Made by a program: the position numbers and the translations under genes
In this document: in pieces, positions 1 to 64,000 of the stretch
Position numbering within the stretch: position 1 is the first letter of the stretch
How the letters are laid out: each line of letters begins with the position of its first letter
Notes under the pieces: generated by a model
What the model was told of the DNA's origin: nothing
Database searches by the model: none
What the model saw: the letters and a program-made list of their open reading frames with translations, nothing else
DNA from: an uncultured bacterium
GTDB taxonomy: Bacteria; Actinomycetota; Acidimicrobiia; Spongiisociales; UBA5794
Direction: 5' to 3'
DNA: 64,000 nt
Assembly (NCBI GenBank): GCA_963801165.1
Contig: CAWDDT010000010.1
Coordinates: forward strand, 192,001-256,000

Positions 1-674
1 CCATCACCGCATATCGCAACGGCAATTTCGGCCGGATCTACGACTTGCCGGAGCGGGTAATCGCTGCGGAGTACCTCGCCGGGCCGGCGCCGTCGCGAGA
101 AGAGGCCTATCGGGAGCTGTTGCGGCTGAGCGCCAAGCATCACGGAGTCGGCACCGCCGCAGATCTCGGTGACTACTACCGGCTCCACATGCCGACGGTG
201 CGCCCGCTACTGAGGGCCATGGTCGCCGATGGCGACCTCGAGGAGGTGCGGGTCGAGGGGTGGAAGCAGCCCGCCTTCGTCCATCCGGGTGCGAAGCTGC
301 CCCGGCGGATCTCGAGCGCGGCGCTGCTGAGCCCGTTCGACCCTGTTGTCTGGGAGCGCGATCGAACCGAGCGGCTATTCGGCTTCTTTTACCGTATCGA
401 GATCTACGTGCCTGAACCGCAACGGGTCCACGGCTACTACGTGTTGCCGTTTCTCCTCGACGACCGGCTCGTGGCGCGTGTCGATCTCAAATCGGATCGC
501 AAGAACGGCGTGCTCCTCGTGAAGGGCTCGTATCACGAGGAATCGGCTGACCCTGAAGAGGTGGCCGGTCGGCTGGATCCGGAGCTCAGGGCATTGAGCG
601 AATGGCTCGGGCTCAGCGAAGTTGTCGTTCACGCCAATGGGAATCTGGCGTCGTTTCTCGGCGGGACGAGTTAG
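1..674 (+). CDS. YcaQ/AlkZ-like winged-helix crosslink-repair DNA glycosylase family protein (5'-truncated by window edge)
   Basis: Frame open from the window start (..FGRIYDLPERV..). Motifs LLSPFDPVVWERDR, YRIEIYVP..R.HGYYVLPFL and RVDLK are typical of the YcaQ family. Confidence 0.85.
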   Translation, partial: ITAYRNGNFGRIYDLPERVIAAEYLAGPAPSREEAYRELLRLSAKHHGVGTAADLGDYYRLHMPTVRPLLRAMVADGDLEEVRVEGWKQPAFVHPGAKLPRRISSAALLSPFDPVVWERDRTERLFGFFYRIEIYVPEPQRVHGYYVLPFLLDDRLVARVDLKSDRKNGVLLVKGSYHEESADPEEVAGRLDPELRALSEWLGLSEVVVHANGNLASFLGGTS

Positions 675-1831
675 ATCCCACCGTCCTCGACGTATATGGC
701 CGCAACCCGGAAATGAGTGGAGAGCTCGTATTCCGCTCCCGTCTTCCACTCCTTGAAGAAGAGATCGTTGGTTTCTCCCGATTGCAGTATGAGAACCTGG
801 CCGGTTGGAGACACTCCAACGACACGCGCAGGTTGATCGACTGATGTGATGCGTGTGGATCGAGAATTCACGGCCCGAGCAAGGATTGACGTGTGCCCGT
901 CCTCCTGCGGTGTGACCGCAATCGCCCAATCGCCGGCCGGAGTGATTATGTAGTCGGAAGCGCCCACATCGAGGCTCGGCAGCGCGGTCGTCGACCCGTC
1001 GGCATTCAGCACGGACGGGGCGCCGTTCCCATCGGTAACGAGCAGCGTTCCGTCGTTTGCAGCGTCCAGTACTTCTCCTTCAGCGGTACGGACCGGGACG
1101 CCATTCGGGTCGAAGATGTGGATGGTTTCGGACAACACGACTGCAAAACCCCAATCGCCCCACGCGGCCAGGGAGGCGTCGGAGAACGGAACGGAGAATT
1201 CCAGCAGCGGCACGATCTCATGTGACGTCTCCGCAGCGGATATGTCGACGGTCCTGATCACGGTCTCGTCAGAGCCCTGGTCCGATTCGACCCAGGCGAA
1301 CAAGTCGGGATCGCTCGGATGCCAGAGACCGCCGCCGCCGAGATATTGAGGATTGCCACCAAGGGCGATGTCGACAATGGTCCCGCCGGTTCCCTCGACC
1401 GAGATTCTCGTCCCGTCCGAATTCACCGCGGCCGCCGCCGCTGCGGAGAACTCTGCATTGAACGAAGGCGTCGCCAGGTTGGGATGCCAGACGCCGGCTC
1501 TTGCGCCGGTGTCGGAGAGGATGACGAGAGTGAGCCCCCGGGCGGCGAAGGGAACAGCGTCCTCGAGCGTGGGTGGCCGCGGGAGAGAGGTGGTCGTAGC
1601 TGGTTGCGCCTCCTGGGAGAGGGGAGGCCTTGTTGTTCCCGCTGCGGCGTGGTCTGGTGCGCGCTGACCGAGACCGACCGCGACCACTGCAAACGCGACA
1701 GCTCCCAGCGCGATGACGAACAGTGGTGCAATCCGTCGTCGCCGTTGCGGCGGCTCCGGCTGCGGCGCGTCTGTATCGAGATCATCGACGGGGAGAGGTC
1801 GAATCTTCGACCCAGAATCCCTTGCCTCCAT
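671..1831 (-). CDS. Membrane-anchored hypothetical protein with a probable beta-propeller-like extracellular domain
   Basis: Arg-rich stretch, then one TM helix, a Pro/Thr linker and a beta-rich domain. ATG 1831 follows a TACGCT -10-like box. Confidence 0.6.
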   Translation of the reverse strand: MEARDSGSKIRPLPVDDLDTDAPQPEPPQRRRRIAPLFVIALGAVAFAVVAVGLGQRAPDHAAAGTTRPPLSQEAQPATTTSLPRPPTLEDAVPFAARGLTLVILSDTGARAGVWHPNLATPSFNAEFSAAAAAAVNSDGTRISVEGTGGTIVDIALGGNPQYLGGGGLWHPSDPDLFAWVESDQGSDETVIRTVDISAAETSHEIVPLLEFSVPFSDASLAAWGDWGFAVVLSETIHIFDPNGVPVRTAEGEVLDAANDGTLLVTDGNGAPSVLNADGSTTALPSLDVGASDYIITPAGDWAIAVTPQEDGHTSILARAVNSRSTRITSVDQPARVVGVSPTGQVLILQSGETNDLFFKEWKTGAEYELSTHFRVAAIYVEDGGI

Positions 1832-1920
1832 TGGCAACCAAGCGTAACCGCTGTGAGCATCGGCGTCTACGGCCCGGCTATCGTTCGCGGAAGTTGTCAG
1901 ACCAGAGATGAGGTAGCGCG

Positions 1921-2820
1921 ATGGTGAGCTTCGAGGGTCGGGTGGCGGTGGTCACCGGTGCCGGCGGGGGTTTGGGAAGGGAGCACGCGCTGCTGCTGGC
2001 CGGGCGCGGAGCAGCTGTTGTCGTCAACGATCTCGGCGGGTCTGTGTCGGGGGAGGGGTCCGACTCGTCCGCTGCCGATCGCGTGGTCTCCGAGATCACA
2101 GAGTCGGGCGGGTCTGCTGTTGCCGAGCATTCTTCGGTGGCCGATCCGGCCGGCGGCGAGGCGATCGTGGCACGGGCTCTCGAGACCTTTGGCCGTCTCG
2201 ACATCGTCATCAACAACGCCGGCATCCTTCGGGACAAGAGCTTTGCGAACCTCACTCCGGATCTAGTGAATCCGGTGCTCGACGTGCATCTCGGAGGAGC
2301 CTTCAACGTGACCCGGCCCGCCTTTGCTCATATGAAGGAGCAAGGTTACGGACGCATTCTGTTCACAACCAGCGGCTCGGGGCTGATGGGCAACTTTGGC
2401 CAGGCCAATTACGGAGCGGCCAAGATGGGTCTGATCGGTCTCATGAATGTGCTCAAGATCGAGGGGGCCCGCTACAACATAAAGGTCAACGCCGTTGCCC
2501 CTATCGCCCTCACCCGCATGACCGAAGGTCTGTTCGGCGGAGTTGTCGACCTGTTCGCGCCCGTGCAGGTGTCGCCGGCGGTGGCCTACCTGGTGTCGGA
2601 GGAGTGTGACCTGACAGGGGAGATCTGGTCGGTGGGTGGCGGATCCGTGAGCAGGTTCTTCATCGGCCTCACCGACGGCTATGTCAAACCCGACCGGGAA
2701 GGTCTGCTGACGATCGAAGACGTGGAAGCGCACGTCGAGGAGATCCGCGACGAATCCGCCTACCTCGTGCCGTTCTCCTCGCAGGACGAGTTCGGCAAGC
2801 TCGGTCCGAGGCTGGGCTAG
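1921..2820 (+). CDS. SDR oxidoreductase (MFE-2/3-hydroxyacyl-CoA dehydrogenase-like)
   Basis: TGAGGGLG, VNDLGG, NNAGILRD and NFGQANYGAAK motifs. Confidence 0.9.
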   Translation: MVSFEGRVAVVTGAGGGLGREHALLLAGRGAAVVVNDLGGSVSGEGSDSSAADRVVSEITESGGSAVAEHSSVADPAGGEAIVARALETFGRLDIVINNAGILRDKSFANLTPDLVNPVLDVHLGGAFNVTRPAFAHMKEQGYGRILFTTSGSGLMGNFGQANYGAAKMGLIGLMNVLKIEGARYNIKVNAVAPIALTRMTEGLFGGVVDLFAPVQVSPAVAYLVSEECDLTGEIWSVGGGSVSRFFIGLTDGYVKPDREGLLTIEDVEAHVEEIRDESAYLVPFSSQDEFGKLGPRLG

Positions 2821-3389
2821 TGCTGGTGGCTCCCGAATCCGATGCCACGAAGGACGAGTGGCGCGAGTGGGCCCGTTCGGAGCGAGCCGGCATGAACTGG
2901 AACGACATCTCGCGGCGTGTCGTCGACGAGTTGCAGGGCTGGCTCGAGCCCAATAGCTACCAGACAGTCCTCATCTACCTGCCTCTGATCGACGAGATCG
3001 ATCTGCGCCGGTTGCTCGACGAGGATCGGGAGACGAGGTTCGTAGCCACGAGGACCCCCGAACGTGGTGGCGATCTCAGCGTCCACGAGTTGGGTGGCCC
3101 GCTCGAGGTCCACCGGTTCGGTTTTCTGCAGCCCCACGCAACCGCACCGCGGGTCGGTCCCGACGCCATCGATGTCCTGCTGCTCCCGGGGCTTGTCTTC
3201 GATCTCTACGGGAACCGTCTGGGGCACGGAGCGGGCTATTTCGACCGGCTGCTGGCGACGACCCATGCCGAAGCGAAGTTGGTCGGGGTCGTGCCCGCCG
3301 CCCTGGTCGTCGACCGGTTGCCGGTCGAGCCGCATGACATCCCGGTAGGGTTTCTTGCCACTGAGGAAGGCGTCATCGAGACCGCGTAA
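2820..3389 (+). CDS. 5-formyltetrahydrofolate cyclo-ligase
   Basis: PGLVFD..GNRLGHGAGYFDRLL and P.EPHD motifs. Confidence 0.9.
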   Translation: MLVAPESDATKDEWREWARSERAGMNWNDISRRVVDELQGWLEPNSYQTVLIYLPLIDEIDLRRLLDEDRETRFVATRTPERGGDLSVHELGGPLEVHRFGFLQPHATAPRVGPDAIDVLLLPGLVFDLYGNRLGHGAGYFDRLLATTHAEAKLVGVVPAALVVDRLPVEPHDIPVGFLATEEGVIETA

Positions 3390-3418
3390 CGCCGGCGTGA
3401 GGTTGGCCCGAACCCGTC

Positions 3419-4420
3419 CTAGGACTCGACCGATAGTACCGAATCGGGATTGATGTGGAACGAGATGTCGTCGCCGATCTCGAAACGGCGCCGGCTGGTC
3501 CCGGTGAGTTCGACGTCGTCGACCCTGAACCGGACGGTGTATTCGCCGCTGCGGAATGTGGCTCCGCTCACCGTCCCGGTGTTGGGACCGTCGGAGGCGA
3601 CGGTGACGGCGTGGGGCGGGATCACCAGACGATGCTCGCCGGGGGGCAGCGCCGACTCGAACCGGGTCCATCCGAGATCGGCGGCACCCTCTAGGACCTT
3701 GGCGTCGACGATCGCGGTGAAGCCGAGCATGCGAGCCACGAACTCATTGCGAGGGTCGGCCCATAGGTCCTGCGGGGTCCCCTTGCGGATGAGCCTGCCG
3801 CTATCCATGACGGCCACGGTGTCGGCGATGGCAAAGGCTTCATCTCGATCATGGGTCACATATATGGCCGTAACCGAGAGCTCGGAGAAGATCGCCTTCA
3901 TCTCCGCGGTGAGGTGCTCGCGTAGCGAGCGATCGAGAGCCCCGATCGGCTCGTCGAGGAGGATCAGCCGTGGCGATGGTGCCAGGGTCCTGGCGAGGGC
4001 GACCCGTTGCTGTTCACCGCCCGAGAGTTCGTGGACGAGCCGCTTCTGATAGCCGGCGAGGCCGACGATGTCGAGCACGTGGGCGACGCGCTCTTCCCGG
4101 CGAACCCAGTCCACGTCCTGCATGCGCAGCCCGAACTGGACGTTCCCGGCGACCGACAGGTGCGGAAAGAGCGCATAGTCCTGGAACATGAAGCCGAAGC
4201 CTCGTTCGTGGGGTGGCACGTTGCGCAGGTTGCGGCCGTTCCACGTGACCGTTCCGATGTCGAGATTCTGGAGACCGGCGAGCGAGCGGAGCAGTGTCGT
4301 CTTGCCGCACCCCGACGGTCCCATCACGGCGACTATCTCGGAGTCGTGCACGGTGAGGTTCACCGCGTCGAGAGCATATGTGTCACCGAAGGTGACGGTG
4401 AGCCGGAGGCCTTGCAGCAT
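3419..4420 (-). CDS. thiQ: Thiamine ABC transporter ATP-binding subunit
   Basis: GPSGCGKT, FQDYALFPH, LSGGEQQR and LLDEP motifs; last gene of the TPP-riboswitch operon. Confidence 0.8.
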   Translation of the reverse strand: MLQGLRLTVTFGDTYALDAVNLTVHDSEIVAVMGPSGCGKTTLLRSLAGLQNLDIGTVTWNGRNLRNVPPHERGFGFMFQDYALFPHLSVAGNVQFGLRMQDVDWVRREERVAHVLDIVGLAGYQKRLVHELSGGEQQRVALARTLAPSPRLILLDEPIGALDRSLREHLTAEMKAIFSELSVTAIYVTHDRDEAFAIADTVAVMDSGRLIRKGTPQDLWADPRNEFVARMLGFTAIVDAKVLEGAADLGWTRFESALPPGEHRLVIPPHAVTVASDGPNTGTVSGATFRSGEYTVRFRVDDVELTGTSRRRFEIGDDISFHINPDSVLSVES

Positions 4421-6063
4421 CAGAAATCACCGAGGCCTTCGGTGCGCGACCGCTCGATGGCGAAGATGGTGACGGTCGTGGCGACCATCAGGATGGTGCT
4501 GAGTGCCATGGCGCTGCTGAAGCTCTCCGTTCCGGGTCTGCCCAGAAGCCGGAAGATAGCGGTTGGCAAGGTCGGGTTGCTCGGCAGCGCCAGGAATGAT
4601 GTTGCGCCGAACTCCCCGAGAGACACTGCAAAAGCGAATCCGGCGCCGATCAGCGCTGCCCTGGTGACGAGGGGCAGATCGATTTCTCGCCATACCCGAT
4701 TTGGAGGCGCCCCCAGCATGGCAGCGGCTTCCCGCAGGCGGTGACGCACCGATCGCATCACGGGCACCGCGGTGCGCACCACGAACGGTATGGCCACCAT
4801 CGAGTGGGCAATCGGGATGATCCAGATGGAGGTACGGAGATCGATCGGTGCGTCGAAAGCCAGGAGGAAGCCAAAGCCAAGGGTCACCGCCGACGTACCG
4901 AGAGGCAGCATCAGCAGCGCATCGAAAGAGCGGGACAGCCAGCCTCTGCGGTAGGCGATGACTGTAGCGGCGGCCAATCCGATGGCGACGGCGAGCAGCG
5001 TGGCCACAACGGCGAACCGGGCTGAGTTCCAGATGGCGGTGGTAGCCGGAGCCGCCATCCCGGCGACGCGCTCATTCAGGTTCCGGTAGGCGGCCAGGGT
5101 GTAGCCATTTGCGGAGCGGAACGACCGGTCGATGAGAACAAACAGGGGCGTTCCCAACAGCAGCAGCATGAACAGTAGGTTGGCCAGAACGGTGAGACGT
5201 TCCCGCCTGCTCTGCATTGGCTTCGCTGCGGCCGCGACGCTGTGTTCGAACTCGACGGAACGTCGTTCCTGGTAGCGGGAGTAGAGAAACAGAATCAGTG
5301 TGATCCCGATGATCTGGAGCAAAGCGAGTGCCGCGGCGACGTTGAAATCGAGTAGACCGGTCGCCTGGCGCCAGATCTCGACATCGAGCGTGGAGTACTG
5401 GAGGCCACCGAGGATGAGGATGATCCCAAACGACGTGAAGGTGAATAGGAACACCAGGGAGGCGGCGGAGGCGAGTGCAGGACGCAGCAGGGGAAGAGTG
5501 ACCCGCCAGAAGACACGGAACCGGGTCGCCCCGAGCATGGCTCCTGCCTCCTCGAGTGCCGGATCGAGTCTCTCCCAGTACGTCGAGACGGTCCGTACCA
5601 CGATCGAGTAGTTGAAGAAAACGTGGGCGAGCAGGATGGCCCAGATCGTATGGCGAAGGTCGATGCCGACGGGTCCGCTCGGTCCGAGCAACGCGAGGAA
5701 AGCGCTGCCCACTACCACCGTGGGGAGGACAAAGGGCACGACTATCGCCGCTCGCACGAAACGTTTCCCGCGGAACTCGTAGCGCGCCAGCACGTGTGCA
5801 GCGGGCAGTGCTGCCACCACGGTCAGGATTGTGGATGCGGTGGCTTGCCACAGCGTGAACCAGGCGACATCGAGCAAGGCGGGCCGCCGGAACACCGAAT
5901 CGATCGGGCCGAAGTCGAGACGGCCGTCTGCAGTGAACCCGGTGGCGAGAACCGAGAGTAGGGGGTAGGCGAAGAAGTACGCGAGAAAGGCGACGGGGAT
6001 CGCGACCAACGCGATCTTCCCAACTCTCCTCAACGCAGGGTGTCCGTCCACTCGTTGATCCAT
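4420..6063 (-). CDS. thiP: Thiamine ABC transporter permease (two-domain)
   Basis: Two EAA motifs (LEEAGAMLGA, LREAAAMLGA), SLGEFGAT, many TM helices. Confidence 0.85.
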   Translation of the reverse strand: MDQRVDGHPALRRVGKIALVAIPVAFLAYFFAYPLLSVLATGFTADGRLDFGPIDSVFRRPALLDVAWFTLWQATASTILTVVAALPAAHVLARYEFRGKRFVRAAIVVPFVLPTVVVGSAFLALLGPSGPVGIDLRHTIWAILLAHVFFNYSIVVRTVSTYWERLDPALEEAGAMLGATRFRVFWRVTLPLLRPALASAASLVFLFTFTSFGIILILGGLQYSTLDVEIWRQATGLLDFNVAAALALLQIIGITLILFLYSRYQERRSVEFEHSVAAAAKPMQSRRERLTVLANLLFMLLLLGTPLFVLIDRSFRSANGYTLAAYRNLNERVAGMAAPATTAIWNSARFAVVATLLAVAIGLAAATVIAYRRGWLSRSFDALLMLPLGTSAVTLGFGFLLAFDAPIDLRTSIWIIPIAHSMVAIPFVVRTAVPVMRSVRHRLREAAAMLGAPPNRVWREIDLPLVTRAALIGAGFAFAVSLGEFGATSFLALPSNPTLPTAIFRLLGRPGTESFSSAMALSTILMVATTVTIFAIERSRTEGLGDF

Positions 6064-7109
6064 CTCTCCCTATTCTGTTCGATAGTCTCCACGGCAACTG
6101 TCACCGGGGCAACCGGCACTGGCGAGAAATCGGTGAACACCTGGGGTACTTTCGCCTCAGAGTTGGCTGGAAACACGAACATGTTGAGCGGAATGTCCTC
6201 CTGGACCGGCACCGACAGCAAGAAGTCGACCAGCTTGGCAGCAGCGTCTTGATGGGCCGTGCCGGCGAGAATCCCTGCATATTCGACCTGTCGGAAGCAT
6301 CCATTGAGCAGCGATCCGGTTGGTGCGTCGGCGGGTGGTGGATCGGTGAAGTAGACCCCGACCGCCGGGGACGACGCGTATGAGACGACCAGAGGGCGTT
6401 CCCCACCCTCGCCGCCGCCCGAGAAGTCGCTGTAATAGGCCTCTTCCCAACCCGACGCGACCGCGACTCCGTTGTTCTTCAGATCGCTCCAGTAGTCCAT
6501 CCACGTGTAGTCGCCATCCTCGCCAAACGTGGCAATGGTGGCGAGCAGGAACGCCATTCCGGGCGATGAGCTTGCCGGGTCCTCCACCGCCAGCATGTCG
6601 CGGTAGCCGGGGTCCGTGAGATCAGCCAATGTCTCAGGTGGGGGAGTCGCCGTGAATGCCGCCTTGTCGTAGTTGACGCAGACGTCGCCGAAGTCGATGG
6701 GAGTGACGTGGGGATCGGTCATCAGGCTGTCCGGCACCGAGCTGAGCAGGGGCGACTGGTATTCGAGGAAGATACCTTCGCTGAGGGCGCGGGAAAGGAA
6801 CGTGTTGTCCACCCCGTAAAGGACGTCGGCGATGGGGTTGTCCTTGGTCAGGATGGCCTGGCTGAGCATCGTGCCGGCGTCACCGGACTCGAGCACGGTG
6901 ACTGTGATGCCCGTCTGCTCCGTGAAGGTGTCAAGCATGCCGTCGGACAGCGCAAATGAGTCGTGGGTCATCAGGGTCAGGTGGTCGCCGGGCGTCTCCT
7001 CGGTGCTGGTGCTTGTCTGGTCTGTGCCGGGGACGGCTCGCTCTCCTGTATTCCCGCACGCGGCAGCGAGCAAGGTCAGCGGCAGGAGCATGATGAGATA
7101 GCGGCGCAC
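6030..7109 (-). CDS. thiB: Thiamine ABC transporter substrate-binding lipoprotein
   Basis: Lipobox LAAAC; THDSF, GVDNTFL, GWEEAY, VVSYASSP and CFRQVEYAG motifs. Confidence 0.9.
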   Translation of the reverse strand: MRRYLIMLLPLTLLAAACGNTGERAVPGTDQTSTSTEETPGDHLTLMTHDSFALSDGMLDTFTEQTGITVTVLESGDAGTMLSQAILTKDNPIADVLYGVDNTFLSRALSEGIFLEYQSPLLSSVPDSLMTDPHVTPIDFGDVCVNYDKAAFTATPPPETLADLTDPGYRDMLAVEDPASSSPGMAFLLATIATFGEDGDYTWMDYWSDLKNNGVAVASGWEEAYYSDFSGGGEGGERPLVVSYASSPAVGVYFTDPPPADAPTGSLLNGCFRQVEYAGILAGTAHQDAAAKLVDFLLSVPVQEDIPLNMFVFPANSEAKVPQVFTDFSPVPVAPVTVAVETIEQNRERWINEWTDTLR

Positions 7110-7110
7110 G

Positions 7111-7758
7111 TCAATTCCTTTCCTGGATTGTCAGAACGTGCCCACCCGCAACGGCAACCTGTGCTTCCTCGGCGACGATCTCGTTGCTGACGCCTCGTGT
7201 CGAGCCCGCCTGGAGTGCGATGCCGTCGAGCGGCCAGCGGAGACCGGTAGCCGTGCAGAATGCGGTTCCGCCGACCGCGATCACAGACAGCACCGCACCG
7301 TCGCTCTTTTGGAAGACCCTGTGGTCACCGGCGCGGAGCGGGACGATTACGGCTTGCCCGGTCAGCCACTCGAGGGCGACGGGGTGATCGCCGAGCAAGA
7401 TCATGGCGTTGGCCAGCGTGTGCGCCATCCTGCCGCCCGTGCCACCGATGATGGTGGCCCTGGAGAAGCCGGCCCGTGCCGCGGCCGCGATGGCGAGTTC
7501 CAGATCGGTAGCGTCTTTGTCGATCGGATGGCGCTCGATGACGACGCCGGCAGCGGACGCTCGCTCCAGCGCCGCGGCGGTGACCGAGTCCATGTCGCCG
7601 ACGACGAGGTCTGGCTCGATGCCGAGTTCGTACGCCTGGTCGAGACCGGAATCCGCTGCAACTACCCAGACGGGCACGTCGAGCCGTGTGAGCAACCCGG
7701 AGCCGACCTGCTCGCCGCCCGCAATTATCAATGCCGATTCTGGCTTTGCGTCTTCCAC
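7111..7758 (-). CDS. thiN: Thiamine diphosphokinase
   Basis: AADSGL, VGDMDS, DKDATDLELA, GGRMAH, GLRWPL and GVSN motifs. Confidence 0.9.
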   Translation of the reverse strand: MEDAKPESALIIAGGEQVGSGLLTRLDVPVWVVAADSGLDQAYELGIEPDLVVGDMDSVTAAALERASAAGVVIERHPIDKDATDLELAIAAAARAGFSRATIIGGTGGRMAHTLANAMILLGDHPVALEWLTGQAVIVPLRAGDHRVFQKSDGAVLSVIAVGGTAFCTATGLRWPLDGIALQAGSTRGVSNEIVAEEAQVAVAGGHVLTIQERN

Positions 7759-7760
7759 AC

Positions 7761-7872
7761 GCTTCCTCCGCTGGCATGACCCAGATCAGGTTCCACGGGT
7801 CGGTGGCGTTCCGAGCGCTGGCTCGACCGGCCACCCTCTCAGTCCGGCGTTCCCGAACTCCCCGGGGTGGGG
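7761..7872 (-). ncRNA. TPP riboswitch
   Basis: Minus strand reads GGGGAG..CTGAGAG..GACCCGTGGAACCTGATCTGGGTCATGCCAGCGGAGG, the TPP aptamer consensus, directly upstream of the thiamine genes. Confidence 0.95.
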
Positions 7873-7931
7873 ATGAAATCACCCTAACACTTCGGGTTGG
7901 TGCCGACGGTCGCCGCGACCTGCCGCGACCC

Positions 7932-8005
7932 TGTCAAGACCCTGCCGCGACTCTATTGACAACGCGACTGCACTGTGACATCATAGTGCTGTCAAGATAG
8001 TGTCA
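7932..8005 (+). promoter_or_regulatory. Promoter (TTGACA at 7956) with clustered TGACA/TGTCA half-sites; putative operator
   Basis: TGTCA at 7932, 7990 and 8001; TGACA at 7957 and 7976; TGACA-N9-TGTCA palindrome at 7976-7994. Confidence 0.45.
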
Positions 8006-8038
8006 TCCGGGAAAACCGGTGAGACAGAGGAGGGCAAG

Positions 8039-8176
8039 ATGATGTGGGCAAACAACCCCGAGATCCTGAGGGAGCTTCACCAGGAGCGGGTTCGCCAGAT
8101 GCGGCGGACTATGCGGCGGCCACGTTTGAAGCTGATTGCGATGGAGCGAGAAGCCGACGCCACCGGTGACAATTGA
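8039..8176 (+). CDS. Small 45-aa ORF (MMWANNPEILRELHQERVRQMRRTMRRPRLKLIAMEREADATGDN)
   Basis: Strong SD GAGGAGG just upstream; fills the gap between the promoter and the RHH gene; below the ORF-track cutoff. Confidence 0.55.
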   Translation: MMWANNPEILRELHQERVRQMRRTMRRPRLKLIAMEREADATGDN

Positions 8177-8201
8177 AGTACTGTCATCCGACGGAGGAAG
8201 A

Positions 8202-8645
8202 ATGAACACAGAAGCGATAGCAGCCAAGCTGGAGGACCAGCTGGTGGCGGCGGGCCGGATAGCCGGAGGCGATCCTGCTGCGGAGTTGATTGTCGATGCG
8301 CTGGTCACGTCATTGGGGCCGGCCATTCGCCAGGCTGTCACGGATCTGGTGGAGCAAGCAGCCACTGAGATCGGGGCTCAGTTGCCCGCCGGCCGGGTCG
8401 AAGTCCTACTCAACGAGGGGGAGCCGTCGCTCGTATACCGCAGCGAGGAGCCGGAAGCTTCGTTCAGCACAGAGGACCTCGAAGCGCGGATGACGGTGCG
8501 TCTTCCGAGCAATCTCAAGGCTGCTCTCGAGGAAGCGGCTGACCGCACCGGCGACTCGGTGAACAGCTTCGTGTTGAAGACTCTGGTCTCGGGCACGAAC
8601 CGTGGCAAGCGTGGTCGTCGGGTCGTGGAAACGTTCGAGACATGA
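8202..8645 (+). CDS. Ribbon-helix-helix (HicB/DUF1778-like) DNA-binding protein
   Basis: C-terminal ARMTVRLPSNLKAALEEAA..GDSVNSF RHH motif; SD GGAGG before ATG 8202. Confidence 0.8.
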   Translation: MNTEAIAAKLEDQLVAAGRIAGGDPAAELIVDALVTSLGPAIRQAVTDLVEQAATEIGAQLPAGRVEVLLNEGEPSLVYRSEEPEASFSTEDLEARMTVRLPSNLKAALEEAADRTGDSVNSFVLKTLVSGTNRGKRGRRVVETFET

Positions 8646-9403
8646 GAGATCGCATCGAGACATTTCAGGTCGGGGCCTCGGTTCGGGTGGTAGCAGGCAC
8701 ACGCAGCGGGGACATCGCTGTGGTGGTCGGCTCACCCGGAACGGTGCAGGTCGCCATGGACGGTGCCGGTGCAGAGTCCTTTCAGATCGACCAGATAGGG
8801 GACGTGATCACCGTGGACTCGAAGCGCAAGGGTATCTTCAGCTCGTCGACCGACATCGTGCTGACCGTTCCTTCAAGCACCAGACTCGAGCTTTCGTGCA
8901 CGTCGGGTGATATCGATGTCCAGGGAGACGTCGAAGAACTACGGGCCTCGGTGGCAAGCGGGGACGTTCGTGCCGAGACGGTTCGCTCCGTCTGTCACGT
9001 CAACTCGGCTTCCGGTGACATCACGATCGGCGCGGCAGGCGATGTCGAGATCAACACCGCATCCGGAACCGTCCGCGTCGACAGGGTCGCGCACAACCTC
9101 CGGCTCAACTCAGCGAGCGGCGACGTGTACATCGATGAGATTGGCGACACCTCGCGGTCCAAGGTAGCCAGCAGCACAGTCCGTATTGGAGCGTTCCAGG
9201 GTACTGAGGTGCGCCACAAGTCGATGTCGGGCGATCTGTACCTCGGTATCCCGCGGCGCCGCAGCGTGGAGCTCGACTTCGCCAGTCTCTCGGGGAGACT
9301 CCGCAACCACATCTCCAAGGGCGACGGTGGTCCTTCCGAGAAGTTGCTGGTTGTATCGGTAAATGCAGTTTCCGGCGACCTGATTCTGCAAGACGCCAAC
9401 TGA
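8642..9403 (+). CDS. DUF4097-family beta-strand repeat protein
   Basis: Repeated (T/S)xSGD(I/V) motifs; ATGA overlap with the RHH gene. Confidence 0.85.
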   Translation: MRDRIETFQVGASVRVVAGTRSGDIAVVVGSPGTVQVAMDGAGAESFQIDQIGDVITVDSKRKGIFSSSTDIVLTVPSSTRLELSCTSGDIDVQGDVEELRASVASGDVRAETVRSVCHVNSASGDITIGAAGDVEINTASGTVRVDRVAHNLRLNSASGDVYIDEIGDTSRSKVASSTVRIGAFQGTEVRHKSMSGDLYLGIPRRRSVELDFASLSGRLRNHISKGDGGPSEKLLVVSVNAVSGDLILQDAN

Positions 9404-9450
9404 GTCGACCTGGTCGGAGGGCGACGGCGTACGGCGGGCCGCTATCCTCG

Positions 9451-10164
9451 ATGAACGTGGCGGTCCCCGAACCCTTCAATGACGCTGAGGCCCGGTACCG
9501 GGAGCACGCCGGCTGGCCAACCGGCGGCGAGGATCGTGCCGTGATCATCGGGATCGGAGGCGGGTCGGGTTCGGGCAAGACGACGATCGCTGAGTCCGTG
9601 TTGGCCAATGTCGGGGCCGATACCGTCTCTCTCATCCAGCACGACGCTTACTACCGGGACTTGCCCGACCTGGCCTTCGAGGAGCGCGCCAGGGTCAACT
9701 ACGACCATCCGGACTCGCTCGAGACCGAGCTTCTCATCGAGCACATTCACGAGCTGAGGGCCGGGCGGACGATTGACCGTCCTGTCTACGACTTCACCAT
9801 TCACAGACGAACGAGCCGGACGGTCGCTGTGCGACCCGACCCCGTGATCATCATCGAAGGCATCCTCGTGCTCAGCGAACCTGAGCTACGCAGCGTCATG
9901 GATCTGCGCATCTACGTGGACGCCGACGCCGACCTGCGCTTCATCCGCCGTCTGGAACGAGATATCCAGGAGCGGGAGCGCACCGTGGAGTCGGTGATCG
10001 CTCAGTACCAGGAGACGGTCCGCCCGATGCATCTTCAGTTCGTAGAGCCGTCGAAACGGTACGCCGACATCATCGTCCCCAGCGGCGGGTACAACCGGGG
10101 CGCCGTCGGCACGATCATCTCGATGATCCGCGATGTCCTTTCGGAAGCCCGGCAGCGCACCTAG
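9451..10164 (+). CDS. udk: Uridine kinase
   Basis: GIGGGSGSGKTT, DAYY, NYDHPD, RRLERDI.ER and PMHLQFVEPSKRYAD motifs. Confidence 0.95.
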   Translation: MNVAVPEPFNDAEARYREHAGWPTGGEDRAVIIGIGGGSGSGKTTIAESVLANVGADTVSLIQHDAYYRDLPDLAFEERARVNYDHPDSLETELLIEHIHELRAGRTIDRPVYDFTIHRRTSRTVAVRPDPVIIIEGILVLSEPELRSVMDLRIYVDADADLRFIRRLERDIQERERTVESVIAQYQETVRPMHLQFVEPSKRYADIIVPSGGYNRGAVGTIISMIRDVLSEARQRT

Positions 10165-10937
10165 GCGGGAGGCCGTATGCGGCGCCGTCGCTCCTCGTAG
10201 CGGGCCGCGAGGATCTCCACCGCAGGCATCGCGGCATTCGCGTATATCCGATGACCGTACGCCGAAGCGTGGAACAGGTCGCCGGCGAACACCTCGTCCG
10301 GGTTGGTCAGGAATTCCTGCCAGCCGGCCGACCATGTGTGGGTCTTGATGACGTCGGGGAAGTCGTCAACCACGCGGCGGATCGCCCTGTCGAACGACCG
10401 TCCCCTGATCCTGACGATCGAGCGAATCAACGCCGGGAGTCGTGGGATCGATCCGAGATCGCCGATGCCGGACACCGCCACCCCCGGGACATGACGATCC
10501 AGCTGGGCGACGATCTGGCGATATTCCCGCTCGAAGCGGCTCAGTTGCGTCGCCCGCAGCGCATCGTTGGCGCCGATCGACACGAAGACGAGGTCGGGGT
10601 TGAGCGAAATCGCCGGCAGCAGCTGCCCGGCTATGACGTCTCTTGCCTTGGCGCCGCCGACCGCTACCGAGCGCAGCTCCACCCTGTACCTGTCCGAGAG
10701 CCTGTGGGCGATCTGTCGTGGCCACGACGCGTCGAGTGGCTCGACACCGGGTGAGGTCACCGAGCTGTCGCCCATGACGACGAGCCGCAGTCGGGGCAGA
10801 TCGGGATCGCCGAAGTCACCAGACGGGTCCTGGTTGCTGAGCGTGGGAAGGTCCTTGCGGCGACCGGCCCTCACCACCTGAGCGACCAGGACACCGACGC
10901 CAAACAGCGGCTTCCGGAGGAAACGCAATCGTGACAT
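10161..10937 (-). CDS. SGNH/GDSL hydrolase
   Basis: MGDS, IGAND and DLFHAS..GH blocks. Confidence 0.85.
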   Translation of the reverse strand: MSRLRFLRKPLFGVGVLVAQVVRAGRRKDLPTLSNQDPSGDFGDPDLPRLRLVVMGDSSVTSPGVEPLDASWPRQIAHRLSDRYRVELRSVAVGGAKARDVIAGQLLPAISLNPDLVFVSIGANDALRATQLSRFEREYRQIVAQLDRHVPGVAVSGIGDLGSIPRLPALIRSIVRIRGRSFDRAIRRVVDDFPDVIKTHTWSAGWQEFLTNPDEVFAGDLFHASAYGHRIYANAAMPAVEILAARYEERRRRIRPPA

Positions 10938-10987
10938 AGCTTCATGATTGTACCGGTACCGGGCTGCTTGATTCTGCCGGTGCGGCA

Positions 10988-12652
10988 TCACGTGCGGAGC
11001 TCGCCAGGAGCTCCAGCGGGGACAAATGGCGCCGCCGGAGCGACCACGGGGACTCTGCGGTATGGCTCGTCCTGCGGCGGGCGAGGATCGGCTTCGCCCC
11101 TGTTGGGCCAGAGAGCCATAGCGCGTTCGGTCATGGCGGTGATGGTGAGAGCCGGATTGACCCCGAGGTTGGCCGGTAGAGCCGAACCGTCGGCGACGTG
11201 CAAGCCGGAGTATCCGAACACCCGGTGATACGGATCGATGGTCCCGGCAGTCGCGTTGGCACCGATGGAGGCGCCACCGATGATGTGCGCCGTCGTCGGC
11301 ACATCGAGGAGCACCTCGTTGATGGCGCTGGCCGGGTAGCCACCCATCGAGTTCGCCGCCACGCGTGCCGCCTCATTGGCGACGGGTATGTAGCTCGGAT
11401 TTGGTGTTGTGTCGTCCTGAGAGGAGCGCAGCCGCTCGCCAAACCGTCCCTTCTTCAGGGTCACGTGGATCCTGTTGTCCAGGCTTTGCATGACGAGCAA
11501 TATCACCGAACGCTCCGACCACCTGTGGACGGACAGGCTTCGTGCGAACCGGATGGGATGGCGGATCACCTCACCGAGAAAGCGGATCTGGCGAGGGACC
11601 CGGCCACCGCCGTCGACCAGGATCGTCGCCAGCAGCCCCATTGCGTTGCTGCCGGGCGGGTAGCGCACGGGTTCGATGTGGGTTTGGGGTTCGGGATGGA
11701 TCGACGAGGTGATGGCGACACCCTGGGAGTAGTCGACGTCCCGGCTCTTTGCGGTGGCGCCGAGCAGAGCCTCCGAGTTGGTGCGGACGGATTGGCCGAG
11801 CTGCTCGGAAAGCGCCGGCAACGATCCCTGTTGCAGTCGCAACAGGAGACGGGTCGTGCCGAGGGCACCGGCCGAGAAGACCACTTGATCCGCGGTGAAC
11901 GTGCGCTGCCGCTTACGGATCCAGGCGCCCGGTCGTTGAGTCGTCACTGTGTAGCCACCGTCTTTGCGGGCAGCGACGTCGAGCACTTCGGTCTCGGGGT
12001 GAACCACTGTCCCGGCCCGCTCGGCCAGGTACAGGTAGTTGCGGTCCAGCGTGTTCTTGGCGTTGAACCGGCAGCCCACCATGCATCCGCCGCAGGTGAC
12101 ACAGCCGGTTCGCTCCGGTCCCACTCCGCCGAAGTAGGGATCGGGCGTCGTCTCGCCCGCCTCTCCGAAGTAGACCCCAACCGGGGCGGGTGTGTACGTC
12201 TCCTCAACACCGAAGTGAGCGGCGACGTCTTTGAGGACGAGATCGGCCGGAGTCGTGTTGGGATAGGGGGTAGCGCCGAGCATCCGCTTTGCTTGAGCGA
12301 AAAACGGAGCCAGTTCTTCCTTCCATCCGGTGATGGCGCCCCAGGTGTTGTCGCTGTAGAACGCATCGTGCGGTTCGTACAGCGTGTTGGCGTAAACCAG
12401 CGACCCGCCGCCAACGCCGGCGCCCGACAGCACGAGTACGTCATGGAGAAGTGTCAGCCGCTGGATACCCCGCATGCCGAGACGGGGAAACCAGAAGAAC
12501 TTGCGAAGGTTCCAGTTGGTCTTCGGGTAGTCGTCTTTGCCGAACCGTCTTCCGGATTCGAGCACGGCGACCCGGTATCCCTTCTCGGAGAGACGGAGCG
12601 CGGTGACGCTGCCACCAAAGCCCGACCCGATCACGACCACGTCGTAGTGCAT
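10988..12652 (-). CDS. choD: Cholesterol oxidase-like GMC oxidoreductase
   Basis: IGSGFGGSV, GVGGGSLVYANTLY, CxxCGxCMVGCR, NAKNTL and NLGVNPALTITA motifs. Confidence 0.85.
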   Translation of the reverse strand: MHYDVVVIGSGFGGSVTALRLSEKGYRVAVLESGRRFGKDDYPKTNWNLRKFFWFPRLGMRGIQRLTLLHDVLVLSGAGVGGGSLVYANTLYEPHDAFYSDNTWGAITGWKEELAPFFAQAKRMLGATPYPNTTPADLVLKDVAAHFGVEETYTPAPVGVYFGEAGETTPDPYFGGVGPERTGCVTCGGCMVGCRFNAKNTLDRNYLYLAERAGTVVHPETEVLDVAARKDGGYTVTTQRPGAWIRKRQRTFTADQVVFSAGALGTTRLLLRLQQGSLPALSEQLGQSVRTNSEALLGATAKSRDVDYSQGVAITSSIHPEPQTHIEPVRYPPGSNAMGLLATILVDGGGRVPRQIRFLGEVIRHPIRFARSLSVHRWSERSVILLVMQSLDNRIHVTLKKGRFGERLRSSQDDTTPNPSYIPVANEAARVAANSMGGYPASAINEVLLDVPTTAHIIGGASIGANATAGTIDPYHRVFGYSGLHVADGSALPANLGVNPALTITAMTERAMALWPNRGEADPRPPQDEPYRRVPVVAPAAPFVPAGAPGELRT

Positions 12653-12700
12653 CACCCCAACTCTCGCCGATCGACGACGCGATTGCCAGTGCAACCTCGC

Positions 12701-13792
12701 CTAGACGTTGAAGCGGAACAGGATCACGTCGCCTTCCTTGACGACGTACTCCTTGCCCTCGAGACGCCACTTGCCGGCTTCCTTGGCGCCGTGCTCGCCG
12801 CCGTTGGCGATGAACTCGTCATAGGAGATGACCTCGGCACGGATGAAGCCCTTCTCGAAGTCGGTGTGGATCTTGCCGGCGACCTGTGGGGCGGTCATCC
12901 CGTGCCGGAAGGTCCACGCCCGCACCTGCTTCTCACCCTGGGTGAAGTAGGTGCCCAGGTCGAGGAGGTGGTAGGCAGCCCGGATGACGCGGTTGAGACC
13001 GGGCTCCGTCTCGCCGATGTCGGAGAGGAACTCGTCCTTGTCCTCGTCGTCGAGTTGCGCGATCTCGGCCTCGACCTCGGCGCAGATCACGACCACGTCG
13101 GCGCTCTCCTCACGACCGCGTTCCTCAACCAGCTTGACGAACTCGTTGTCGTGCTCGGATGCCTCTTCGATGTTGGCGACGTACATCATCGGCTTGAGGG
13201 TGAGTAGCCGGTACTCGCGAACCGCCCTTCTCTCTTCGGCGGTGAGCGGCAGCGTGCGCACCGGCTTGCCCTGGTCGAGGTGATTCCTGATCGTCGTCAG
13301 CGTTGCCAGCAACCTGGTGGCGGCCTTGTCGCCCGCCTTGCCCTTCCGCTCGGTGCGATCGATGGCCCTCTCGATGGCCGCCTCGTCGGCGAGGGCGAGC
13401 TCGACGTTGATCGTCTCGATGTCTGCGATGGGATCGACCTTGCCGGTGACGTGGGCGATGTCGGGGTCCTCGAAGCAGCGCACGATGTGGACGATGGCGT
13501 CGGTGTCCTTGATGTGCCCGAGGAACTGGTTGCCGAGACCCTCACCTTTGGAGGCCCCGGCGACAAGGCCGGCGATGTCGACGAACTCCATCGTGGTCGG
13601 CACGATCTCACCGGGATGGACGAGGTCGGCTATCCGATACAGCCTCGGGTCGGGGACCGGCACGACCCCCACGTTCGGGTCGATCGTGCAGAACGGGTAG
13701 TTCTCGGCCGCGATCTCAGCGCTTGTGAGCGCGTTGAACAGGGTTGATTTTCCGACGTTGGGAAGTCCCACGATGCCGCACTGCAGCGCCAA
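12701..13792 (-). CDS. ychF: Obg-family ATPase YchF
   Basis: [31 protein letters not shown] and terminal FRFNV. Confidence 0.97.
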
Positions 13793-13834
13793 TTCCGGTC
13801 TCCGGGTTCGTAGAGAAGCGGAGCTTAGCCCCGG

Positions 13835-15868
13835 TCAGGGTGTGGCGAACCACCGCTGTTGCGCCGGGTTGCTGCACTGCGGGGACACATCCGGACCCGT
13901 ACTCGGCCATGTGGTCGCTCCGTAAAATCCCGGAGCCGAGTCCATGTAGAGCGAATCGGGTATGTCGTGCGAGGTTATGTCCGGATCCCACCGGATCACT
14001 CCGGCCTCGAAGTTGCCGTGGAGCAAGGTTCCGGTGACGCCGGGATCGATGGCGATCTCGTCGGGAGAGCCGAGCAAGACGTTTCCCACGAGGTTCTGGG
14101 TTTGTGACGAATCGCGGACGAAGACACCCTCCTCCAGGATGCAGTTGCGCAGCGCTGTGTTCCCCGGTCCCGCCGGGCCCCAGTAGTCCCCGAACCCGAT
14201 CTCCTCGACGATGTTCCCTTCGAACAGGTTCATCGCCGGGTAGTGGCCGTGCAACGCGATATCTGGCAGGAGGTTGCCGTTGTTGTCGTGGCTGTCGGTG
14301 GAGAAGTTGTAGCCGAAGACGTTGCCGGCGGCGCCGAGCTGGATGATCATCGAGTGGCGGAGGGATTCGAAGATGTTGTTCTCGGTGAGACAGCCGGTCG
14401 TGTGACGCCCGAGGCTGGCCCCGTACCCGTGACCCCCGCCTCCGTGATCGAGAGCATCGACGAACCGGCTATCGCGAATCTCACAGCGGTAGACAGACTC
14501 GGTGCCGACGTGGGCCCGGTAGGCCATCTCGCTGCGTACGTTGTCGACCCACACGTATGCCGCGTTCTTGAAGCTGATCGTGGCGCCGTCACCCGGGTCG
14601 AGCCTCTCGATGGCCAGGCTCTCGACTCCGGCGTACTCGATGAGGCCGAGCGGGCGAAGCACGGGATGAAGCGAGGAGCCGTAGCTGTGGTGCAGCGGCT
14701 CGGCGAGCGTGACCTGGTTGCCGGAGACCGCGACGACCCTGACCATCTCGCCGACCGAAGCTTCCGCCCAGTCGACGTCCCACGCCGGGTCCGTGTACAT
14801 GATGGCAGGGTCGTTGTCCTGCTGGATCTCGGCGAAACCCGGGGCGGAGATGCCGCCCGTGTTTGCCAGCGTGAGTACGGTGGACCCCTTGCCCATGCCG
14901 TCGGTGATGCCGCGCCAATCGCCCCGTTCGTAGGTGACGGCGTCGATGGCGGGGACGGCGGCACCACCGAGATCGAACTCGAGCCGGGTCTCGTCGGGGC
15001 CCGCGCCCCGCAGGACGACGCCATCGTCTAGTTCGACGGTCCCGTTGATCCTGTAGGTGCCGGCGGGAACGTATACGACGCCGCCCGGGCCGGGCAGAGC
15101 GTCGATGGCGGCGGTGAACGCCGCATAGTCGTCGCTGGTGCCGTCTCCCACTGCGCCATAGTCGGTGACGGAAACCGCGACCGGATCGTGAGGGATGCCG
15201 TCGGGGAGCCCGGGGTCCCAGACGGTGCGTCGGCTGTCCGGGATGATTGCGGTTTCGGGAGGCGTCCCGGTCAGGGCGCGGTGGAGGAACGCCGCCATCT
15301 GACCGCGGCTGACCGGATCGTTGGGGCAGAAGAGACTGTCCGCAGGTGGGTTGCAGCCTCTGGTGACTGCCGCGGCAGCCAGCTTCTCGATGTCTGCCTC
15401 GAAGATGGAGCCATCGTCGTCGCTGAACGGGTCACCGGCCCGGGTGGCGAGGTCGAGGGCCCGGGTAAGAAACGCGGCCATCTCGGCCCTGGTCACGATG
15501 GCGTCGGGGCAGAAGCGATCGTTGGTTGGTGGGTTGCATCCCCTGGTGATCCCGGCCGCACCGAGGGCTTCGATTGCGGACTCGAACACGGAGCCGTTGT
15601 CGTCTGTGAACTCCACCGTGCCGGGATTGGTCAGATCGAGTGCTCTCACCAGGAAGGCTGCCATCTGGCCCCGCGTAACGGGATCGTCCGGGCAGAAGCG
15701 GTCGTCGACCGGTGGGTTGCATCCTCTGGTGATCCCCTCGGCCGCCAGCCACGTGATGTCGGCCGCGAAAACATTCCCGGCCGCAACGTCCGCAAACGGC
15801 GCATCGGCTCTGACGGGAGCAGGCAGCAGGGCGGCCAGCATAAGTGTGGCGACCATCACTCGGCGCAT
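13835..15868 (-). CDS. Secreted protein: three SLH-like repeats plus a right-handed beta-helix (pectate-lyase-3/GH-like) domain
   Basis: Signal peptide; 3x G(I/A)(V)TRGCNPP..FCP..V(T/S)R.(Q/E)MAAFL.RAL-type repeats; VTDYGAVGDG.SDD, VYVPAGTY and Asn-rich beta-helix repeats. Confidence 0.8.
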   Translation of the reverse strand: MRRVMVATLMLAALLPAPVRADAPFADVAAGNVFAADITWLAAEGITRGCNPPVDDRFCPDDPVTRGQMAAFLVRALDLTNPGTVEFTDDNGSVFESAIEALGAAGITRGCNPPTNDRFCPDAIVTRAEMAAFLTRALDLATRAGDPFSDDDGSIFEADIEKLAAAAVTRGCNPPADSLFCPNDPVSRGQMAAFLHRALTGTPPETAIIPDSRRTVWDPGLPDGIPHDPVAVSVTDYGAVGDGTSDDYAAFTAAIDALPGPGGVVYVPAGTYRINGTVELDDGVVLRGAGPDETRLEFDLGGAAVPAIDAVTYERGDWRGITDGMGKGSTVLTLANTGGISAPGFAEIQQDNDPAIMYTDPAWDVDWAEASVGEMVRVVAVSGNQVTLAEPLHHSYGSSLHPVLRPLGLIEYAGVESLAIERLDPGDGATISFKNAAYVWVDNVRSEMAYRAHVGTESVYRCEIRDSRFVDALDHGGGGHGYGASLGRHTTGCLTENNIFESLRHSMIIQLGAAGNVFGYNFSTDSHDNNGNLLPDIALHGHYPAMNLFEGNIVEEIGFGDYWGPAGPGNTALRNCILEEGVFVRDSSQTQNLVGNVLLGSPDEIAIDPGVTGTLLHGNFEAGVIRWDPDITSHDIPDSLYMDSAPGFYGATTWPSTGPDVSPQCSNPAQQRWFATP

Positions 15869-15945
15869 GCCGGCATCGTGCCACACCTGCCGGGGCTACC
15901 GGAGACCGGCTTTGCTCAGCGTGGGCGATGGGATAGGTTGCCATC

Positions 15946-16914
15946 GTGGAAGATGGCGCAACACTCATCGAAGCGAGCGATCTCGACGGGTTGATCCGAC
16001 TCATCGACGGACTCGTCACGTCACGCGACTGGCCGGGGATCGTAACTTTGCGGGACCGCTGTATCGAGGCTGTCGAGCGCGGCAAGCAGCTATGGGGGAT
16101 TGCCCAGTTCGCCGAGTACCGGCTGGCGCTCGACGCACCGGCCTCGTTTGCGGGCACGGTCGTGAAGGAAGGCGCAGGTCGCTTTGCGCTCGGGCCTCTG
16201 TGGGAGGTGGCGGCATCCACCCACACGTGGGAGGAGCTCGAGGGCGAGATTGATGACCGGAGGCTTCGCACCCTGGTCGCACATGAGCGGGTGCTGCGTG
16301 GTGACGCCGTCACGGGGGCTGACATCGACAGCCACGTACTCGAACTGCCGATCGGCATCCAACCCTGGGAGCCGCGCTACTCGCTCGCGGCCTACCGATC
16401 GGACCGAGCCGATTTCCCCGAGGGAGATCGTCCCGGGCTGGCGTGGATCGAATTGGGCGAACCGGTCGCCAAGGAGACGGAAGACGATGCGCTCGAGGCG
16501 CTTGCGGTCCTGACTCAGCCGTGGAGCGAGCAGTCAAACGGGCGCACCGTCGGCGTCACCGTTGTCGGTGACCCCTATGCGGCGATCCGGACGTTGGGTC
16601 CACACCGGGTGCGGGCCGCCGAGGTCGACCTGAAGACGGCGCTCGAGGTGATGGCGTGGACCGGTGCCTCCGGTGGGGCGTACGGGCGCAGACGGGGAAG
16701 TCCAGTTGGCCGCATGCTCGCCTGGTGGGCGCTCGCAGCCCTGCTGGGTTACGACGACATCGACGATCCGGAGGCGCTCGGCGAGGAGGGTGCCTCGCTA
16801 CAGTGGGTGCTGTGGGAGCCTGGGGACCGGATCGGCGGTTGGGGGTTCCATCTCGCTGTTGCCGATCCAGACGATGGTCTGGCCTGGGCCGTCAGCACCG
16901 CAGATGCCGTATAG
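15946..16914 (+). CDS. Conserved actinobacterial hypothetical protein (DUF6183-like)
   Basis: AEYRLAL, GPLWEVAA and SGGAYGRRRG motifs; TAGGTT -10 box just before the GTG. Confidence 0.65.
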   Translation: MEDGATLIEASDLDGLIRLIDGLVTSRDWPGIVTLRDRCIEAVERGKQLWGIAQFAEYRLALDAPASFAGTVVKEGAGRFALGPLWEVAASTHTWEELEGEIDDRRLRTLVAHERVLRGDAVTGADIDSHVLELPIGIQPWEPRYSLAAYRSDRADFPEGDRPGLAWIELGEPVAKETEDDALEALAVLTQPWSEQSNGRTVGVTVVGDPYAAIRTLGPHRVRAAEVDLKTALEVMAWTGASGGAYGRRRGSPVGRMLAWWALAALLGYDDIDDPEALGEEGASLQWVLWEPGDRIGGWGFHLAVADPDDGLAWAVSTADAV

Positions 16915-16986
16915 GGAGTACCACGTAGCGTCGCCGGAGGTGGTGTCCACCATCTAGTCTCAGCGACCACGCAGATCGGAGGACGC

Positions 16987-17421
16987 ATGAAGAGCAAGGC
17001 AACGGCGAGTTGGAGTGGGGACCTGTTTGGCGGCTCGGGAACGACGAGTCTGACAGGAAGCGGCGCGGCCGGCCCGCTGCCGGTCTCGTGGGCGAGCCGC
17101 ACTGAGGAAGCTGCCGGCAAGACGAGCCCCGAAGAGCTGATTGCAGCCGCCCACGCGGCCTGTTATTCCATGGCGCTGTCGAACACGCTTGCCGGCGCCG
17201 GCCATGCACCCGACAAGCTCGACGTCGAGGCGGTGGCAACGTTCGAGAAGGTCGAGGCGGGCTGGCGACTCACCACAATGGCATTGTCGGTGACCGGATC
17301 GGTTCCCGGTGTCAGCGCCGAGGACTTCGCCGCAAGTGCCGCTGCCGCCAAAGAGGGGTGCCCGGTGTCCAACGCCCTCAGGGGCAACGTCGAGATCACG
17401 CTGGAGGCGACGCTGGTCTGA
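16987..17421 (+). CDS. osmC: OsmC-family peroxiredoxin
   Basis: SPEELIAAAHAACYSMAL and AK.GCPVSNAL motifs; SD GGAGG. Confidence 0.93.
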   Translation: MKSKATASWSGDLFGGSGTTSLTGSGAAGPLPVSWASRTEEAAGKTSPEELIAAAHAACYSMALSNTLAGAGHAPDKLDVEAVATFEKVEAGWRLTTMALSVTGSVPGVSAEDFAASAAAAKEGCPVSNALRGNVEITLEATLV

Positions 17422-17444
17422 GCCCGGGCGGAGATGTGGCTCGG

Positions 17445-17828
17445 CTACGGCAACTGACCGATGAGCAGCCGCGCCACGTACCCGATGGCGACTCCGATGG
17501 TCCAGCTCGCCAACGATCCGACGAGCACGTATTCGGGCCGCATCGCCGGGTCGTCACCGGTGATCTCGGGGAAGCGCAGGATGCTCTTGGCCGTCACCAC
17601 CAACCCTACGGCAGTGGGGGCGTCGGAGATCATGAGCAGCACGATCAGTATTCGCTCGAAGCGGCCTATCCACCGGCCCAGACCGGGCCGCGAGATTGTC
17701 GCACCGTCGTTCAGTTCGATCGCCGTCAGCAGCCGGCGAACCACGGCTGCCGTCGGCCACCAGGCCAACACCAGAGCGATCGCGACGATTGCCGTGTAGC
17801 CAAGCCAGTGGATCGCCGGGTCGGTCAT
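17445..17828 (-). CDS. Small membrane protein resembling the C-terminal half of DUF3307-containing proteins
   Basis: GRWIGRFERILI, AKSILRF and EYVLVGSLASW motifs; ATGA overlap with satD. Confidence 0.7.
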   Translation of the reverse strand: MTDPAIHWLGYTAIVAIALVLAWWPTAAVVRRLLTAIELNDGATISRPGLGRWIGRFERILIVLLMISDAPTAVGLVVTAKSILRFPEITGDDPAMRPEYVLVGSLASWTIGVAIGYVARLLIGQLP

Positions 17829-18457
17829 GACGTGGTCTTCGCAGAAGCGGCGAGACTGAGCAGACCATTGCGATGAGCCCGGCGTGAGACGACACCGGGG
17901 GTGACGCCGAGTTGCTTGGCAATGGCGGTCTGGGTAGCGCCGTCGAGGAGACCGAGGGTTATCCGGGCGTCCGAATCGTCGATCCCGGCGAGCACCTCGT
18001 CGCGTAGGCTCACCGCGACTTCGAGAAACGCCGGGTCGGCGAAGCCGGCGGTGAATCCGGCGGTGAAAACGGTTCGTCGATTCTCCGGGACCCTTTGCCG
18101 TGACGATTGCTTGAGGGCGACGAGGGCGTCACGGGCCGTCCACCACGCCGGACCGTCCTGCACCGCGGCGTCGGCAGACTCGGGGAAGGCGGTCACCTCG
18201 CCCCAGGCGACGCTCAGCCATAGGTCGTGGCCGTGCGCTCTCATGAGGAGACGCAGCCGCAGCGTTGCCGCCCATGCCCCGGCAATGGTTGCGTACGAGC
18301 CCTCGAACTCGTCACCCCGGGTTATCCGCAGCGTTGTGAGCGGGGAGGTGGTGTGGTTGACCACGTCGAGGACATCGACGAATGCGTGTTGCATAGTGTC
18401 GCGCTCACGCGTCAGCTTGGAGTCAACGATGTCGCCGATGACAGCGGCCAGTTGCAC
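17825..18457 (-). CDS. SatD-family protein (palm/cyclase-like domain + C-terminal HTH)
   Basis: IGDIVDS, RGDEF, DGPAWW.AR and HTH TQTAIAKQLGVTPGVVSRR; SD AAGGAG. Confidence 0.85.
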   Translation of the reverse strand: MQLAAVIGDIVDSKLTRERDTMQHAFVDVLDVVNHTTSPLTTLRITRGDEFEGSYATIAGAWAATLRLRLLMRAHGHDLWLSVAWGEVTAFPESADAAVQDGPAWWTARDALVALKQSSRQRVPENRRTVFTAGFTAGFADPAFLEVAVSLRDEVLAGIDDSDARITLGLLDGATQTAIAKQLGVTPGVVSRRAHRNGLLSLAASAKTTS

Positions 18458-18470
18458 TTTGCTCCTTGAT

Positions 18471-18545
18471 TTGCTCTACCAAGACAAGTATAACAGCTAT
18501 TGCTCTGTTGAGACAATTGGTATACTGCTTGTCGTTTCAAGGCAA
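18471..18545 (-). promoter_or_regulatory. Three 17-bp TTG-N11-CAA boxes at a 29-bp period overlapping the satD promoter (TTGTCT-N18-TATACT)
   Basis: TTGCTCTACCAAGACAA at 18471, TTGCTCTGTTGAGACAA at 18500, TTGTCGTTTCAAGGCAA at 18529. Confidence 0.65.
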
Positions 18546-18546
18546 A

Positions 18547-18930
18547 TCATCCACCCTGAAGGTGTGGCAATGCCGAAAGGTGATCGTCTACTGCCACCGC
18601 AAAGTGGAGACTGTCGCCGTTTGCGTGCAGCAGGTACATGGCCTCGATGTTGACGCCGGAATCGGCCAGCTTGCGGGCCATCTCGGCAAGGGCGTGCGGG
18701 TTGTCCTTGACGACGGTCTCGATGACCCGTTGCTCTTCGTACTGGATGCCGGCGTCACGGAATACGCGGCGGGCCTCGTCGACATCGCTTGCCATCAACC
18801 GGACGATGCTGTCGGTCCCGATCGAGAAAGCGGCGAGGGCCTCGATGTGGACTCCGGCCTCGGCGAGTTTGTCGGTGAGGGTGGCAAGCTGGCCGGGGCG
18901 ATTGGCCATGTGGACCGTGAACTCGTTCAT
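18547..18930 (-). CDS. Tandem ACT-domain protein
   Basis: NRPGQLA..LAEAGVHI and DNPHALA..LADSGVNI repeats. Confidence 0.85.
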   Translation of the reverse strand: MNEFTVHMANRPGQLATLTDKLAEAGVHIEALAAFSIGTDSIVRLMASDVDEARRVFRDAGIQYEEQRVIETVVKDNPHALAEMARKLADSGVNIEAMYLLHANGDSLHFAVAVDDHLSALPHLQGG

Positions 18931-19056
18931 GCACAATAGCCTACGCCTTTCCGGTTCTCGGCGGGGGGTCGTTAGGCCGATCGTGAACAAAGTCAATCCC
19001 ACGTCGTCCCCCCGCGCGTAAGCTTCGTTGCATCGTCAGTCGAGAGAGGGAGCGCC

Positions 19057-19734
19057 ATGCCAAAGCACGGCAAAGCGAGTTTGAGGGGGCTAGTAGCAGT
19101 GGGGGTGATCGCGCTCCTCATGGTCCCGGTCGGTGTGTGGGCCGCCGATCAATTCACCGACGTGCCCGACACACACGTGTTCCACAGCGATATCGGCTGG
19201 CTCGCCGACAACGGGATCACGCTGGGCTGCAATCCGCCGACTAACGATCACTACTGCCCGAGCGACAACGTTACCCGTGGCCAAATGGCCGCCTTCCTGC
19301 ATCGCAGCGCACCGGTCATCACCCGCCTTCTCTATGACGGGAGCAGTGGCGATACCAGTCTCACCGGCGACTATGAGCTTCACCGGGCGGTCGGCACCTT
19401 CACGAAGGTGTCCGACGGTACCGCCGTCTTGCTCAACTGGAACGCCCACGCCGACAAGGATCCGTCCGGGTTCTGCGAATGGCAGTTGCGCATCGACGGT
19501 TACAAGGACAACGGCAGCAACTCGACCTCGTACGAGAATTCCGGAGCCGGTGTAGTCGTCTACTCGGAGAACGATGCGATATCGGTGACGGGTCTCTTCA
19601 CCGGACTGGCCAGCGGTGATCACACCGTGGAGATCTGGCTGCGTGGCAGCTCCTCATACTGCGGCCTGAATTCCGGCGACTTCGGGCAGACCGTCATCGT
19701 CACCGAGACACCGTACCGCGAGGGAACCCCGTAG
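19057..19734 (+). CDS. Secreted SLH-like domain protein
   Basis: Signal peptide; FTDVP..HVF..DI.WLA..GITLGCNPP..YCP..VTRGQMAAFLHR. Confidence 0.8.
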   Translation: MPKHGKASLRGLVAVGVIALLMVPVGVWAADQFTDVPDTHVFHSDIGWLADNGITLGCNPPTNDHYCPSDNVTRGQMAAFLHRSAPVITRLLYDGSSGDTSLTGDYELHRAVGTFTKVSDGTAVLLNWNAHADKDPSGFCEWQLRIDGYKDNGSNSTSYENSGAGVVVYSENDAISVTGLFTGLASGDHTVEIWLRGSSSYCGLNSGDFGQTVIVTETPYREGTP

Positions 19735-19893
19735 CGGATTAGGAGGGCGGCTTAGTCGCCGTGAAGGCTCGCAATGCCCCGAAATCTCGAGGCTGTCGAC
19801 TCGGCCATCGAGCTTTGAGCTGGAATTATTCAGCCCACTCCTAATCCGGAGCGTATCGGTCGGCAGGGTGGGGAGTGGCCGGCGCTGGCGCTA

Positions 19894-19915
19894 TCGAACA
19901 TATGTTCGATACAAT
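19894..19915 (+). promoter_or_regulatory. LexA SOS box (TCGAAC-ATAT-GTTCGA) abutting a TACAAT -10 box
   Basis: Perfect actinobacterial/Gram-positive SOS palindrome at 19894-19909, directly upstream of dnaE2. Confidence 0.9.
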
Positions 19916-19924
19916 GTCGATCCC

Positions 19925-22900
19925 ATGGTTCGATACGCCGAGCTGCATTGTCACACCAACATGAGCTTTCTCGACGGGGCTTCGCATCCCGCCGAGATGG
20001 TCGCCGTGGCCGCAGAGTTGGGGTATGCGGCGCTGGGAGTGACCGACCACGACGGTTTTCGCGGTGTCGTCAAGGCCCACCAGGCAGCACGCGAGTTGGG
20101 GGTGCCGGTCGTCTACGGCACCGAGATAGGCCTCCCGCTCAGTCCACCCGCCGAAGGTGGGGGGAGGGGGGTCGGCCGAAGGCCTGTGCCGAGCTCGTCT
20201 CCTACCCCAGACCAGCCCCACCGCCGCGGCCGGATCCGGCGGATGCATGGATCCAAGCCGGTGAACAAGCCCGAGACCGATCATGTGGTGCTGCTGGCGC
20301 CCGACCCGAGGGGCTACGCCGCCATAGCCCGGATGATCACGACAGGGCAGTTCCGGGGGGAGAAGGACAGCCCGGTCTACAGCTACCGCGATCTCGAGGA
20401 GGCCTCCCGCCACGGCAACCTGGTGGCGTTGTCGGGTTGCCGCAGCGGAGCCGTCAACCGGGCGGCCCTGGCCGGCGATCTCAACAAGGCGCTCGGGGAG
20501 GCGGAGCGGCTCAAAGACCTGTTCCCGGGACGGTTCTACCTGGAGGTGTGGGACCACGGGATGCCGGAAGACGATCTTCGCAACGACATGATCGCCGAAG
20601 TCTCCCGGATAGCCGGGGTGCCTCTGGTGGCCACCAACAACGTTCACTACGCCCGACGTCACGATGCCGATCTCGCCGAGGTGCTGGCGGCAATCGCCGG
20701 ACGCCGTGATCTCGACACGGCAGACGGTTTCCGCCCAGCCACCGATCAGAGATACCTTCGCTCGCCGGCCGAGATGCACCGGCTGTTGAGTCGGTACCGG
20801 GGAGCAGCGGAGACCGCCGCCGAGCTGGGGGAGAGCCTCGCTTTTGATCTCGACCTGGTGGCGCCGGCGCTACCCGACTTTCCTATGCCGGGGGCGTTCA
20901 CCACCGAGATCGAATACCTCACCCACCTCGCTTTCGAGGGTGCCTGCACGGTCTACCCCGGTGAGGGTGGGCGTACCGACCCCCGGGCCAGGACGAGGCT
21001 GGAGCACGAGCTCGGGGTCATCAATGAGCTCGGTTTCGCCGGGTTCTTCCTCGTCGCCTGGGACATCGTGCAGTTCGCCCGCTCGCAGGACATCTACTGC
21101 CAGATTCGCGGTTCAGGCGCCGACTCGGCTGTGTGCCGTTGCATCGGTCTGACCCGGGTCGATCCGATCCGGCTCAACCTCCCCTTCGAGCGGTTCCTGT
21201 CGGCGGAGCGGGGCCGTCCCCCCGACATCGACATCGACTTCGAGGCGGAGCGTCGCGAGGAGGTTATCCAGTACTGCTACCAGCGCTACGGCAGGGAGCG
21301 GGCCGCCATGGTCGCCAACGTAATCACCTATCGGGCACGCTCGGTGCTCCAGGACGTCGGTAAGGCGTTCGGTCTCACCCAGGCTCAGGTCAATGGTCTC
21401 ACCAAATACCTCGATACCCGCAGCCCGCAGGCGATCCGCAACGAGGTCGAGCTACCAGCGGGACTGACCGCCGAGCACATCTACGACGTCTGCACCCGGC
21501 TCGACGGATTCCCCCGTCATCTCGGCATCCACTCCGGGGGGATGGTCGTTTCGCAACATCCCTTGTGGAACGTGGCGCCGCTGGAGTGGGGGCGGATGGA
21601 GGATCGCTCGGTGTTGCAGTGGGACAAGGACGACTGTGCCGCCATGGGTGTGGTCAAGTTCGATCTGCTGGCCTTGGGAGCGCTCAACGGGATGCACCTC
21701 TCGGTTGACCTGATCAAAGAGGTCCACGGCATCGACATCGACCTGGCCACCATCCCGCAGGAGCCGGTCATCTACGACATGCTGACACGGGCAGATACCG
21801 TCGGGGTGTTCCAGGTGGAGTCACGGGCCCAGATGGCGACTCTGCCCAAGATGAAGCCACGCACGTTCTACGACCTCGCCATCGAGGTGGCGTTGATCCG
21901 ACCCGGGCCTATCCAGGGGCACTCGGTCCATCCCTTCCTGCGCCGCCGTAACGGTCTCGAGCCGATCTGTTTTCCGCATCCGACAGCAGAGCCGATCCTG
22001 AAGAAGACGCTCGGGGTCCCCGTTTTTCAGGAGCAGCTCATGGAGTTGGCCCGGGTGTGCGCCGGGTTCACCGCCGGTCAATCCGATCGACTCCGCCAGG
22101 CGATGACCCACAAACGCTCGGACGAGGAGATGGCCAAGCTCCGCGACGAGGTGTACACCGGGATGGCCGGTAACGGTGTTGTCGGAGCCGCTGCCGATGA
22201 GATCTGGGAGAAGCTCCAGGGATTCGCCTCGTTCGGCTTTCCCGAGAGTCACTCGGTCTCGTTCGCCTACATCGTGTACGCCACCTCCTGGTTGAAGTAC
22301 CACTGGCCCACCGAGTTCTTCGCCGGGCTGCTCAACGCCCAGCCGATGGGTTTCTACACCCCGAACACACTCGTGCAGGATGCCCAACACCACGGGGTGG
22401 TGGTGCTGCCGCCGGACATCAACCAATCCTGGTACGACTGCACGGTCGTCCCGTATCCGGTGCCCCGCAACGGCACGAGCGACTATCTCGGTGCCCGGTG
22501 GCGGGACGGTCAGGGCTCGATAGACGATCCGATCCGGATCCCGGTGGCGCTGCGGATCGGGCTGCGCTACGTGCGCAATCTCGGAGACAAGGAGATCACC
22601 AGGATCGAGGCCGCCCGTCAGATCGGCGGGCCGTTCGACAACCCGGAGGATCTGGCGCAGCGAACCGGCCTCGACGTGGGTGCTTTCGAGGCTCTGTCCG
22701 CCTCCGGGGCGTTGGTTCCGCTCGGGCTGGGCCGTCGTGAGGGTATCTGGGCGGCGGGGGCGCTCGCCGGATTGGGGCCGGGAAAGCTGGCCCTGGGAGA
22801 TGGAACGCAACCACCCGAGCTCAGCGAGATGACGCCACCGGAGGTGATGCAAGCACAGCTGTGGTCGACCTCGATCTCACCAACCCATCCCGTCAGTTTT

Positions 22901-23239
22901 CTACGTGCCGAACTGGAGAGGATCGGATGTATGGAGATCAGCGACGTCCTGGCGTTGCACATACACGGCAAGCGGGGGAGGGTCGGGGGTCTGATCACCC
23001 ACCGACAACGACCCAGCACCGCCCGTGGGGTGCGCTTCCTCAACCTCGAGGACGAGACCGGTCTGCTCAACGTCGTTGTCCTTCCCCAGGTGTGGGATGC
23101 AAACTACGAGATCGCCAGGAAAGCAATCGGGGTGGTGATCGACGGTGTTGTCGAATATCAGGACGGGGTCACCAACTTCGTCGCTCACCGCTTCGAGCAT
23201 TGGCCGGTGGAGGGCATTAAGTCACGAGACTTCCGGTGA
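19925..23239 (+). CDS. dnaE2: Error-prone DNA polymerase DnaE2
   Basis: PHP motif ELHCHTNMSFLDGAS, PPDIDIDF, FGFPESHS and the C-terminal SRDFR signature. Confidence 0.95.
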   Translation: MVRYAELHCHTNMSFLDGASHPAEMVAVAAELGYAALGVTDHDGFRGVVKAHQAARELGVPVVYGTEIGLPLSPPAEGGGRGVGRRPVPSSSPTPDQPHRRGRIRRMHGSKPVNKPETDHVVLLAPDPRGYAAIARMITTGQFRGEKDSPVYSYRDLEEASRHGNLVALSGCRSGAVNRAALAGDLNKALGEAERLKDLFPGRFYLEVWDHGMPEDDLRNDMIAEVSRIAGVPLVATNNVHYARRHDADLAEVLAAIAGRRDLDTADGFRPATDQRYLRSPAEMHRLLSRYRGAAETAAELGESLAFDLDLVAPALPDFPMPGAFTTEIEYLTHLAFEGACTVYPGEGGRTDPRARTRLEHELGVINELGFAGFFLVAWDIVQFARSQDIYCQIRGSGADSAVCRCIGLTRVDPIRLNLPFERFLSAERGRPPDIDIDFEAERREEVIQYCYQRYGRERAAMVANVITYRARSVLQDVGKAFGLTQAQVNGLTKYLDTRSPQAIRNEVELPAGLTAEHIYDVCTRLDGFPRHLGIHSGGMVVSQHPLWNVAPLEWGRMEDRSVLQWDKDDCAAMGVVKFDLLALGALNGMHLSVDLIKEVHGIDIDLATIPQEPVIYDMLTRADTVGVFQVESRAQMATLPKMKPRTFYDLAIEVALIRPGPIQGHSVHPFLRRRNGLEPICFPHPTAEPILKKTLGVPVFQEQLMELARVCAGFTAGQSDRLRQAMTHKRSDEEMAKLRDEVYTGMAGNGVVGAAADEIWEKLQGFASFGFPESHSVSFAYIVYATSWLKYHWPTEFFAGLLNAQPMGFYTPNTLVQDAQHHGVVVLPPDINQSWYDCTVVPYPVPRNGTSDYLGARWRDGQGSIDDPIRIPVALRIGLRYVRNLGDKEITRIEAARQIGGPFDNPEDLAQRTGLDVGAFEALSASGALVPLGLGRREGIWAAGALAGLGPGKLALGDGTQPPELSEMTPPEVMQAQLWSTSISPTHPVSFLRAELERIGCMEISDVLALHIHGKRGRVGGLITHRQRPSTARGVRFLNLEDETGLLNVVVLPQVWDANYEIARKAIGVVIDGVVEYQDGVTNFVAHRFEHWPVEGIKSRDFR

Positions 23240-23360
23240 ACGTGGCACGCCCGGTTCGTGCGTAGACCGTGCCGGGATGCCGGTCTCACATACGCCGGAA
23301 GCAGGACGACAGGGTCTGGATCGCTACTCTTTGCCCAAGCGATCGGAAGAGAGAGCCAAA

Positions 23361-24692
23361 GTGCGGGTTGTGATCGTCGGTGCCGGTCATGACGGTTCCT
23401 ATCTGGCCGAGAGACTCGTCGCCGAGGGCCAGGAAGTCGTCATCATCGAGGTCGACGAGGACAAGGCGGCACGGATCCAGGAGCGGCTCGACGTGCTCAT
23501 GGTCCACGGCAACGGTGCCAGCCCCACCGTGCTGCGCCGGGCCGGTGTGGAGCAAGCGGGTCTGTTTCTGGCCGTCACCAACAACGACGGTGCCAACGTG
23601 CTCGCGTGCCGGGGAGCGAAGGCGCTCGGGGTGCGGAGAACAGTGGCCCGTGTCGAGGACCCCGATCTGCGCGAGGTGTCGCCCGGTCTTGGTGTCGATG
23701 TCGTCGTGGATGCCCGTATTTCCACGGCGCGCCAGGCAGCCATGTTGGCCCAGCATGCCGGCGTCACCGAGTATGCGGACTTCGCCGGGGGCAGGCTCAG
23801 CCTGGTGGCCGGTGTGGTCACCGCCGGGTCTCCGGCCGACGGCCATTCGGTTCTGGACCTGCGGCAACGGGTGTCCGGGAAGTGGCACTTCATCGTGGCC
23901 GCGGTCGTCCGTGGTGAAGAAACCCAGATAGGTCGCGGCGAGACGCGCGTCGAAGCGGGAGACCACATTGTGGTCATGGTGGAACATGGCCGCGTGCGGG
24001 ATGCGATCGCAATGTTCGGCATAGATGTGGAGCCCATCTCCCGGGTGATCATCCTCGGCGGCACGCGGATTGCCGAGATGACCGCGGAGATTCTCCTCGA
24101 CGCCGGCTATGAGGTGCTGATTGTCGAGGCCGACCCGGAACGGGCGGCTCTGATGGCCCGCCGGTGCCGGGCCTGGATCCTGCAGGCGGAGCCCACCGAT
24201 GCCGATTTCCTGACCTCGCTACGGTTGGGTCGTGGCGACGTGGTGGTAGGTCTGTCCGGTCTCGACGAGAAGAACCTCATGGGGTGTCTCGTGGCCGGTG
24301 CGGTGGGCGCTCCGAAAACGATTGCCCGGTTCGGTCACCGATCTGTGGCCGGGCTGCTGCGCAACGTTGGAATCGATGCGACGCTGTCGTCGCGGGTGGC
24401 CGTGGCGAACATGATCCTGCAGTTCGTACGCCGCGACCGGATCCTCTCGGTGGCGACCGTCAAGGACACAGACGCCGAAGCTCTCGAGATCGAGATCGCC
24501 GGGGACTCTCCATCGGCCGGGGTGGCCCTGGTCGACCTCGACCTGCCCCGGGATGCAGTCCTCGGTGGCATCGCCAGGGGAGACCACGTAATCGTCCCAA
24601 GGGGCGATACAACGCTGATGGCAGGGGACCATGTCGTGATCTTCGCCAAGAGCGAGGCCATCGACGCCGTAGAGAAGCTTCTGCTTCCGTGA
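23361..24692 (+). CDS. trkA: Trk potassium uptake protein TrkA (tandem RCK domains)
   Basis: VIVGAG..G and IILGG.RIA Rossmann motifs, RCK_C motif PRGDT.L.AGD; upstream of trkH. Confidence 0.9.
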   Translation: MRVVIVGAGHDGSYLAERLVAEGQEVVIIEVDEDKAARIQERLDVLMVHGNGASPTVLRRAGVEQAGLFLAVTNNDGANVLACRGAKALGVRRTVARVEDPDLREVSPGLGVDVVVDARISTARQAAMLAQHAGVTEYADFAGGRLSLVAGVVTAGSPADGHSVLDLRQRVSGKWHFIVAAVVRGEETQIGRGETRVEAGDHIVVMVEHGRVRDAIAMFGIDVEPISRVIILGGTRIAEMTAEILLDAGYEVLIVEADPERAALMARRCRAWILQAEPTDADFLTSLRLGRGDVVVGLSGLDEKNLMGCLVAGAVGAPKTIARFGHRSVAGLLRNVGIDATLSSRVAVANMILQFVRRDRILSVATVKDTDAEALEIEIAGDSPSAGVALVDLDLPRDAVLGGIARGDHVIVPRGDTTLMAGDHVVIFAKSEAIDAVEKLLLP

Positions 24693-26143
24693 TCGCATCG
24701 GCCGTTCGCCGCCGACTGATCGTTGTGGTTGCCGCCGTGATCGCGGCCGGGGGTGTGGCCACGCTGCCTGCCGTCCTCGCCGGCGTGATCTACCGGGAAT
24801 GGTCCGATGTCCTGGCGCTGCTGGTGACCGCCGCACTGGGGCTGTCAATCTGGTTGCTCGGGCGCCGGCACACGGAGGTGAAAGGAACCCTCACCTCGAG
24901 TGAGGGGTTTGCGGTAGTGGCGCTGGCGTGGTTCCTGCTCACGGTCTTCGGGACGCTGCCGTATCTGCTGAGCGGGTCGCTCCACGGTCTTGTGGATCCG
25001 CTGTTCGAGACCGCGGCCGGGTTCACGACGACCGGAGCGACTGTACTGGCCGATCCCGGGGTGCTCTCGCATGCGATGCTGATCTGGCGTGCGACCACAC
25101 AGTGGGTGGGGGGTATGGGAATCATCGTGCTATCGATAGCGGTACTCCCGATGCTGGGCGCAGGTGGTGTCGAGCTGGCCCGAGCCGAAGCGCCCGGCCC
25201 GGAGCCCGATCGGATGACGCCGCGCTTCCGGGACACGGCGGAGCGCCTCTGGTGGCTGTATGTCGGTCTCACCGGCGTGCTGGTCGTGTTGCTCGCGGTC
25301 GGAGACATGAGCCTGTTCCAGGCAGTGGCTCACGCCATGACCACGATGCCGACCGGCGGCTTCGGGACGGAGGCTGATTCGCTGGCCGGGTTCGCCCCTT
25401 ATACCCAGTGGGTGGTCATCGTCTTCATGGTGATCGCCGGCACGTCCTTTGCCCTGCATTTCCGCGCCTGGCGGCATCCTCGCGCCTACCTGGACAACAG
25501 CGAGTTCGTCGCATATGTCTCGATACTCGGGACAGCGGGTGCGGTGATTGCTCTGGGGAGCTGGTCCCTCGGCAGCGGGGTCGAGCAACGGGTACGCGAC
25601 GCAGTGTTCACGGGGGTGACCACCGTTACCGGCACCGGTTATTCCACGGTGAACTGGGCGTCGTGGGCTCCCGGGCTGGTGCTCGTGCTGTTGCTGCTCA
25701 TGTTCCTCGGCGGCATGGCCGGGTCAACGTCCGGTGGGGTGAAGACCTATCGGCTCGGAATTGCTTACAAGAGCGTCGCGTCCAACCTGCGCCGCATCGT
25801 CTACCCGCGGGTCGTCCCCGTCGAGCGCTACGGCGGCAAGCCGGTCGAGCCCAGGTTGGTGCAAGGGGTGATGGCCTTCTTTGCCTTGTACCTAGGGTTC
25901 TTCGTCGCCGGGTCGATCGCGCTCGGCTTCCTCGAACCCGGTCTCGACGCATTGACGAGTATCTCGGCGGCGGCGTCCGCCCTCGGCAACGTTGGCCCGG
26001 CTCTCGGCCGCGTCGGGCCGGCGGGGAGCTACGCCGGTCTCGGTGCCGACGGCAAGCTGGTCCTGTCTTTCCTGATGGTTGTCGGCAGGCTGGAGATCTA
26101 TCCGGTGGTGATCCTGCTCACCCACCGCTGGTGGCGTCACTGA
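24689..26143 (+). CDS. trkH: Trk potassium uptake membrane protein TrkH
   Basis: GFTTTGAT, QWVGGMG, TGGF, GSTSGGVK, GNVGP and GRLEI motifs; GTGA overlap with trkA. Confidence 0.92.
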   Translation: MIASAVRRRLIVVVAAVIAAGGVATLPAVLAGVIYREWSDVLALLVTAALGLSIWLLGRRHTEVKGTLTSSEGFAVVALAWFLLTVFGTLPYLLSGSLHGLVDPLFETAAGFTTTGATVLADPGVLSHAMLIWRATTQWVGGMGIIVLSIAVLPMLGAGGVELARAEAPGPEPDRMTPRFRDTAERLWWLYVGLTGVLVVLLAVGDMSLFQAVAHAMTTMPTGGFGTEADSLAGFAPYTQWVVIVFMVIAGTSFALHFRAWRHPRAYLDNSEFVAYVSILGTAGAVIALGSWSLGSGVEQRVRDAVFTGVTTVTGTGYSTVNWASWAPGLVLVLLLLMFLGGMAGSTSGGVKTYRLGIAYKSVASNLRRIVYPRVVPVERYGGKPVEPRLVQGVMAFFALYLGFFVAGSIALGFLEPGLDALTSISAAASALGNVGPALGRVGPAGSYAGLGADGKLVLSFLMVVGRLEIYPVVILLTHRWWRH

Positions 26144-26209
26144 GAAACGCCACCGGTATGGTGCGTCCGGCAAGTCGCCAGACCGGCTAGGAGGGTCTAG
26201 TTCAGGCCC

Positions 26210-27919
26210 TTAGAGCGTGAGTGTGTGCTCGCCGTCGCCATTCGAGTAAGAGATCTCGAAGGCAAACGTGGTCAAGTCAGCCGTCAGGGAAGCCCAATGG
26301 TCGCCCCTGGTCCAGGTGAGGTTGAGTCGGCTTTCCGTTGAATCATCGATGTTGAGCCGGGAGTCGGAGCCGAAAGCCGGAAACGTGTTTCTGAACCGCA
26401 AGAGCTCCAACTGGCGCTGCACGACGGGCAGCTGCAACCTCGAGCGAATCTCGGCCGTCGACAGGTTGGTTCGGTTGATCTCCTTGTGGCCACCTGCCCG
26501 GGCCGCCTCGTGGTCGTTGGTGCCTGCGAAAAGGTCGAGATACCAAACCTCCGGTACGCCGGGCATGAACATCTGGATGGCCCTTGCCAGCATTAGCTTG
26601 TCATCGTTCTCACCCAGGGCGCTGTAGAAGGTGGCGTTCACCTGGTAATACGCGATCTTCTTGCCATCCGGCCCGAAGAGATCCTTCACCATGCCGCCCC
26701 GGTCGAGGATGACATCGATCAAGCGGTCGATGGATTGGTCGGTCAGTAGGCCCTTCATGTCCAGGAGAGGAATTCCGTCGTGACAGCCGAGCATGTTGAC
26801 GGTTACGTACTGCTTCTCCACCACTTCCCGCATCCACTCGATCAGGTGGCCGTGCCTGCCGGTCTCGAGTGCGTCGATCACGAGTCCTGGGAAGAAGAAG
26901 TCGTAGAACGCATAGCCGTTGCCGGCCAGCTTCTCATGGATCCGCTCGTCATATCGGGAATGGATTTCCGGCAGCAGCAACAGGTCGAACTTCGCAGCAA
27001 TCTGCCTGAGCCGATTGATGTAGTCCCACGTGCCGGGCTCGTTGAAGAAGTTTCGCAGCCCAACCTGTTTGTGGAGGTATGCGAAAGCGTCGAGGCGGAT
27101 GATCCTCGCCCCGTATTCCTTCATCCGTCGCAACGATGCGTCGTAGTAGTCCCACACGTCGTCCGACCTCGCGTTCAGATCCATCTGGCCGAGGTACCGG
27201 GTGCAGCTGCGTTTGACGTACTCGACAATCTCGGGTCGAAGGTGGTTGTACTCGCCGAGGTCGATGTCGTGTATGGGCTCGCCGTTCCCGGCGTAATCGG
27301 CGATGTGCCCGGCGATCGCCCCGGCAGCCTCCTCCGGCAGGCCCACGGCGGAACGCAGATCCGAGGCCTCTGGAGGAATCACGGTCACCTGCTGGTAGAA
27401 CGTGTTCCAGTAGAACCGACTGGAGCCGTCGGGGAAGGGCACCTCGAGGATGGGAAGCCCGGGCTTGCGCATGAAGAGCTTCTCGAGGTGCACCCGGTTT
27501 GGGATCACGTAGCCGTCAGGGCCGACTTCTCCGTTCCCTTCCCAGAACTTGTTCCAGTCGATGAAAAAGTCGACGAAGCCAGAGTCGTCACCGTTCTCCA
27601 AGATGTCTTTGAACTGGGGAGACTGCACCGATATGTGGTTCAGAACGAAGTCCAGCTTCAGATCGAGACCGAGTTCGCGGAGGTCCCGCAGGTCTGTTTC
27701 GCTGGCAATGACGCCGTTGATTCCGTAGTCGACAATCGAGAACCCGCGATCTAGATCCGAGTTATACAGCGAAGGCAGGATGTAGAAAAGCGAGAAAGCG
27801 CCGTCGAGTGCCTTTCCCGGACTCAACAAACCCACGATCGCACCCAGGGTGCCACCACAGCTGTCGGGGTATGCGTTGAACATGACTCCGTCGGGCAGTA
27901 GATCGCCGCTTGGCCTCAT
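26210..27919 (-). CDS. GH13_18 glycoside phosphorylase (sucrose/glucosylglycerate phosphorylase family)
   Basis: NAYPDS, DFVLNH, QMDLN, RLDAFAY, LPEIH, CHDGIP and YYQVN motifs. Confidence 0.85.
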   Translation of the reverse strand: MRPSGDLLPDGVMFNAYPDSCGGTLGAIVGLLSPGKALDGAFSLFYILPSLYNSDLDRGFSIVDYGINGVIASETDLRDLRELGLDLKLDFVLNHISVQSPQFKDILENGDDSGFVDFFIDWNKFWEGNGEVGPDGYVIPNRVHLEKLFMRKPGLPILEVPFPDGSSRFYWNTFYQQVTVIPPEASDLRSAVGLPEEAAGAIAGHIADYAGNGEPIHDIDLGEYNHLRPEIVEYVKRSCTRYLGQMDLNARSDDVWDYYDASLRRMKEYGARIIRLDAFAYLHKQVGLRNFFNEPGTWDYINRLRQIAAKFDLLLLPEIHSRYDERIHEKLAGNGYAFYDFFFPGLVIDALETGRHGHLIEWMREVVEKQYVTVNMLGCHDGIPLLDMKGLLTDQSIDRLIDVILDRGGMVKDLFGPDGKKIAYYQVNATFYSALGENDDKLMLARAIQMFMPGVPEVWYLDLFAGTNDHEAARAGGHKEINRTNLSTAEIRSRLQLPVVQRQLELLRFRNTFPAFGSDSRLNIDDSTESRLNLTWTRGDHWASLTADLTTFAFEISYSNGDGEHTLTL

Positions 27920-28079
27920 CCTCGTCTCCGTTGTGCTTGTCGCCGTTCTCGTGGGACGCCCCCCGGGATACCGGCGTCTCGTCTCGTGATCATGAGGAGG
28001 ATACGTCGCAGCTCGAACGAGGGTCTCATCTGCAACTCCTGGTCATGGCCTGCGCCTGCATCTCGGGGAGTCCTGTGGG

Positions 28080-29030
28080 TTAGGGCTCGGCAAGCCGTCG
28101 TTGGAACTCTGCGAAGGGGAGGACGTCGCCGTCCTTCGAGATGATCAATGCGGCCCGGTCGGCCTGAGCGACGAGCTTCTCTTGTTCGATTTCCAACACG
28201 AGAGTGATCAGCGGGCTGTCGGCGTTCTTGTCCCGCCCTCGTGCCAGCCGGTGCGCCAGCGTCTCTGCAGGCGTGCTGAACAGGAATATCGGGTAGTCGA
28301 CGCCCTCGAGCAATGGATTGTTGCCGTGGGTCCACTCGATGATGAGCACCCGGACGTCGGAGAGATCAACCGGTTCGTAGCGAACATCGTCGGCGGTTCG
28401 TCCCATCCGCTTCAGATTGATCCTGTCCTGGCCGGCCTTGAACGACTCGATGATGGTGTTGACCATCGAGAATTCGGTCTCGCGTTCCGTGCCCAGATAC
28501 TCGACGAGAGCCTGCCGTCCGGCATCGTGGTAGACCGTCATCCACGTTGCATCGTCATCGGGGTAGGTCCTCGGATCCATATCCTTCATCTCCGGCCACA
28601 TCTGCCTGAGGGCCTTCATCCGGGCGTTGCTGAATTCCGCGTCCCGGGCCAAAGCGCTCAGGGCAGCATTCCGGTATACGGACAAGCGCTCGAGATCGTT
28701 GTGCTGGGGTATCCGATACGGGTAGTTGTCGCCCGACATGACGTAGGAGGCGAAACCCTGCTGCCGGAAGTATTCCCCGAGCACGGAGGCGATCTCGGAC
28801 TTGCCTACTCCAGATCCACCGTAGACCGAGACGACGACCCGGTCGTCGGGCGCTTCGGTCAGCCGTTGCAGCAGATAGGGAAAGATGGTGCTGGCTTTCC
28901 CGATGTGCGACTCGTTGATTCGTACCTTGTCGCCCGGCATGTCACCGGTCTTCACCGAAGCGACGTCGATCTGAGGGGGCGTCCATTCAGGGCGAACCCC
29001 GGTCGGGTCCGTGTTGGAGTTCTCAGTCAT
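28080..29030 (-). CDS. P-loop kinase of the uridine kinase/PRK-like fold, substrate unknown
   Basis: VSVYGGSGVGKSE Walker A; SGDNYP, IIEWTHG and R..RGRD lid motifs. Confidence 0.75.
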   Translation of the reverse strand: MTENSNTDPTGVRPEWTPPQIDVASVKTGDMPGDKVRINESHIGKASTIFPYLLQRLTEAPDDRVVVSVYGGSGVGKSEIASVLGEYFRQQGFASYVMSGDNYPYRIPQHNDLERLSVYRNAALSALARDAEFSNARMKALRQMWPEMKDMDPRTYPDDDATWMTVYHDAGRQALVEYLGTERETEFSMVNTIIESFKAGQDRINLKRMGRTADDVRYEPVDLSDVRVLIIEWTHGNNPLLEGVDYPIFLFSTPAETLAHRLARGRDKNADSPLITLVLEIEQEKLVAQADRAALIISKDGDVLPFAEFQRRLAEP

Positions 29031-29187
29031 CCAGGTCTTCTCTCCAGGACATGCCGGCAGAGCTCGCCGCCGGATCCGCGAATACACCACCGACGATAAT
29101 CGAGACGGCACCCGGGTTCAGGCCCGGCGGGGACGGCATTTAGCCGAACCTCACCGGGCTTGGCATCATCGGCCGCGTCCGATGCCG

Positions 29188-29997
29188 CTACTGGGCGGAC
29201 GGCGGCTTGATCAGATTGAAGATGGCTCCTGCCGGGTCGGCGACGACCGCTATCCGACCCGAAGGAGTGTCCATCGGGCCGGTCATGACGGAGCCTCCCA
29301 GCTCGGTGATTTTTGCCGCGTCGGCGTCGACATCAGCGCTGGTGAAATACACACTCCAATAGGCGGGGACCTCGGACGGGAAATCATCACTCATCGTGAG
29401 AATCCCTCCGTTGTACGCGTCTCCGCTCAACGGTGCCTCAAGCGACTTGTCAGGTATCTTGATCACCCAATAGTCGCCCGCACCTTCCATTGGAAACAGC
29501 TCGAACTCCCAGCCCAGGGTTTTGCCGTAGAACTCGCACGCTGCGGCCGCGTCCCGGGTGTTGAGCTCGTTCCAGGTCATCGCGCCGGCAGAGTTGAAGA
29601 CCTCCGCACCGGCGTACTCCCGCGCTTGCCACAGAGCGACGATCGCCCCCTCGGGGTCGGCCACGACGGCCATGCGCCCGGAGTCGAATACGTCCATCGG
29701 AGGCATCACGACCTTGCCGCGGGCGAGAGCCCACCCGTCGACCGCGGTGTTGATGTCGTCGACAGTGATGTAGGCGTTCCAGACCGCGGGCATCTCCTGT
29801 TCCCCGCCGTCAGGCTGGGGCCCGAGCCCGGCGACTACCTTCCCATCGAGCTTGAACATCGTGTACACGTGGTTGCCGTCCGGGTCATGCTGCTCTTCGG
29901 CATCCCAGCCGAAGAGGGCCGTGTAGAACGCGCTCGTAGCCGCCGGGTCCGGTGTTGAAATGTCCGCCCATGCGAAGAGCCCGTGTTGGTACGCCAT
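29188..29997 (-). CDS. Two-domain VOC/glyoxalase protein (CFP32-like)
   Basis: Duplicated W.(D/E)..T.D...FY..(L)GW and GR.AVVADP.GA motifs. Confidence 0.9.
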   Translation of the reverse strand: MAYQHGLFAWADISTPDPAATSAFYTALFGWDAEEQHDPDGNHVYTMFKLDGKVVAGLGPQPDGGEQEMPAVWNAYITVDDINTAVDGWALARGKVVMPPMDVFDSGRMAVVADPEGAIVALWQAREYAGAEVFNSAGAMTWNELNTRDAAAACEFYGKTLGWEFELFPMEGAGDYWVIKIPDKSLEAPLSGDAYNGGILTMSDDFPSEVPAYWSVYFTSADVDADAAKITELGGSVMTGPMDTPSGRIAVVADPAGAIFNLIKPPSAQ

Positions 29998-30166
29998 CCT
30001 CCTGCCTCCTTTTCACGAGCGCGACGATGCTCGGTACCCCAACCATACATTTGCGGTGTGACAAAAAGCGCTGATCGGGCGGGGCAGACATTCGTGCGCC
30101 GAACCGTGCGCGGCGCAGCTCCCAGGCTCGAGACGCGGCGAGACACCGACGCAGCTCACGTTTCGC

Positions 30167-31945
30167 TCACCGGACTTCCTGAGTGCCTCTCACCCAATCG
30201 GCGTACAGAGCCGTGTACACCCCACCATGTCCGACGAGTTCGTGGTGGGTGCCGCGCTCGACGAGACGGCCATCGGCAAAAACCAGCACTTCGTCGGCAG
30301 CCTCCGCCGTGGAGAGCCGGTGCGCCACCGTTACGCTGGTACGTCCTGTGATCAAGCGTTCCATCGCGCGCCTCGTCTGAATCTCGAGCGCAGGATCTAC
30401 CGCAGACGTTGCCTCATCGAGCACCAGGACATCGGGTGCTGCTATCCATGCCCTGGCCAGGGCCACGAGCTGTCGCTCCCCGGCAGAGAGCTGCCCTCCC
30501 CGTTCGCCTACCGGCGTGGCCGGCCCGGCCGGCAACTGGTCCAGCCACGACTCGAGCTCCAGGTCCCGGATAGCGGCCAGTATCTCGTCGTCGCCTGCCC
30601 CGGGCTTGCCGTAGCGAATGTTGTCGGCGATCGTCGCGGCGAAGAGAAAGCCCTCTTGCGGCACGTACGCCAGCCGGCTGCGGAGATCGTCGATCGCAAC
30701 AGAGGTGAGCGGCACCCCGCCAACCAACACCCTCCCGCTCCCCGGGTCGTGAATCCTCGTGAGGAGCTTCGAGAACGTCGACTTGCCGGACCCGGTCTCG
30801 CCGACGACGGCGACCCTTGTCCCAGCGTCGATATGCACATCGAGATGCCTGAAGAGCGTTGTCTCGTCGTTGTAGGCAAACGTCACGTCCTCGAAGTCGA
30901 TGTCGAGGGCACCGGCGGGCAAAGGCACCGGCCGCTCGGGATCGTCGATCTCGACCTTGCTGTCGAGAATGCGAAGGATGCGGCGCACCCCGGCCGCCGC
31001 CGACTGGGCATTATTGAGTGTCTCGACGAGCGTTTGAATCGGTTGCACGAGCAAGTTCACCAGGAACAGAAAGGCGAGCAGCGTTCCGGCGCTCATCCCG
31101 GCTTCGACGCCGGTGACCACACCGATGCCGATGACGGCGGCGGTGATCAGCCCGGCGAACAGCTCGGCGCTCGAGAAGAGGCTCGAACCGAGTAGGGCGG
31201 TTCGGTACTCACTGCTGAACTGGGCGTCGAGGGCGTCTGCGACCTTCGCCCTCGTCTCCTCCTCTGCGCCGTATGCCCGGATCACCGGTAGCCCGGTGAT
31301 CGCTTCACCCATGGCACCCAGGCTCTGGCCGACCCGCTTCCGTACGCGGTCGTGCGCTCGTCCCAGGATACGCTGGATCAAGATCAGCAGCACCGTGTAG
31401 GCGACGACGGCGCCGAGCACGATCATGGCGAGGTCGAAGCGATACACGAGCATCGCTACCAGGGCCACGACGATCTGGGCGACCCCGATGAGCAATCCGA
31501 CACCGCCCCAGTCCATGAAGTCCTGGATCGACCCTATGTCGGAGGTGACCCGGGCCACCAGCGCACCGCGCCGCTCGGCCTCGGTGACCAGGATCGAGAG
31601 TCGGTGCAGATGCTCGAAGGTGCGCACCCGGAGGTGTGACAGACCGGTCGCCGAGGCGTGCGCCAGACGCACGAGAGCCAGACGCCGCACCAGGAACGCA
31701 GCAGACATGGCGACGAGGGCGAGGGTGCCCTTGATTGCGACCGCGGCGGTGTCGACCCGATCGCTGCCGAGCAGGTCGTGGTCGATGATCTGCTGCACCA
31801 CGATAGGCACCACGATCTGGATCAGGGTGCCGAGGGTGGCGAACACAATGGTGAGACCGAGCCCTTTGCGTAGGGCTGGAGTCTCGGCGAAAGCGCGGCG
31901 CAGGGCCCGGAATGCGCCGCTGCGGCTCACGGTCTCCTCGCTCAT
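30167..31945 (-). CDS. ABC exporter, fused TMD-NBD (heterodimer subunit)
   Basis: GETGSGKST, LSAGERQ, LDEATSAVD and AHRLST motifs. Confidence 0.92.
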   Translation of the reverse strand: MSEETVSRSGAFRALRRAFAETPALRKGLGLTIVFATLGTLIQIVVPIVVQQIIDHDLLGSDRVDTAAVAIKGTLALVAMSAAFLVRRLALVRLAHASATGLSHLRVRTFEHLHRLSILVTEAERRGALVARVTSDIGSIQDFMDWGGVGLLIGVAQIVVALVAMLVYRFDLAMIVLGAVVAYTVLLILIQRILGRAHDRVRKRVGQSLGAMGEAITGLPVIRAYGAEEETRAKVADALDAQFSSEYRTALLGSSLFSSAELFAGLITAAVIGIGVVTGVEAGMSAGTLLAFLFLVNLLVQPIQTLVETLNNAQSAAAGVRRILRILDSKVEIDDPERPVPLPAGALDIDFEDVTFAYNDETTLFRHLDVHIDAGTRVAVVGETGSGKSTFSKLLTRIHDPGSGRVLVGGVPLTSVAIDDLRSRLAYVPQEGFLFAATIADNIRYGKPGAGDDEILAAIRDLELESWLDQLPAGPATPVGERGGQLSAGERQLVALARAWIAAPDVLVLDEATSAVDPALEIQTRRAMERLITGRTSVTVAHRLSTAEAADEVLVFADGRLVERGTHHELVGHGGVYTALYADWVRGTQEVR

Positions 31946-33732
31946 CGCCCCTCCTCGCCTGACGACTCGACCGCGTAGGCGTCGACGATGCGGGCGTAGC
32001 CGGGCACGCGCCGGCTCAAGTCGCCGTGGGTGCCATGGGCGACGATCCTGCCATCGTCTATGAAGATGACCTCGTCGGCCAGGGCGATGCTCGACGTCCG
32101 GTAGGCAACGATGATCACCGTAGAGGGCATCTCGGAGTCACGGAGACGCTCGAGGATCCTGGCCTCGACCGACGGATCGACGGCCGAGGTGGCGTCATCG
32201 AGGATCAACAGCCGTGGCTTGCGGACCAGTGCCCGTGCCAGCGCGATCCGCTGCCGCTGTCCACCGGAGAGGCTGGTGCCGCGCTCACCTAGGACCGTGT
32301 CGTAGCCTTCGGGTAGCTCGAGGATGAATTCGTGGGCGCCGGCGAGCCGGGCGGCGTGGGTGACTTCGTCATCGTCGGCGACCACTCCGAAGGCGATGTT
32401 GCCCGTGACGGTGTCATCGAAGAGAAAGGCTTCCTGGGACACGTAAGCGATCTCTCCCGGTAATGCCGAGCGGGCGAAGCTGCGCAGGTCCCGGCCGTCG
32501 ATGGTGATCGCTCCAGATGCCGGGTCCCAGAGACGAGCGAGGAGTGCGGTCAGTGTTGACTTGCCCGATGCCGTCGGGCCGACGACGGCAACGACGCGCT
32601 CGGGTTTGATGGCGAGGCTGAGATCGGAGATCACAGGCTCTCCACCGTCATAGCTGAAGCTGATCTCCGCACCGGCTATGTGGGCTCCGCTCTCGCCGGT
32701 GTCGGGCAGCAGATCGCCGTACGGGACCAGATCGCGCACGTCGTACACGTTCTGCACTCGCTCCCAGCCTGCTCGCGACGAGGCGATCGACCACAGCACG
32801 AACCCGATGATGCGGATCGGGATGAAAAGCAGCGAGAGCAGATACGTAATGGTGACGATGTCCCCGGGCGTTACGTCACCGCTGTTGATCCTGATGGCGC
32901 CGGCCACGAGCATCACCACGGTCACCGCCGACAGTAGACCCTCGACTCCGACGCGGTAGGTAGCCATCATCTGCAGCGTGTAAGTCAGCTTGTCGCGCAA
33001 CTGCTCGGACGCTTTCCGGAAGCGTGCCGTCTCGGTGTCGATCCGACCCAGCGCCTTGATCGTGAGGGCGCCGTCGAGACTCTCGTGAGCGATCGACGAC
33101 ACCTCGCCGCGAAGATCCTGCACGTCCCGGAACGCGTTGAACATCCGCCACGCCCCGTGCATATTGACGGCGACGATCGCGCCCAGACAAACGAACGCCG
33201 TTACCGCCAACCAGAGATCCATGACCAGGATCAAGACCACCGTTCCGACGAGAAGCAGGGACGACCCGATGCCGTAGGGGAGCGGGGCGAGGATGAAAGT
33301 GCCCTGGCGCACGTCGGTGTCGCTCACGGCGAGGAGCGTGCCCGTCGACTGGCGCTGATACCAGGAGAGCTCGAGCTTGAGCAGATGGTCGATCAGGTCG
33401 TGGCGGGCATCTGCCTGAACCCGGAACTGTAGATAGCCGGCAGCGGTGCGGCGCAGCACGATCGCCGCGGCCTTCCACACGGCGACTGCAATGACCGCCC
33501 ACATTGCCGGCCAGAGAAGATCGGCGTAGGAAGCGCCACCCTCGAGCACCGGGATGATGAGCTCGTCGGTCACACGTCCTACGACGATGGCCGAAGCGAC
33601 GATGGCCGAGACAAACAGCGCCGCACCGAGCACTGCGAGCGAGAAGGACCCTGTGCGGGCACCGGCGAACCTGATTGCGATCGCCCCACCCTCGCGCAGC
33701 ATCGACCTCAGAGATGTCTTCTGGGTGGTCAC
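31942..33732 (-). CDS. ABC exporter, fused TMD-NBD (degenerate-site heterodimer subunit)
   Basis: GPTASGKST, LSGGQRQ; LDDATS (E replaced by D) and AYR (H replaced by Y) mark a degenerate site. Confidence 0.92.
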   Translation of the reverse strand: MTTQKTSLRSMLREGGAIAIRFAGARTGSFSLAVLGAALFVSAIVASAIVVGRVTDELIIPVLEGGASYADLLWPAMWAVIAVAVWKAAAIVLRRTAAGYLQFRVQADARHDLIDHLLKLELSWYQRQSTGTLLAVSDTDVRQGTFILAPLPYGIGSSLLLVGTVVLILVMDLWLAVTAFVCLGAIVAVNMHGAWRMFNAFRDVQDLRGEVSSIAHESLDGALTIKALGRIDTETARFRKASEQLRDKLTYTLQMMATYRVGVEGLLSAVTVVMLVAGAIRINSGDVTPGDIVTITYLLSLLFIPIRIIGFVLWSIASSRAGWERVQNVYDVRDLVPYGDLLPDTGESGAHIAGAEISFSYDGGEPVISDLSLAIKPERVVAVVGPTASGKSTLTALLARLWDPASGAITIDGRDLRSFARSALPGEIAYVSQEAFLFDDTVTGNIAFGVVADDDEVTHAARLAGAHEFILELPEGYDTVLGERGTSLSGGQRQRIALARALVRKPRLLILDDATSAVDPSVEARILERLRDSEMPSTVIIVAYRTSSIALADEVIFIDDGRIVAHGTHGDLSRRVPGYARIVDAYAVESSGEEGR

Positions 33733-33820
33733 CCGCGAACCTCGCCTTCCGGGCCGAAGATCCTACCAACCCCTGGGGACGCGACGAACCGCCCAGACAA
33801 TAGCCCGGACTCGCGAGCAG

Positions 33821-34306
33821 TCCCTCCCGCAAGGGGAGGGGCGCTGCCGCGCCACCACCGGAAGCAACGGTGATCCCCCAGTTTCCCTGAACCCACGGTT
33901 TCTCGCCTCATCGCCTTCGCTCCACCAACTTCAGCGACGCTGACGCCACTTTCCCCGAACGGAGAAGGAATTCATCCTCCCTCTGGGAGGATCGACCGGC
34001 CCGGCGGGCCAGGTCGAGGAGGGCCTTGCGAATCGGTCCAGATTCACAGAAAGGATCCAACCCGGATCGCTCAGACGGCCGATGAAATCGACCTCTTCGC
34101 CACCAAGACGCCCATCCGACGGATTGAGGATTTCGGGGGATCGGTCGTGCGGCGGTCGCGGTTGTCTCTTCCCTCCCGTCGGTCACTGCCGCGCCACCAC
34201 CGGAAGCAACGGTGATCCCCCCATGGTGATCCCCCCATAGTGATCCCCCCATAGTGATCCCCCATTTCGGGGGGATCGGGCGGCCCTTTGGGCCGTTCGA
34301 GGGGGG
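33821..34306. repeat. Intergenic cluster of REP-like hairpins, a 36-bp direct repeat pair and a 14-bp tandem repeat
   Basis: CTGCCGCGCCACCACCGGAAGCAACGGTGATCCCCC at 33844 and 34186; about 4 copies of GTGATCCCCCCAT(G/A) at 34212-34265; hairpins ATCCTCCC-TCT-GGGAGGAT and GATCCCCC..GGGGGATC. Confidence 0.8.
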
Positions 34307-34395
34307 AAGGACGAGCGGCGGTCGCTGTGGTGTCTCCCCTCGCCTCGCCTCGCAACACGCCGCACCCGGCACGTTGCTCCATCGATCGTCGATGG

Positions 34396-36018
34396 TTATG
34401 CGCTGTAGTTGCTGGAGGCGCGGAAGGTTTCGTCGATGTGCACGTTGACCAGCGCAGGCAGACCGGACGCCGCGGCGCGCTCGAGTGCGGGCAGGAGTTG
34501 GTCGGGGCGGGTGACCAGTTCGCCGTAGCCGCCGAGCGCGGCAACGACGTCGTGATAGGGGCGTCGTCCCAGGTCGCTGGCGACGAGACGCTCCGGATAG
34601 AACATCTTGTGGAAGGTCTTGATGTTGTTCCACACCCCGTCGTTGCCGACCACGCCGATGACCGGTAGCCCGAGACGCACGAAGGTGTCGAACTCCATCC
34701 CGTTGAATCCGAAGCCACCGTCGCCGAAGACTATACCGACGCGCTTGTCGGGAAACACGGTCTTGGCGGCCAGGGCGAAGCCCGGCCCGGTGCCGAGTGT
34801 GCCGGCAGGACCCGCTTCGAGAACGTGACCGGGCGTGGAGGTGCGCAGCCATTTGGCCGTTGTGGCGACGATGTCACCGCCGTCCACGGCGACGACCGAG
34901 TCGGTTCCGAAGAACCCGGCGACGGTGCGACCAAAGAACTGGGCGCCCACCAGCTCACTGGGAGCGTCTGCCTCCGCGTTGGCGGCGGCCAGCCGCTCGG
35001 CCTCGGCCGCCTGTATCTGCGCCGACCACTCCCGATCGCCATGCGCCACGTCTGGATGTCCGAGGAGTTGTTGTACGAACACACCCGGACCGGCAACGAT
35101 GCCGCGATGCGCCGGCCGGTTCCAGCCGATTCTGGTTGCGTCGGCATCCACCTGCACGACGGTGGCGTCGGCATTGATCTTCCGGCCGAAGCCGGTGCGG
35201 AAGTCCCAGTCGACCCCGAGCGCGAGCACGAGGTCGGCACCGGCGAAAGCCATCGATCGGGTCCGGCTCCCCAGCAGCGGATGGCCAAATGGGAACGAGC
35301 CGCGGGCACCGCTATTGACATAGCTGGGAAAGTTGGCTGTCTCGGCCAGACTCACCAGGGCCTTGGCGGTGTCACCGCGAAAACCGTTGCCCGCAAACAG
35401 CACCGGCCGTTCCGCACCAGCCAGCAAGGCAACGACCGCATCGACTTCCTGAGAAGTGGCGGCGTTTCCCTCGTGTGCCCGGTAGTAGTCGAGGAGTGGC
35501 GTGCTGTCTGCCACCGTTGCTGCCTGGACATCGAGCGGGATGTCGAGGAAGACGGGGCCGCCCCGTCCGGCGAAGGCGTGGCGGGCTGCAATCGAGATGT
35601 AGTCGGCGATGCGTGTTGTCTCCCACACCGTGTCCGCGAATCGGGTGATGGAGGAGAAGAGCCTCGGATGATCCATCTCCTGGAGACCGCCGGTGTGCTC
35701 CTGGTGGATGGGGTGCCGGCCCCCGAGCACCAGCATCGGCGTACAGGAGTAATGGGCGTTCATCACCCCGGTCATCGTGTTGGTGACCCCTGGTCCCGCG
35801 GTGACGGCGGCGACACCGAGTTTCCCGGTGAGCCGGGAGTACGCTTCCGCAGCATGGGCGGCCGTCTCCTCGTGGCGAACGTCGACGACCCGGATGCCCT
35901 CGAGAACACAGCCGTCGAGGATCGGGACGATGTGCCCACCGGTGAGGGTGAAGATCGTGTCGACGCCCTCCGCCTTGAGGGCTCTGGCGAGCAGCTGCCC
36001 ACCGTGAATCTTCTCCAT
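34396..36018 (-). CDS. TPP-dependent enzyme (acetolactate synthase/2-hydroxyacyl-CoA lyase-like)
   Basis: [16 protein letters not shown] and GDGGFG..GND..WN TPP motifs. Confidence 0.85.
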
Positions 36019-36512
36019 TACAACTCCTCGAACAGGCGCGGCTGGATCAGGTAGGCGAGGCTACCCATGGCGTCGGGAGCGTGCTCCCAACGATCCATGT
36101 GCATGTCGATCCCGGCCACTGTTGCGGTCTTCATCTCGACCGAGCCCCCGGTGATGGCCCGGATCAGATACCCCCAGGTGGGTTGGTGACCCACCAGAAG
36201 CAGCCGCTCGGCCGCTTCCGGTGCCCGGGCCGCGATGGCCAGCGCCCCACCGGCTGAGGTTCCGTAGAGCTCATCGAGTTCGACCGTCTCCACGTCCCAG
36301 CCCCCGGCATCGGCTGCGAGCAAGGCCGTCTCCCTGGCCCTGGTCGCCGAGGAGGTGTAAATGATGTCGGGCACCTCGCCGATGCGGCTGAGCACCCGAC
36401 CCATGGTCATGGCGGCCTCGGTACCGCGCCGGTTGAGCGGCCGAGTGTGGTCGGAGTCGGCGCCGGAGTTCCAATCCGACTTGGCGTGGCGCAGGATCAT
36501 CAGTCGCTTCAT
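36018..36512 (-). CDS. sixA: SixA-type histidine phosphatase
   Basis: LRHAKSDW, DHTRPLN.RG, SSATRARET and LVGHQP motifs. Confidence 0.85.
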   Translation of the reverse strand: MKRLMILRHAKSDWNSGADSDHTRPLNRRGTEAAMTMGRVLSRIGEVPDIIYTSSATRARETALLAADAGGWDVETVELDELYGTSAGGALAIAARAPEAAERLLLVGHQPTWGYLIRAITGGSVEMKTATVAGIDMHMDRWEHAPDAMGSLAYLIQPRLFEEL

Positions 36513-36701
36513 GGCCGTGAACCATACCGCGATACGGGGCGGGTGCTCGTTGCAGGGTCGAAGCCTCGCCGAATCGGCAGCAGCTACGGATGTCCTGCGG
36601 GTACAAAGAGCGGCGTCTACCGTTGAAGCCGATCTGATTGGCTCTGATGAGATATCGCCCGCCTCTTATGAACCACTTTATGAAGACCTCGGGGACGTAG
36701 C

Positions 36702-37328
36702 TCAGCTCCCGGCCGCCCAGGCGAGCAGCAGCTGTGCGCCGTAGTAGAGGGGCAGGCCGACGAGACGGTTCACGAAGCCGGGGGCATTGAAGCGATCCCT
36801 CGCCACGAAGATGTCCGACAGGTAGAAGCCGACAGCGCCAATCGGGATCCGCCAGTCCGCCGACAGCGTGTTGGTCGAGACGGCGAAAGCGACCATCACG
36901 GAAATGGCGACGATGTAGGCGACCACAGCGGGTCGTAGCTCCTGCGGCACGGTGGGCAGCAACCAGGGCCCGATCGCGGCTCCGGCCAGGGCGACGCCGA
37001 GCAACGGCAGGTATAGCGCCTCACCGAGCCCGCGGTTGATGAAGGCCACCGCATACGCCAGATGGGCTGCCAGAAACACGGCGAGTCCGGCGACGAACGG
37101 ACGCCGCCCGTCGATGGCGAGGAACACGTCGCCTATCAGCGCCAGCAACAACCCGGCCAGCATGATGGTGCCGAAAGTCGAGTCGAGCGCCCCGGCCGAG
37201 ATCCCGACTGCCACGAAGGCCGCCGACGTGGCCAGCTTGGGGTAGCGACGTTGCATCGGCCGGCGAGTCTCGTAGTAGAGCAAAACCCCGAGCAGCAGGA
37301 GACAGATGACGGTGAAGGCCCAAGTCAT
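36702..37328 (-). CDS. YhhN-family lysoplasmalogenase-like membrane protein
   Basis: GDVFL, FLAAHLAY, FYLSD and YYGAQ motifs. Confidence 0.85.
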   Translation of the reverse strand: MTWAFTVICLLLLGVLLYYETRRPMQRRYPKLATSAAFVAVGISAGALDSTFGTIMLAGLLLALIGDVFLAIDGRRPFVAGLAVFLAAHLAYAVAFINRGLGEALYLPLLGVALAGAAIGPWLLPTVPQELRPAVVAYIVAISVMVAFAVSTNTLSADWRIPIGAVGFYLSDIFVARDRFNAPGFVNRLVGLPLYYGAQLLLAWAAGS

Positions 37329-37375
37329 GGGGCAACGTTAGTTCGATAGAGTACGAGCGGATCAGGAGGTAAACG

Positions 37376-37882
37376 ATGGCATTGACCGATGAACTAGCCG
37401 CAGCATTCAACGACCAGGTGACGATGGAGCTGTCGTCTTCCCATCAGTACCTCGCCCTGGCCGCATGGCTGGAGCGGGAGGGCTTTCCCGGGATGGCGGT
37501 GTGGATGCGCACCCAGGCAGCCGAAGAGAACGACCACGCCATGAGGTTCTACCGATTCCTCATCGATCGTGACAAGGCTGTCGTGCTGCAGGCGATCCCG
37601 GCGCCCAAGACTGAGTTCACCACGGTCGTCGAAGTGTTCCAGGCGGCGATGGCTGCCGAGAAGAGGGTGACGGCTTCCATCAACGACCTGTACGGGATGG
37701 CGACGGATGCCCGTGACTTTGCCTCATATCCGTTGCTCGATTGGTTCGTCAACGAGCAGATCGAGGAAGAGGCTACGGTGCAACAAATCATCGATGACCT
37801 GACGCGCATCGAAGGCAACGGCTACGCACTGCTGATGCTCGATCGCGAGCTGGGAACACGTACACCTGGTGTCACCGAGTAG
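37376..37882 (+). CDS. ftnA: Non-heme ferritin
   Basis: E..SS..YL, EE.DHAM and WFVNEQIEEE ferroxidase motifs. Confidence 0.92.
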   Translation: MALTDELAAAFNDQVTMELSSSHQYLALAAWLEREGFPGMAVWMRTQAAEENDHAMRFYRFLIDRDKAVVLQAIPAPKTEFTTVVEVFQAAMAAEKRVTASINDLYGMATDARDFASYPLLDWFVNEQIEEEATVQQIIDDLTRIEGNGYALLMLDRELGTRTPGVTE

Positions 37883-38453
37883 CCGAAGCGCTGGGGATGG
37901 GCAGCCATTCCTCTCCTATCCGGACCCCGACCCGAGCGACGGCGTCGTCATGCTGCGACGCTGGACCATGGACGATGTTGGCTGCATCGAGAAAGCGTCC
38001 TCAGACACGAGGATCCCACAAGGGACGACGGTGCCTGCGGTGTACACGGCGGAGGCTGGGCGGGCGTTCATCGAACGGCAGTGGTCTCGTCAGGCAAAGG
38101 GTGAGGGCCTGTCGCTCGCCATCTCCGTCTCGGGAACCGCGGTTGGTTTGATCTGTCTGATGCACCGAAAGACACCCGGGGTTGCTGAGATCGGCTACTG
38201 GATCGTCCCGGAGGAGCGACGCCGGGGATGGGTGACGCGCGCCATCGGTCTCTTCTCGCGCTGGGCGATCGCAGAAGCCGGGCTGGTGCGGGTAGAGGCG
38301 AGAGTGATGCCGGGCAACGAGCCGTCGCTATGTGCCCTGCGCCGGTGCGGGTTCGTGACCGAGGGGATTCTGCGGCGCCAGTACTTCAGCGGCGGGGAAT
38401 ACCACGACATGGTCAGTCTGTCGCTCATCGCCGAGGATCTGCGCGGACTTTGA
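37869..38453 (+). CDS. RimJ/RimL-type GNAT acetyltransferase (start uncertain)
   Basis: EIGYWI...RRRG and N.PS...LRRCGFVTEG.LR motifs. Confidence 0.85.
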   Translation: MSPSSRSAGDGQPFLSYPDPDPSDGVVMLRRWTMDDVGCIEKASSDTRIPQGTTVPAVYTAEAGRAFIERQWSRQAKGEGLSLAISVSGTAVGLICLMHRKTPGVAEIGYWIVPEERRRGWVTRAIGLFSRWAIAEAGLVRVEARVMPGNEPSLCALRRCGFVTEGILRRQYFSGGEYHDMVSLSLIAEDLRGL

Positions 38454-38474
38454 CTGCGCCTCGGACCGGTGCCA

Positions 38475-38981
38475 TCAATACGGCGTGAAGAGCCGTCTCA
38501 CGGCGTCACGGTATGACCGGTAGTAGGCCCCTCCCCAAACCGGTGTTCCCTCGTAACAGTGCACCGCCGGCTCTTCGAGTTCCACCAAACCGGGGAACTC
38601 GGCCGAGGCCCAGTGCTTTGGGGCGTAGGAACCTGCTCGCCCGATCGTGTCTGCGCCGGCCGTCTCGGTGACCGCGATGGCGTGTGCTACAACCATGCCA
38701 CCCAACCCGCGCGGCAACCAACTCTTGTCGGCCAGGGCGACCGCAAACACCGATCCGCTGAAGTCGACAAACTCCTCTGGAGAGATCTGGTCGAACGCTC
38801 TGACGGCGCAGACGGTGTCGACGATAGAGAGCCTCGTAGGCCGGAAGCGTCGGCGGTGGAAGTACCGGGTAGGCGACCCTTCTCTCGAAGGTCCCTGCCT
38901 GGGGCGGAAGCCCTCGGATTGCAGCTGAGCCGCCACTGTCGTCAGATAGTGGTTGAGCCTCTGCGCGTCCACATCGACCAC
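38475..38981 (-). CDS. Conserved hypothetical protein
   Basis: Directly follows serC with SD AGGAG; contains LPRGLG, PKHWA and TPVWG motifs. Confidence 0.6.
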   Translation of the reverse strand: MVDVDAQRLNHYLTTVAAQLQSEGFRPRQGPSREGSPTRYFHRRRFRPTRLSIVDTVCAVRAFDQISPEEFVDFSGSVFAVALADKSWLPRGLGGMVVAHAIAVTETAGADTIGRAGSYAPKHWASAEFPGLVELEEPAVHCYEGTPVWGGAYYRSYRDAVRRLFTPY

Positions 38982-38983
38982 TC

Positions 38984-40102
38984 CTACAGTCTCTCGACGA
39001 TGTAGTCGATCGCGTTAGTGAGGGTCTCCAGGTCCGCCGGTTCCACGTTGGGGAACATCGCGATACGCAGCTGGTTCTCGCCGAGGGCCCGGTAGCCGCC
39101 GGTGTCGACGATTCCGTTGTCGCGCAGCACCGCGGACACGACACCCGCGTCGATCTTCTCATCGAAGTTGATGGTCGCCACGTTGGTGCTTCTCATCGCC
39201 GGGTCGGCCACATACGGGTGCGCATAGTCAGACTCCTCCGCCCAGCTGTAAACGATGCGTGACGAGCGGGCGCATCGATCGAGCGCCCATTCGAGTCCGC
39301 CGAACTCGAGCATCGACTCAACCTGGCGCCGGATCAGGAACAGCGTTGCCAGCGCCGGCGTGTTGGTTGTCTGGTCTTTCCGAGAGTTATCCACTGCGTC
39401 CTTCAGCGAGAGGAAACCCGGAATCCATCGGTCGCCGGCCGCCAGGCGCTCGATGCGCTCCACTCCGGCGGGCGAAACGAGGGCGATCCACAGACCGCCA
39501 TCTGCGCCGAATACCTTCTGGGGCGAGAAGTAGTAGACGTCGAACTGCTTCGGATCGACTGCCATGCCGCCGGCGGCCGAGGTGGCGTCGACGGCGACGA
39601 TTCCGGGAGCGGCGGGTCGCGTGATCTCCATCATGACGCCGGTTGTGGTCTCGTTGTGTGTCAGGGCATAGAGGTCGACGTCTGGGTTGGGGACCGGCAG
39701 CGGGTGGGTCCCCAGGGCGGACGTGATGACCTCGGGCGTCTCGAGATGGGGGGCGCCGGCTACCACCTTGGCGAACTTGCCGGAGAAGACACCAAAGTCG
39801 AGATGCTGGCTCTTCTTCTCGATCAGGGCGAACGCCGCGCTCGCCCAGAACGAAGTCGCCCCGCCGACGCCGAGGACCACCTCGTATCCCTCAGGGAGAG
39901 AGAACAGCTCGCGCATTCCGTTGCGAATGGCACCGACGATCGACTTGACCCCGGGTTGCCGGTGGCTCGTTCCCATGAGTTTGGAGCCTGTGACGCCCAG
40001 CTCGAGCAGAGACTCGGTGCGTACTTTCGACGGCCCCGAGCCGAACCTCCCGTCGGAAGGAATGAGCTCGTCGGGCAGATCGATCGAGGGAATGTCGGAC
40101 AT
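38984..40102 (-). CDS. serC: Phosphoserine aminotransferase (actinobacterial type)
   Basis: DGRFGSGPSKVR, GTSHRQ, NETTTG, DATSAAG, FSPQK and NQLRIAMFP motifs. Confidence 0.95.
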   Translation of the reverse strand: MSDIPSIDLPDELIPSDGRFGSGPSKVRTESLLELGVTGSKLMGTSHRQPGVKSIVGAIRNGMRELFSLPEGYEVVLGVGGATSFWASAAFALIEKKSQHLDFGVFSGKFAKVVAGAPHLETPEVITSALGTHPLPVPNPDVDLYALTHNETTTGVMMEITRPAAPGIVAVDATSAAGGMAVDPKQFDVYYFSPQKVFGADGGLWIALVSPAGVERIERLAAGDRWIPGFLSLKDAVDNSRKDQTTNTPALATLFLIRRQVESMLEFGGLEWALDRCARSSRIVYSWAEESDYAHPYVADPAMRSTNVATINFDEKIDAGVVSAVLRDNGIVDTGGYRALGENQLRIAMFPNVEPADLETLTNAIDYIVERL

Positions 40103-40130
40103 TGTTCACCGCCGATTATGGTTCATGACA

Positions 40131-40170
40131 TCTTGCATAGGGAGAGTAGATCTTGCATAGGGAGAGTAGA
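40131..40170. repeat. Perfect 20-bp tandem duplication TCTTGCATAGGGAGAGTAGA x2
   Basis: Read directly at 40131-40150 and 40151-40170. Confidence 0.95.
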
Positions 40171-40173
40171 TCA

Positions 40174-41379
40174 ATGACCGAGACGCGCCCACTTGGGACC
40201 TCGCAACGTGTGGCGAAGGTGGCAGAATCCGCCACGTTGGCGATAACCGCCAAGGCCAAGGCCCTCCGAGCGACAGGCGCTCCCGTAATCGGCTTTGGGG
40301 CGGGAGAGCCCGACTTTGCCACGCCCGATCACATCGTTGCCGCCGCCGTGGCTGCCGCGCTGGATCCGAAGAACCACAAGTACACCCCCGCCGTCGGTTT
40401 GCCTGAACTCCGTGAGGCAGTGGCAGTCAAGACGCGCAGAGACTCCGGGTACGACGTGCAGAGCGGTCAGGTCGTCATCACCAACGGCGGCAAGCAGGCC
40501 GTGTACCTGACCTGCCAGGCTCTGCTCGATCCCGGTGACGAGGTGTTGCTGCCTGCGCCGTACTGGGTGACGTATCCCGAGGCGGTCAAGCTCGCCGATG
40601 GTGTCGTCGTCCCGATCGACTCCGACGACTCGACCGGCTTCAAGGTGACCGTCGATCAGCTCGAGTCGGCGCGCACCGACAAGACGAAGATGCTCATCTT
40701 CTGCTCGCCGTCCAACCCGACGGGCGCCGTCTACACGTGGGACGAGATCGAGGAGATCGGGAATTGGGCGGTCGCCAACGGCATCTGGGTAATGACCGAC
40801 GAGATCTACGAGCACCTGGTCTACGGCGATGCCGAGTTTGTGTCGCTGCCGGTTGCCGTACCCGATCTCGCCGAGCATTGCGTGGTCGTCAACGGGGTAG
40901 CGAAGACGTATGCCATGACAGGATGGCGGGTCGGGTGGATGATCGCCCCGGAGGCGGTGGTCAAGGGTGTCGGCAAGCTGGTGAGCCACATGACGAGCAA
41001 CGTCGGCAACGTCAGCCAGCGCGCCGCTCTGGCGGCGGTTGAGGGGTCGCTCGACGCAGCCCACGTGATGAGGGAGGCGTTCGACCGGCGCCGGGTCACT
41101 ATGCACCGGATGCTCAACGAGATCAACGGGGTGAGCTGTGTGGAACCCCTGGGTGCCTTCTACGCCTTCCCGAACATGCAAGGGCTGCTCGGTCGCGACC
41201 TCGGTGGCAAGACCGCAGATACGACCCTCGATCTCGCCGGGCTGGTCCTCGACGAGGCCCAGGTCGCCTTTGTCCCCGGTGAGGCCTTTGGCCTCGGCGG
41301 ATACGCACGATTCTCGTTTGCGCTCGCCGATGAGGATCTGGTGGAAGGGCTACGACGGATCCAGGAACTCGCCGGCTGA
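40174..41379 (+). CDS. aspC: Class I PLP aminotransferase (aspartate aminotransferase)
   Basis: GAGEPDF, NGGKQA, SPSNPTG, DEIYE and [12 protein letters not shown] motifs. Confidence 0.88.
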
Positions 41380-42570
41380 CAGCTTGTCGATCTCGGCGAT
41401 GACTGTTTGGCCGGCGGCGGATTTCGGATTGATCAGCGACGAGTGGTCAACGCCTTCCAGCTCCCGGTAGACGACGGTGTCACCAGCCTCACCCGCCGCA
41501 GCTGCATACGCCCGGCTCATCTCAACCGGTACTGCGATGTCGTCAGTTCCGTGGATAAGGACCTGACGTACCCCGAGCGGAAGCAAGCTTCGGGGCGAAC
41601 TTGCCGCATACCGCTCGGCGCCATCTTGCGGGGTTCTGCGCAGAAACTCGGCTACGGCGCCGTCGCCGAGATTGCGTGCGTATGCGTCTTCGAGATCGGC
41701 GACCGGAGCGAGAGCGACCACGGCATGAGGATGTACCCGGGCTTCGGGGTCAGGTATTCCATTCGAGAGATGTGGGCGCGCCGCCGCCCACAGTGCCAGA
41801 TGTCCTCCCGCCGAGTGTCCGACGAGGACGACCCTGCCTGGATCCAGGTCGTAGTCCGGAGCCAGCGCCGCCAGGCGGTCGGCGCCGGCTGCAACATCCT
41901 CGAGCGTGGCCGGCCAGCCGCCGCCGGTGCCGACCCTGTGGTACTCCAGATTCCAAGTCGCCCAGCCGTGCGAGCAGAGCTCCACAGCGAGGCTATCCAT
42001 GATGTCCCGTGTCCACCGGTCCCGCCAGAAGCCTCCGTGGATCAGCACGGCCACCGGGTGCGGCCCGTCACCCTCGGGTGTCAGCAACGCACCCACCTGG
42101 TCTTCGGCAGGTCCATAGCGGATGACCTCGGGCCGGACGGACGCTTGGTTGACGAGGTACTCGAGGGCGTAGCGATATCCGTCGATGCCGCGACCTCTGA
42201 TCATGTAGTCGCAGGCGGGTGCGATCACAGAGGTCCTGCGCCAGTTGTCACGCTCTTTGATGTTCGAGATGTGGACCTCGACCGCGGGGAGGGCGATGGC
42301 TGCGATGGCGTCGTGGAGCGCATAGCTGTAATGGGTGAGGGCGCCGGCGTTGATGATGATGCCGTCCTGGGCGCGCCGATCGTCGTGGAGACGGTCGATG
42401 ATCGCTCCCTCGTGGTTCGATTGAAAGCACGTGACGGTTACGCCGAGGTCCAATCCCCATGAAATGACGAGCGTCTCGAGCTCGTTGAGGGTCGTCGCAC
42501 CATAGACGGCCGGCTCGCGCTCGCCGAGCAGGTTGAGGTTGGGGCCGTTGATGACCAGGACGCGCTTCAT
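41350..42570 (-). CDS. aroQ: Type II 3-dehydroquinate dehydratase fused to an alpha/beta hydrolase
   Basis: N-terminal [20 protein letters not shown] and VEVHISN; C-terminal HGGFW, GHSAGG, HGTDD and GVDH; one continuous ORF. Confidence 0.88.
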
Positions 42571-42734
42571 AGTCGGGAGCGTATTGGATTGTTGCCGTCC
42601 GGTCGAGTCTCTATTCGCCATCGGGTGCGTAGCCGAGGATGTCGCCGGGCTAGCAGTCGAGCACCTGCCATAGGGATCGAGTGACGCGAAACGGATACGT
42701 CTTTGTCGAAAGTGAACAAGAACCAGAGCCGCTA

Positions 42735-43484
42735 TTAGGGAACAAAGCGTTTGGCGAGCGGGCGCGCCTCATGCACCATTGCATCGTCGATACGGTCCTT
42801 GGTGATGATGTAGTGATCTGCCAGCACCCCCCGGAGTGTCGCCAGTACCGTGTCGTTGTCGATGCCGTGGCGTACGTCACTCAGTGCCCCGGCGGTCGCG
42901 GGACGCCATTCGAGCTCGAGCGCCCGGTACACCGGGATGAGCGCCCGCAACAGCAGATCGCGCCGGCTGACGGCGATCACTCCTCCGACATGGGCGGCGT
43001 GCTTGGCGAGACGCTGGCCGACCCCCATCAGCTTGATCCGGCCGTCGTGATGAACGCTGAAGTCGCCCGGGCAATACTCGCCGGGGACCTCGCCCACCGC
43101 GGCCGAGACTCCCAGTTTCTCGAACGCGGCGACCATGACGCTGCTGATGTGGCGGAAATTGTCGTAGACAGTGCTGCGCGGATCGGGGTCGGGGAGTGCG
43201 AGCGAGAAGGCGATGGTGCCCTCGGTGAAAACGGCAGCTCTGCCGCCGGCCAATCGCTCCACGGCGCCGAACCCGGCCTGGCGGGCCGCAGCAACGGCAG
43301 CCGGATACTGAGGAGTGACCGTGTCTCTCTTGCCGAAGGCCACCTCACGGCCGGGCACATACAGCCGCATCGTCGCCGGCATTTCCCCGGCAGCAACCCG
43401 ACTGAGGATCAGGGTGCTCAATGCGGTGTCGAGACCGGGTTCTTCCGACCAGGAGCCGCCGAGGAGGAGCAAGGGTGTCTTCAC
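42735..43484 (-). CDS. Lipoate-protein ligase family protein, LipL-like amidotransferase
   Basis: RLAGGRA, GEYCPGDFS and KLMGVGQR motifs; no C-terminal LplA domain. Confidence 0.75.
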   Translation of the reverse strand: MKTPLLLLGGSWSEEPGLDTALSTLILSRVAAGEMPATMRLYVPGREVAFGKRDTVTPQYPAAVAAARQAGFGAVERLAGGRAAVFTEGTIAFSLALPDPDPRSTVYDNFRHISSVMVAAFEKLGVSAAVGEVPGEYCPGDFSVHHDGRIKLMGVGQRLAKHAAHVGGVIAVSRRDLLLRALIPVYRALELEWRPATAGALSDVRHGIDNDTVLATLRGVLADHYIITKDRIDDAMVHEARPLAKRFVP

Positions 43485-43624
43485 GGGCGCAGGGTAGTGC
43501 CTGGGGCAGCTCGGGTCCTGCTTGGAAGCAATGCGCTGCCCAAACGTCGGTGCGATCGCCCAGATACATGGCTATCACGTAGGCACGGGTAATCTGAGAG
43601 GACATCCCAATCTCCGGAATCCCG

Positions 43625-44308
43625 TTGAAACGCATCATTGTCCTCATGCTCGTGTGCTTGTCCGTCGCCGCTTGCGGCGACGCGGGTCTGCTCGACGGTC
43701 TCGGTGATCGTTCGGTCAATTACGTGCACGGCGGGACGACCACAACGACGACCACCACCGAGGGACCGCTTCCCGAGGCGCCGCAAGGCTCGGTTCATGC
43801 CGTCGACATTGTCTGGTTCAACGACGGGATCGCAGGAGAATCGCCCACGATGGAGCAGGGCGTCGCCGTTTCAACCGTGTGGAGCCGCGGAGACGGTGTG
43901 ACTTCGGTGATCCAGGCGAGCAGGAAGGAGATCGCCGCGGCGTTGCCGGGCGTCCAATTCCCCGAGCTCGTTCCTGACACCGTCGGTTGGGTGACCAGCC
44001 AGCTCGTGTTCGACGTCGCCTCCGGTCTGCTCAGCGCGGACACATCGGCACAATTCGGGCTGTGGCACCAGGAGCCGTACAAAACCGAGGGGGGCCGGAC
44101 CGCAGTGATTTCGGTGCGTCCTGCGACGAGTGCCGACATCGTCGGGTCGATTCAAGCGGAAGAAACGACCACTGGTCTCGATCTGTCATGGGCCGCTGAG
44201 GCCTATCACTACGTCATCGAGTGCCCTTTGGAGCTTCCCGAGGACAACTGCTGGCAAATGGCTGAGTCCGTGATGCCACTCAGCCAGATGCTGCCGGACG
44301 AGGGCTGA
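43625..44308 (+). CDS. Hypothetical lipoprotein
   Basis: Lipobox SVAAC and a poly-Thr linker. Confidence 0.7.
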   Translation: MKRIIVLMLVCLSVAACGDAGLLDGLGDRSVNYVHGGTTTTTTTTEGPLPEAPQGSVHAVDIVWFNDGIAGESPTMEQGVAVSTVWSRGDGVTSVIQASRKEIAAALPGVQFPELVPDTVGWVTSQLVFDVASGLLSADTSAQFGLWHQEPYKTEGGRTAVISVRPATSADIVGSIQAEETTTGLDLSWAAEAYHYVIECPLELPEDNCWQMAESVMPLSQMLPDEG

Positions 44309-44379
44309 GGCGACCGCCCCGTCCTCGATCGCAGGGACCCGGCTCTAAGGTTGCGTGATCTGAGAAGGGAACGCTCATT

Positions 44380-46284
44380 CTGCATGGCACGGGATGGTGG
44401 TCGTATGTTCGCTACGACGAGGACCAGGATCGCCCTGAGATAAGCCGGTCTTTGCTGCGCCGGGTGCTGGGCTACGGACGCGCGTACAAGAAGGAGATGG
44501 TCATCGCGCTGGTGACGATCCTGATCATCTCGATCACATCGTTGGCGCCACCGCTTCTGATCAGAGACCTTCTCAACAACGCCATCCCCAATTCAGACCT
44601 GGGGAGGGTGACCGTGCTCGGGATCGGGATGATCCTCGTTCCGTTGATCAACGGCGGTTTCGGGGTTTTGCAGCGGTGGGCATCGGCATCGATCGGGGAA
44701 GGGATCATCTTCGATCTGCGCTGTCAGTTGTTTTCCCATCTGCAGCGCATGTCGCTCGGGTTCTTTACGGCGACCCGCACCGGCGAGTTGATGAGCCGTC
44801 TCAATAATGACGTCGTTGGTGCCCAGCAGGCCGTTACCGGCACGTTCATGTCCCTCGCCTCGAACATCGTGTCGGTGATCTTCACCCTCGTCATCATGTT
44901 TCTGCTCGAGTGGCGGCTGACCGCGATGTCGCTCGTGATCCTCCCCGTGTTTATCGCGGTCTCGCGACGCGTCGGCCGTTCTTTGCGGACGGTCCGGCGC
45001 GAGCAGCTCGAGGAGAACGCCGAGATGAACGCCCAGATGCAGGAGACGCTCGGCGTCTCGGGGGCACTGCTCGTCAAGTTGTTCGGTCGCACCCAATACG
45101 AGGACGAACGTTTCCGTATTCGGGCCCGCCGCGTAGCGGACCTGGGGATCAGACAGGCGACCATCGGCCGGTGGTTCTTCATGGCTCTCGGCGTGATGAG
45201 CGCCCTCGGCACCGCGCTCGTGTTCTGGGTGGGAGCCGTGATGGTTATCAACGGCCGGATCAACACGGGGGACATAGTGGCTCTCTCGCTGTATCTCAAC
45301 AACCTCTACGGTCCCCTTTCCGGGCTCACCAACGCCCGGGTCGAGTTCGCCACGTCACTCGTCTCTTTCGAGCGGGTCTTTGAGGTGCTCGACCTGGACC
45401 TTGACATCATCGAGTCACCCGCCGCCGTCGATCTCGAGTCCGCCCGGGGCGAGATCGAGTTCGACGACGTGTGGTTCTCGTACGGCGGTCACCTCGGGTT
45501 GCAGGCGGTGAAGCGCTATGGCTGGCGGAATGTCACCGATGGTGACGAGGGCCCCCGTCAGGAAGGCCCGGTGAGCTGGGCGCTGCGGGGTGTGTCCTTT
45601 GCGGTGAACCCGGGTGAGCTAGTGGCGCTGGTAGGGCCGAGCGGCGCAGGCAAGACCACCTCCACGTACCTCGTGCCGCGGATCTACGACGCCGACCGGG
45701 GAGCGGTCCGGATCGACGGCTCGGATGTTCGCACGACGACGCTGGAGTCGCTGGCACGAGCCATTGGGGTGGTCACCCAGGAGACCTATCTGTTCCACGA
45801 CACGATCGCTGCCAACCTCCGGTACGCCAAGCCGGACGCGACCGAGGACGAGCTGCTCGAGGCTGCTGAAACGGCGAACATCCGGGAGTTGATCGAAGGT
45901 CTCCCCAGGGGGTTCGACACTGTGGTCGGGGAGAGGGGCTACCGGCTCTCCGGCGGGGAGAAACAACGGATGGCGATCGCCCGGGTGATCTTGAAGGACC
46001 CCCGTATCCTCATCCTGGACGAAGCCACTTCGCACCTCGACGCCCACGCCGAGGCGCTGATACAGGAGGCGCTCGAGAGAGTGATGGAGGGCCGGACCTC
46101 GCTCGTGATCGCTCATCGCCTCTCGACGATTCTGGCCGCCGACCGGATTCTGGTCCTCGATGGGGGGCGCCTCGTCGAAGAGGGCAGTCACGCCGAGCTG
46201 CTTGCCCGCGACGGTCTCTACGCGTCGCTGTACCGCACCCAGTTTGCCGCAGAAGACGTCGCTGCCGACGGGTTGGGGTCATGA
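44380..46284 (+). CDS. ABC exporter, fused TMD-NBD (start probably non-canonical CTG 44380 or ATT 44377; ORF track uses TTG 44452)
   Basis: GPSGAGKT, LSGGEKQR, LDEATSHLD and AHRLST motifs. Confidence 0.9.
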   Translation: MHGTGWWSYVRYDEDQDRPEISRSLLRRVLGYGRAYKKEMVIALVTILIISITSLAPPLLIRDLLNNAIPNSDLGRVTVLGIGMILVPLINGGFGVLQRWASASIGEGIIFDLRCQLFSHLQRMSLGFFTATRTGELMSRLNNDVVGAQQAVTGTFMSLASNIVSVIFTLVIMFLLEWRLTAMSLVILPVFIAVSRRVGRSLRTVRREQLEENAEMNAQMQETLGVSGALLVKLFGRTQYEDERFRIRARRVADLGIRQATIGRWFFMALGVMSALGTALVFWVGAVMVINGRINTGDIVALSLYLNNLYGPLSGLTNARVEFATSLVSFERVFEVLDLDLDIIESPAAVDLESARGEIEFDDVWFSYGGHLGLQAVKRYGWRNVTDGDEGPRQEGPVSWALRGVSFAVNPGELVALVGPSGAGKTTSTYLVPRIYDADRGAVRIDGSDVRTTTLESLARAIGVVTQETYLFHDTIAANLRYAKPDATEDELLEAAETANIRELIEGLPRGFDTVVGERGYRLSGGEKQRMAIARVILKDPRILILDEATSHLDAHAEALIQEALERVMEGRTSLVIAHRLSTILAADRILVLDGGRLVEEGSHAELLARDGLYASLYRTQFAAEDVAADGLGS

Positions 46285-46727
46285 CGAAGCTGCCGCTTGT
46301 GGCCTTGCTGCTGCTCGTTTCCTGCGCCGCGGAAGCCGATACGCCGGAAACCACAGAGCTCGTCACCGCAGCGAGCACAACGGCTACCACCGCAGCGGGG
46401 ACCTCGGAATCAGCCACGCCGGGATGTGCGGACGTGGTCGACGTCACCATGACCGAGCAGGACGGCACATTTACCGTTGCCGCTACAGTCCGATCGAGCG
46501 ACACCGGCTGGGACAAGTATGCAGACGCCTGGCAGATCCGGGGACCGGGTGGCGAGGTCATTGCCGAGAGGGTGCTCACTCACCCGCATGTGGACGAGCA
46601 GCCGTTCACGAGGAGCCTGAGTGGTGTTGTCATCCCGGCGGGTGTCGCTGTTGTGACGGTCGCCGCCCGGGACTCCGTTTCCGGATTCTGCGGCGAAGTG
46701 CACGATGCGGAGGTACCGGGACGGTGA
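46281..46727 (+). CDS. Hypothetical lipoprotein with an HPH..EQPFTRS motif
   Basis: Lipobox LVSC, Thr/Ala linker and KYADAW..THPHVDEQPFTRS. Confidence 0.7.
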   Translation: MTKLPLVALLLLVSCAAEADTPETTELVTAASTTATTAAGTSESATPGCADVVDVTMTEQDGTFTVAATVRSSDTGWDKYADAWQIRGPGGEVIAERVLTHPHVDEQPFTRSLSGVVIPAGVAVVTVAARDSVSGFCGEVHDAEVPGR

Positions 46728-47293
46728 CGTATCAGGTCTGGGTCGACGACTCGTGGTTGGACATACCGGCACTGACGATGAGCGGCGAGGCGATCGTCGT
46801 GCCGAATGTGAATGCGATCGTCCGGTCGTCCGACGGAAACGCGATCCTGCTCCAGCGTCGTGACAAGGTGGGGGAACCCGTCCGGGGCAAGCTGGAGATT
46901 CCCGGTGGAAGGTGGCGGGCGGGAGAACCTCCGGAGACGGCAATGCGGCGTGAGGTACAGGAGGAGGCCGGGGTCCGTATCATCGAGTCCATCTCGGTCA
47001 CCGGGCGAGTGGAGGTCGCGACGAATCGTGCCTGTGGATTCGTGCACCCGGTCGCCGTTGTCAACGGGATTGAAGGATCGTATCCCTCTCTTCATGTGCT
47101 CTTCGAATGCGTCGGTGAGGGTGAGCCGGTGGCCCAACCGGGCGAGACCGCCGAGCCGCGCTGGTGGCCGATCGGGGAAGTGCGGGCACTCCTCGAAGAA
47201 GCACCCGATGAGTTCGTGGATCAGACCCGCGTCATGCTGGCGGTCTACTTCAAGACGACGGATGACGGTCCACACGCTCCCAGCGGAAGCTAG
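46724..47293 (+). CDS. NUDIX hydrolase
   Basis: PGG...GE...AMRREVQEEAG NUDIX box; GTGA overlap. Confidence 0.85.
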   Translation: MTYQVWVDDSWLDIPALTMSGEAIVVPNVNAIVRSSDGNAILLQRRDKVGEPVRGKLEIPGGRWRAGEPPETAMRREVQEEAGVRIIESISVTGRVEVATNRACGFVHPVAVVNGIEGSYPSLHVLFECVGEGEPVAQPGETAEPRWWPIGEVRALLEEAPDEFVDQTRVMLAVYFKTTDDGPHAPSGS

Positions 47294-47796
47294 AGATCGT
47301 CCTGTTGGTCCTCGGTGGTCGGATCGTGGGAACCGGGGGGCAGCACGAGCACCGGTCTTCCCGACTCGATCATGACCCTTGCGGAAACACTCTCCCACGC
47401 CGACTGATCGAATATCTGTCGTGTGGCGCCGAGCAAGACCACATCGGCGTCGACTTCCTCGGCGAGTTGCGAGATGGCGCGGGCCGGGTCGGCGCCCTCC
47501 CGGAACAAGGTGCGCGACTCGAGTCCGGCGGCTCGTAGCGCCGCGCAGATCGGCTCGGTGAGACGCCGACCGCGCTCTTCGACGTACCGGTGCATGATTG
47601 CCTCGTCGCCGTCACTCTCGGGGACCTCGTCGGTCAGCGGATGCCACCCCTCAGATCGCAGCGTATCGAGGAAACCATGGGGGACTTCGATGACGGTGGT
47701 GACCGTCACTTCTCCGCTCGTGCCGATGAGGTGGCGGGTGAATTCAACAGCAGGCGCCGGGCTGAGCACGCCGGTCGTGGCGATGAGCACATGCAT
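47290..47796 (-). CDS. Universal stress protein
   Basis: HVLIAT, G.DPARAI, ADVVLLG and SVSARV...RPVLV motifs. Confidence 0.85.
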   Translation of the reverse strand: MHVLIATTGVLSPAPAVEFTRHLIGTSGEVTVTTVIEVPHGFLDTLRSEGWHPLTDEVPESDGDEAIMHRYVEERGRRLTEPICAALRAAGLESRTLFREGADPARAISQLAEEVDADVVLLGATRQIFDQSAWESVSARVMIESGRPVLVLPPGSHDPTTEDQQDDL

Positions 47797-47902
47797 CGGG
47801 GAATCATAGGGCTCTGGTGCGCTCGGCATCCAAGCGGCGGCCGACTACACGTCATCCGCTCGAAGTCCCGTCGTTACCCTGTCCAGCGTGGAAGGAGCTG
47901 AT

Positions 47903-48427
47903 ATGGAAGCGACGCCAGACGTAGAGACCATCAACAAGGTGATGTGGCACATCCCGAACCCGCTCTGTCTGCTTGGTTCCCGCGCCGGAGACGAGTGGAA
48001 TGGGATGACCCAGAGCTGGGTATCGCAGGTGGCCATGGATCCGGTATTGGTTGCCGTATCGGTCGACGCCGCGGCGGTGACGAACCGGTTGATCCGGCAG
48101 GGTGGGTCGTTCTCGGTGAATCTCTGGGACAAGGACGACACGAGGGTCTTCGTCAAGTTCTCGAAGCCTGCCAGCAAGGATGGCGACACACTGAACGGTC
48201 GGCCTATCCGTGAGGGGAAGACCGGGGTCCCGATCTTCACCGAGGCGGTCGCTTACATCGAATGTCGCGTGGTCGAGACGATTGAGCTGGGCAGCCATGA
48301 TCTGTTCGTTGGCGAGGTGGTCGATGCCGGCTTCAACGGCGAAGGCGAGACGTCGCCCGCCGCCGCGATGGATGACACCCGGATGAAGTACGGTGGCGTC
48401 CTTCGAGCCGGTCACAAGAAGGGCTGA
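47903..48427 (+). CDS. Flavin reductase-like protein
   Basis: NGMT.SWVSQV, FSVN and GSHDLFVGEV motifs; SD GAAGGAG. Confidence 0.88.
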   Translation: MEATPDVETINKVMWHIPNPLCLLGSRAGDEWNGMTQSWVSQVAMDPVLVAVSVDAAAVTNRLIRQGGSFSVNLWDKDDTRVFVKFSKPASKDGDTLNGRPIREGKTGVPIFTEAVAYIECRVVETIELGSHDLFVGEVVDAGFNGEGETSPAAAMDDTRMKYGGVLRAGHKKG

Positions 48428-48457
48428 CGACGGCCAAGTTCGCTGAGGAGGCGGTAG

Positions 48458-49228
48458 ATGGACGTTCGCATCGACGGCAAGGTGGCGTTGATAACCGGGG
48501 CAAGCCGTGGCATTGGCGAGGCCACCGCGGCTGAGATGCTGGCGTCGGGTGCCGCCGGGGTGACGATCACGAGCCGGAAAGAGGACAACATCGCGGCAGC
48601 CGCCGCCCGTCTCGGTGGCGAGCGTGTCCTGGCTCTAGCGGCGCGTGCCGACAAGGAAGAAGACGCGATACGGGCCGTAGCGGCAACGATCGAGCGATTC
48701 GGTCGTCTCGACATCCTGGTCAACAACGCCGGGACCAATCCCGCCGCCGGGAACCTGGATACTGTCGATCTAGGTGCGGTCGCCAAGACGTGGGAGGTCA
48801 ACCAGCTAGGGCCGCTGCTGTGGGCGCGCGCCGCATGGCACGGGGCAATGCAAGAGGGCGGTGGTGCCATCGTGAACGTGGCGTCGGTGGGCGGTTTGCG
48901 GGTGGGTCCCCTGCTCGGTGCCTACAACATCTCAAAAGCAGCGGTTGTACACATGACCCATCAGCTGGCACTCGAGATGGCCCCCGGGGTGAGGGTAAAC
49001 GCGGTAGCGCCCTCGGTGGTGCGGACCCGGTTGGCTGCGGCGCTCTGGGAGGGCGTCGAAGAGCACACCGCCCGCGCGCACCCGCTCGGGAGGATCGGTG
49101 AGCCGGCCGACGTCGCCAACGCCATCACCTTTCTCGCCTCCGACAACGCCTCCTGGATCACGGGTGTTGTCCTCCCCGTCGACGGTGGGGTGACCGGCGC
49201 CGCCGCCGCTCCCGGCCTGGGGGGCTGA
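48458..49228 (+). CDS. SDR oxidoreductase
   Basis: TGASRGIG, NNAGTNP, YNISK and PVDGG motifs. Confidence 0.92.
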   Translation: MDVRIDGKVALITGASRGIGEATAAEMLASGAAGVTITSRKEDNIAAAAARLGGERVLALAARADKEEDAIRAVAATIERFGRLDILVNNAGTNPAAGNLDTVDLGAVAKTWEVNQLGPLLWARAAWHGAMQEGGGAIVNVASVGGLRVGPLLGAYNISKAAVVHMTHQLALEMAPGVRVNAVAPSVVRTRLAAALWEGVEEHTARAHPLGRIGEPADVANAITFLASDNASWITGVVLPVDGGVTGAAAAPGLGG

Positions 49229-49280
49229 TCCGCGGTTGCTGCGACAGGAGAGCCGCCGTGGGGCGCCGATGTCAGCAAGT

Positions 49281-50513
49281 TCAGTCGAATTCGCCTGAAG
49301 CGTGCCGTTTCGCCAACTCTTCGAGCGTGTAGCCGGGGTAGCCGTCTTTCGCCCATGCCACGTACGCCTCGGCGCTGGGAACGTCTCGACCGAGCCCAGA
49401 GGACAGCAGGAAGCGGTGGTGGAGGAAGTCGGTGTATGCCTGAACCGGTTCGAGGTCCGTTACTTCATGGCGGATACGCTGCATAAGTGGCTCGAACACC
49501 TGCACCCGCCACATCATTGCCGACACGTCCTTGGTGGGGGCGCTTCGAAACGGCTCGCGGGCGCGGTGATAGTGCAGGTCGGAAAGGATCTGACGCGCCT
49601 GGTTCTCGGAAGCGTCGATCCGGGTCAGCTGGCGTAGCCGGCTGGAGTGATAGTTGCGTCCGCCGACCTGGATCCGCATCCGAACCCTGTTCCCACCCGA
49701 ATCGTCCGGTATCAGTGTGACATCACCTACCTCGAACCCCAGGTCGTTGAGCCGCTGGATGCGGGCGCGAATCAGGTGACGCTCTGTGGGACCGACGACC
49801 TGGTCATCTTTGAGCTCGTTCCAGAGCGCTTCGTACCGGACGATGACATCGGTGCCAAAGCCCAGGTCTGCGTCGTCGAGGTCGCGTCCCAACGACATGG
49901 CGATGTCGGCCATGCCGCCTGCGACGTTGGTTTCCATGATGTCGAGGTCGTGATAGCGCTGGCCGTCGGACAGATGTTCATGCAACTCGACGGTCTCGGC
50001 ATCGATCATCAGTGCTTCGATGGCGTCGGCGTCGTACCGATACAGCACATTCGACAGCGAGCAGTCACCCCAGTAGCACCCGGCGAGATGCAGCTCGACG
50101 AGCAACCCGGCGAACGCATCGAGCAGCTGTCCTCGCCGTGCGTCGAAGCCACCGTTATGGATGAGCTCACGATACGTGAACGTAAACGGGATGAATTGGG
50201 TGATGACGGCGGATGACCACTCCTCACCCTTGTCCACCCAACCTCGTTCGACTACCCCGACCGGGACCGCGATCGGGCGAAGACGCTCGCGCAATGTTCG
50301 CAGCGAGTCGTGCTCGTGATGCGCAAGGTGCCGGGGCAACTCCTTGATCGCATAGAGCCCCTCCTCATAGGAGACGAACACGATCGGGTGGCGGTGGACA
50401 CCGGTGGGCAGATCGACGACGCGGCCGCCGGTCCATTCGGCCACCGTCTTTCCCCAGGGCAGGTCCAGAAAATCGGGATGGCCGGGGCGGATGGAGAGGG
50501 TCGGTATCGACAT
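49281..50513 (-). CDS. DUF4032 domain-containing kinase-like protein
   Basis: FLDLPW, YAIKE, LLVELHLAG.YWGDCSLSNVL and IDAET motifs. Confidence 0.8.
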   Translation of the reverse strand: MSIPTLSIRPGHPDFLDLPWGKTVAEWTGGRVVDLPTGVHRHPIVFVSYEEGLYAIKELPRHLAHHEHDSLRTLRERLRPIAVPVGVVERGWVDKGEEWSSAVITQFIPFTFTYRELIHNGGFDARRGQLLDAFAGLLVELHLAGCYWGDCSLSNVLYRYDADAIEALMIDAETVELHEHLSDGQRYHDLDIMETNVAGGMADIAMSLGRDLDDADLGFGTDVIVRYEALWNELKDDQVVGPTERHLIRARIQRLNDLGFEVGDVTLIPDDSGGNRVRMRIQVGGRNYHSSRLRQLTRIDASENQARQILSDLHYHRAREPFRSAPTKDVSAMMWRVQVFEPLMQRIRHEVTDLEPVQAYTDFLHHRFLLSSGLGRDVPSAEAYVAWAKDGYPGYTLEELAKRHASGEFD

Positions 50514-50617
50514 GGCTCACCCTGCCTGAGGAGACGGGATGTTGAGATCGGGACACATTTCGGCGGAAACCGTACCACGGCAGGACGGTGCCGGTTCGAC
50601 ACTGATAGTGTTGCGCC

Positions 50618-51052
50618 ATGTCGCATAAGCTCCAGGTCACCTTCGATGCCGCCGATCCTGCGGCACTTGCAGATTTCTGGGTGGCTGCCCTCGGCTATGT
50701 GCTGCAACCACCGCCCGAGGGTTTCGCATCCTGGCCCGATTGGCTGCGCGAGATGGGGATCCCCGAGGAGAGCTGGAACGATGCCGCTGCCGTGGTAGAT
50801 CCCGACGGGGAGGGACCGCGTCTCTTCTTCCAACGGGTGCCGGAGGGGAAGACGGCCAAGAACCGCGTCCACATCGATGTGGGTGTCTCGGGTGGTCCTT
50901 CAGTTGGCTATGACGAGCGCGTCGCCGTGGTGGACGGGCACGTCGCGACCCTGGTTGGTCTTGGGGCATCGCAGCTCGAGATGTTCTCCGAGCGCGGGGA
51001 GTACTGGGTGGTCATGCAGGACCCGGAGGGCAACGAGTTCTGCGTCCAGTGA
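50618..51052 (+). CDS. VOC/glyoxalase-like protein
   Basis: TFDAADP..LA.FW..ALGY, KNRVHID and DPEGNEFCV motifs. Confidence 0.9.
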   Translation: MSHKLQVTFDAADPAALADFWVAALGYVLQPPPEGFASWPDWLREMGIPEESWNDAAAVVDPDGEGPRLFFQRVPEGKTAKNRVHIDVGVSGGPSVGYDERVAVVDGHVATLVGLGASQLEMFSERGEYWVVMQDPEGNEFCVQ

Positions 51053-51055
51053 CGG

Positions 51056-54000
51056 TCACTTCCGGTAGCTGAGGCCCCGGTATCCGGTGACGAATCCGGC
51101 CGCAAGGAGTGCGGCGGAATAGGGCGAGCTGTGTGCCGACTCGCTGTTGATCTTGTTGATGGATGTCTGTTTGCTACGCCATTTGGCTACCTCGATGAGA
51201 CCCGAGGCGAGCAGATCGGGATCGGTGTTCCAGGTCAGCACCGACCGGGCGCCGCGATCGACGAATGCGGCGAGCCTGCCGTCGGTGAGGATGACGTAGG
51301 CGCCCGCATGGCGGCCGGGCGACCCGACCTCATGGTCGGGCCAGGGGACCGCACCGCCGTACGGGTTTGCCGGGTCGGCGGCCGCGAGGACGTCGATGCC
51401 GCGCGATTCGCGATCACGTAACCGGTCGATTGCACCCGGCAGCCCGAATTGTGCTCCGCCGAGACCCTCGACGAAGTACCCACGCCGGACCCGGCCGGTG
51501 TCCTCCATCGCGGCGAGGACCGGGTAGAGACCGGCGAAACCGCCGGGTATGCCCTCGGCGAGGACGGCGGTGCGGGTGACCACCCCGTGACGCTCGAGTA
51601 GCTGCTCGGCGACCGCCTTGGCCCGCAACTCGGGTGAGAGTGGTGCTGTCTCGTCCCACAGGCTGGCCACCAGATACCAACGCCCGGAGGCGGCAGGAGG
51701 GACGGAGAGACGGAGGTTCGGCCTAGGCGTGCTGCGCCGTGTCTTCGCTCCGGTGAAGGCGCGGCATGGGTGCATAGGTGTCGTTGGTGACCTCGCCGGA
51801 CCAGACGAGATCCCAAAGAGCGTCGATGACCGGCTGCATTTCCCCGCCGCCGGCCGCGGCATAGATGTCACCGAAGAAGGAAGCGCCCCGGGAAGAGAGG
51901 TGTGCCCGGACCAGCTCATGGATCGTCTCGGAGGGTCGATCGCCCGTGGGTGGTTCGAACAACAGCCCGGCGTGGTCGCGGTAGTACAGAGCGACCTTGC
52001 CGTCGCTCGTGCCGAGCGGCCCCGCACCGATCCAGACGAGCTCGCCGGACGCCAACATGAGGTCGAGCTCACCGGGGTTGTAATCCATCCGGGCTGCCAG
52101 CACGTCCTCTTCGAGGATCGAGGCGGGTACCGGTCGACCTTGTAGTGATCGGATCGCCTCGGGGAGCCGGACCGGGGCCGGGCCGTGGGTGCCGATGCGG
52201 TGCCACGCCGGGAGGAACGAACCGAGCCGGTCGGTGTCGACGGCTTCGATCTCCTTGCGCAGCGCGGCGAGTGAGCGGCGCCGGAGCCTGCGCAGCACGT
52301 CGAGGTCGACCCATTCGGTGCCGACGCCACCCGGCTGATACGCCCCCGCCGCCACCCGGTTGTCGCGTTCGAGACGACGAAGCACTTCGACGACGGCCGC
52401 CTCGGGGAGACCCAGGTCGGTTGCGATCTGATGCGACGTGAATGGGGCGTGGGTCCGGGCGTACCGGCCGACCACGTCGCCGAGCGGGTCGGTGACGGGC
52501 TCGAGCAGCGCTTCGGGGATCCCGGGAGGCGGTTGTACGCCCAGCGCGTCCCGGAGTCGGGCGACGTCCTCGACGGCGGCCCACCGTTGCTCTCGGCGGA
52601 CACGGACGGCGACGATGCGTCGGGTCGCGGTCAGCTCGTCGATCCACTCGCCAACGGCCTTCGTGTCGGTGGATCGGGCTTGCAGCTCTTCGGTCGACAA
52701 CGGGCCGAGGGTACGCAGGACGTCGGTGACGGCGTCGGGCCCCCGCACGTGACGATCCTCTGCGAGGTGCTGTAGCTCGAGCTCCACCTCACTGATCACC
52801 GCCGGGTCGAGCAGATCCCGGAATTGCGGGTCGCCGAGAAGCTCCTGGAGAAGATGCCGGTCGAGGGTCAGTGCGGCGGCACGCTTCTCTGCGAGCGGTG
52901 CGTCGTACTCGTACATGTAAGAGGCGATGAAGTCGAACATGAGCGACGTGGCGAAAGGGCTCGGGCCTTCGAGGTCGACCTCGCTGACCCGGGTCGTGCG
53001 GCGGGCGATGTCGGTGAGCAGCCGCCGCAGCCCCGGTAGATCGAAGTAGTCCTGGAGCACCTCCCGGTATGTCTCGAGAACGATGGGGAATGCAGGGAAC
53101 CGTCTGGCGACGTCCATCAGGTCGGACGCCTTGCGCCGCTGCAGCCAAAGGGGCGTGCGGCTGCCCGGTCTCCGTCTTGGCAGCAGCAGGGCACGCGCCG
53201 CCGCTTCCCGGAACCGGGAGGCAAACAGAGCGCTGTGCCCCGTTTCCTCGAGCACCAACTCGTCGATGTCCTCAGGCGCGATCACGAGCTCGGTTGTGGC
53301 GGGCCGGTCGTCGAGGTCGGGGAAGCGGAGGATGATGCCGTCGTCGGACCAGACGACATCTGCCTCGACCCCGTGGGTCTCGCGGTAGCGGCGCCGGGCG
53401 GCCAGCGCCCACGGGGCATGCACCCGGGCTCCGAACGGCGTGAGCACAACCATGCGCCAGTCGCCGATCTCGTCGCGGAACCGTTCGATGACGATGCTCT
53501 TGTCGGTGGGAAGAACGCCGGTGGCGGTGCGCTCTTCCTCCAGGAATGAGGCGAGGTTGTTCGCTGCCCACGGATCCAGCCGGTACTCGTCACGGAGCGT
53601 GGTGGCCGCGTCCTCGGGCTTCATCCGGCCGAGTTTGCGGATGAAGCCACCGACGGCCTCGCCGAGCTCGGCTGGACGGCCGGGACCGTCGCCGTGCCAG
53701 AAGGGGAGCTTGGCTCCGGGCTGGCCCGGTGCGGGCGCAACCACCACGCGGTCACGCGTCACCTCGGAGATCTTCCAGGACGAGGAGCCGAGCACGAAGG
53801 TGTCGCCGACACGGCTCTCGTACACCATCTCCTCGTCGAGCTCACCTATCCGGCCGCCGTCGGGGAGAACCACCGTGTACAGGCCCCGGTCCGGGATGGT
53901 TCCCGCGTTGGTGACGGCGAGCAGTTTGGCATTGCCGCGCGGTGCCAGCGTGTTGGCCACCCGATCCCACACGATCCTGGGTCGCAGCTCTGCAAATTCG

Positions 54001-55436
54001 TCCGACGGGTACCGGCCGGCGAGCATGTCGAGAACCGCCTCGAAGGAGGCACGGGTGAGGTGCCGGTAGGGAAGGGTGCGCCTCACGAGGTCAAACACCG
54101 TGTCGACCTCCAGCTCCTCGACGGCAACCATGGCCACGATCTGCTGAGCGAGCACATCGAGTGGGTTCTGCGGGATCACCGTGTGCTCGATCTCGCCCCG
54201 GTACATCCGCTCGACAACGACGGCCGTCTCGAGCAGGTCGCCGCGGTGCTTGGGAAAGACCCGCGCTCGGGAGGGTGCACCAACCTGATGGCCGGCGCGG
54301 CCCGCCCGTTGTAGGCCCCGGGCGACTGATGCGGGCGATTCCACCATGACGACCAGATCGACTGCGGCCATGTCTATGCCCAGCTCGAGTGTCGAGGTGG
54401 CGACCACACCGCGCAGTTCCCCGCTCTTGAGCCTGCTCTCGATCTCGACCCTCTGTTCCCGGGACACCGACCCGTGGTGTGACTGCACCAGCTCTTCGCC
54501 GGCGAGCCGGTTGAGCTCTGCCGCCAGACGCTCGGCGAGCCCGCGGCTGTTCACAAACAGAAGGGTCGAAGTGTGCTCGAGAACGAGATCGAGGAGCTTC
54601 GGGTACACGGCAGGCCAGATCGACTTGCGTTCGGGGTGCTCACCGACGGGATCGGGGGGACCGGTCTCCTCGGGTCGGGTCATATCCTCGACCGGGACGA
54701 CGATCTCGACCTCGAGCTGCTTCTCCCAGGGAGCGTCGACAACCGTCACCGGCCGGGCCCGCCAGTCCGATTCCGGTGTTTCCCGTACCCCGCCGCCGAG
54801 GAACTCGGCTATGGCTGCCAGCGGGCGTTGTGTCGCCGACAACCCGATACGCTGCGGCGGGCTCTCGGTGAGAGCGGAGAGCCGCTCGAGGGTCAGCGCC
54901 AGGTGGCTGCCTCGTTTGGTGGCGGCGACCGAGTGGATCTCGTCGACGATGACATACTCGACCGACGCCAGCATCTCGCGTGCTTGCGAGGTGAGCATCA
55001 GGTAGAGGGACTCGGGCGTGGTGATCAGGATGTCGGGTGGGTGGCGGAGCATGGCGGTACGCGCGGCAGGTGGTGTGTCGCCGGTTCGCATCGCAGTCGT
55101 TATCCGGGGCGGTTCGACGCCGAGTTGTGCGGCGGCGAGATGAATGCCGGCGAGCGGGGCACGCAGGTTGCGCTCGATGTCGTAGGCGAGTGCCTTCATC
55201 GGTGAGACGTACAGCACCCGGCACCGTTCTCGCTCCGGTGGGATGGGCTCGACGGTCAGCCGGTCGATCGCCCACAGGAAGGCGGCCAGCGTCTTGCCCG
55301 ACCCGGTGGGGGCGTGGATCAAAGTGTGCTCGCCCCGTGCGATTGCTTCCCAGCCCTCGCTCTGGGCCCGGGTAGGCGCGGCAAATGAGGCCTCGAACCA
55401 GGCCCGGGTCGCAGGTGAGAACCGATGCAGCGCCAT
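51056..55436 (-). pseudogene. lhr: Long-form Lhr DEAH helicase with a single +1 frameshift near 51764 (pseudogene or sequencing error)
   Basis: APTGSGKT, VDEIH, LSAT and QRAGRAGH in 51723..55436; the C-terminal Lhr motifs RRGYFVEGLGGAQF and AAADPANPYG are in another frame down to 51056. Confidence 0.9.
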
Positions 55437-55444
55437 CAGATGTC

Positions 55445-55466
55445 AGGGTACCCGGTGCTTGCGACA
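55445..55466 (-). promoter_or_regulatory. PafBC/RecA-NDp-like promoter TGTCGC-N10-TACCCT for lhr
   Basis: Matches TGTCRG-N10-TANNNT with one mismatch; ends 8 nt before the lhr ATG. Confidence 0.55.
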
Positions 55467-55492
55467 TGAACCGCCGAGCTGTCTGGAAGCAG

Positions 55493-55596
55493 CTGGAGAG
55501 AATGACAAAACCGACTTAGGCACAGGGCGCGGGTAAGACGGTCCAGTAACTGGGGAAAATGACAAAATCGACTTACGCGCACAGTCGCGCGTAAGA
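55493..55596. repeat. Two imperfect ~46-bp direct repeats (57-bp period) with an internal hairpin
   Basis: CTGGAGAGAATGACAAAACCGACTTAGGCACAGGGCGCGGGTAAGA and CTGGGGAAAATGACAAAATCGACTTACGCGCACAGTCGCGCGTAAGA. Confidence 0.75.
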
Positions 55597-55738
55597 ACCG
55601 GGGTTCCGTCTCTCGGGCAGGGGATCTGGCCAAGCCGATGGCCATATGATGGCTTGCTCGATAGCCGATAGCCTGATGAAGCCCGACCTGTCGGCTATCG
55701 CGTCGACGGAATGAGGTACCTCGATCAGGTGTTGGGAG

Positions 55739-56023
55739 TCAGCGTGTGGAATCGGCCTTACGACGCTCGCTCAAGCGGTGTCTTCTCGCACCGGGGCGTG
55801 AGTCGTACGTTGTGGAACCCGGGCCTCGGTGCGTGGGGGCGTCGATAGGGTTCCCGTCGGTGTCGACGATTTCCTCGTACTCGCCACTGAGGGAGACGGC
55901 TTCGTTCTCATCATCCATTGTTTGCACATCATCCGTGCAGGGTGGGGAGGCAACTCTGATCAGCGCCATGGCGAACAGAAGACCGGCGGTGTATACGCCG
56001 GCGATGATATGCCACACGTGCAT
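55739..56023 (-). CDS. Small hypothetical protein with an N-terminal TM helix
   Basis: SD GGAGG before ATG 56023; hydrophobic N-terminus, acidic middle, basic tail. Confidence 0.45.
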   Translation of the reverse strand: MHVWHIIAGVYTAGLLFAMALIRVASPPCTDDVQTMDDENEAVSLSGEYEEIVDTDGNPIDAPTHRGPGSTTYDSRPGARRHRLSERRKADSTR

Positions 56024-56243
56024 GGAGCCTCCATCGTGCCCATCGGCCCCTTTGCCCCAAATCTGTAGTGCAAGAGTGTGCTTTCTTGCATTGCTCCCTG
56101 TGCGTACCAATGATCGCCAGTGCTTCATGGTTCGGATACGGGTCTGTTGTCCTTGTCGGTAGGGCCTCTATGCCTCACCGGAGGTCGTCGGATTCCGGGG
56201 TGTCTTCGGCTTGAATCAAAGCTGAAGCTCTGGAGGATCATCC

Positions 56244-56873
56244 ATGGATATTGCGGTCAATCTCGTCGAGAACTATCTGCGGCTCACCGGCTACATGACG
56301 TTGAGTGAGTTCGAGGTGCAGCGGCGTGACAAGGACGGTCGGTTCAAGTCGGTGACCGACATCGACATCATGGGGATCCGGTTTCCCGGTGACGTCTACC
56401 TGGGCGACCCGCGCGGGGCCGCCGACTACGAGATGCTGCTCATCGACGATCCGGTGCTCGAGCACGAGGACAACACGATCGATGTGATCGTCGGTGAGGT
56501 TAAGCAGGGCCAGGCTGAGTTCAACCCCGGCATCAAGGACCATGGGGTACTCCACTCGATGTTGCGCCGGGTCGAGTGGGTCTACGACGTCGGTGTCAAC
56601 GATGTTATCGACGGGCTGCAGCGGGAGGGCCTGCACCGGACGCCCAGCAAGGGCGGTGCGATCGTGCGCACCCGCCTGGTCGCATTCGGGCGTAGCTCGC
56701 ACTCGAACCTCAACACGATCTCGATCAGCCACATCGTGACGACGATGCTCGAGTTCTTCGAGAAGCACGAGGATGCATTCCGGCCCATCCAGTTCCGAGA
56801 ACCGGCGCCCGCCCTGCTCAGCCTGCTGTTGAAATCGGGGTTCGACGTCAACAAGACGAGGGGGGCGAACTGA
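56244..56873 (+). CDS. Hypothetical protein, probable PD-(D/E)XK nuclease fold
   Basis: LVENYLRLTGY, DIDIMG and VIVGEVK motifs; SD GGAGG. Confidence 0.65.
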   Translation: MDIAVNLVENYLRLTGYMTLSEFEVQRRDKDGRFKSVTDIDIMGIRFPGDVYLGDPRGAADYEMLLIDDPVLEHEDNTIDVIVGEVKQGQAEFNPGIKDHGVLHSMLRRVEWVYDVGVNDVIDGLQREGLHRTPSKGGAIVRTRLVAFGRSSHSNLNTISISHIVTTMLEFFEKHEDAFRPIQFREPAPALLSLLLKSGFDVNKTRGAN

Positions 56874-56947
56874 AGGCGTGAACCTCGGAGTGCGGTTTCG
56901 ATTCTTGGTGAGGGTGCCCGCTGCGGGTCCCCGCGAGGGAGAGGGAG

Positions 56948-58171
56948 ATGCAGGAGATCAGCGAGGACCGCCGAATGAAACCAAACAGACCCCACAGCAA
57001 ACGGTCATCTGTGTGGCGACGCTCTTTCACGACGGTTTCACTTGTGAGCGGAGCACTCGTCGTGGGGGTACTGGCGCTCCTCATCCTCGGCGCGTTCGTC
57101 CCCGGCATCCCCGTCGTGGGTCTCTTCGGATCGATCGTCTCAGGCGTCGTCGGCTGGATGGCTCTCATCTTGGTGGTGGCACTCGGCGTGGCCGTGTGGC
57201 TGCTCGTCCGGAGGCGGAATGCCTGGCGTATCGCGGTGACCGGTGTCATAGCCCTCGCTGTGATCGGCAGCGTCACGATGACGATCCGCCTCGTGACGGT
57301 TGGCACCCAATACGGTGTCTCCGTCAATCCTCTGGCGGGTTCTCCCACGACCACACTCCCCGACGAAACTGCGCAGTACTCCGAGTACGACGGTGAGCCA
57401 CTGACCGTTGCCATCTGGAGACCCAAAGGGCAGGTTGCTTCGGGTGACGCCCCCGTAGCGCTGTTCGCCCACGGCGGCGGCTGGAGCGAAGGCACCAACA
57501 TCGACGACAACTCCGGTGTCAAGCAGGATCTGGCCGATCGCGGCTGGCTGGTGGTCAGCGTCGAGTACACATTGTCGTCACCCACCCATCCCACATGGGA
57601 CCTGGCCGAGGCACAGATCGGGTGTGCGATGATCTGGGCATCCGAGAACGCTGGCAGCTACGGCGCCGACGCATCCCGCCTGGTCGTTCTCGGCGATTCC
57701 GCAGGCGGCAACCTCGCCATCAACGCGAGCAGCCGGGCGAACGCGGGCGCTCTCACCCCGTCGTGCGACGGAGACATCCCCAGGGTGTCGGCTGTCGCTA
57801 CCGTCTACCCGGGCGTCGACCCGTACGGTCTCTACGCGCGAACCATCCCGCTGGGTGGAGAACCGGGCAGGAACCCCATCACCCAGTACATCGGCGGCAC
57901 TCCAGACGAGTTCCCCGAGCGCTACAAGGCTGTCGCTTCTTCGACGTACATCAGCTCGATGATGCCCCCGACACTCGTCATCCAGGGTACAAACGACCAC
58001 CTCGTCGATCCCGGGAGGGTCTACGACTTTGTGGACCAGGCGAGAGATGCCGGAGCCGACATCGAGCTTGTCCTCATCCCCTACGCGGATCACGTCTTCG
58101 ACGCCTCCCCCATCGGGGCGCAGCTCTACAAAGGGATCACCCTCAACTGGCTAGAGGACCACGGCTTCTGA
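56948..58171 (+). CDS. Membrane-anchored alpha/beta hydrolase (esterase/lipase)
   Basis: Three N-terminal TM segments; HGGGW, GDSAGGN, GTNDHLV and ADHVFD motifs. Confidence 0.88.
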   Translation: MQEISEDRRMKPNRPHSKRSSVWRRSFTTVSLVSGALVVGVLALLILGAFVPGIPVVGLFGSIVSGVVGWMALILVVALGVAVWLLVRRRNAWRIAVTGVIALAVIGSVTMTIRLVTVGTQYGVSVNPLAGSPTTTLPDETAQYSEYDGEPLTVAIWRPKGQVASGDAPVALFAHGGGWSEGTNIDDNSGVKQDLADRGWLVVSVEYTLSSPTHPTWDLAEAQIGCAMIWASENAGSYGADASRLVVLGDSAGGNLAINASSRANAGALTPSCDGDIPRVSAVATVYPGVDPYGLYARTIPLGGEPGRNPITQYIGGTPDEFPERYKAVASSTYISSMMPPTLVIQGTNDHLVDPGRVYDFVDQARDAGADIELVLIPYADHVFDASPIGAQLYKGITLNWLEDHGF

Positions 58172-58263
58172 GACCTAACGTGGTCGGGGGTTGCGCCCGT
58201 TCTACGCCCGGTCCACAGGGGGCCGGCGAGTTCGAGCGCGGGTCGCACGACTGACGACTCGTG

Positions 58264-59025
58264 TCAGTAGGTGCGGACGACCTTGATGGCGGCCTCGGCC
58301 TTCTCACCCTCGGTCTTTAGCGAGCTAGCGGCAGAGTCCATACGATGAACCGCGATCCGGCACCATTCCCCCGCGATGCCTTTGATGATGTCGGTGGCGT
58401 CCTCGGGGCCGTAGACCCAGCGGGAGTAGCTCGGTCCCATCAGCTCCAACCGAATGCCGCCCTCTGGGAACTCCTCGCCGGCCTCGGCAAATGCATACGG
58501 GAGCATGCGATGAGCCAGCCAGGCGACGTGACGGATGCGTGATGTGTCGGCGGTCGGGTCGTCTTCTTCATCGTAGGTGAGCCGCCCCTCCATTGCGTCT
58601 TTGATGTCCAGACCGTGCGCCCAGGTCTCCATCAGACGCAATGTGGCATAGGCGCGGGCGCTCATGTCGCCGCTGAACCAGGGGACCCGGTCGCCGCCGT
58701 CCATACGCGAGAGCGCATCGACGACGTCGGCGCGGCTGTTGCGCCACCATTCGATCACCTGCTGGTAGCGCATCTTGCGACCCTCTTTGACCCCCCGCGC
58801 GGTCCACTCGTCAATGTCGTCCTTGTTCACACGAGAAACGACCTTTTTCCCGTCGGCAAGCACCTCGGCGGCGAAGCGTTCGGAGTAGGCGAGGTGGCTC
58901 ACCGTGTCCTTGATGCTCCAGCCGGGCGCAGAAGTCGGCAGATTCCACTGCCGCTCGTTGATCCGTTGCAGGAACTGGTCGAGGGATTGTTGCTCAGCTA
59001 CGAGGTCAGAGAGTATCTCACGCAT
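58264..59025 (-). CDS. MDMPI/DinB-like metal-binding protein (TIGR03084-like)
   Basis: WSIKDTVSHLA and RLMETWAHGLD motifs. Confidence 0.85.
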   Translation of the reverse strand: MREILSDLVAEQQSLDQFLQRINERQWNLPTSAPGWSIKDTVSHLAYSERFAAEVLADGKKVVSRVNKDDIDEWTARGVKEGRKMRYQQVIEWWRNSRADVVDALSRMDGGDRVPWFSGDMSARAYATLRLMETWAHGLDIKDAMEGRLTYDEEDDPTADTSRIRHVAWLAHRMLPYAFAEAGEEFPEGGIRLELMGPSYSRWVYGPEDATDIIKGIAGEWCRIAVHRMDSAASSLKTEGEKAEAAIKVVRTY

Positions 59026-59049
59026 CAGGACCGCATTTTACTGCGCCCC

Positions 59050-60117
59050 CTATGCGGGTGAATCCTCCGCGGCGGCATTGAGCTGATCGACCATCAATCG
59101 GAGCTTTCCGAGGTGACGTCGATCGAAGTGGAGACGGATCCTCGGCAGGTCGACGTGGTCGTCGGTGCGGATCTCGGCGGGGGTTGCGGCGATCTTTTCG
59201 ATCCTGCCTTTTACGAGGATGTCGCCGAACTCGTCGTTGAGACGCTCGATCAAGGCGACCGACGGCTCATGCTTGAGACGGAGGACCAGCTTTCCGTCCA
59301 CATAGCGTTGCGAGTGGTAGTTGTTGTAGAAGCGTCTGATCTCGTCGGCGGCCTCTTCAGCGTTGTTGGTGTAGGTGAACAGGCTCAGGTCGTCCGGGGC
59401 GATCATGCCCTGATCTCGCAGCGTCTCGACGAAGTCGAACCACTCTTTCCAGTACCCGGTTCCCTCGGCCTCCATCAACACGATCGGATGCATGTCCGAC
59501 TTCCCGGTTTGGGTGAGCGTCAGCAGCTCGAACGTCTCGTCCTGGGTGCCAAACCCACCTGGAAACACGGCAAACGCGTCGGATTCCTTGACGAAGACGA
59601 GTTTTCTGGTGAAGAAGTACTTGAAGTTGATGAGCCGGCTCTCGTGTACGTACGGGTTGGCGTCGGCTTCGAAGGGGAGCCGGATATTGACCCCGAATCC
59701 GTAGTCACTGCCGGCGCCGCGATTGCCGGCCTCCATGATCCCGGGGCCGGCTCCGGTGATGACCATCCACTGGTAGCCGTCCGCCATCAGGTTGGCGAAC
59801 TCTCCCGCCAGCTGGTAGTTGGGGCTACCGGGAGCGGTACGAGCCGAGCCGTAGACGGTCACCTTCGGTGTCTCCGTGTAACGGGAGAACACCATGAATG
59901 AGTAGCGCAGCTCCTTGAGCGCGCTATTGACGATCTTGAGATCTCCGCGGTCGGTGTCGTCGCGGTGCATCTTGATGATCGAGACGATCATCTCGCGAAT
60001 GAGATCATCGTCGTGGTCGTGGCCGGCGTGGCCGGCGACCGCGTCGCTGACGAGGGCGGCCAGCTGATCGTCCAGTTCTTTGTTACCCAGGTGATAGTTC
60101 CGCATCAGGCTCCGCAT
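59050..60117 (-). CDS. LOG-family nucleotide phosphoribohydrolase-like protein
   Basis: YGSART, TGAGPGIMEA, FKYFFTRK and PGGFGTQDE motifs. Confidence 0.9.
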   Translation of the reverse strand: MRSLMRNYHLGNKELDDQLAALVSDAVAGHAGHDHDDDLIREMIVSIIKMHRDDTDRGDLKIVNSALKELRYSFMVFSRYTETPKVTVYGSARTAPGSPNYQLAGEFANLMADGYQWMVITGAGPGIMEAGNRGAGSDYGFGVNIRLPFEADANPYVHESRLINFKYFFTRKLVFVKESDAFAVFPGGFGTQDETFELLTLTQTGKSDMHPIVLMEAEGTGYWKEWFDFVETLRDQGMIAPDDLSLFTYTNNAEEAADEIRRFYNNYHSQRYVDGKLVLRLKHEPSVALIERLNDEFGDILVKGRIEKIAATPAEIRTDDHVDLPRIRLHFDRRHLGKLRLMVDQLNAAAEDSPA

Positions 60118-60168
60118 GGCCCGGCACCGACGTGTACCGGACTGTCGACGCTACTACCGTCCGTGTCT

Positions 60169-60807
60169 ATGCGCCATGTGATCTGGGACTGGAATGGCAC
60201 GCTTGTCGACGACCTCCACGTCGTCGTAGATGCCGTCAACGTATCTCTCGCCGGGTTCGGTGCGGGCCCGATCGACGCCGACGACTATCGGGACCACTAC
60301 ACCCGTCCGGTACGTGTCTTTTACGACCGATTGCTGAACCGCGCCGTCACCGATGACGAGTGGCGCCGCATCGACACGACGTTTCACACCAACTACTCGA
60401 ACGGGCTACACCGGGTAGCTCTGACCGAAGATGCCGAAGCGGCGATCCGGGCGGTGAAAGCGGCGGGGGCCACCCAGTCGATCCTCTCGATGTGGTGGCA
60501 AGAGGACCTGGTTCCCGAGGTGAGACGGCACGGGCTGGACGACATCATGGTTCGTATCGACGGCAATACGCTCGAAGGGGGCGAAACGAAAGCAGCGCTG
60601 CTCGAGATGCATCTCAGCCATCTGCCCGCCCGCAGCGAACCGGTGCTGATCGGCGACGCCACCGACGATGCCCATGCGGCGGCCTCCGCAGGGATTCCGG
60701 CCGTCATCTACGACGGCGGGAGCCACCATCGTGAGTTGCTCGAGTCGCTCGGCGTCCCGGTTGTCGGCACCCTGACGGAAGCGGTGATGGTGGGTCTGGC
60801 GCTATGA
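60169..60807 (+). CDS. HAD-family hydrolase
   Basis: WDWNGTLVDD and LIGDATDD motifs. Confidence 0.88.
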   Translation: MRHVIWDWNGTLVDDLHVVVDAVNVSLAGFGAGPIDADDYRDHYTRPVRVFYDRLLNRAVTDDEWRRIDTTFHTNYSNGLHRVALTEDAEAAIRAVKAAGATQSILSMWWQEDLVPEVRRHGLDDIMVRIDGNTLEGGETKAALLEMHLSHLPARSEPVLIGDATDDAHAAASAGIPAVIYDGGSHHRELLESLGVPVVGTLTEAVMVGLAL

Positions 60808-60844
60808 CGACGTTACGATCGTTCAGCTGCGCCGGGGGTAACCC

Positions 60845-61504
60845 GTGATCCTCGCGGACAAGTGCTTGATCCTCCACATGCCCAAGACAGGCGGTGTGTT
60901 CATCCGCATGCTTCTCGAGAAGCACTACGGGGACGCCGTGCAGCTCGCAACGGGGAAGGGGTTCGACGATCCGAGCGCTCCGTGGGCCCAGCACCATTCG
61001 ATCGACGACGTCCCGGCGGAGTTCCGCAGCCTCCCCGCGTTTGGGTTCGTCCGGAACCCGTGGGATTGGTATGTCTCGTGGTTCCACTTCTTCATGTCCT
61101 ATCCGCACCGGCCCCCGCACTTTGTCACCGTCTCGCACGACAAGACCCTCGACTTCGCCGGCTTCATGACCAGCCTGTACAGCTATCCCGAGGACTCGCC
61201 CGAGTACCTGTACAACAGCTTCTCCGCCGAGTATTACCGGATCTTCGGTTGCAACGAGGCCGTACCCCGTAACCCGGTCATCGAGATGGGGCGCTACGAG
61301 ACAGTGCACGACGATCTGCACGCGTTCTTGGCCCGCGTCGGAGTCGATCGGGAATGCCTCGACGATATCGAGGGGTTCCGCCGGATGAACCCGAGCCCGC
61401 ACCGCCATTACTCGACCTATTACACCGACGAGGTTGTCGACCAGGTCTACCGCCACAACCGCGCCGTGATCGACGAGTTCGGGTATAGGTTCGATCCGGC
61501 GTAG
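60845..61504 (+). CDS. Sulfotransferase family 2-like protein
   Basis: LHMPKTGG (5'-PSB) and FVRNPWDWYVSWF (3'-PB) motifs; terminal FGY.F. Confidence 0.75.
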   Translation: MILADKCLILHMPKTGGVFIRMLLEKHYGDAVQLATGKGFDDPSAPWAQHHSIDDVPAEFRSLPAFGFVRNPWDWYVSWFHFFMSYPHRPPHFVTVSHDKTLDFAGFMTSLYSYPEDSPEYLYNSFSAEYYRIFGCNEAVPRNPVIEMGRYETVHDDLHAFLARVGVDRECLDDIEGFRRMNPSPHRHYSTYYTDEVVDQVYRHNRAVIDEFGYRFDPA

Positions 61505-61533
61505 ACCACGCCGGCATTCCGCCGGGGTCTACG
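61500..61533. terminator. Hairpin between convergent genes, possible terminator
   Basis: CGTAGACC..CCGGC-ATTCC-GCCGG-GGTCTACG inverted repeat. Confidence 0.4.
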
Positions 61534-61571
61534 CAAGAAACGCATGCGGGCGATGTCACCGGCCCGCGGTG

Positions 61572-62057
61572 CTAATCGCGGTAGTTGATGTACTGGAGGG
61601 GGAGGCGGAAGTCCAGGTCGCGGAGCAGTTGGATGACCTCCTGGAGGTCGTCCCGCTTCTTGCCCTGCACCCGCAACTGGTCGGCCTGGACCTGGACCTG
61701 CACCTTCAACTTCGAGTCGCGAATGAGTTTCGACAACTCCTTGGCGGCGTCCTGTGGAATGCCCTGGCTCAGGGTGAAGAGTGTCTGTGATCTGCCACCC
61801 GCGGCCGGTTTGATCTCTCCACCTGCGATGGATTTGAGCGACACCTTGCGTTTGACGAGACGGCCCTTGAGGACGTCGATAGCGGCCTCCAACCTGCTGT
61901 CGGCGTTGGATTCGAGCGAGATGCCCTCGTCGGTCAGCCCGACCTTGGTGTCGGTGCCCTTGAAGTCGTAGCGGTTGGTGATCTCGCGTACCGCCTGGTC
62001 GACCGCGTTGCGGACTTCCTGCATGTCTACCTGGGAAACGATGTCGAATGAAGGCAT
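61572..62057 (-). CDS. yajQ: YajQ-family nucleotide/c-di-GMP-binding protein
   Basis: MPSFDIVS, RYDFKG, GKKRDDLQ and terminal NYRD. Confidence 0.95.
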   Translation of the reverse strand: MPSFDIVSQVDMQEVRNAVDQAVREITNRYDFKGTDTKVGLTDEGISLESNADSRLEAAIDVLKGRLVKRKVSLKSIAGGEIKPAAGGRSQTLFTLSQGIPQDAAKELSKLIRDSKLKVQVQVQADQLRVQGKKRDDLQEVIQLLRDLDFRLPLQYINYRD

Positions 62058-62086
62058 GACGTGACCTTAGTGCTCCGTACCGCCGC

Positions 62087-63076
62087 TCACCGGTACGGAT
62101 TCTCGCCCGGGCCGCGCCGGGCCACCGCCGACCAGACGGTCTCGTAGTGGTCACGATCGAAGCGGTCGACGTGGGGGAGCACGAACTCTTCCCAGGTGCG
62201 GCGCAGCGGATCCGGGGCCGTCGCGTAGACCCGTAGGCCCGCCGGGATCCGGTCGAGCACGGTCCGCAGGCTCATCGGGGTCTCTACGCGTGTCTGGGAA
62301 TCCGTGGAGCTGAATGAGGCGTTCACCTCGACGGCCAGCTTGGCGATGGGCTCCGAGAACACCGGCTTCAGGCCGCTATGGCGGCGATGGAGCATGCTCA
62401 CCAACTCCTCCTCGGCGGGGAAGTCCTTCTCCCAGATGATCCAGCGATCGGCGAAGGCCTTGTTCAGCGTCTGGGTGCCTGCGTAGTCGCGGAGATCGGT
62501 CGGGTTGAGCGTCCCGAACACACGGACGTCGTGGCGAAGCCGCACCATCTCGCCAGTCGGTAGCTCCAGGGCTTGATGACGGTCGAGCAGACCGTGCAAA
62601 GCGAACAGGGTCTCGGCACCGGCAGCGTTTAGCTCCGACAGGTTGATCAAGGCCGGACCGCGCAGCGCTCTTGTTATGTCGCCATCTTCCCACCGGCTTT
62701 CGGTTCCGCCCTTGCCGTCGCCGTAGAGCTTCACCGATCCGATCAACGTGATGTCACGAACCTCACCCGTCAAGGGGATCCGGTAATGCGGCATACCGAG
62801 TGTCGCGGCGAACTGCTCGAGATCATGATCCTTGCCGGTCCCCATGTGGCCACGCAAGGCGAGGTGCAGCGGAGAGTCCTTGAAGTGGTTGCGCCGCACC
62901 TCCTCCACCTGGGCGAGGCGATACAGCATCCCGAGATCCACGTAATACGGATCCGGATCGGGGATGTGCTCGATCCGCAGGTCGTGGTCCGGCATGTCGG
63001 CCGGGATCTCGGTTTTCTCTAGCTCGATGGGCGGGCCTTCCCCTGCAGGATCGTCGAAAGTCACCATCTCAGGCAT
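62087..63076 (-). CDS. MoxR-group (CobS/CbbQ/NorQ-like) AAA+ ATPase with atypical Walker motifs
   Basis: GHMGTGKD, W.DG.IT.A, INLSELN, GTLNP and YAGTQTLN.AFADRW motifs. Confidence 0.85.
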   Translation of the reverse strand: MPEMVTFDDPAGEGPPIELEKTEIPADMPDHDLRIEHIPDPDPYYVDLGMLYRLAQVEEVRRNHFKDSPLHLALRGHMGTGKDHDLEQFAATLGMPHYRIPLTGEVRDITLIGSVKLYGDGKGGTESRWEDGDITRALRGPALINLSELNAAGAETLFALHGLLDRHQALELPTGEMVRLRHDVRVFGTLNPTDLRDYAGTQTLNKAFADRWIIWEKDFPAEEELVSMLHRRHSGLKPVFSEPIAKLAVEVNASFSSTDSQTRVETPMSLRTVLDRIPAGLRVYATAPDPLRRTWEEFVLPHVDRFDRDHYETVWSAVARRGPGENPYR

Positions 63077-64000
63077 TGGTGATGCTCCTTTGTTTGCTCA
63101 GATATTCGGAAGAGGAATGTGCCCACCACGTCTCGCCGCCGGCGGCAGCGATGGTGCGGAGCAAGCTCGAGCGGACACCGTCGATCATCGCTCTGGTGAG
63201 CTCCGCCGGCCACTCTACGACCTGGTGGCGTTGGTACGCCGCGGTCACAGTGTCGTCTCCGATGCCGATGCCCAGCACCGTGGTGCCGTTCCTCTCGGCG
63301 GCGTCCACGGATTCGGCAAGGGCTCGGACCGTGCCCCGCGTCATACCGTCGGCGAGGACGACGAGGATGCGGGTCGATACGTGCCGGGCGGCGAGCCGCT
63401 GCGTCGCATAGGTCACGTTGAACTCGTCGACGTTGGCTGCTTTGTCGAACATCGACACCGGCGGAGTGTTTTCCGGGTCTCTGCGTGCCGCATGCCCTGC
63501 TTCGCGGGGCGCAGCCGCCATGTAGAAGAGACCGGCCATCACGTCTTCGTGCTGGCGCCACCGGTTGTCGAACGGTTTGACCAGATAGTGGTTGACGGTG
63601 CGGGAGAGCCGGTCGGCCGAGCCACCATGGCTGCGACGCAACCCACCGATGGCGCTGTGTCTCCGGCTGGTGAAGGTTCGCTCGGTGTCGTCGCCGGTGG
63701 CGGGGAAGGAGCGGTTGAACACGGCGACTTCGAAGTCGATCTGGAGCTCATGGCAAAGCGCGGCGAGTGACCACGCACCGAGAGTCGCGGCGGCCAGGGC
63801 CCACGGGGCTTTGCGCGCGGTACCCACCCGGAGCGGTTGCAGCATCGACGCCGACCCGTCGACGAGCAGGCTGACGGCATAGCTGCGTCGTGTCGGCAGA
63901 TCGCGCCGCTCGAACATACGCTCGTACAAACCTGCACCGAGCAGCAGCGCCGAATACGGCGAGAGATCACCTGCGTCGAAACCGGAGCGGAGCCCCCGCC
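63069..64000 (-). CDS. vWA-domain protein (CobT/NorD-like), 5' part beyond the window edge
   Basis: MIDAS VDGSASM, LVVLADG and LGIGIG motifs; overlaps the start of the AAA gene. Confidence 0.8.
   Translation of the reverse strand, partial: RGLRSGFDAGDLSPYSALLLGAGLYERMFERRDLPTRRSYAVSLLVDGSASMLQPLRVGTARKAPWALAAATLGAWSLAALCHELQIDFEVAVFNRSFPATGDDTERTFTSRRHSAIGGLRRSHGGSADRLSRTVNHYLVKPFDNRWRQHEDVMAGLFYMAAAPREAGHAARRDPENTPPVSMFDKAANVDEFNVTYATQRLAARHVSTRILVVLADGMTRGTVRALAESVDAAERNGTTVLGIGIGDDTVTAAYQRHQVVEWPAELTRAMIDGVRSSLLRTIAAAGGETWWAHSSSEYLSKQRSITNA

Follow-up and report, generated by a model that had tools for sequence, protein, structure and literature searches.

The ATPase and adaptor genes

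The end of the window (the whole 64,000-nucleotide stretch of DNA that we analysed) carries two overlapping genes on the reverse strand: one for a CobS-like AAA+ ATPase and one for a CobT-like VWA adaptor (Table 1). Only the 3′ part of the latter lies within the window. When the sequence beyond position 64,000 was inspected, its ORF proved to be 749 codons long, to reach coordinate 65318 and to encode an N-terminal domain with an HExxH motif.

The ATPase scores 44.4 bits against Pfam AAA_5 (cut-off 22), and its AF2 model has a pLDDT of 88.6. In Foldseek, the best matches of this model were CbbQ (6l1q_A) and NorQ (9qh6_B), with an E-value of 1e-16 and a TM-score of 0.83–0.85 on the target, which indicates an AAA+ fold with a lid domain. 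The first-pass annotation, in which the locus was read as a MoxR-type AAA+/vWA pair, is borne out.

The overlap of the two genes, also pointed out in that annotation, measures 8 nt and recurs in the family: of the 7 full-length loci, 6 have an overlap of 1 to 8 nt, and in the seventh (L038) the genes are separated by a 36-nt gap with the starts as called. This arrangement indicates translational coupling of the two reading frames.

Table 1. Features of the ATPase/VWA gene pair, in window coordinates
Feature	Position	Strand	Basis or remark
CobS-like AAA+ ATPase, MoxR / AAA_5 class, 329 aa	62087..63076	(-)	ORF
Helices of the lid (small AAA+) domain plus C-terminal tail (residues 242-262 and 309-321)	62114..62353	(-)	predicted docking surface for VWA protein N-domain
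Sensor-2 Arg271 (PMSLRTV)	62264..62266	(-)	A1 alignment
Arg finger Arg211 (AFADRW)	62444..62446	(-)	invariant column of A1
Sensor-1 Asn191 (GTLNP)	62504..62506	(-)	invariant column of A1, outgroups too
Walker B LINLSELN, L143-N150	62627..62650	(-)	HMMER alignment, A1, ORF translation
Catalytic Glu148	62633-62635	(-)	intact
Walker B Ser147, replacing Asp	62636-62638	(-)	alignments
Walker B Asn145, position -2	62642-62644	(-)	
DGKGGTESRW segment, helix-2-insert region	62690..62719	(-)	alignment A1
Walker A GHMGTGKDH, G76-H84	62825..62851	(-)	HMMER alignment, A1, ORF translation
Walker A His84, K+2	62825-62827	(-)	
Walker A Asp83, K+1, replacing Ser/Thr	62828-62830	(-)	alignments
Walker A Lys82	62831-62833	(-)	intact
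Overlap of VWA stop and ATPase start, 8 nt, ATGCCTGA	63069..63076	(-)	ORFs
CobT-like VWA adaptor gene, 3′ part, residues about 440-749	63069..64000	(-)	ORF, profile and fold matches
MIDAS Asp657 (LADGMTRG)	63348..63350	(-)	invariant in A2
MIDAS Thr574	63597..63599	(-)	invariant in A2
MIDAS DxSxS (D487, S489, S491)	63846..63860	(-)	invariant 22/22 in A2
HExxH of VWA protein (H100, E101, H104)	65007-65021, beyond window	(-)	sequence

Exchange of the two Mg-site residues

The ATPase departs from both Walker consensus motifs. In place of GxxGxGK[ST], its Walker A reads GHMGTGKD, with the Gly and Lys residues kept and Asp at K+1 in every member of the family. In place of hhhhDE, its Walker B reads LINLSE, with the Glu kept, Ser instead of Asp and Asn at position -2. 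The sensor-1 Asn, the Arg finger and the sensor-2 Arg are all present.

In HMMER alignments to midasin AAA domains, Asp83 takes the position of the Thr in GKT, and Ser147 that of the Asp in DE. The same assignment was obtained with alignment A1 (35 sequences, 21 of the family and 14 of the outgroup), in which the two residues fall at the GKT and DE positions of canonical-site relatives. GKD and SE occur together in all 121 database homologues (P0001-P0121) and in all 36 genomic loci. The reciprocal swap of Walker A and Walker B residues reported in the first-pass annotation is thus real. The Lys, catalytic Glu, sensor-1 Asn (TLNP) and Arg finger, listed there as intact, are invariant in A1, outgroups included (Lys82, Glu148, Asn191 and Arg211). 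Arg271 of sensor 2 is found in 21/21 family rows, and most outgroups have the Arg of an STR motif in its column. The DGKGGTESRW segment contains a family-specific insertion of four residues (21/21 family rows, a gap in 14/14 outgroup rows).

The codons of the exchanged residues turn over among the 36 loci, Asp83 being encoded by GAC (22) or GAT (14) and Ser147 by TCC (15), TCG (12), TCT (6) or TCA (3). A third residue, Asn145 at Walker B -2, has changed along with these two: it is present in 36/36 loci, with a hydrophobic residue there in all outgroups.

Could the swap simply be a sequencing or assembly error, or mark a decaying pseudogene? Metagenome contigs from three other studies span both motifs and show not a single differing letter there. 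Given these independent contigs, the identity of the two motifs in 121/121 homologues and 36/36 loci, the open frame and the confident AF2 model, such an explanation is refuted and can be considered practically out of the question. The sequence comparisons support the view that purifying selection maintains both substitutions as fixed characters of the family, which has not decayed, and that the GKD/SE ATPases form a distinct subfamily.

A single origin of the swap

The closest relatives of the family, at about 40% identity and some with an identical two-gene layout, have canonical sites (GKT with D/E-E), and it is only outside the family that we found the canonical GKT. All 22 outgroup proteins that were inspected for intermediates carry GK[ST]. 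Among 504 AAA_5 domain matches (150 representative matches), GKD was found only with SE (6) or where the Walker B region was missing (5), and SE only with GKD or where Walker A was missing (3). All of these entries are fragments, 57-96% identical to the query.

Searches for revertants gave a similar picture. The pattern GHMGTGK[T/S(TCN)], which leaves out the AGY Ser codons, matched 30 places in genome contigs, and N[LF]DELNAAG matched 11 places in metagenome contigs; none of these is a family member, and both patterns demand the exact family context, so diverged forms would escape them.

The GKD/SE state occupies one clade behind one branch, with a stem of 6.81 substitutions per site (quick tree only). 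Judging by this tree, the swap arose once, on the long stem branch. The covariation proposed in the first-pass annotation as a check on the swap is seen as full co-occurrence, but a statistical test of GKD against SE is not possible because the swap is one event. The same annotation had interpreted the double exchange as compensatory and as the mark of a distinct subfamily with an inverted Mg site. Fixation in 121/121 homologues upholds the subfamily and speaks against decay, but the compensatory, inverted nature of the exchange does not follow from a single origin for which neither an intermediate nor a revertant was found.

Distribution and gene neighbourhood

The ATPase/VWA pair is present in 109/109 sampled genomes of the order (among them G254, unpublished) and in 58/65 genomes of a family with 1-Mb genomes (f12). 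In the rest of the phylum sample (401 genomes), a relative at E <= 1e-20 was detected in only 2 genomes. Between the order and the family with 1-Mb genomes, the ATPase retains 58-61% identity, whereas its VWA partner retains only 26-27%.

The neighbours of the pair vary between lineages. It adjoins dapB/dapA, with synteny in two lineages, as well as an M16 peptidase gene; this adjacency looks like vertical synteny rather than a functional link. In the window's own family, most loci have a YajQ/DUF520 gene next to the pair, in both orientations; it was not found beside the pair in the f2 or f12 loci examined. Genes for ArfB-like, ArsR, AHSA1, LOG, DinB and HAD proteins were also considered as clients and rejected, their position not being conserved with the pair.

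Because the pair is chromosomal, universal in the order and syntenic by dapB/dapA in two lineages, it is not part of a mobile element. It is a vertically inherited, lineage-specific, chromosomal core gene pair of Acidimicrobiia.

The adaptor protein and its predicted docking

In the VWA protein, a domain with the HExxH motif stands at the N-terminus and is followed by an acidic linker and by a VWA domain whose MIDAS is complete. Zincin metallopeptidases combine an HExxH with a third ligand downstream. In an alignment of 22 VWA-protein sequences (A2), residues H100, E101, H104 and E200 of the N-domain are invariant (22/22). Matches to SprT-like profiles are weak (3/22 members, best E 0.031).

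Profile searches relate the protein to CobT. CobT_C matched 18/22 family members at E <= 5, with the best E-value of 6.4e-5 for L033 (23.1 bits, cut-off 21); the window's own protein lies under the curated cut-offs of both CobT_C (14.2 vs 21 bits) and VWA (18.1 vs 23.8). The N-terminal CobT domain PF06213 gave a weak match in 2/22 members (best E 0.15). When compared with the PDB, the profile of the protein recovered the CobT chains 21vt_A (6.5e-5) and 9uka_G (5.1e-4), and that of the N-domain had as its top match the N-terminal CobT chain 21vu_H, in two collinear pieces at an E-value of only 0.16. In a Foldseek search with the whole protein, which is dominated by the VWA domain, the best matches were the NorD VWA and MDN1 MIDAS domains.

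Absent from the first-pass annotation are the specific likeness to CobS/CobT, the co-change of Asn145, the invariant HExxH and the sensor-2 Arg271.

Complex prediction of the adaptor N-domain with the ATPase gave a median score of 0.73 (best of 3 controls, 0.01). A mark of 0.73 is reached by 116/157 solved complexes and 2/215 mismatched pairs, a calibration that holds only roughly here, as custom alignments, ATP and Mg were included in the run. The runs agree in >= 84% of contacts, with a partner pLDDT >= 70. In the predicted interface, the lid helices of the ATPase meet helices of the adaptor N-domain, and the active-site helix of the HExxH motif would hold the C-terminal tail of the ATPase. 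It is worth stressing that a pass in this test may reflect likeness rather than binding, since a similar complex, CobST, has already been solved.

A CobS/CobT-like pair without CobN

In the PDB, the sequence of the ATPase matches CobS and NorQ (E-values of 1.3e-10 and 5e-11, respectively). Against the CobS equivalog TIGR01650 it gives a weak match of 49.3 bits, far from the cut-off of 558.55, with collinear coverage of positions 28-274. Together with the adaptor, it appears to be a divergent CobS/CobT-like (MoxR-class) motor and adaptor.

As CobS and CobT are the best named sequence relatives, the pair might be thought to be a true aerobic cobaltochelatase motor acting on a CobN-type chelatase. 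The first-pass annotation saw no cobN client in the window, and we can extend this to the window's own genome (98% complete) and to the order, where PF02514 was matched in 0/121 genomes; the control genomes yielded matches in 5 of 14. Since no CobN-family protein was found in the order, the pair is not a cobaltochelatase. Combined with the low TIGR01650 score, this refutes such a role, except in the case of a CobN too divergent for the Pfam model to detect, and makes it very improbable.

A proposed rewiring of the ATP site

In the available text of Kozlova et al. 2022 (PMC9599734), two catalytic residues are treated as strictly conserved in every P-loop NTPase, the Ser/Thr of Walker A and the Asp of Walker B, and replacement of either is said to cause a loss of activity. 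[quoted passage not shown] The first-pass annotation had taken the same pair as canonical. The pair is near-universal among P-loop NTPases, but a carboxylate at K+1 is known: sigma-54 activators, or bacterial enhancer-binding proteins (PspF, NtrC), carry a Walker A GKE, and the PspF variant E43D is active (22.26 vs 39.51 per min, Km unchanged; PMC3419264). In PspF D107A, on the other hand, hydrolysis is nearly abolished although K+1 is acidic (0.23 vs 39.5 per min; PMC3419264). In the literature searched, we found no precedent for a Walker B Asp-to-Ser change or for the combined swap, nor, among the papers listed on MoxR ATPases and judging by titles and abstracts, a description of a GKD/SE variant.

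The following mechanism can be proposed. By analogy with CobST and NorQD, the ATPase would assemble into a hexamer. The adaptor N-domain would dock onto the lid domain, and its VWA domain would sit on the ring, where the MIDAS could engage an acidic residue of a client, so that ATP turnover may lead to remodelling of that client. Within the ATP site, the carboxylate of Asp83 would bind Mg2+ directly, as the Glu at K+1 does in sigma-54 activators, and Ser147 would supply the hydroxyl partner. Like the usual Thr/Asp pair, the two residues would thus have one carboxylate and one hydroxyl between them, and their side chains would add up to an equal length.

A different explanation is that the ATPase works as a nucleotide-binding switch or as a very slow ATPase, which uses ATP for ring assembly and adaptor docking instead of repeated power strokes. 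Its site would bind ATP, possibly more tightly or without the normal water coordination of Mg2+, and hydrolyse it poorly. Loss of the Walker B Asp cripples PspF, as D107A demonstrates, and is harmful in general according to the portion of PMC9599734 cited above; moreover, a function that changed once would fit the long stem branch and the strong conservation after it. Nevertheless, Glu148, Asn191, Arg211 and Arg271 are all kept, and the replacement is Ser in every member, with no spread of residues. Degenerate sites usually lose the catalytic Glu, the sensors and the Arg finger, while the Mg-binding Asp stays, and this also counts against a switch, which we consider unlikely.

The new residues might also alter the choice of cofactor. 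Asp83 and Asn145, perhaps with His84, could select Mn, Fe, Co, Zn or another nucleotide and so make the motor respond to the supply of metal. Only the family has a carboxylate as a direct ligand and a new Asn close to the metal site, and the relatives NorQD and CobST serve metal insertion, as far as the available text on them goes. However, some outgroups with canonical sites (P0398, P0399, P0404) likewise have a His at K+2, the K+2 residue of PspF is credited with stabilising the nucleotide around its ribose and not with a role at the metal (PMC3419264), and sigma-54 activators work with GKE. Such a change of cofactor is therefore improbable.

Our preferred reading, to which we assign a probability of about 0.6, is a two-gene remodelling motor that consists of a CobT-like adaptor and a CobS-like ATPase, is not a cobaltochelatase and has a rewired yet working ATP site. 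The site is most likely still catalytic, with hydrolysis and metal geometry as proposed above. Against a working site speak the loss of activity in PspF D107A, the statement of Kozlova et al. 2022 on replacements and the single event on a very long stem, which would also fit a non-hydrolytic role. The scores of the window's proteins for CobS, CobT_C and VWA, all under the curated cut-offs, and the neighbours that vary between lineages count against the preferred reading as well.

[quoted passage not shown] If so, the module would offer a natural test of the proton-trap proposal, as outlined in the available text of Kozlova et al. 2022, and such a machine would be one that even 1-Mb genomes have kept.

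A family that keeps every other catalytic element while two Mg-site residues are exchanged provides a natural test of what each contributes to Mg2+ binding, proton relay and coupling. The pair also implies that CobS/CobT-type motors hold a conserved role outside cobalamin synthesis. The missing client is worth seeking because the pair is universal in the sampled order and kept in 1-Mb genomes.

Comparison with known systems

The nearest relatives of the ATPase (38-43% identity) are found in another actinobacterial family (f80; L040, L041) and in metagenomes (P0393-P0396). They have the N-domain motif LEDAR-E in common with the window's family but differ in the GKT and E-E site and in an N-terminal extension. 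In genome G769, an HExxH-VWA gene is directly followed by the ATPase gene, as in the window; in G484, the genes are in convergent orientation, and the VWA protein has lost its HExxH.

PspF and NtrC share with the ATPase a K+1 carboxylate, which a whole AAA+ clade conserves and which allows hydrolysis. Theirs is a different AAA+ clade, however, and their Walker B Asp is kept and essential, so they are a precedent for the site and not a sign of membership.

NorQ/NorD and CbbQ/CbbO are the best structural matches to both proteins and share the expected logic of a hexameric ring with a VWA/MIDAS adaptor. Identity to them is only 18-25%, no nor or cbb context surrounds the window's pair, and those systems have canonical ATP sites and lack the HExxH N-domain.

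CobS, as solved in CobNST (PDB 9ujv, 9uka, 21vt), is in the same length class (328 aa, compared with 329 aa here). In the available text of the CobST preprint (10.64898/2026.10.09.757910), CobS of R. capsulatus has Walker A/B, sensor 1, the Arg finger and sensor 2 in the same order and spacing, with 61 residues from the Arg finger to sensor 2 (60 here), and the description of CobT agrees with the predicted interface of lid and N-domain. CobT, too, is an adaptor in which an acidic linker joins an N-domain to a VWA domain with a MIDAS at the C-terminus, and the VWA domain of the window's adaptor is probably of the same CobT_C type. The window's pair differs in its lack of CobN and its TIGR01650 score far under the cut-off, in its gene order (VWA, then ATPase), in GKD/SE instead of GKT/DE and in the invariant HExxH of the N-domain; the available text of that preprint contains neither 'Zinc' nor 'HExxH'.

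The strongest profile matches are to the two-gene cobST clusters of phages and archaeal viruses: the ATPase matches phrog_249 (E 3.9e-26), and the adaptor matches phage-type CobT families (phrog_5298, 9.8e-9; phrog_17276, 6.9e-6). The nearest Atlas clusters of the adaptor N-part are viral and CobT-like, and one of them is auto-named 'peptidase'; according to the available part of PMC8651126, annotations of phage cobT frequently call it a peptidase. Phage matches are only 24-32% identical, however, the relatives P0146, P0391 and P0392 have the canonical GKT/DE, and the window's pair sits in a chromosome and not in a virus or prophage. The findings on the pair also bear on the function of the cobST genes that are widespread in phages.

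The gene pair and its surroundings

The stop of the VWA ORF overlaps the start of the ATPase ORF by 8 nt, which substantiates the overlap between the two genes reported in the first-pass annotation. The VWA ORF lies upstream on the minus strand and crosses the window end at 64000 (the window is G000:C10:192001-256000). Inspection of the sequence beyond this position, proposed earlier, showed that the ORF continues in the contig to 749 codons counted from the first TTG and carries an HExxH motif outside the window. Comparison with homologues suggests that Met10 is the true start.

Features of the gene pair and its neighbourhood (window coordinates unless marked L002, the locus on G000:C10 in which the VWA gene occupies 1570-3819)
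Feature	Coordinates	Strand	Remarks
DinB/MDMPI_N gene	58264-59025	minus	downstream of the pair
LOG-family gene (Lysine_decarbox, SLOG)	59050-60117	minus	downstream of the pair
HAD hydrolase gene	60163-60807	plus	downstream of the pair
219-aa ORF without Pfam match	60845-61504	plus	downstream of the pair
YajQ/DUF520 gene	61572-62057	minus	E 2.2e-60; directly downstream of the ATPase gene
ATPase ORF	62087-63076	minus	329 aa
Glu residue 200 of the VWA protein	64719-64721 (window-equivalent, outside the window)	minus	L002 1570-3819
HExxH, residues 100-104 of the VWA protein	65007-65021 (window-equivalent, outside the window)	minus	L002 1570-3819
ArfB-like small RF-1-domain protein, GGQ motif	L002 3791-4267	plus	just past the window end

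In the window's family, the YajQ/DUF520 gene is a neighbour of the pair at most loci, in either orientation; tblastn gave no match to it in the f2 and f12 family loci examined. The f12 locus L033 also has an MDMPI_N gene, together with BtpA, near the pair. The ArfB-like gene is divergent from the VWA gene and is followed by an ArsR-type regulator and an AHSA1/SRPBCC protein; it adjoins the pair in locus L038 as well.

The exchanged Walker residues

Residues 76-84 of the ATPase read GHMGTGKDH and residues 143-150 read LINLSELN, so both unusual motifs fall where the first-pass annotation had placed them. A HMMER comparison with midasin AAA domains aligns Asp83 with the Thr of GKT and pairs Ser147 with the Asp of DE, and an alignment of 35 sequences that includes canonical relatives places them in the same way. 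There, Lys82, Glu148, Asn191 and Arg211 are invariant, outgroups included, in agreement with the earlier view that the lysine, the catalytic glutamate, sensor-1 and the arginine finger are intact. Arg271 is retained within the family. Two further family-specific changes accompany the exchange, namely Asn145, two residues ahead of Ser147 at a position that is hydrophobic in every outgroup, and a 4-residue insertion within DGKGGTESRW. His84 (K+2) is not family-specific, as it is present in three outgroups with GKT.

GKD and SE occur together in 121/121 homologues (120 listed of the 1599 found and the one full-length 50%-identity representative) and in all 36 genomic loci examined. In these loci all four TCN triplets occur at Ser147, and synonymous variation extends to the codons for Asp, His, Asn, Glu and Lys at the site. 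Since the residues stay fixed while their codons vary, they are held by selection, which supports the original argument against decay. Sequencing error was also checked: both motifs are spanned by contigs from three further studies, which show zero differing letters there and at most 19 differences elsewhere in the gene.

In a quick maximum-likelihood tree, in which several outgroup rows are long, the 21 GKD sequences form one clade (SH-aLRT 100). Its stem measures 6.81 substitutions per site and its internal branches are short, a pattern indicating that a burst of change gave way to strong constraint. Neither intermediates nor revertants were found among 22 outgroups, 504 AAA_5 domain matches and two motif scans of large collections. 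Thus, the covariation of GKD with SE amounts to a test with n = 1.

Distribution and descent

Among 401 genomes sampled from the class, those of the window's order had the ATPase gene in 109/109 cases (one of them, G254, unpublished), at 68-86% identity, and those of family f12 in 58/65, with an identity of about 60%; the remaining families gave only weak, paralogue-level matches. The f12 genomes are about 1 Mb in size, and G+C is about 32% in the three f12 loci fetched. Between the order and f12 the ATPases share 58-61% identity and the partners only 26-27%. The VWA gene is ahead of the ATPase gene in 36/36 loci, and dapB and dapA lie near the pair in both lineages, which fits vertical descent.

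A 401-genome sample of the phylum yielded relatives at E <= 1e-20 in only two genomes, both of another family (38-41% identity), whose site combines GKT with E-E. One of the two has an HExxH-VWA gene immediately ahead of the ATPase gene, so the two-gene system is older than the exchange. In the relative at L041 (G484:C18), the VWA gene (2241-4022, plus) and the ATPase gene (4042-5127, minus) are convergent, not co-directional; this VWA protein has LHGLG at the HExxH position, the motif being lost, and retains the MIDAS DxSxS. In L040 (G769:C4), at 1241-2613 and 7638-11665, the canonical-site relative of the pair is flanked by what we take from translations to be CoxS/CoxM-like genes and, on the other side, by two large, possibly hydantoinase-like ORFs, with a LuxR-type regulator in between.

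The earlier remark that no cobN client is visible extends from the window to the order: CobN/ChlH (PF02514) was found in 0/121 of its genomes, while controls matched. Within the scope of these searches, the pair is therefore not a cobaltochelatase.

The VWA partner and the predicted complex

The ATPase matches AAA_5 in Pfam and, weakly but collinearly, CobS in NCBIfam; among profiles, the phage family phrog_249 of CobS matches it best (3.9e-26). Among PDB sequences it matches CobS chains (1.3e-10) and NorQ (5e-11). The best Foldseek matches of its AF2 model (pLDDT 88.6) are CbbQ and NorQ, and no CobS entry is among the top ones in a library ending April 2026.

CobT_C was matched at E <= 5 in 18 of 22 members of the partner family, whose profile matches PDB CobT; the window's own protein scores 14.2 bits against a cut-off of 21. 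The MIDAS residues D487, S489, S491, T574 and D657 are invariant. Fold matches, from a model with a pLDDT of only 69, are the NorD VWA and midasin MIDAS domains. Residues 126-167 form an acidic linker of low model confidence. The N-domain's best PDB match, which is non-significant, is to an N-terminal chain of CobT and falls into two collinear segments. H100-E101-x-x-H104 and E200 are invariant in 22/22 sequences; the model places them on two helices that two short strands precede, an arrangement that looks zincin-like. SprT-like Pfam matches are weak ones only. The nearest Atlas clusters of the N-terminal part are viral CobT-like proteins, one automatically named a peptidase; PMC8651126 gives this as a frequent annotation of phage cobT.

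Prediction of the ATPase with partner residues 20-440, ATP and Mg gave a median score of 0.73 against 0.01 for the best control. This mark is reached by 116/157 solved complexes and 2/215 mismatched pairs, a calibration that is approximate with our own alignments and ligands. As CobST is already solved, the pass may reflect likeness. Runs agreed in at least 84% of contacts, with partner pLDDT of at least 70. On the ATPase side the predicted interface comprises residues 242-262 and 309-321, from the lid helices and the C-terminal tail; on the partner side it comprises residues 38-54, 91-99 and 206-213. It would explain the invariant N-domain residues P41, A42, T44, R45, E92, G209 and S212. Partner residues 91-99 stand directly ahead of HExxH in the same predicted helix (90-107), and in the model this helix touches the ATPase tail.

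Comparison with known systems

In the CobST preprint (bioRxiv 10.64898/2026.10.09.757910), R. capsulatus CobS has the motif spacing of our ATPase, and the CobT N-domain sits on the CobS small domain, with which the predicted interface is consistent.

According to Kozlova et al. 2022, the K+1 Ser/Thr is a direct Mg ligand hydrogen-bonded to the Walker B Asp, and both are called strictly conserved, the stated exceptions being Walker B Glu and the K+1 Gly of NMP kinases. In our literature searches we found no description of a GKD/SE variant. With a probability of about 0.6, we infer that Asp83 would ligate Mg directly and Ser147 would serve as its hydroxyl partner, so that charge and summed side-chain length would be kept and ATP would still be hydrolysed.

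Sigma-54 activators, whose Walker A reads GKE, are a precedent for a K+1 carboxylate. This precedent does not make the Walker B Asp dispensable; in PspF, D107A lowers activity to 0.23 per min (PMC3419264, Table 1). The main rival, that the ATPase acts as a slow or non-hydrolytic ATP switch, appears less likely to us. For hydrolysis with Asp83 at the Mg, the same paper is informative: E43 of PspF is essential, and E43D works at 22.3 vs 39.5 per min with unchanged Km. Hydrolysis by an AAA+ protein is thus compatible with a carboxylate at K+1, even when this is Asp, and a GKD/DE intermediate would probably be viable.
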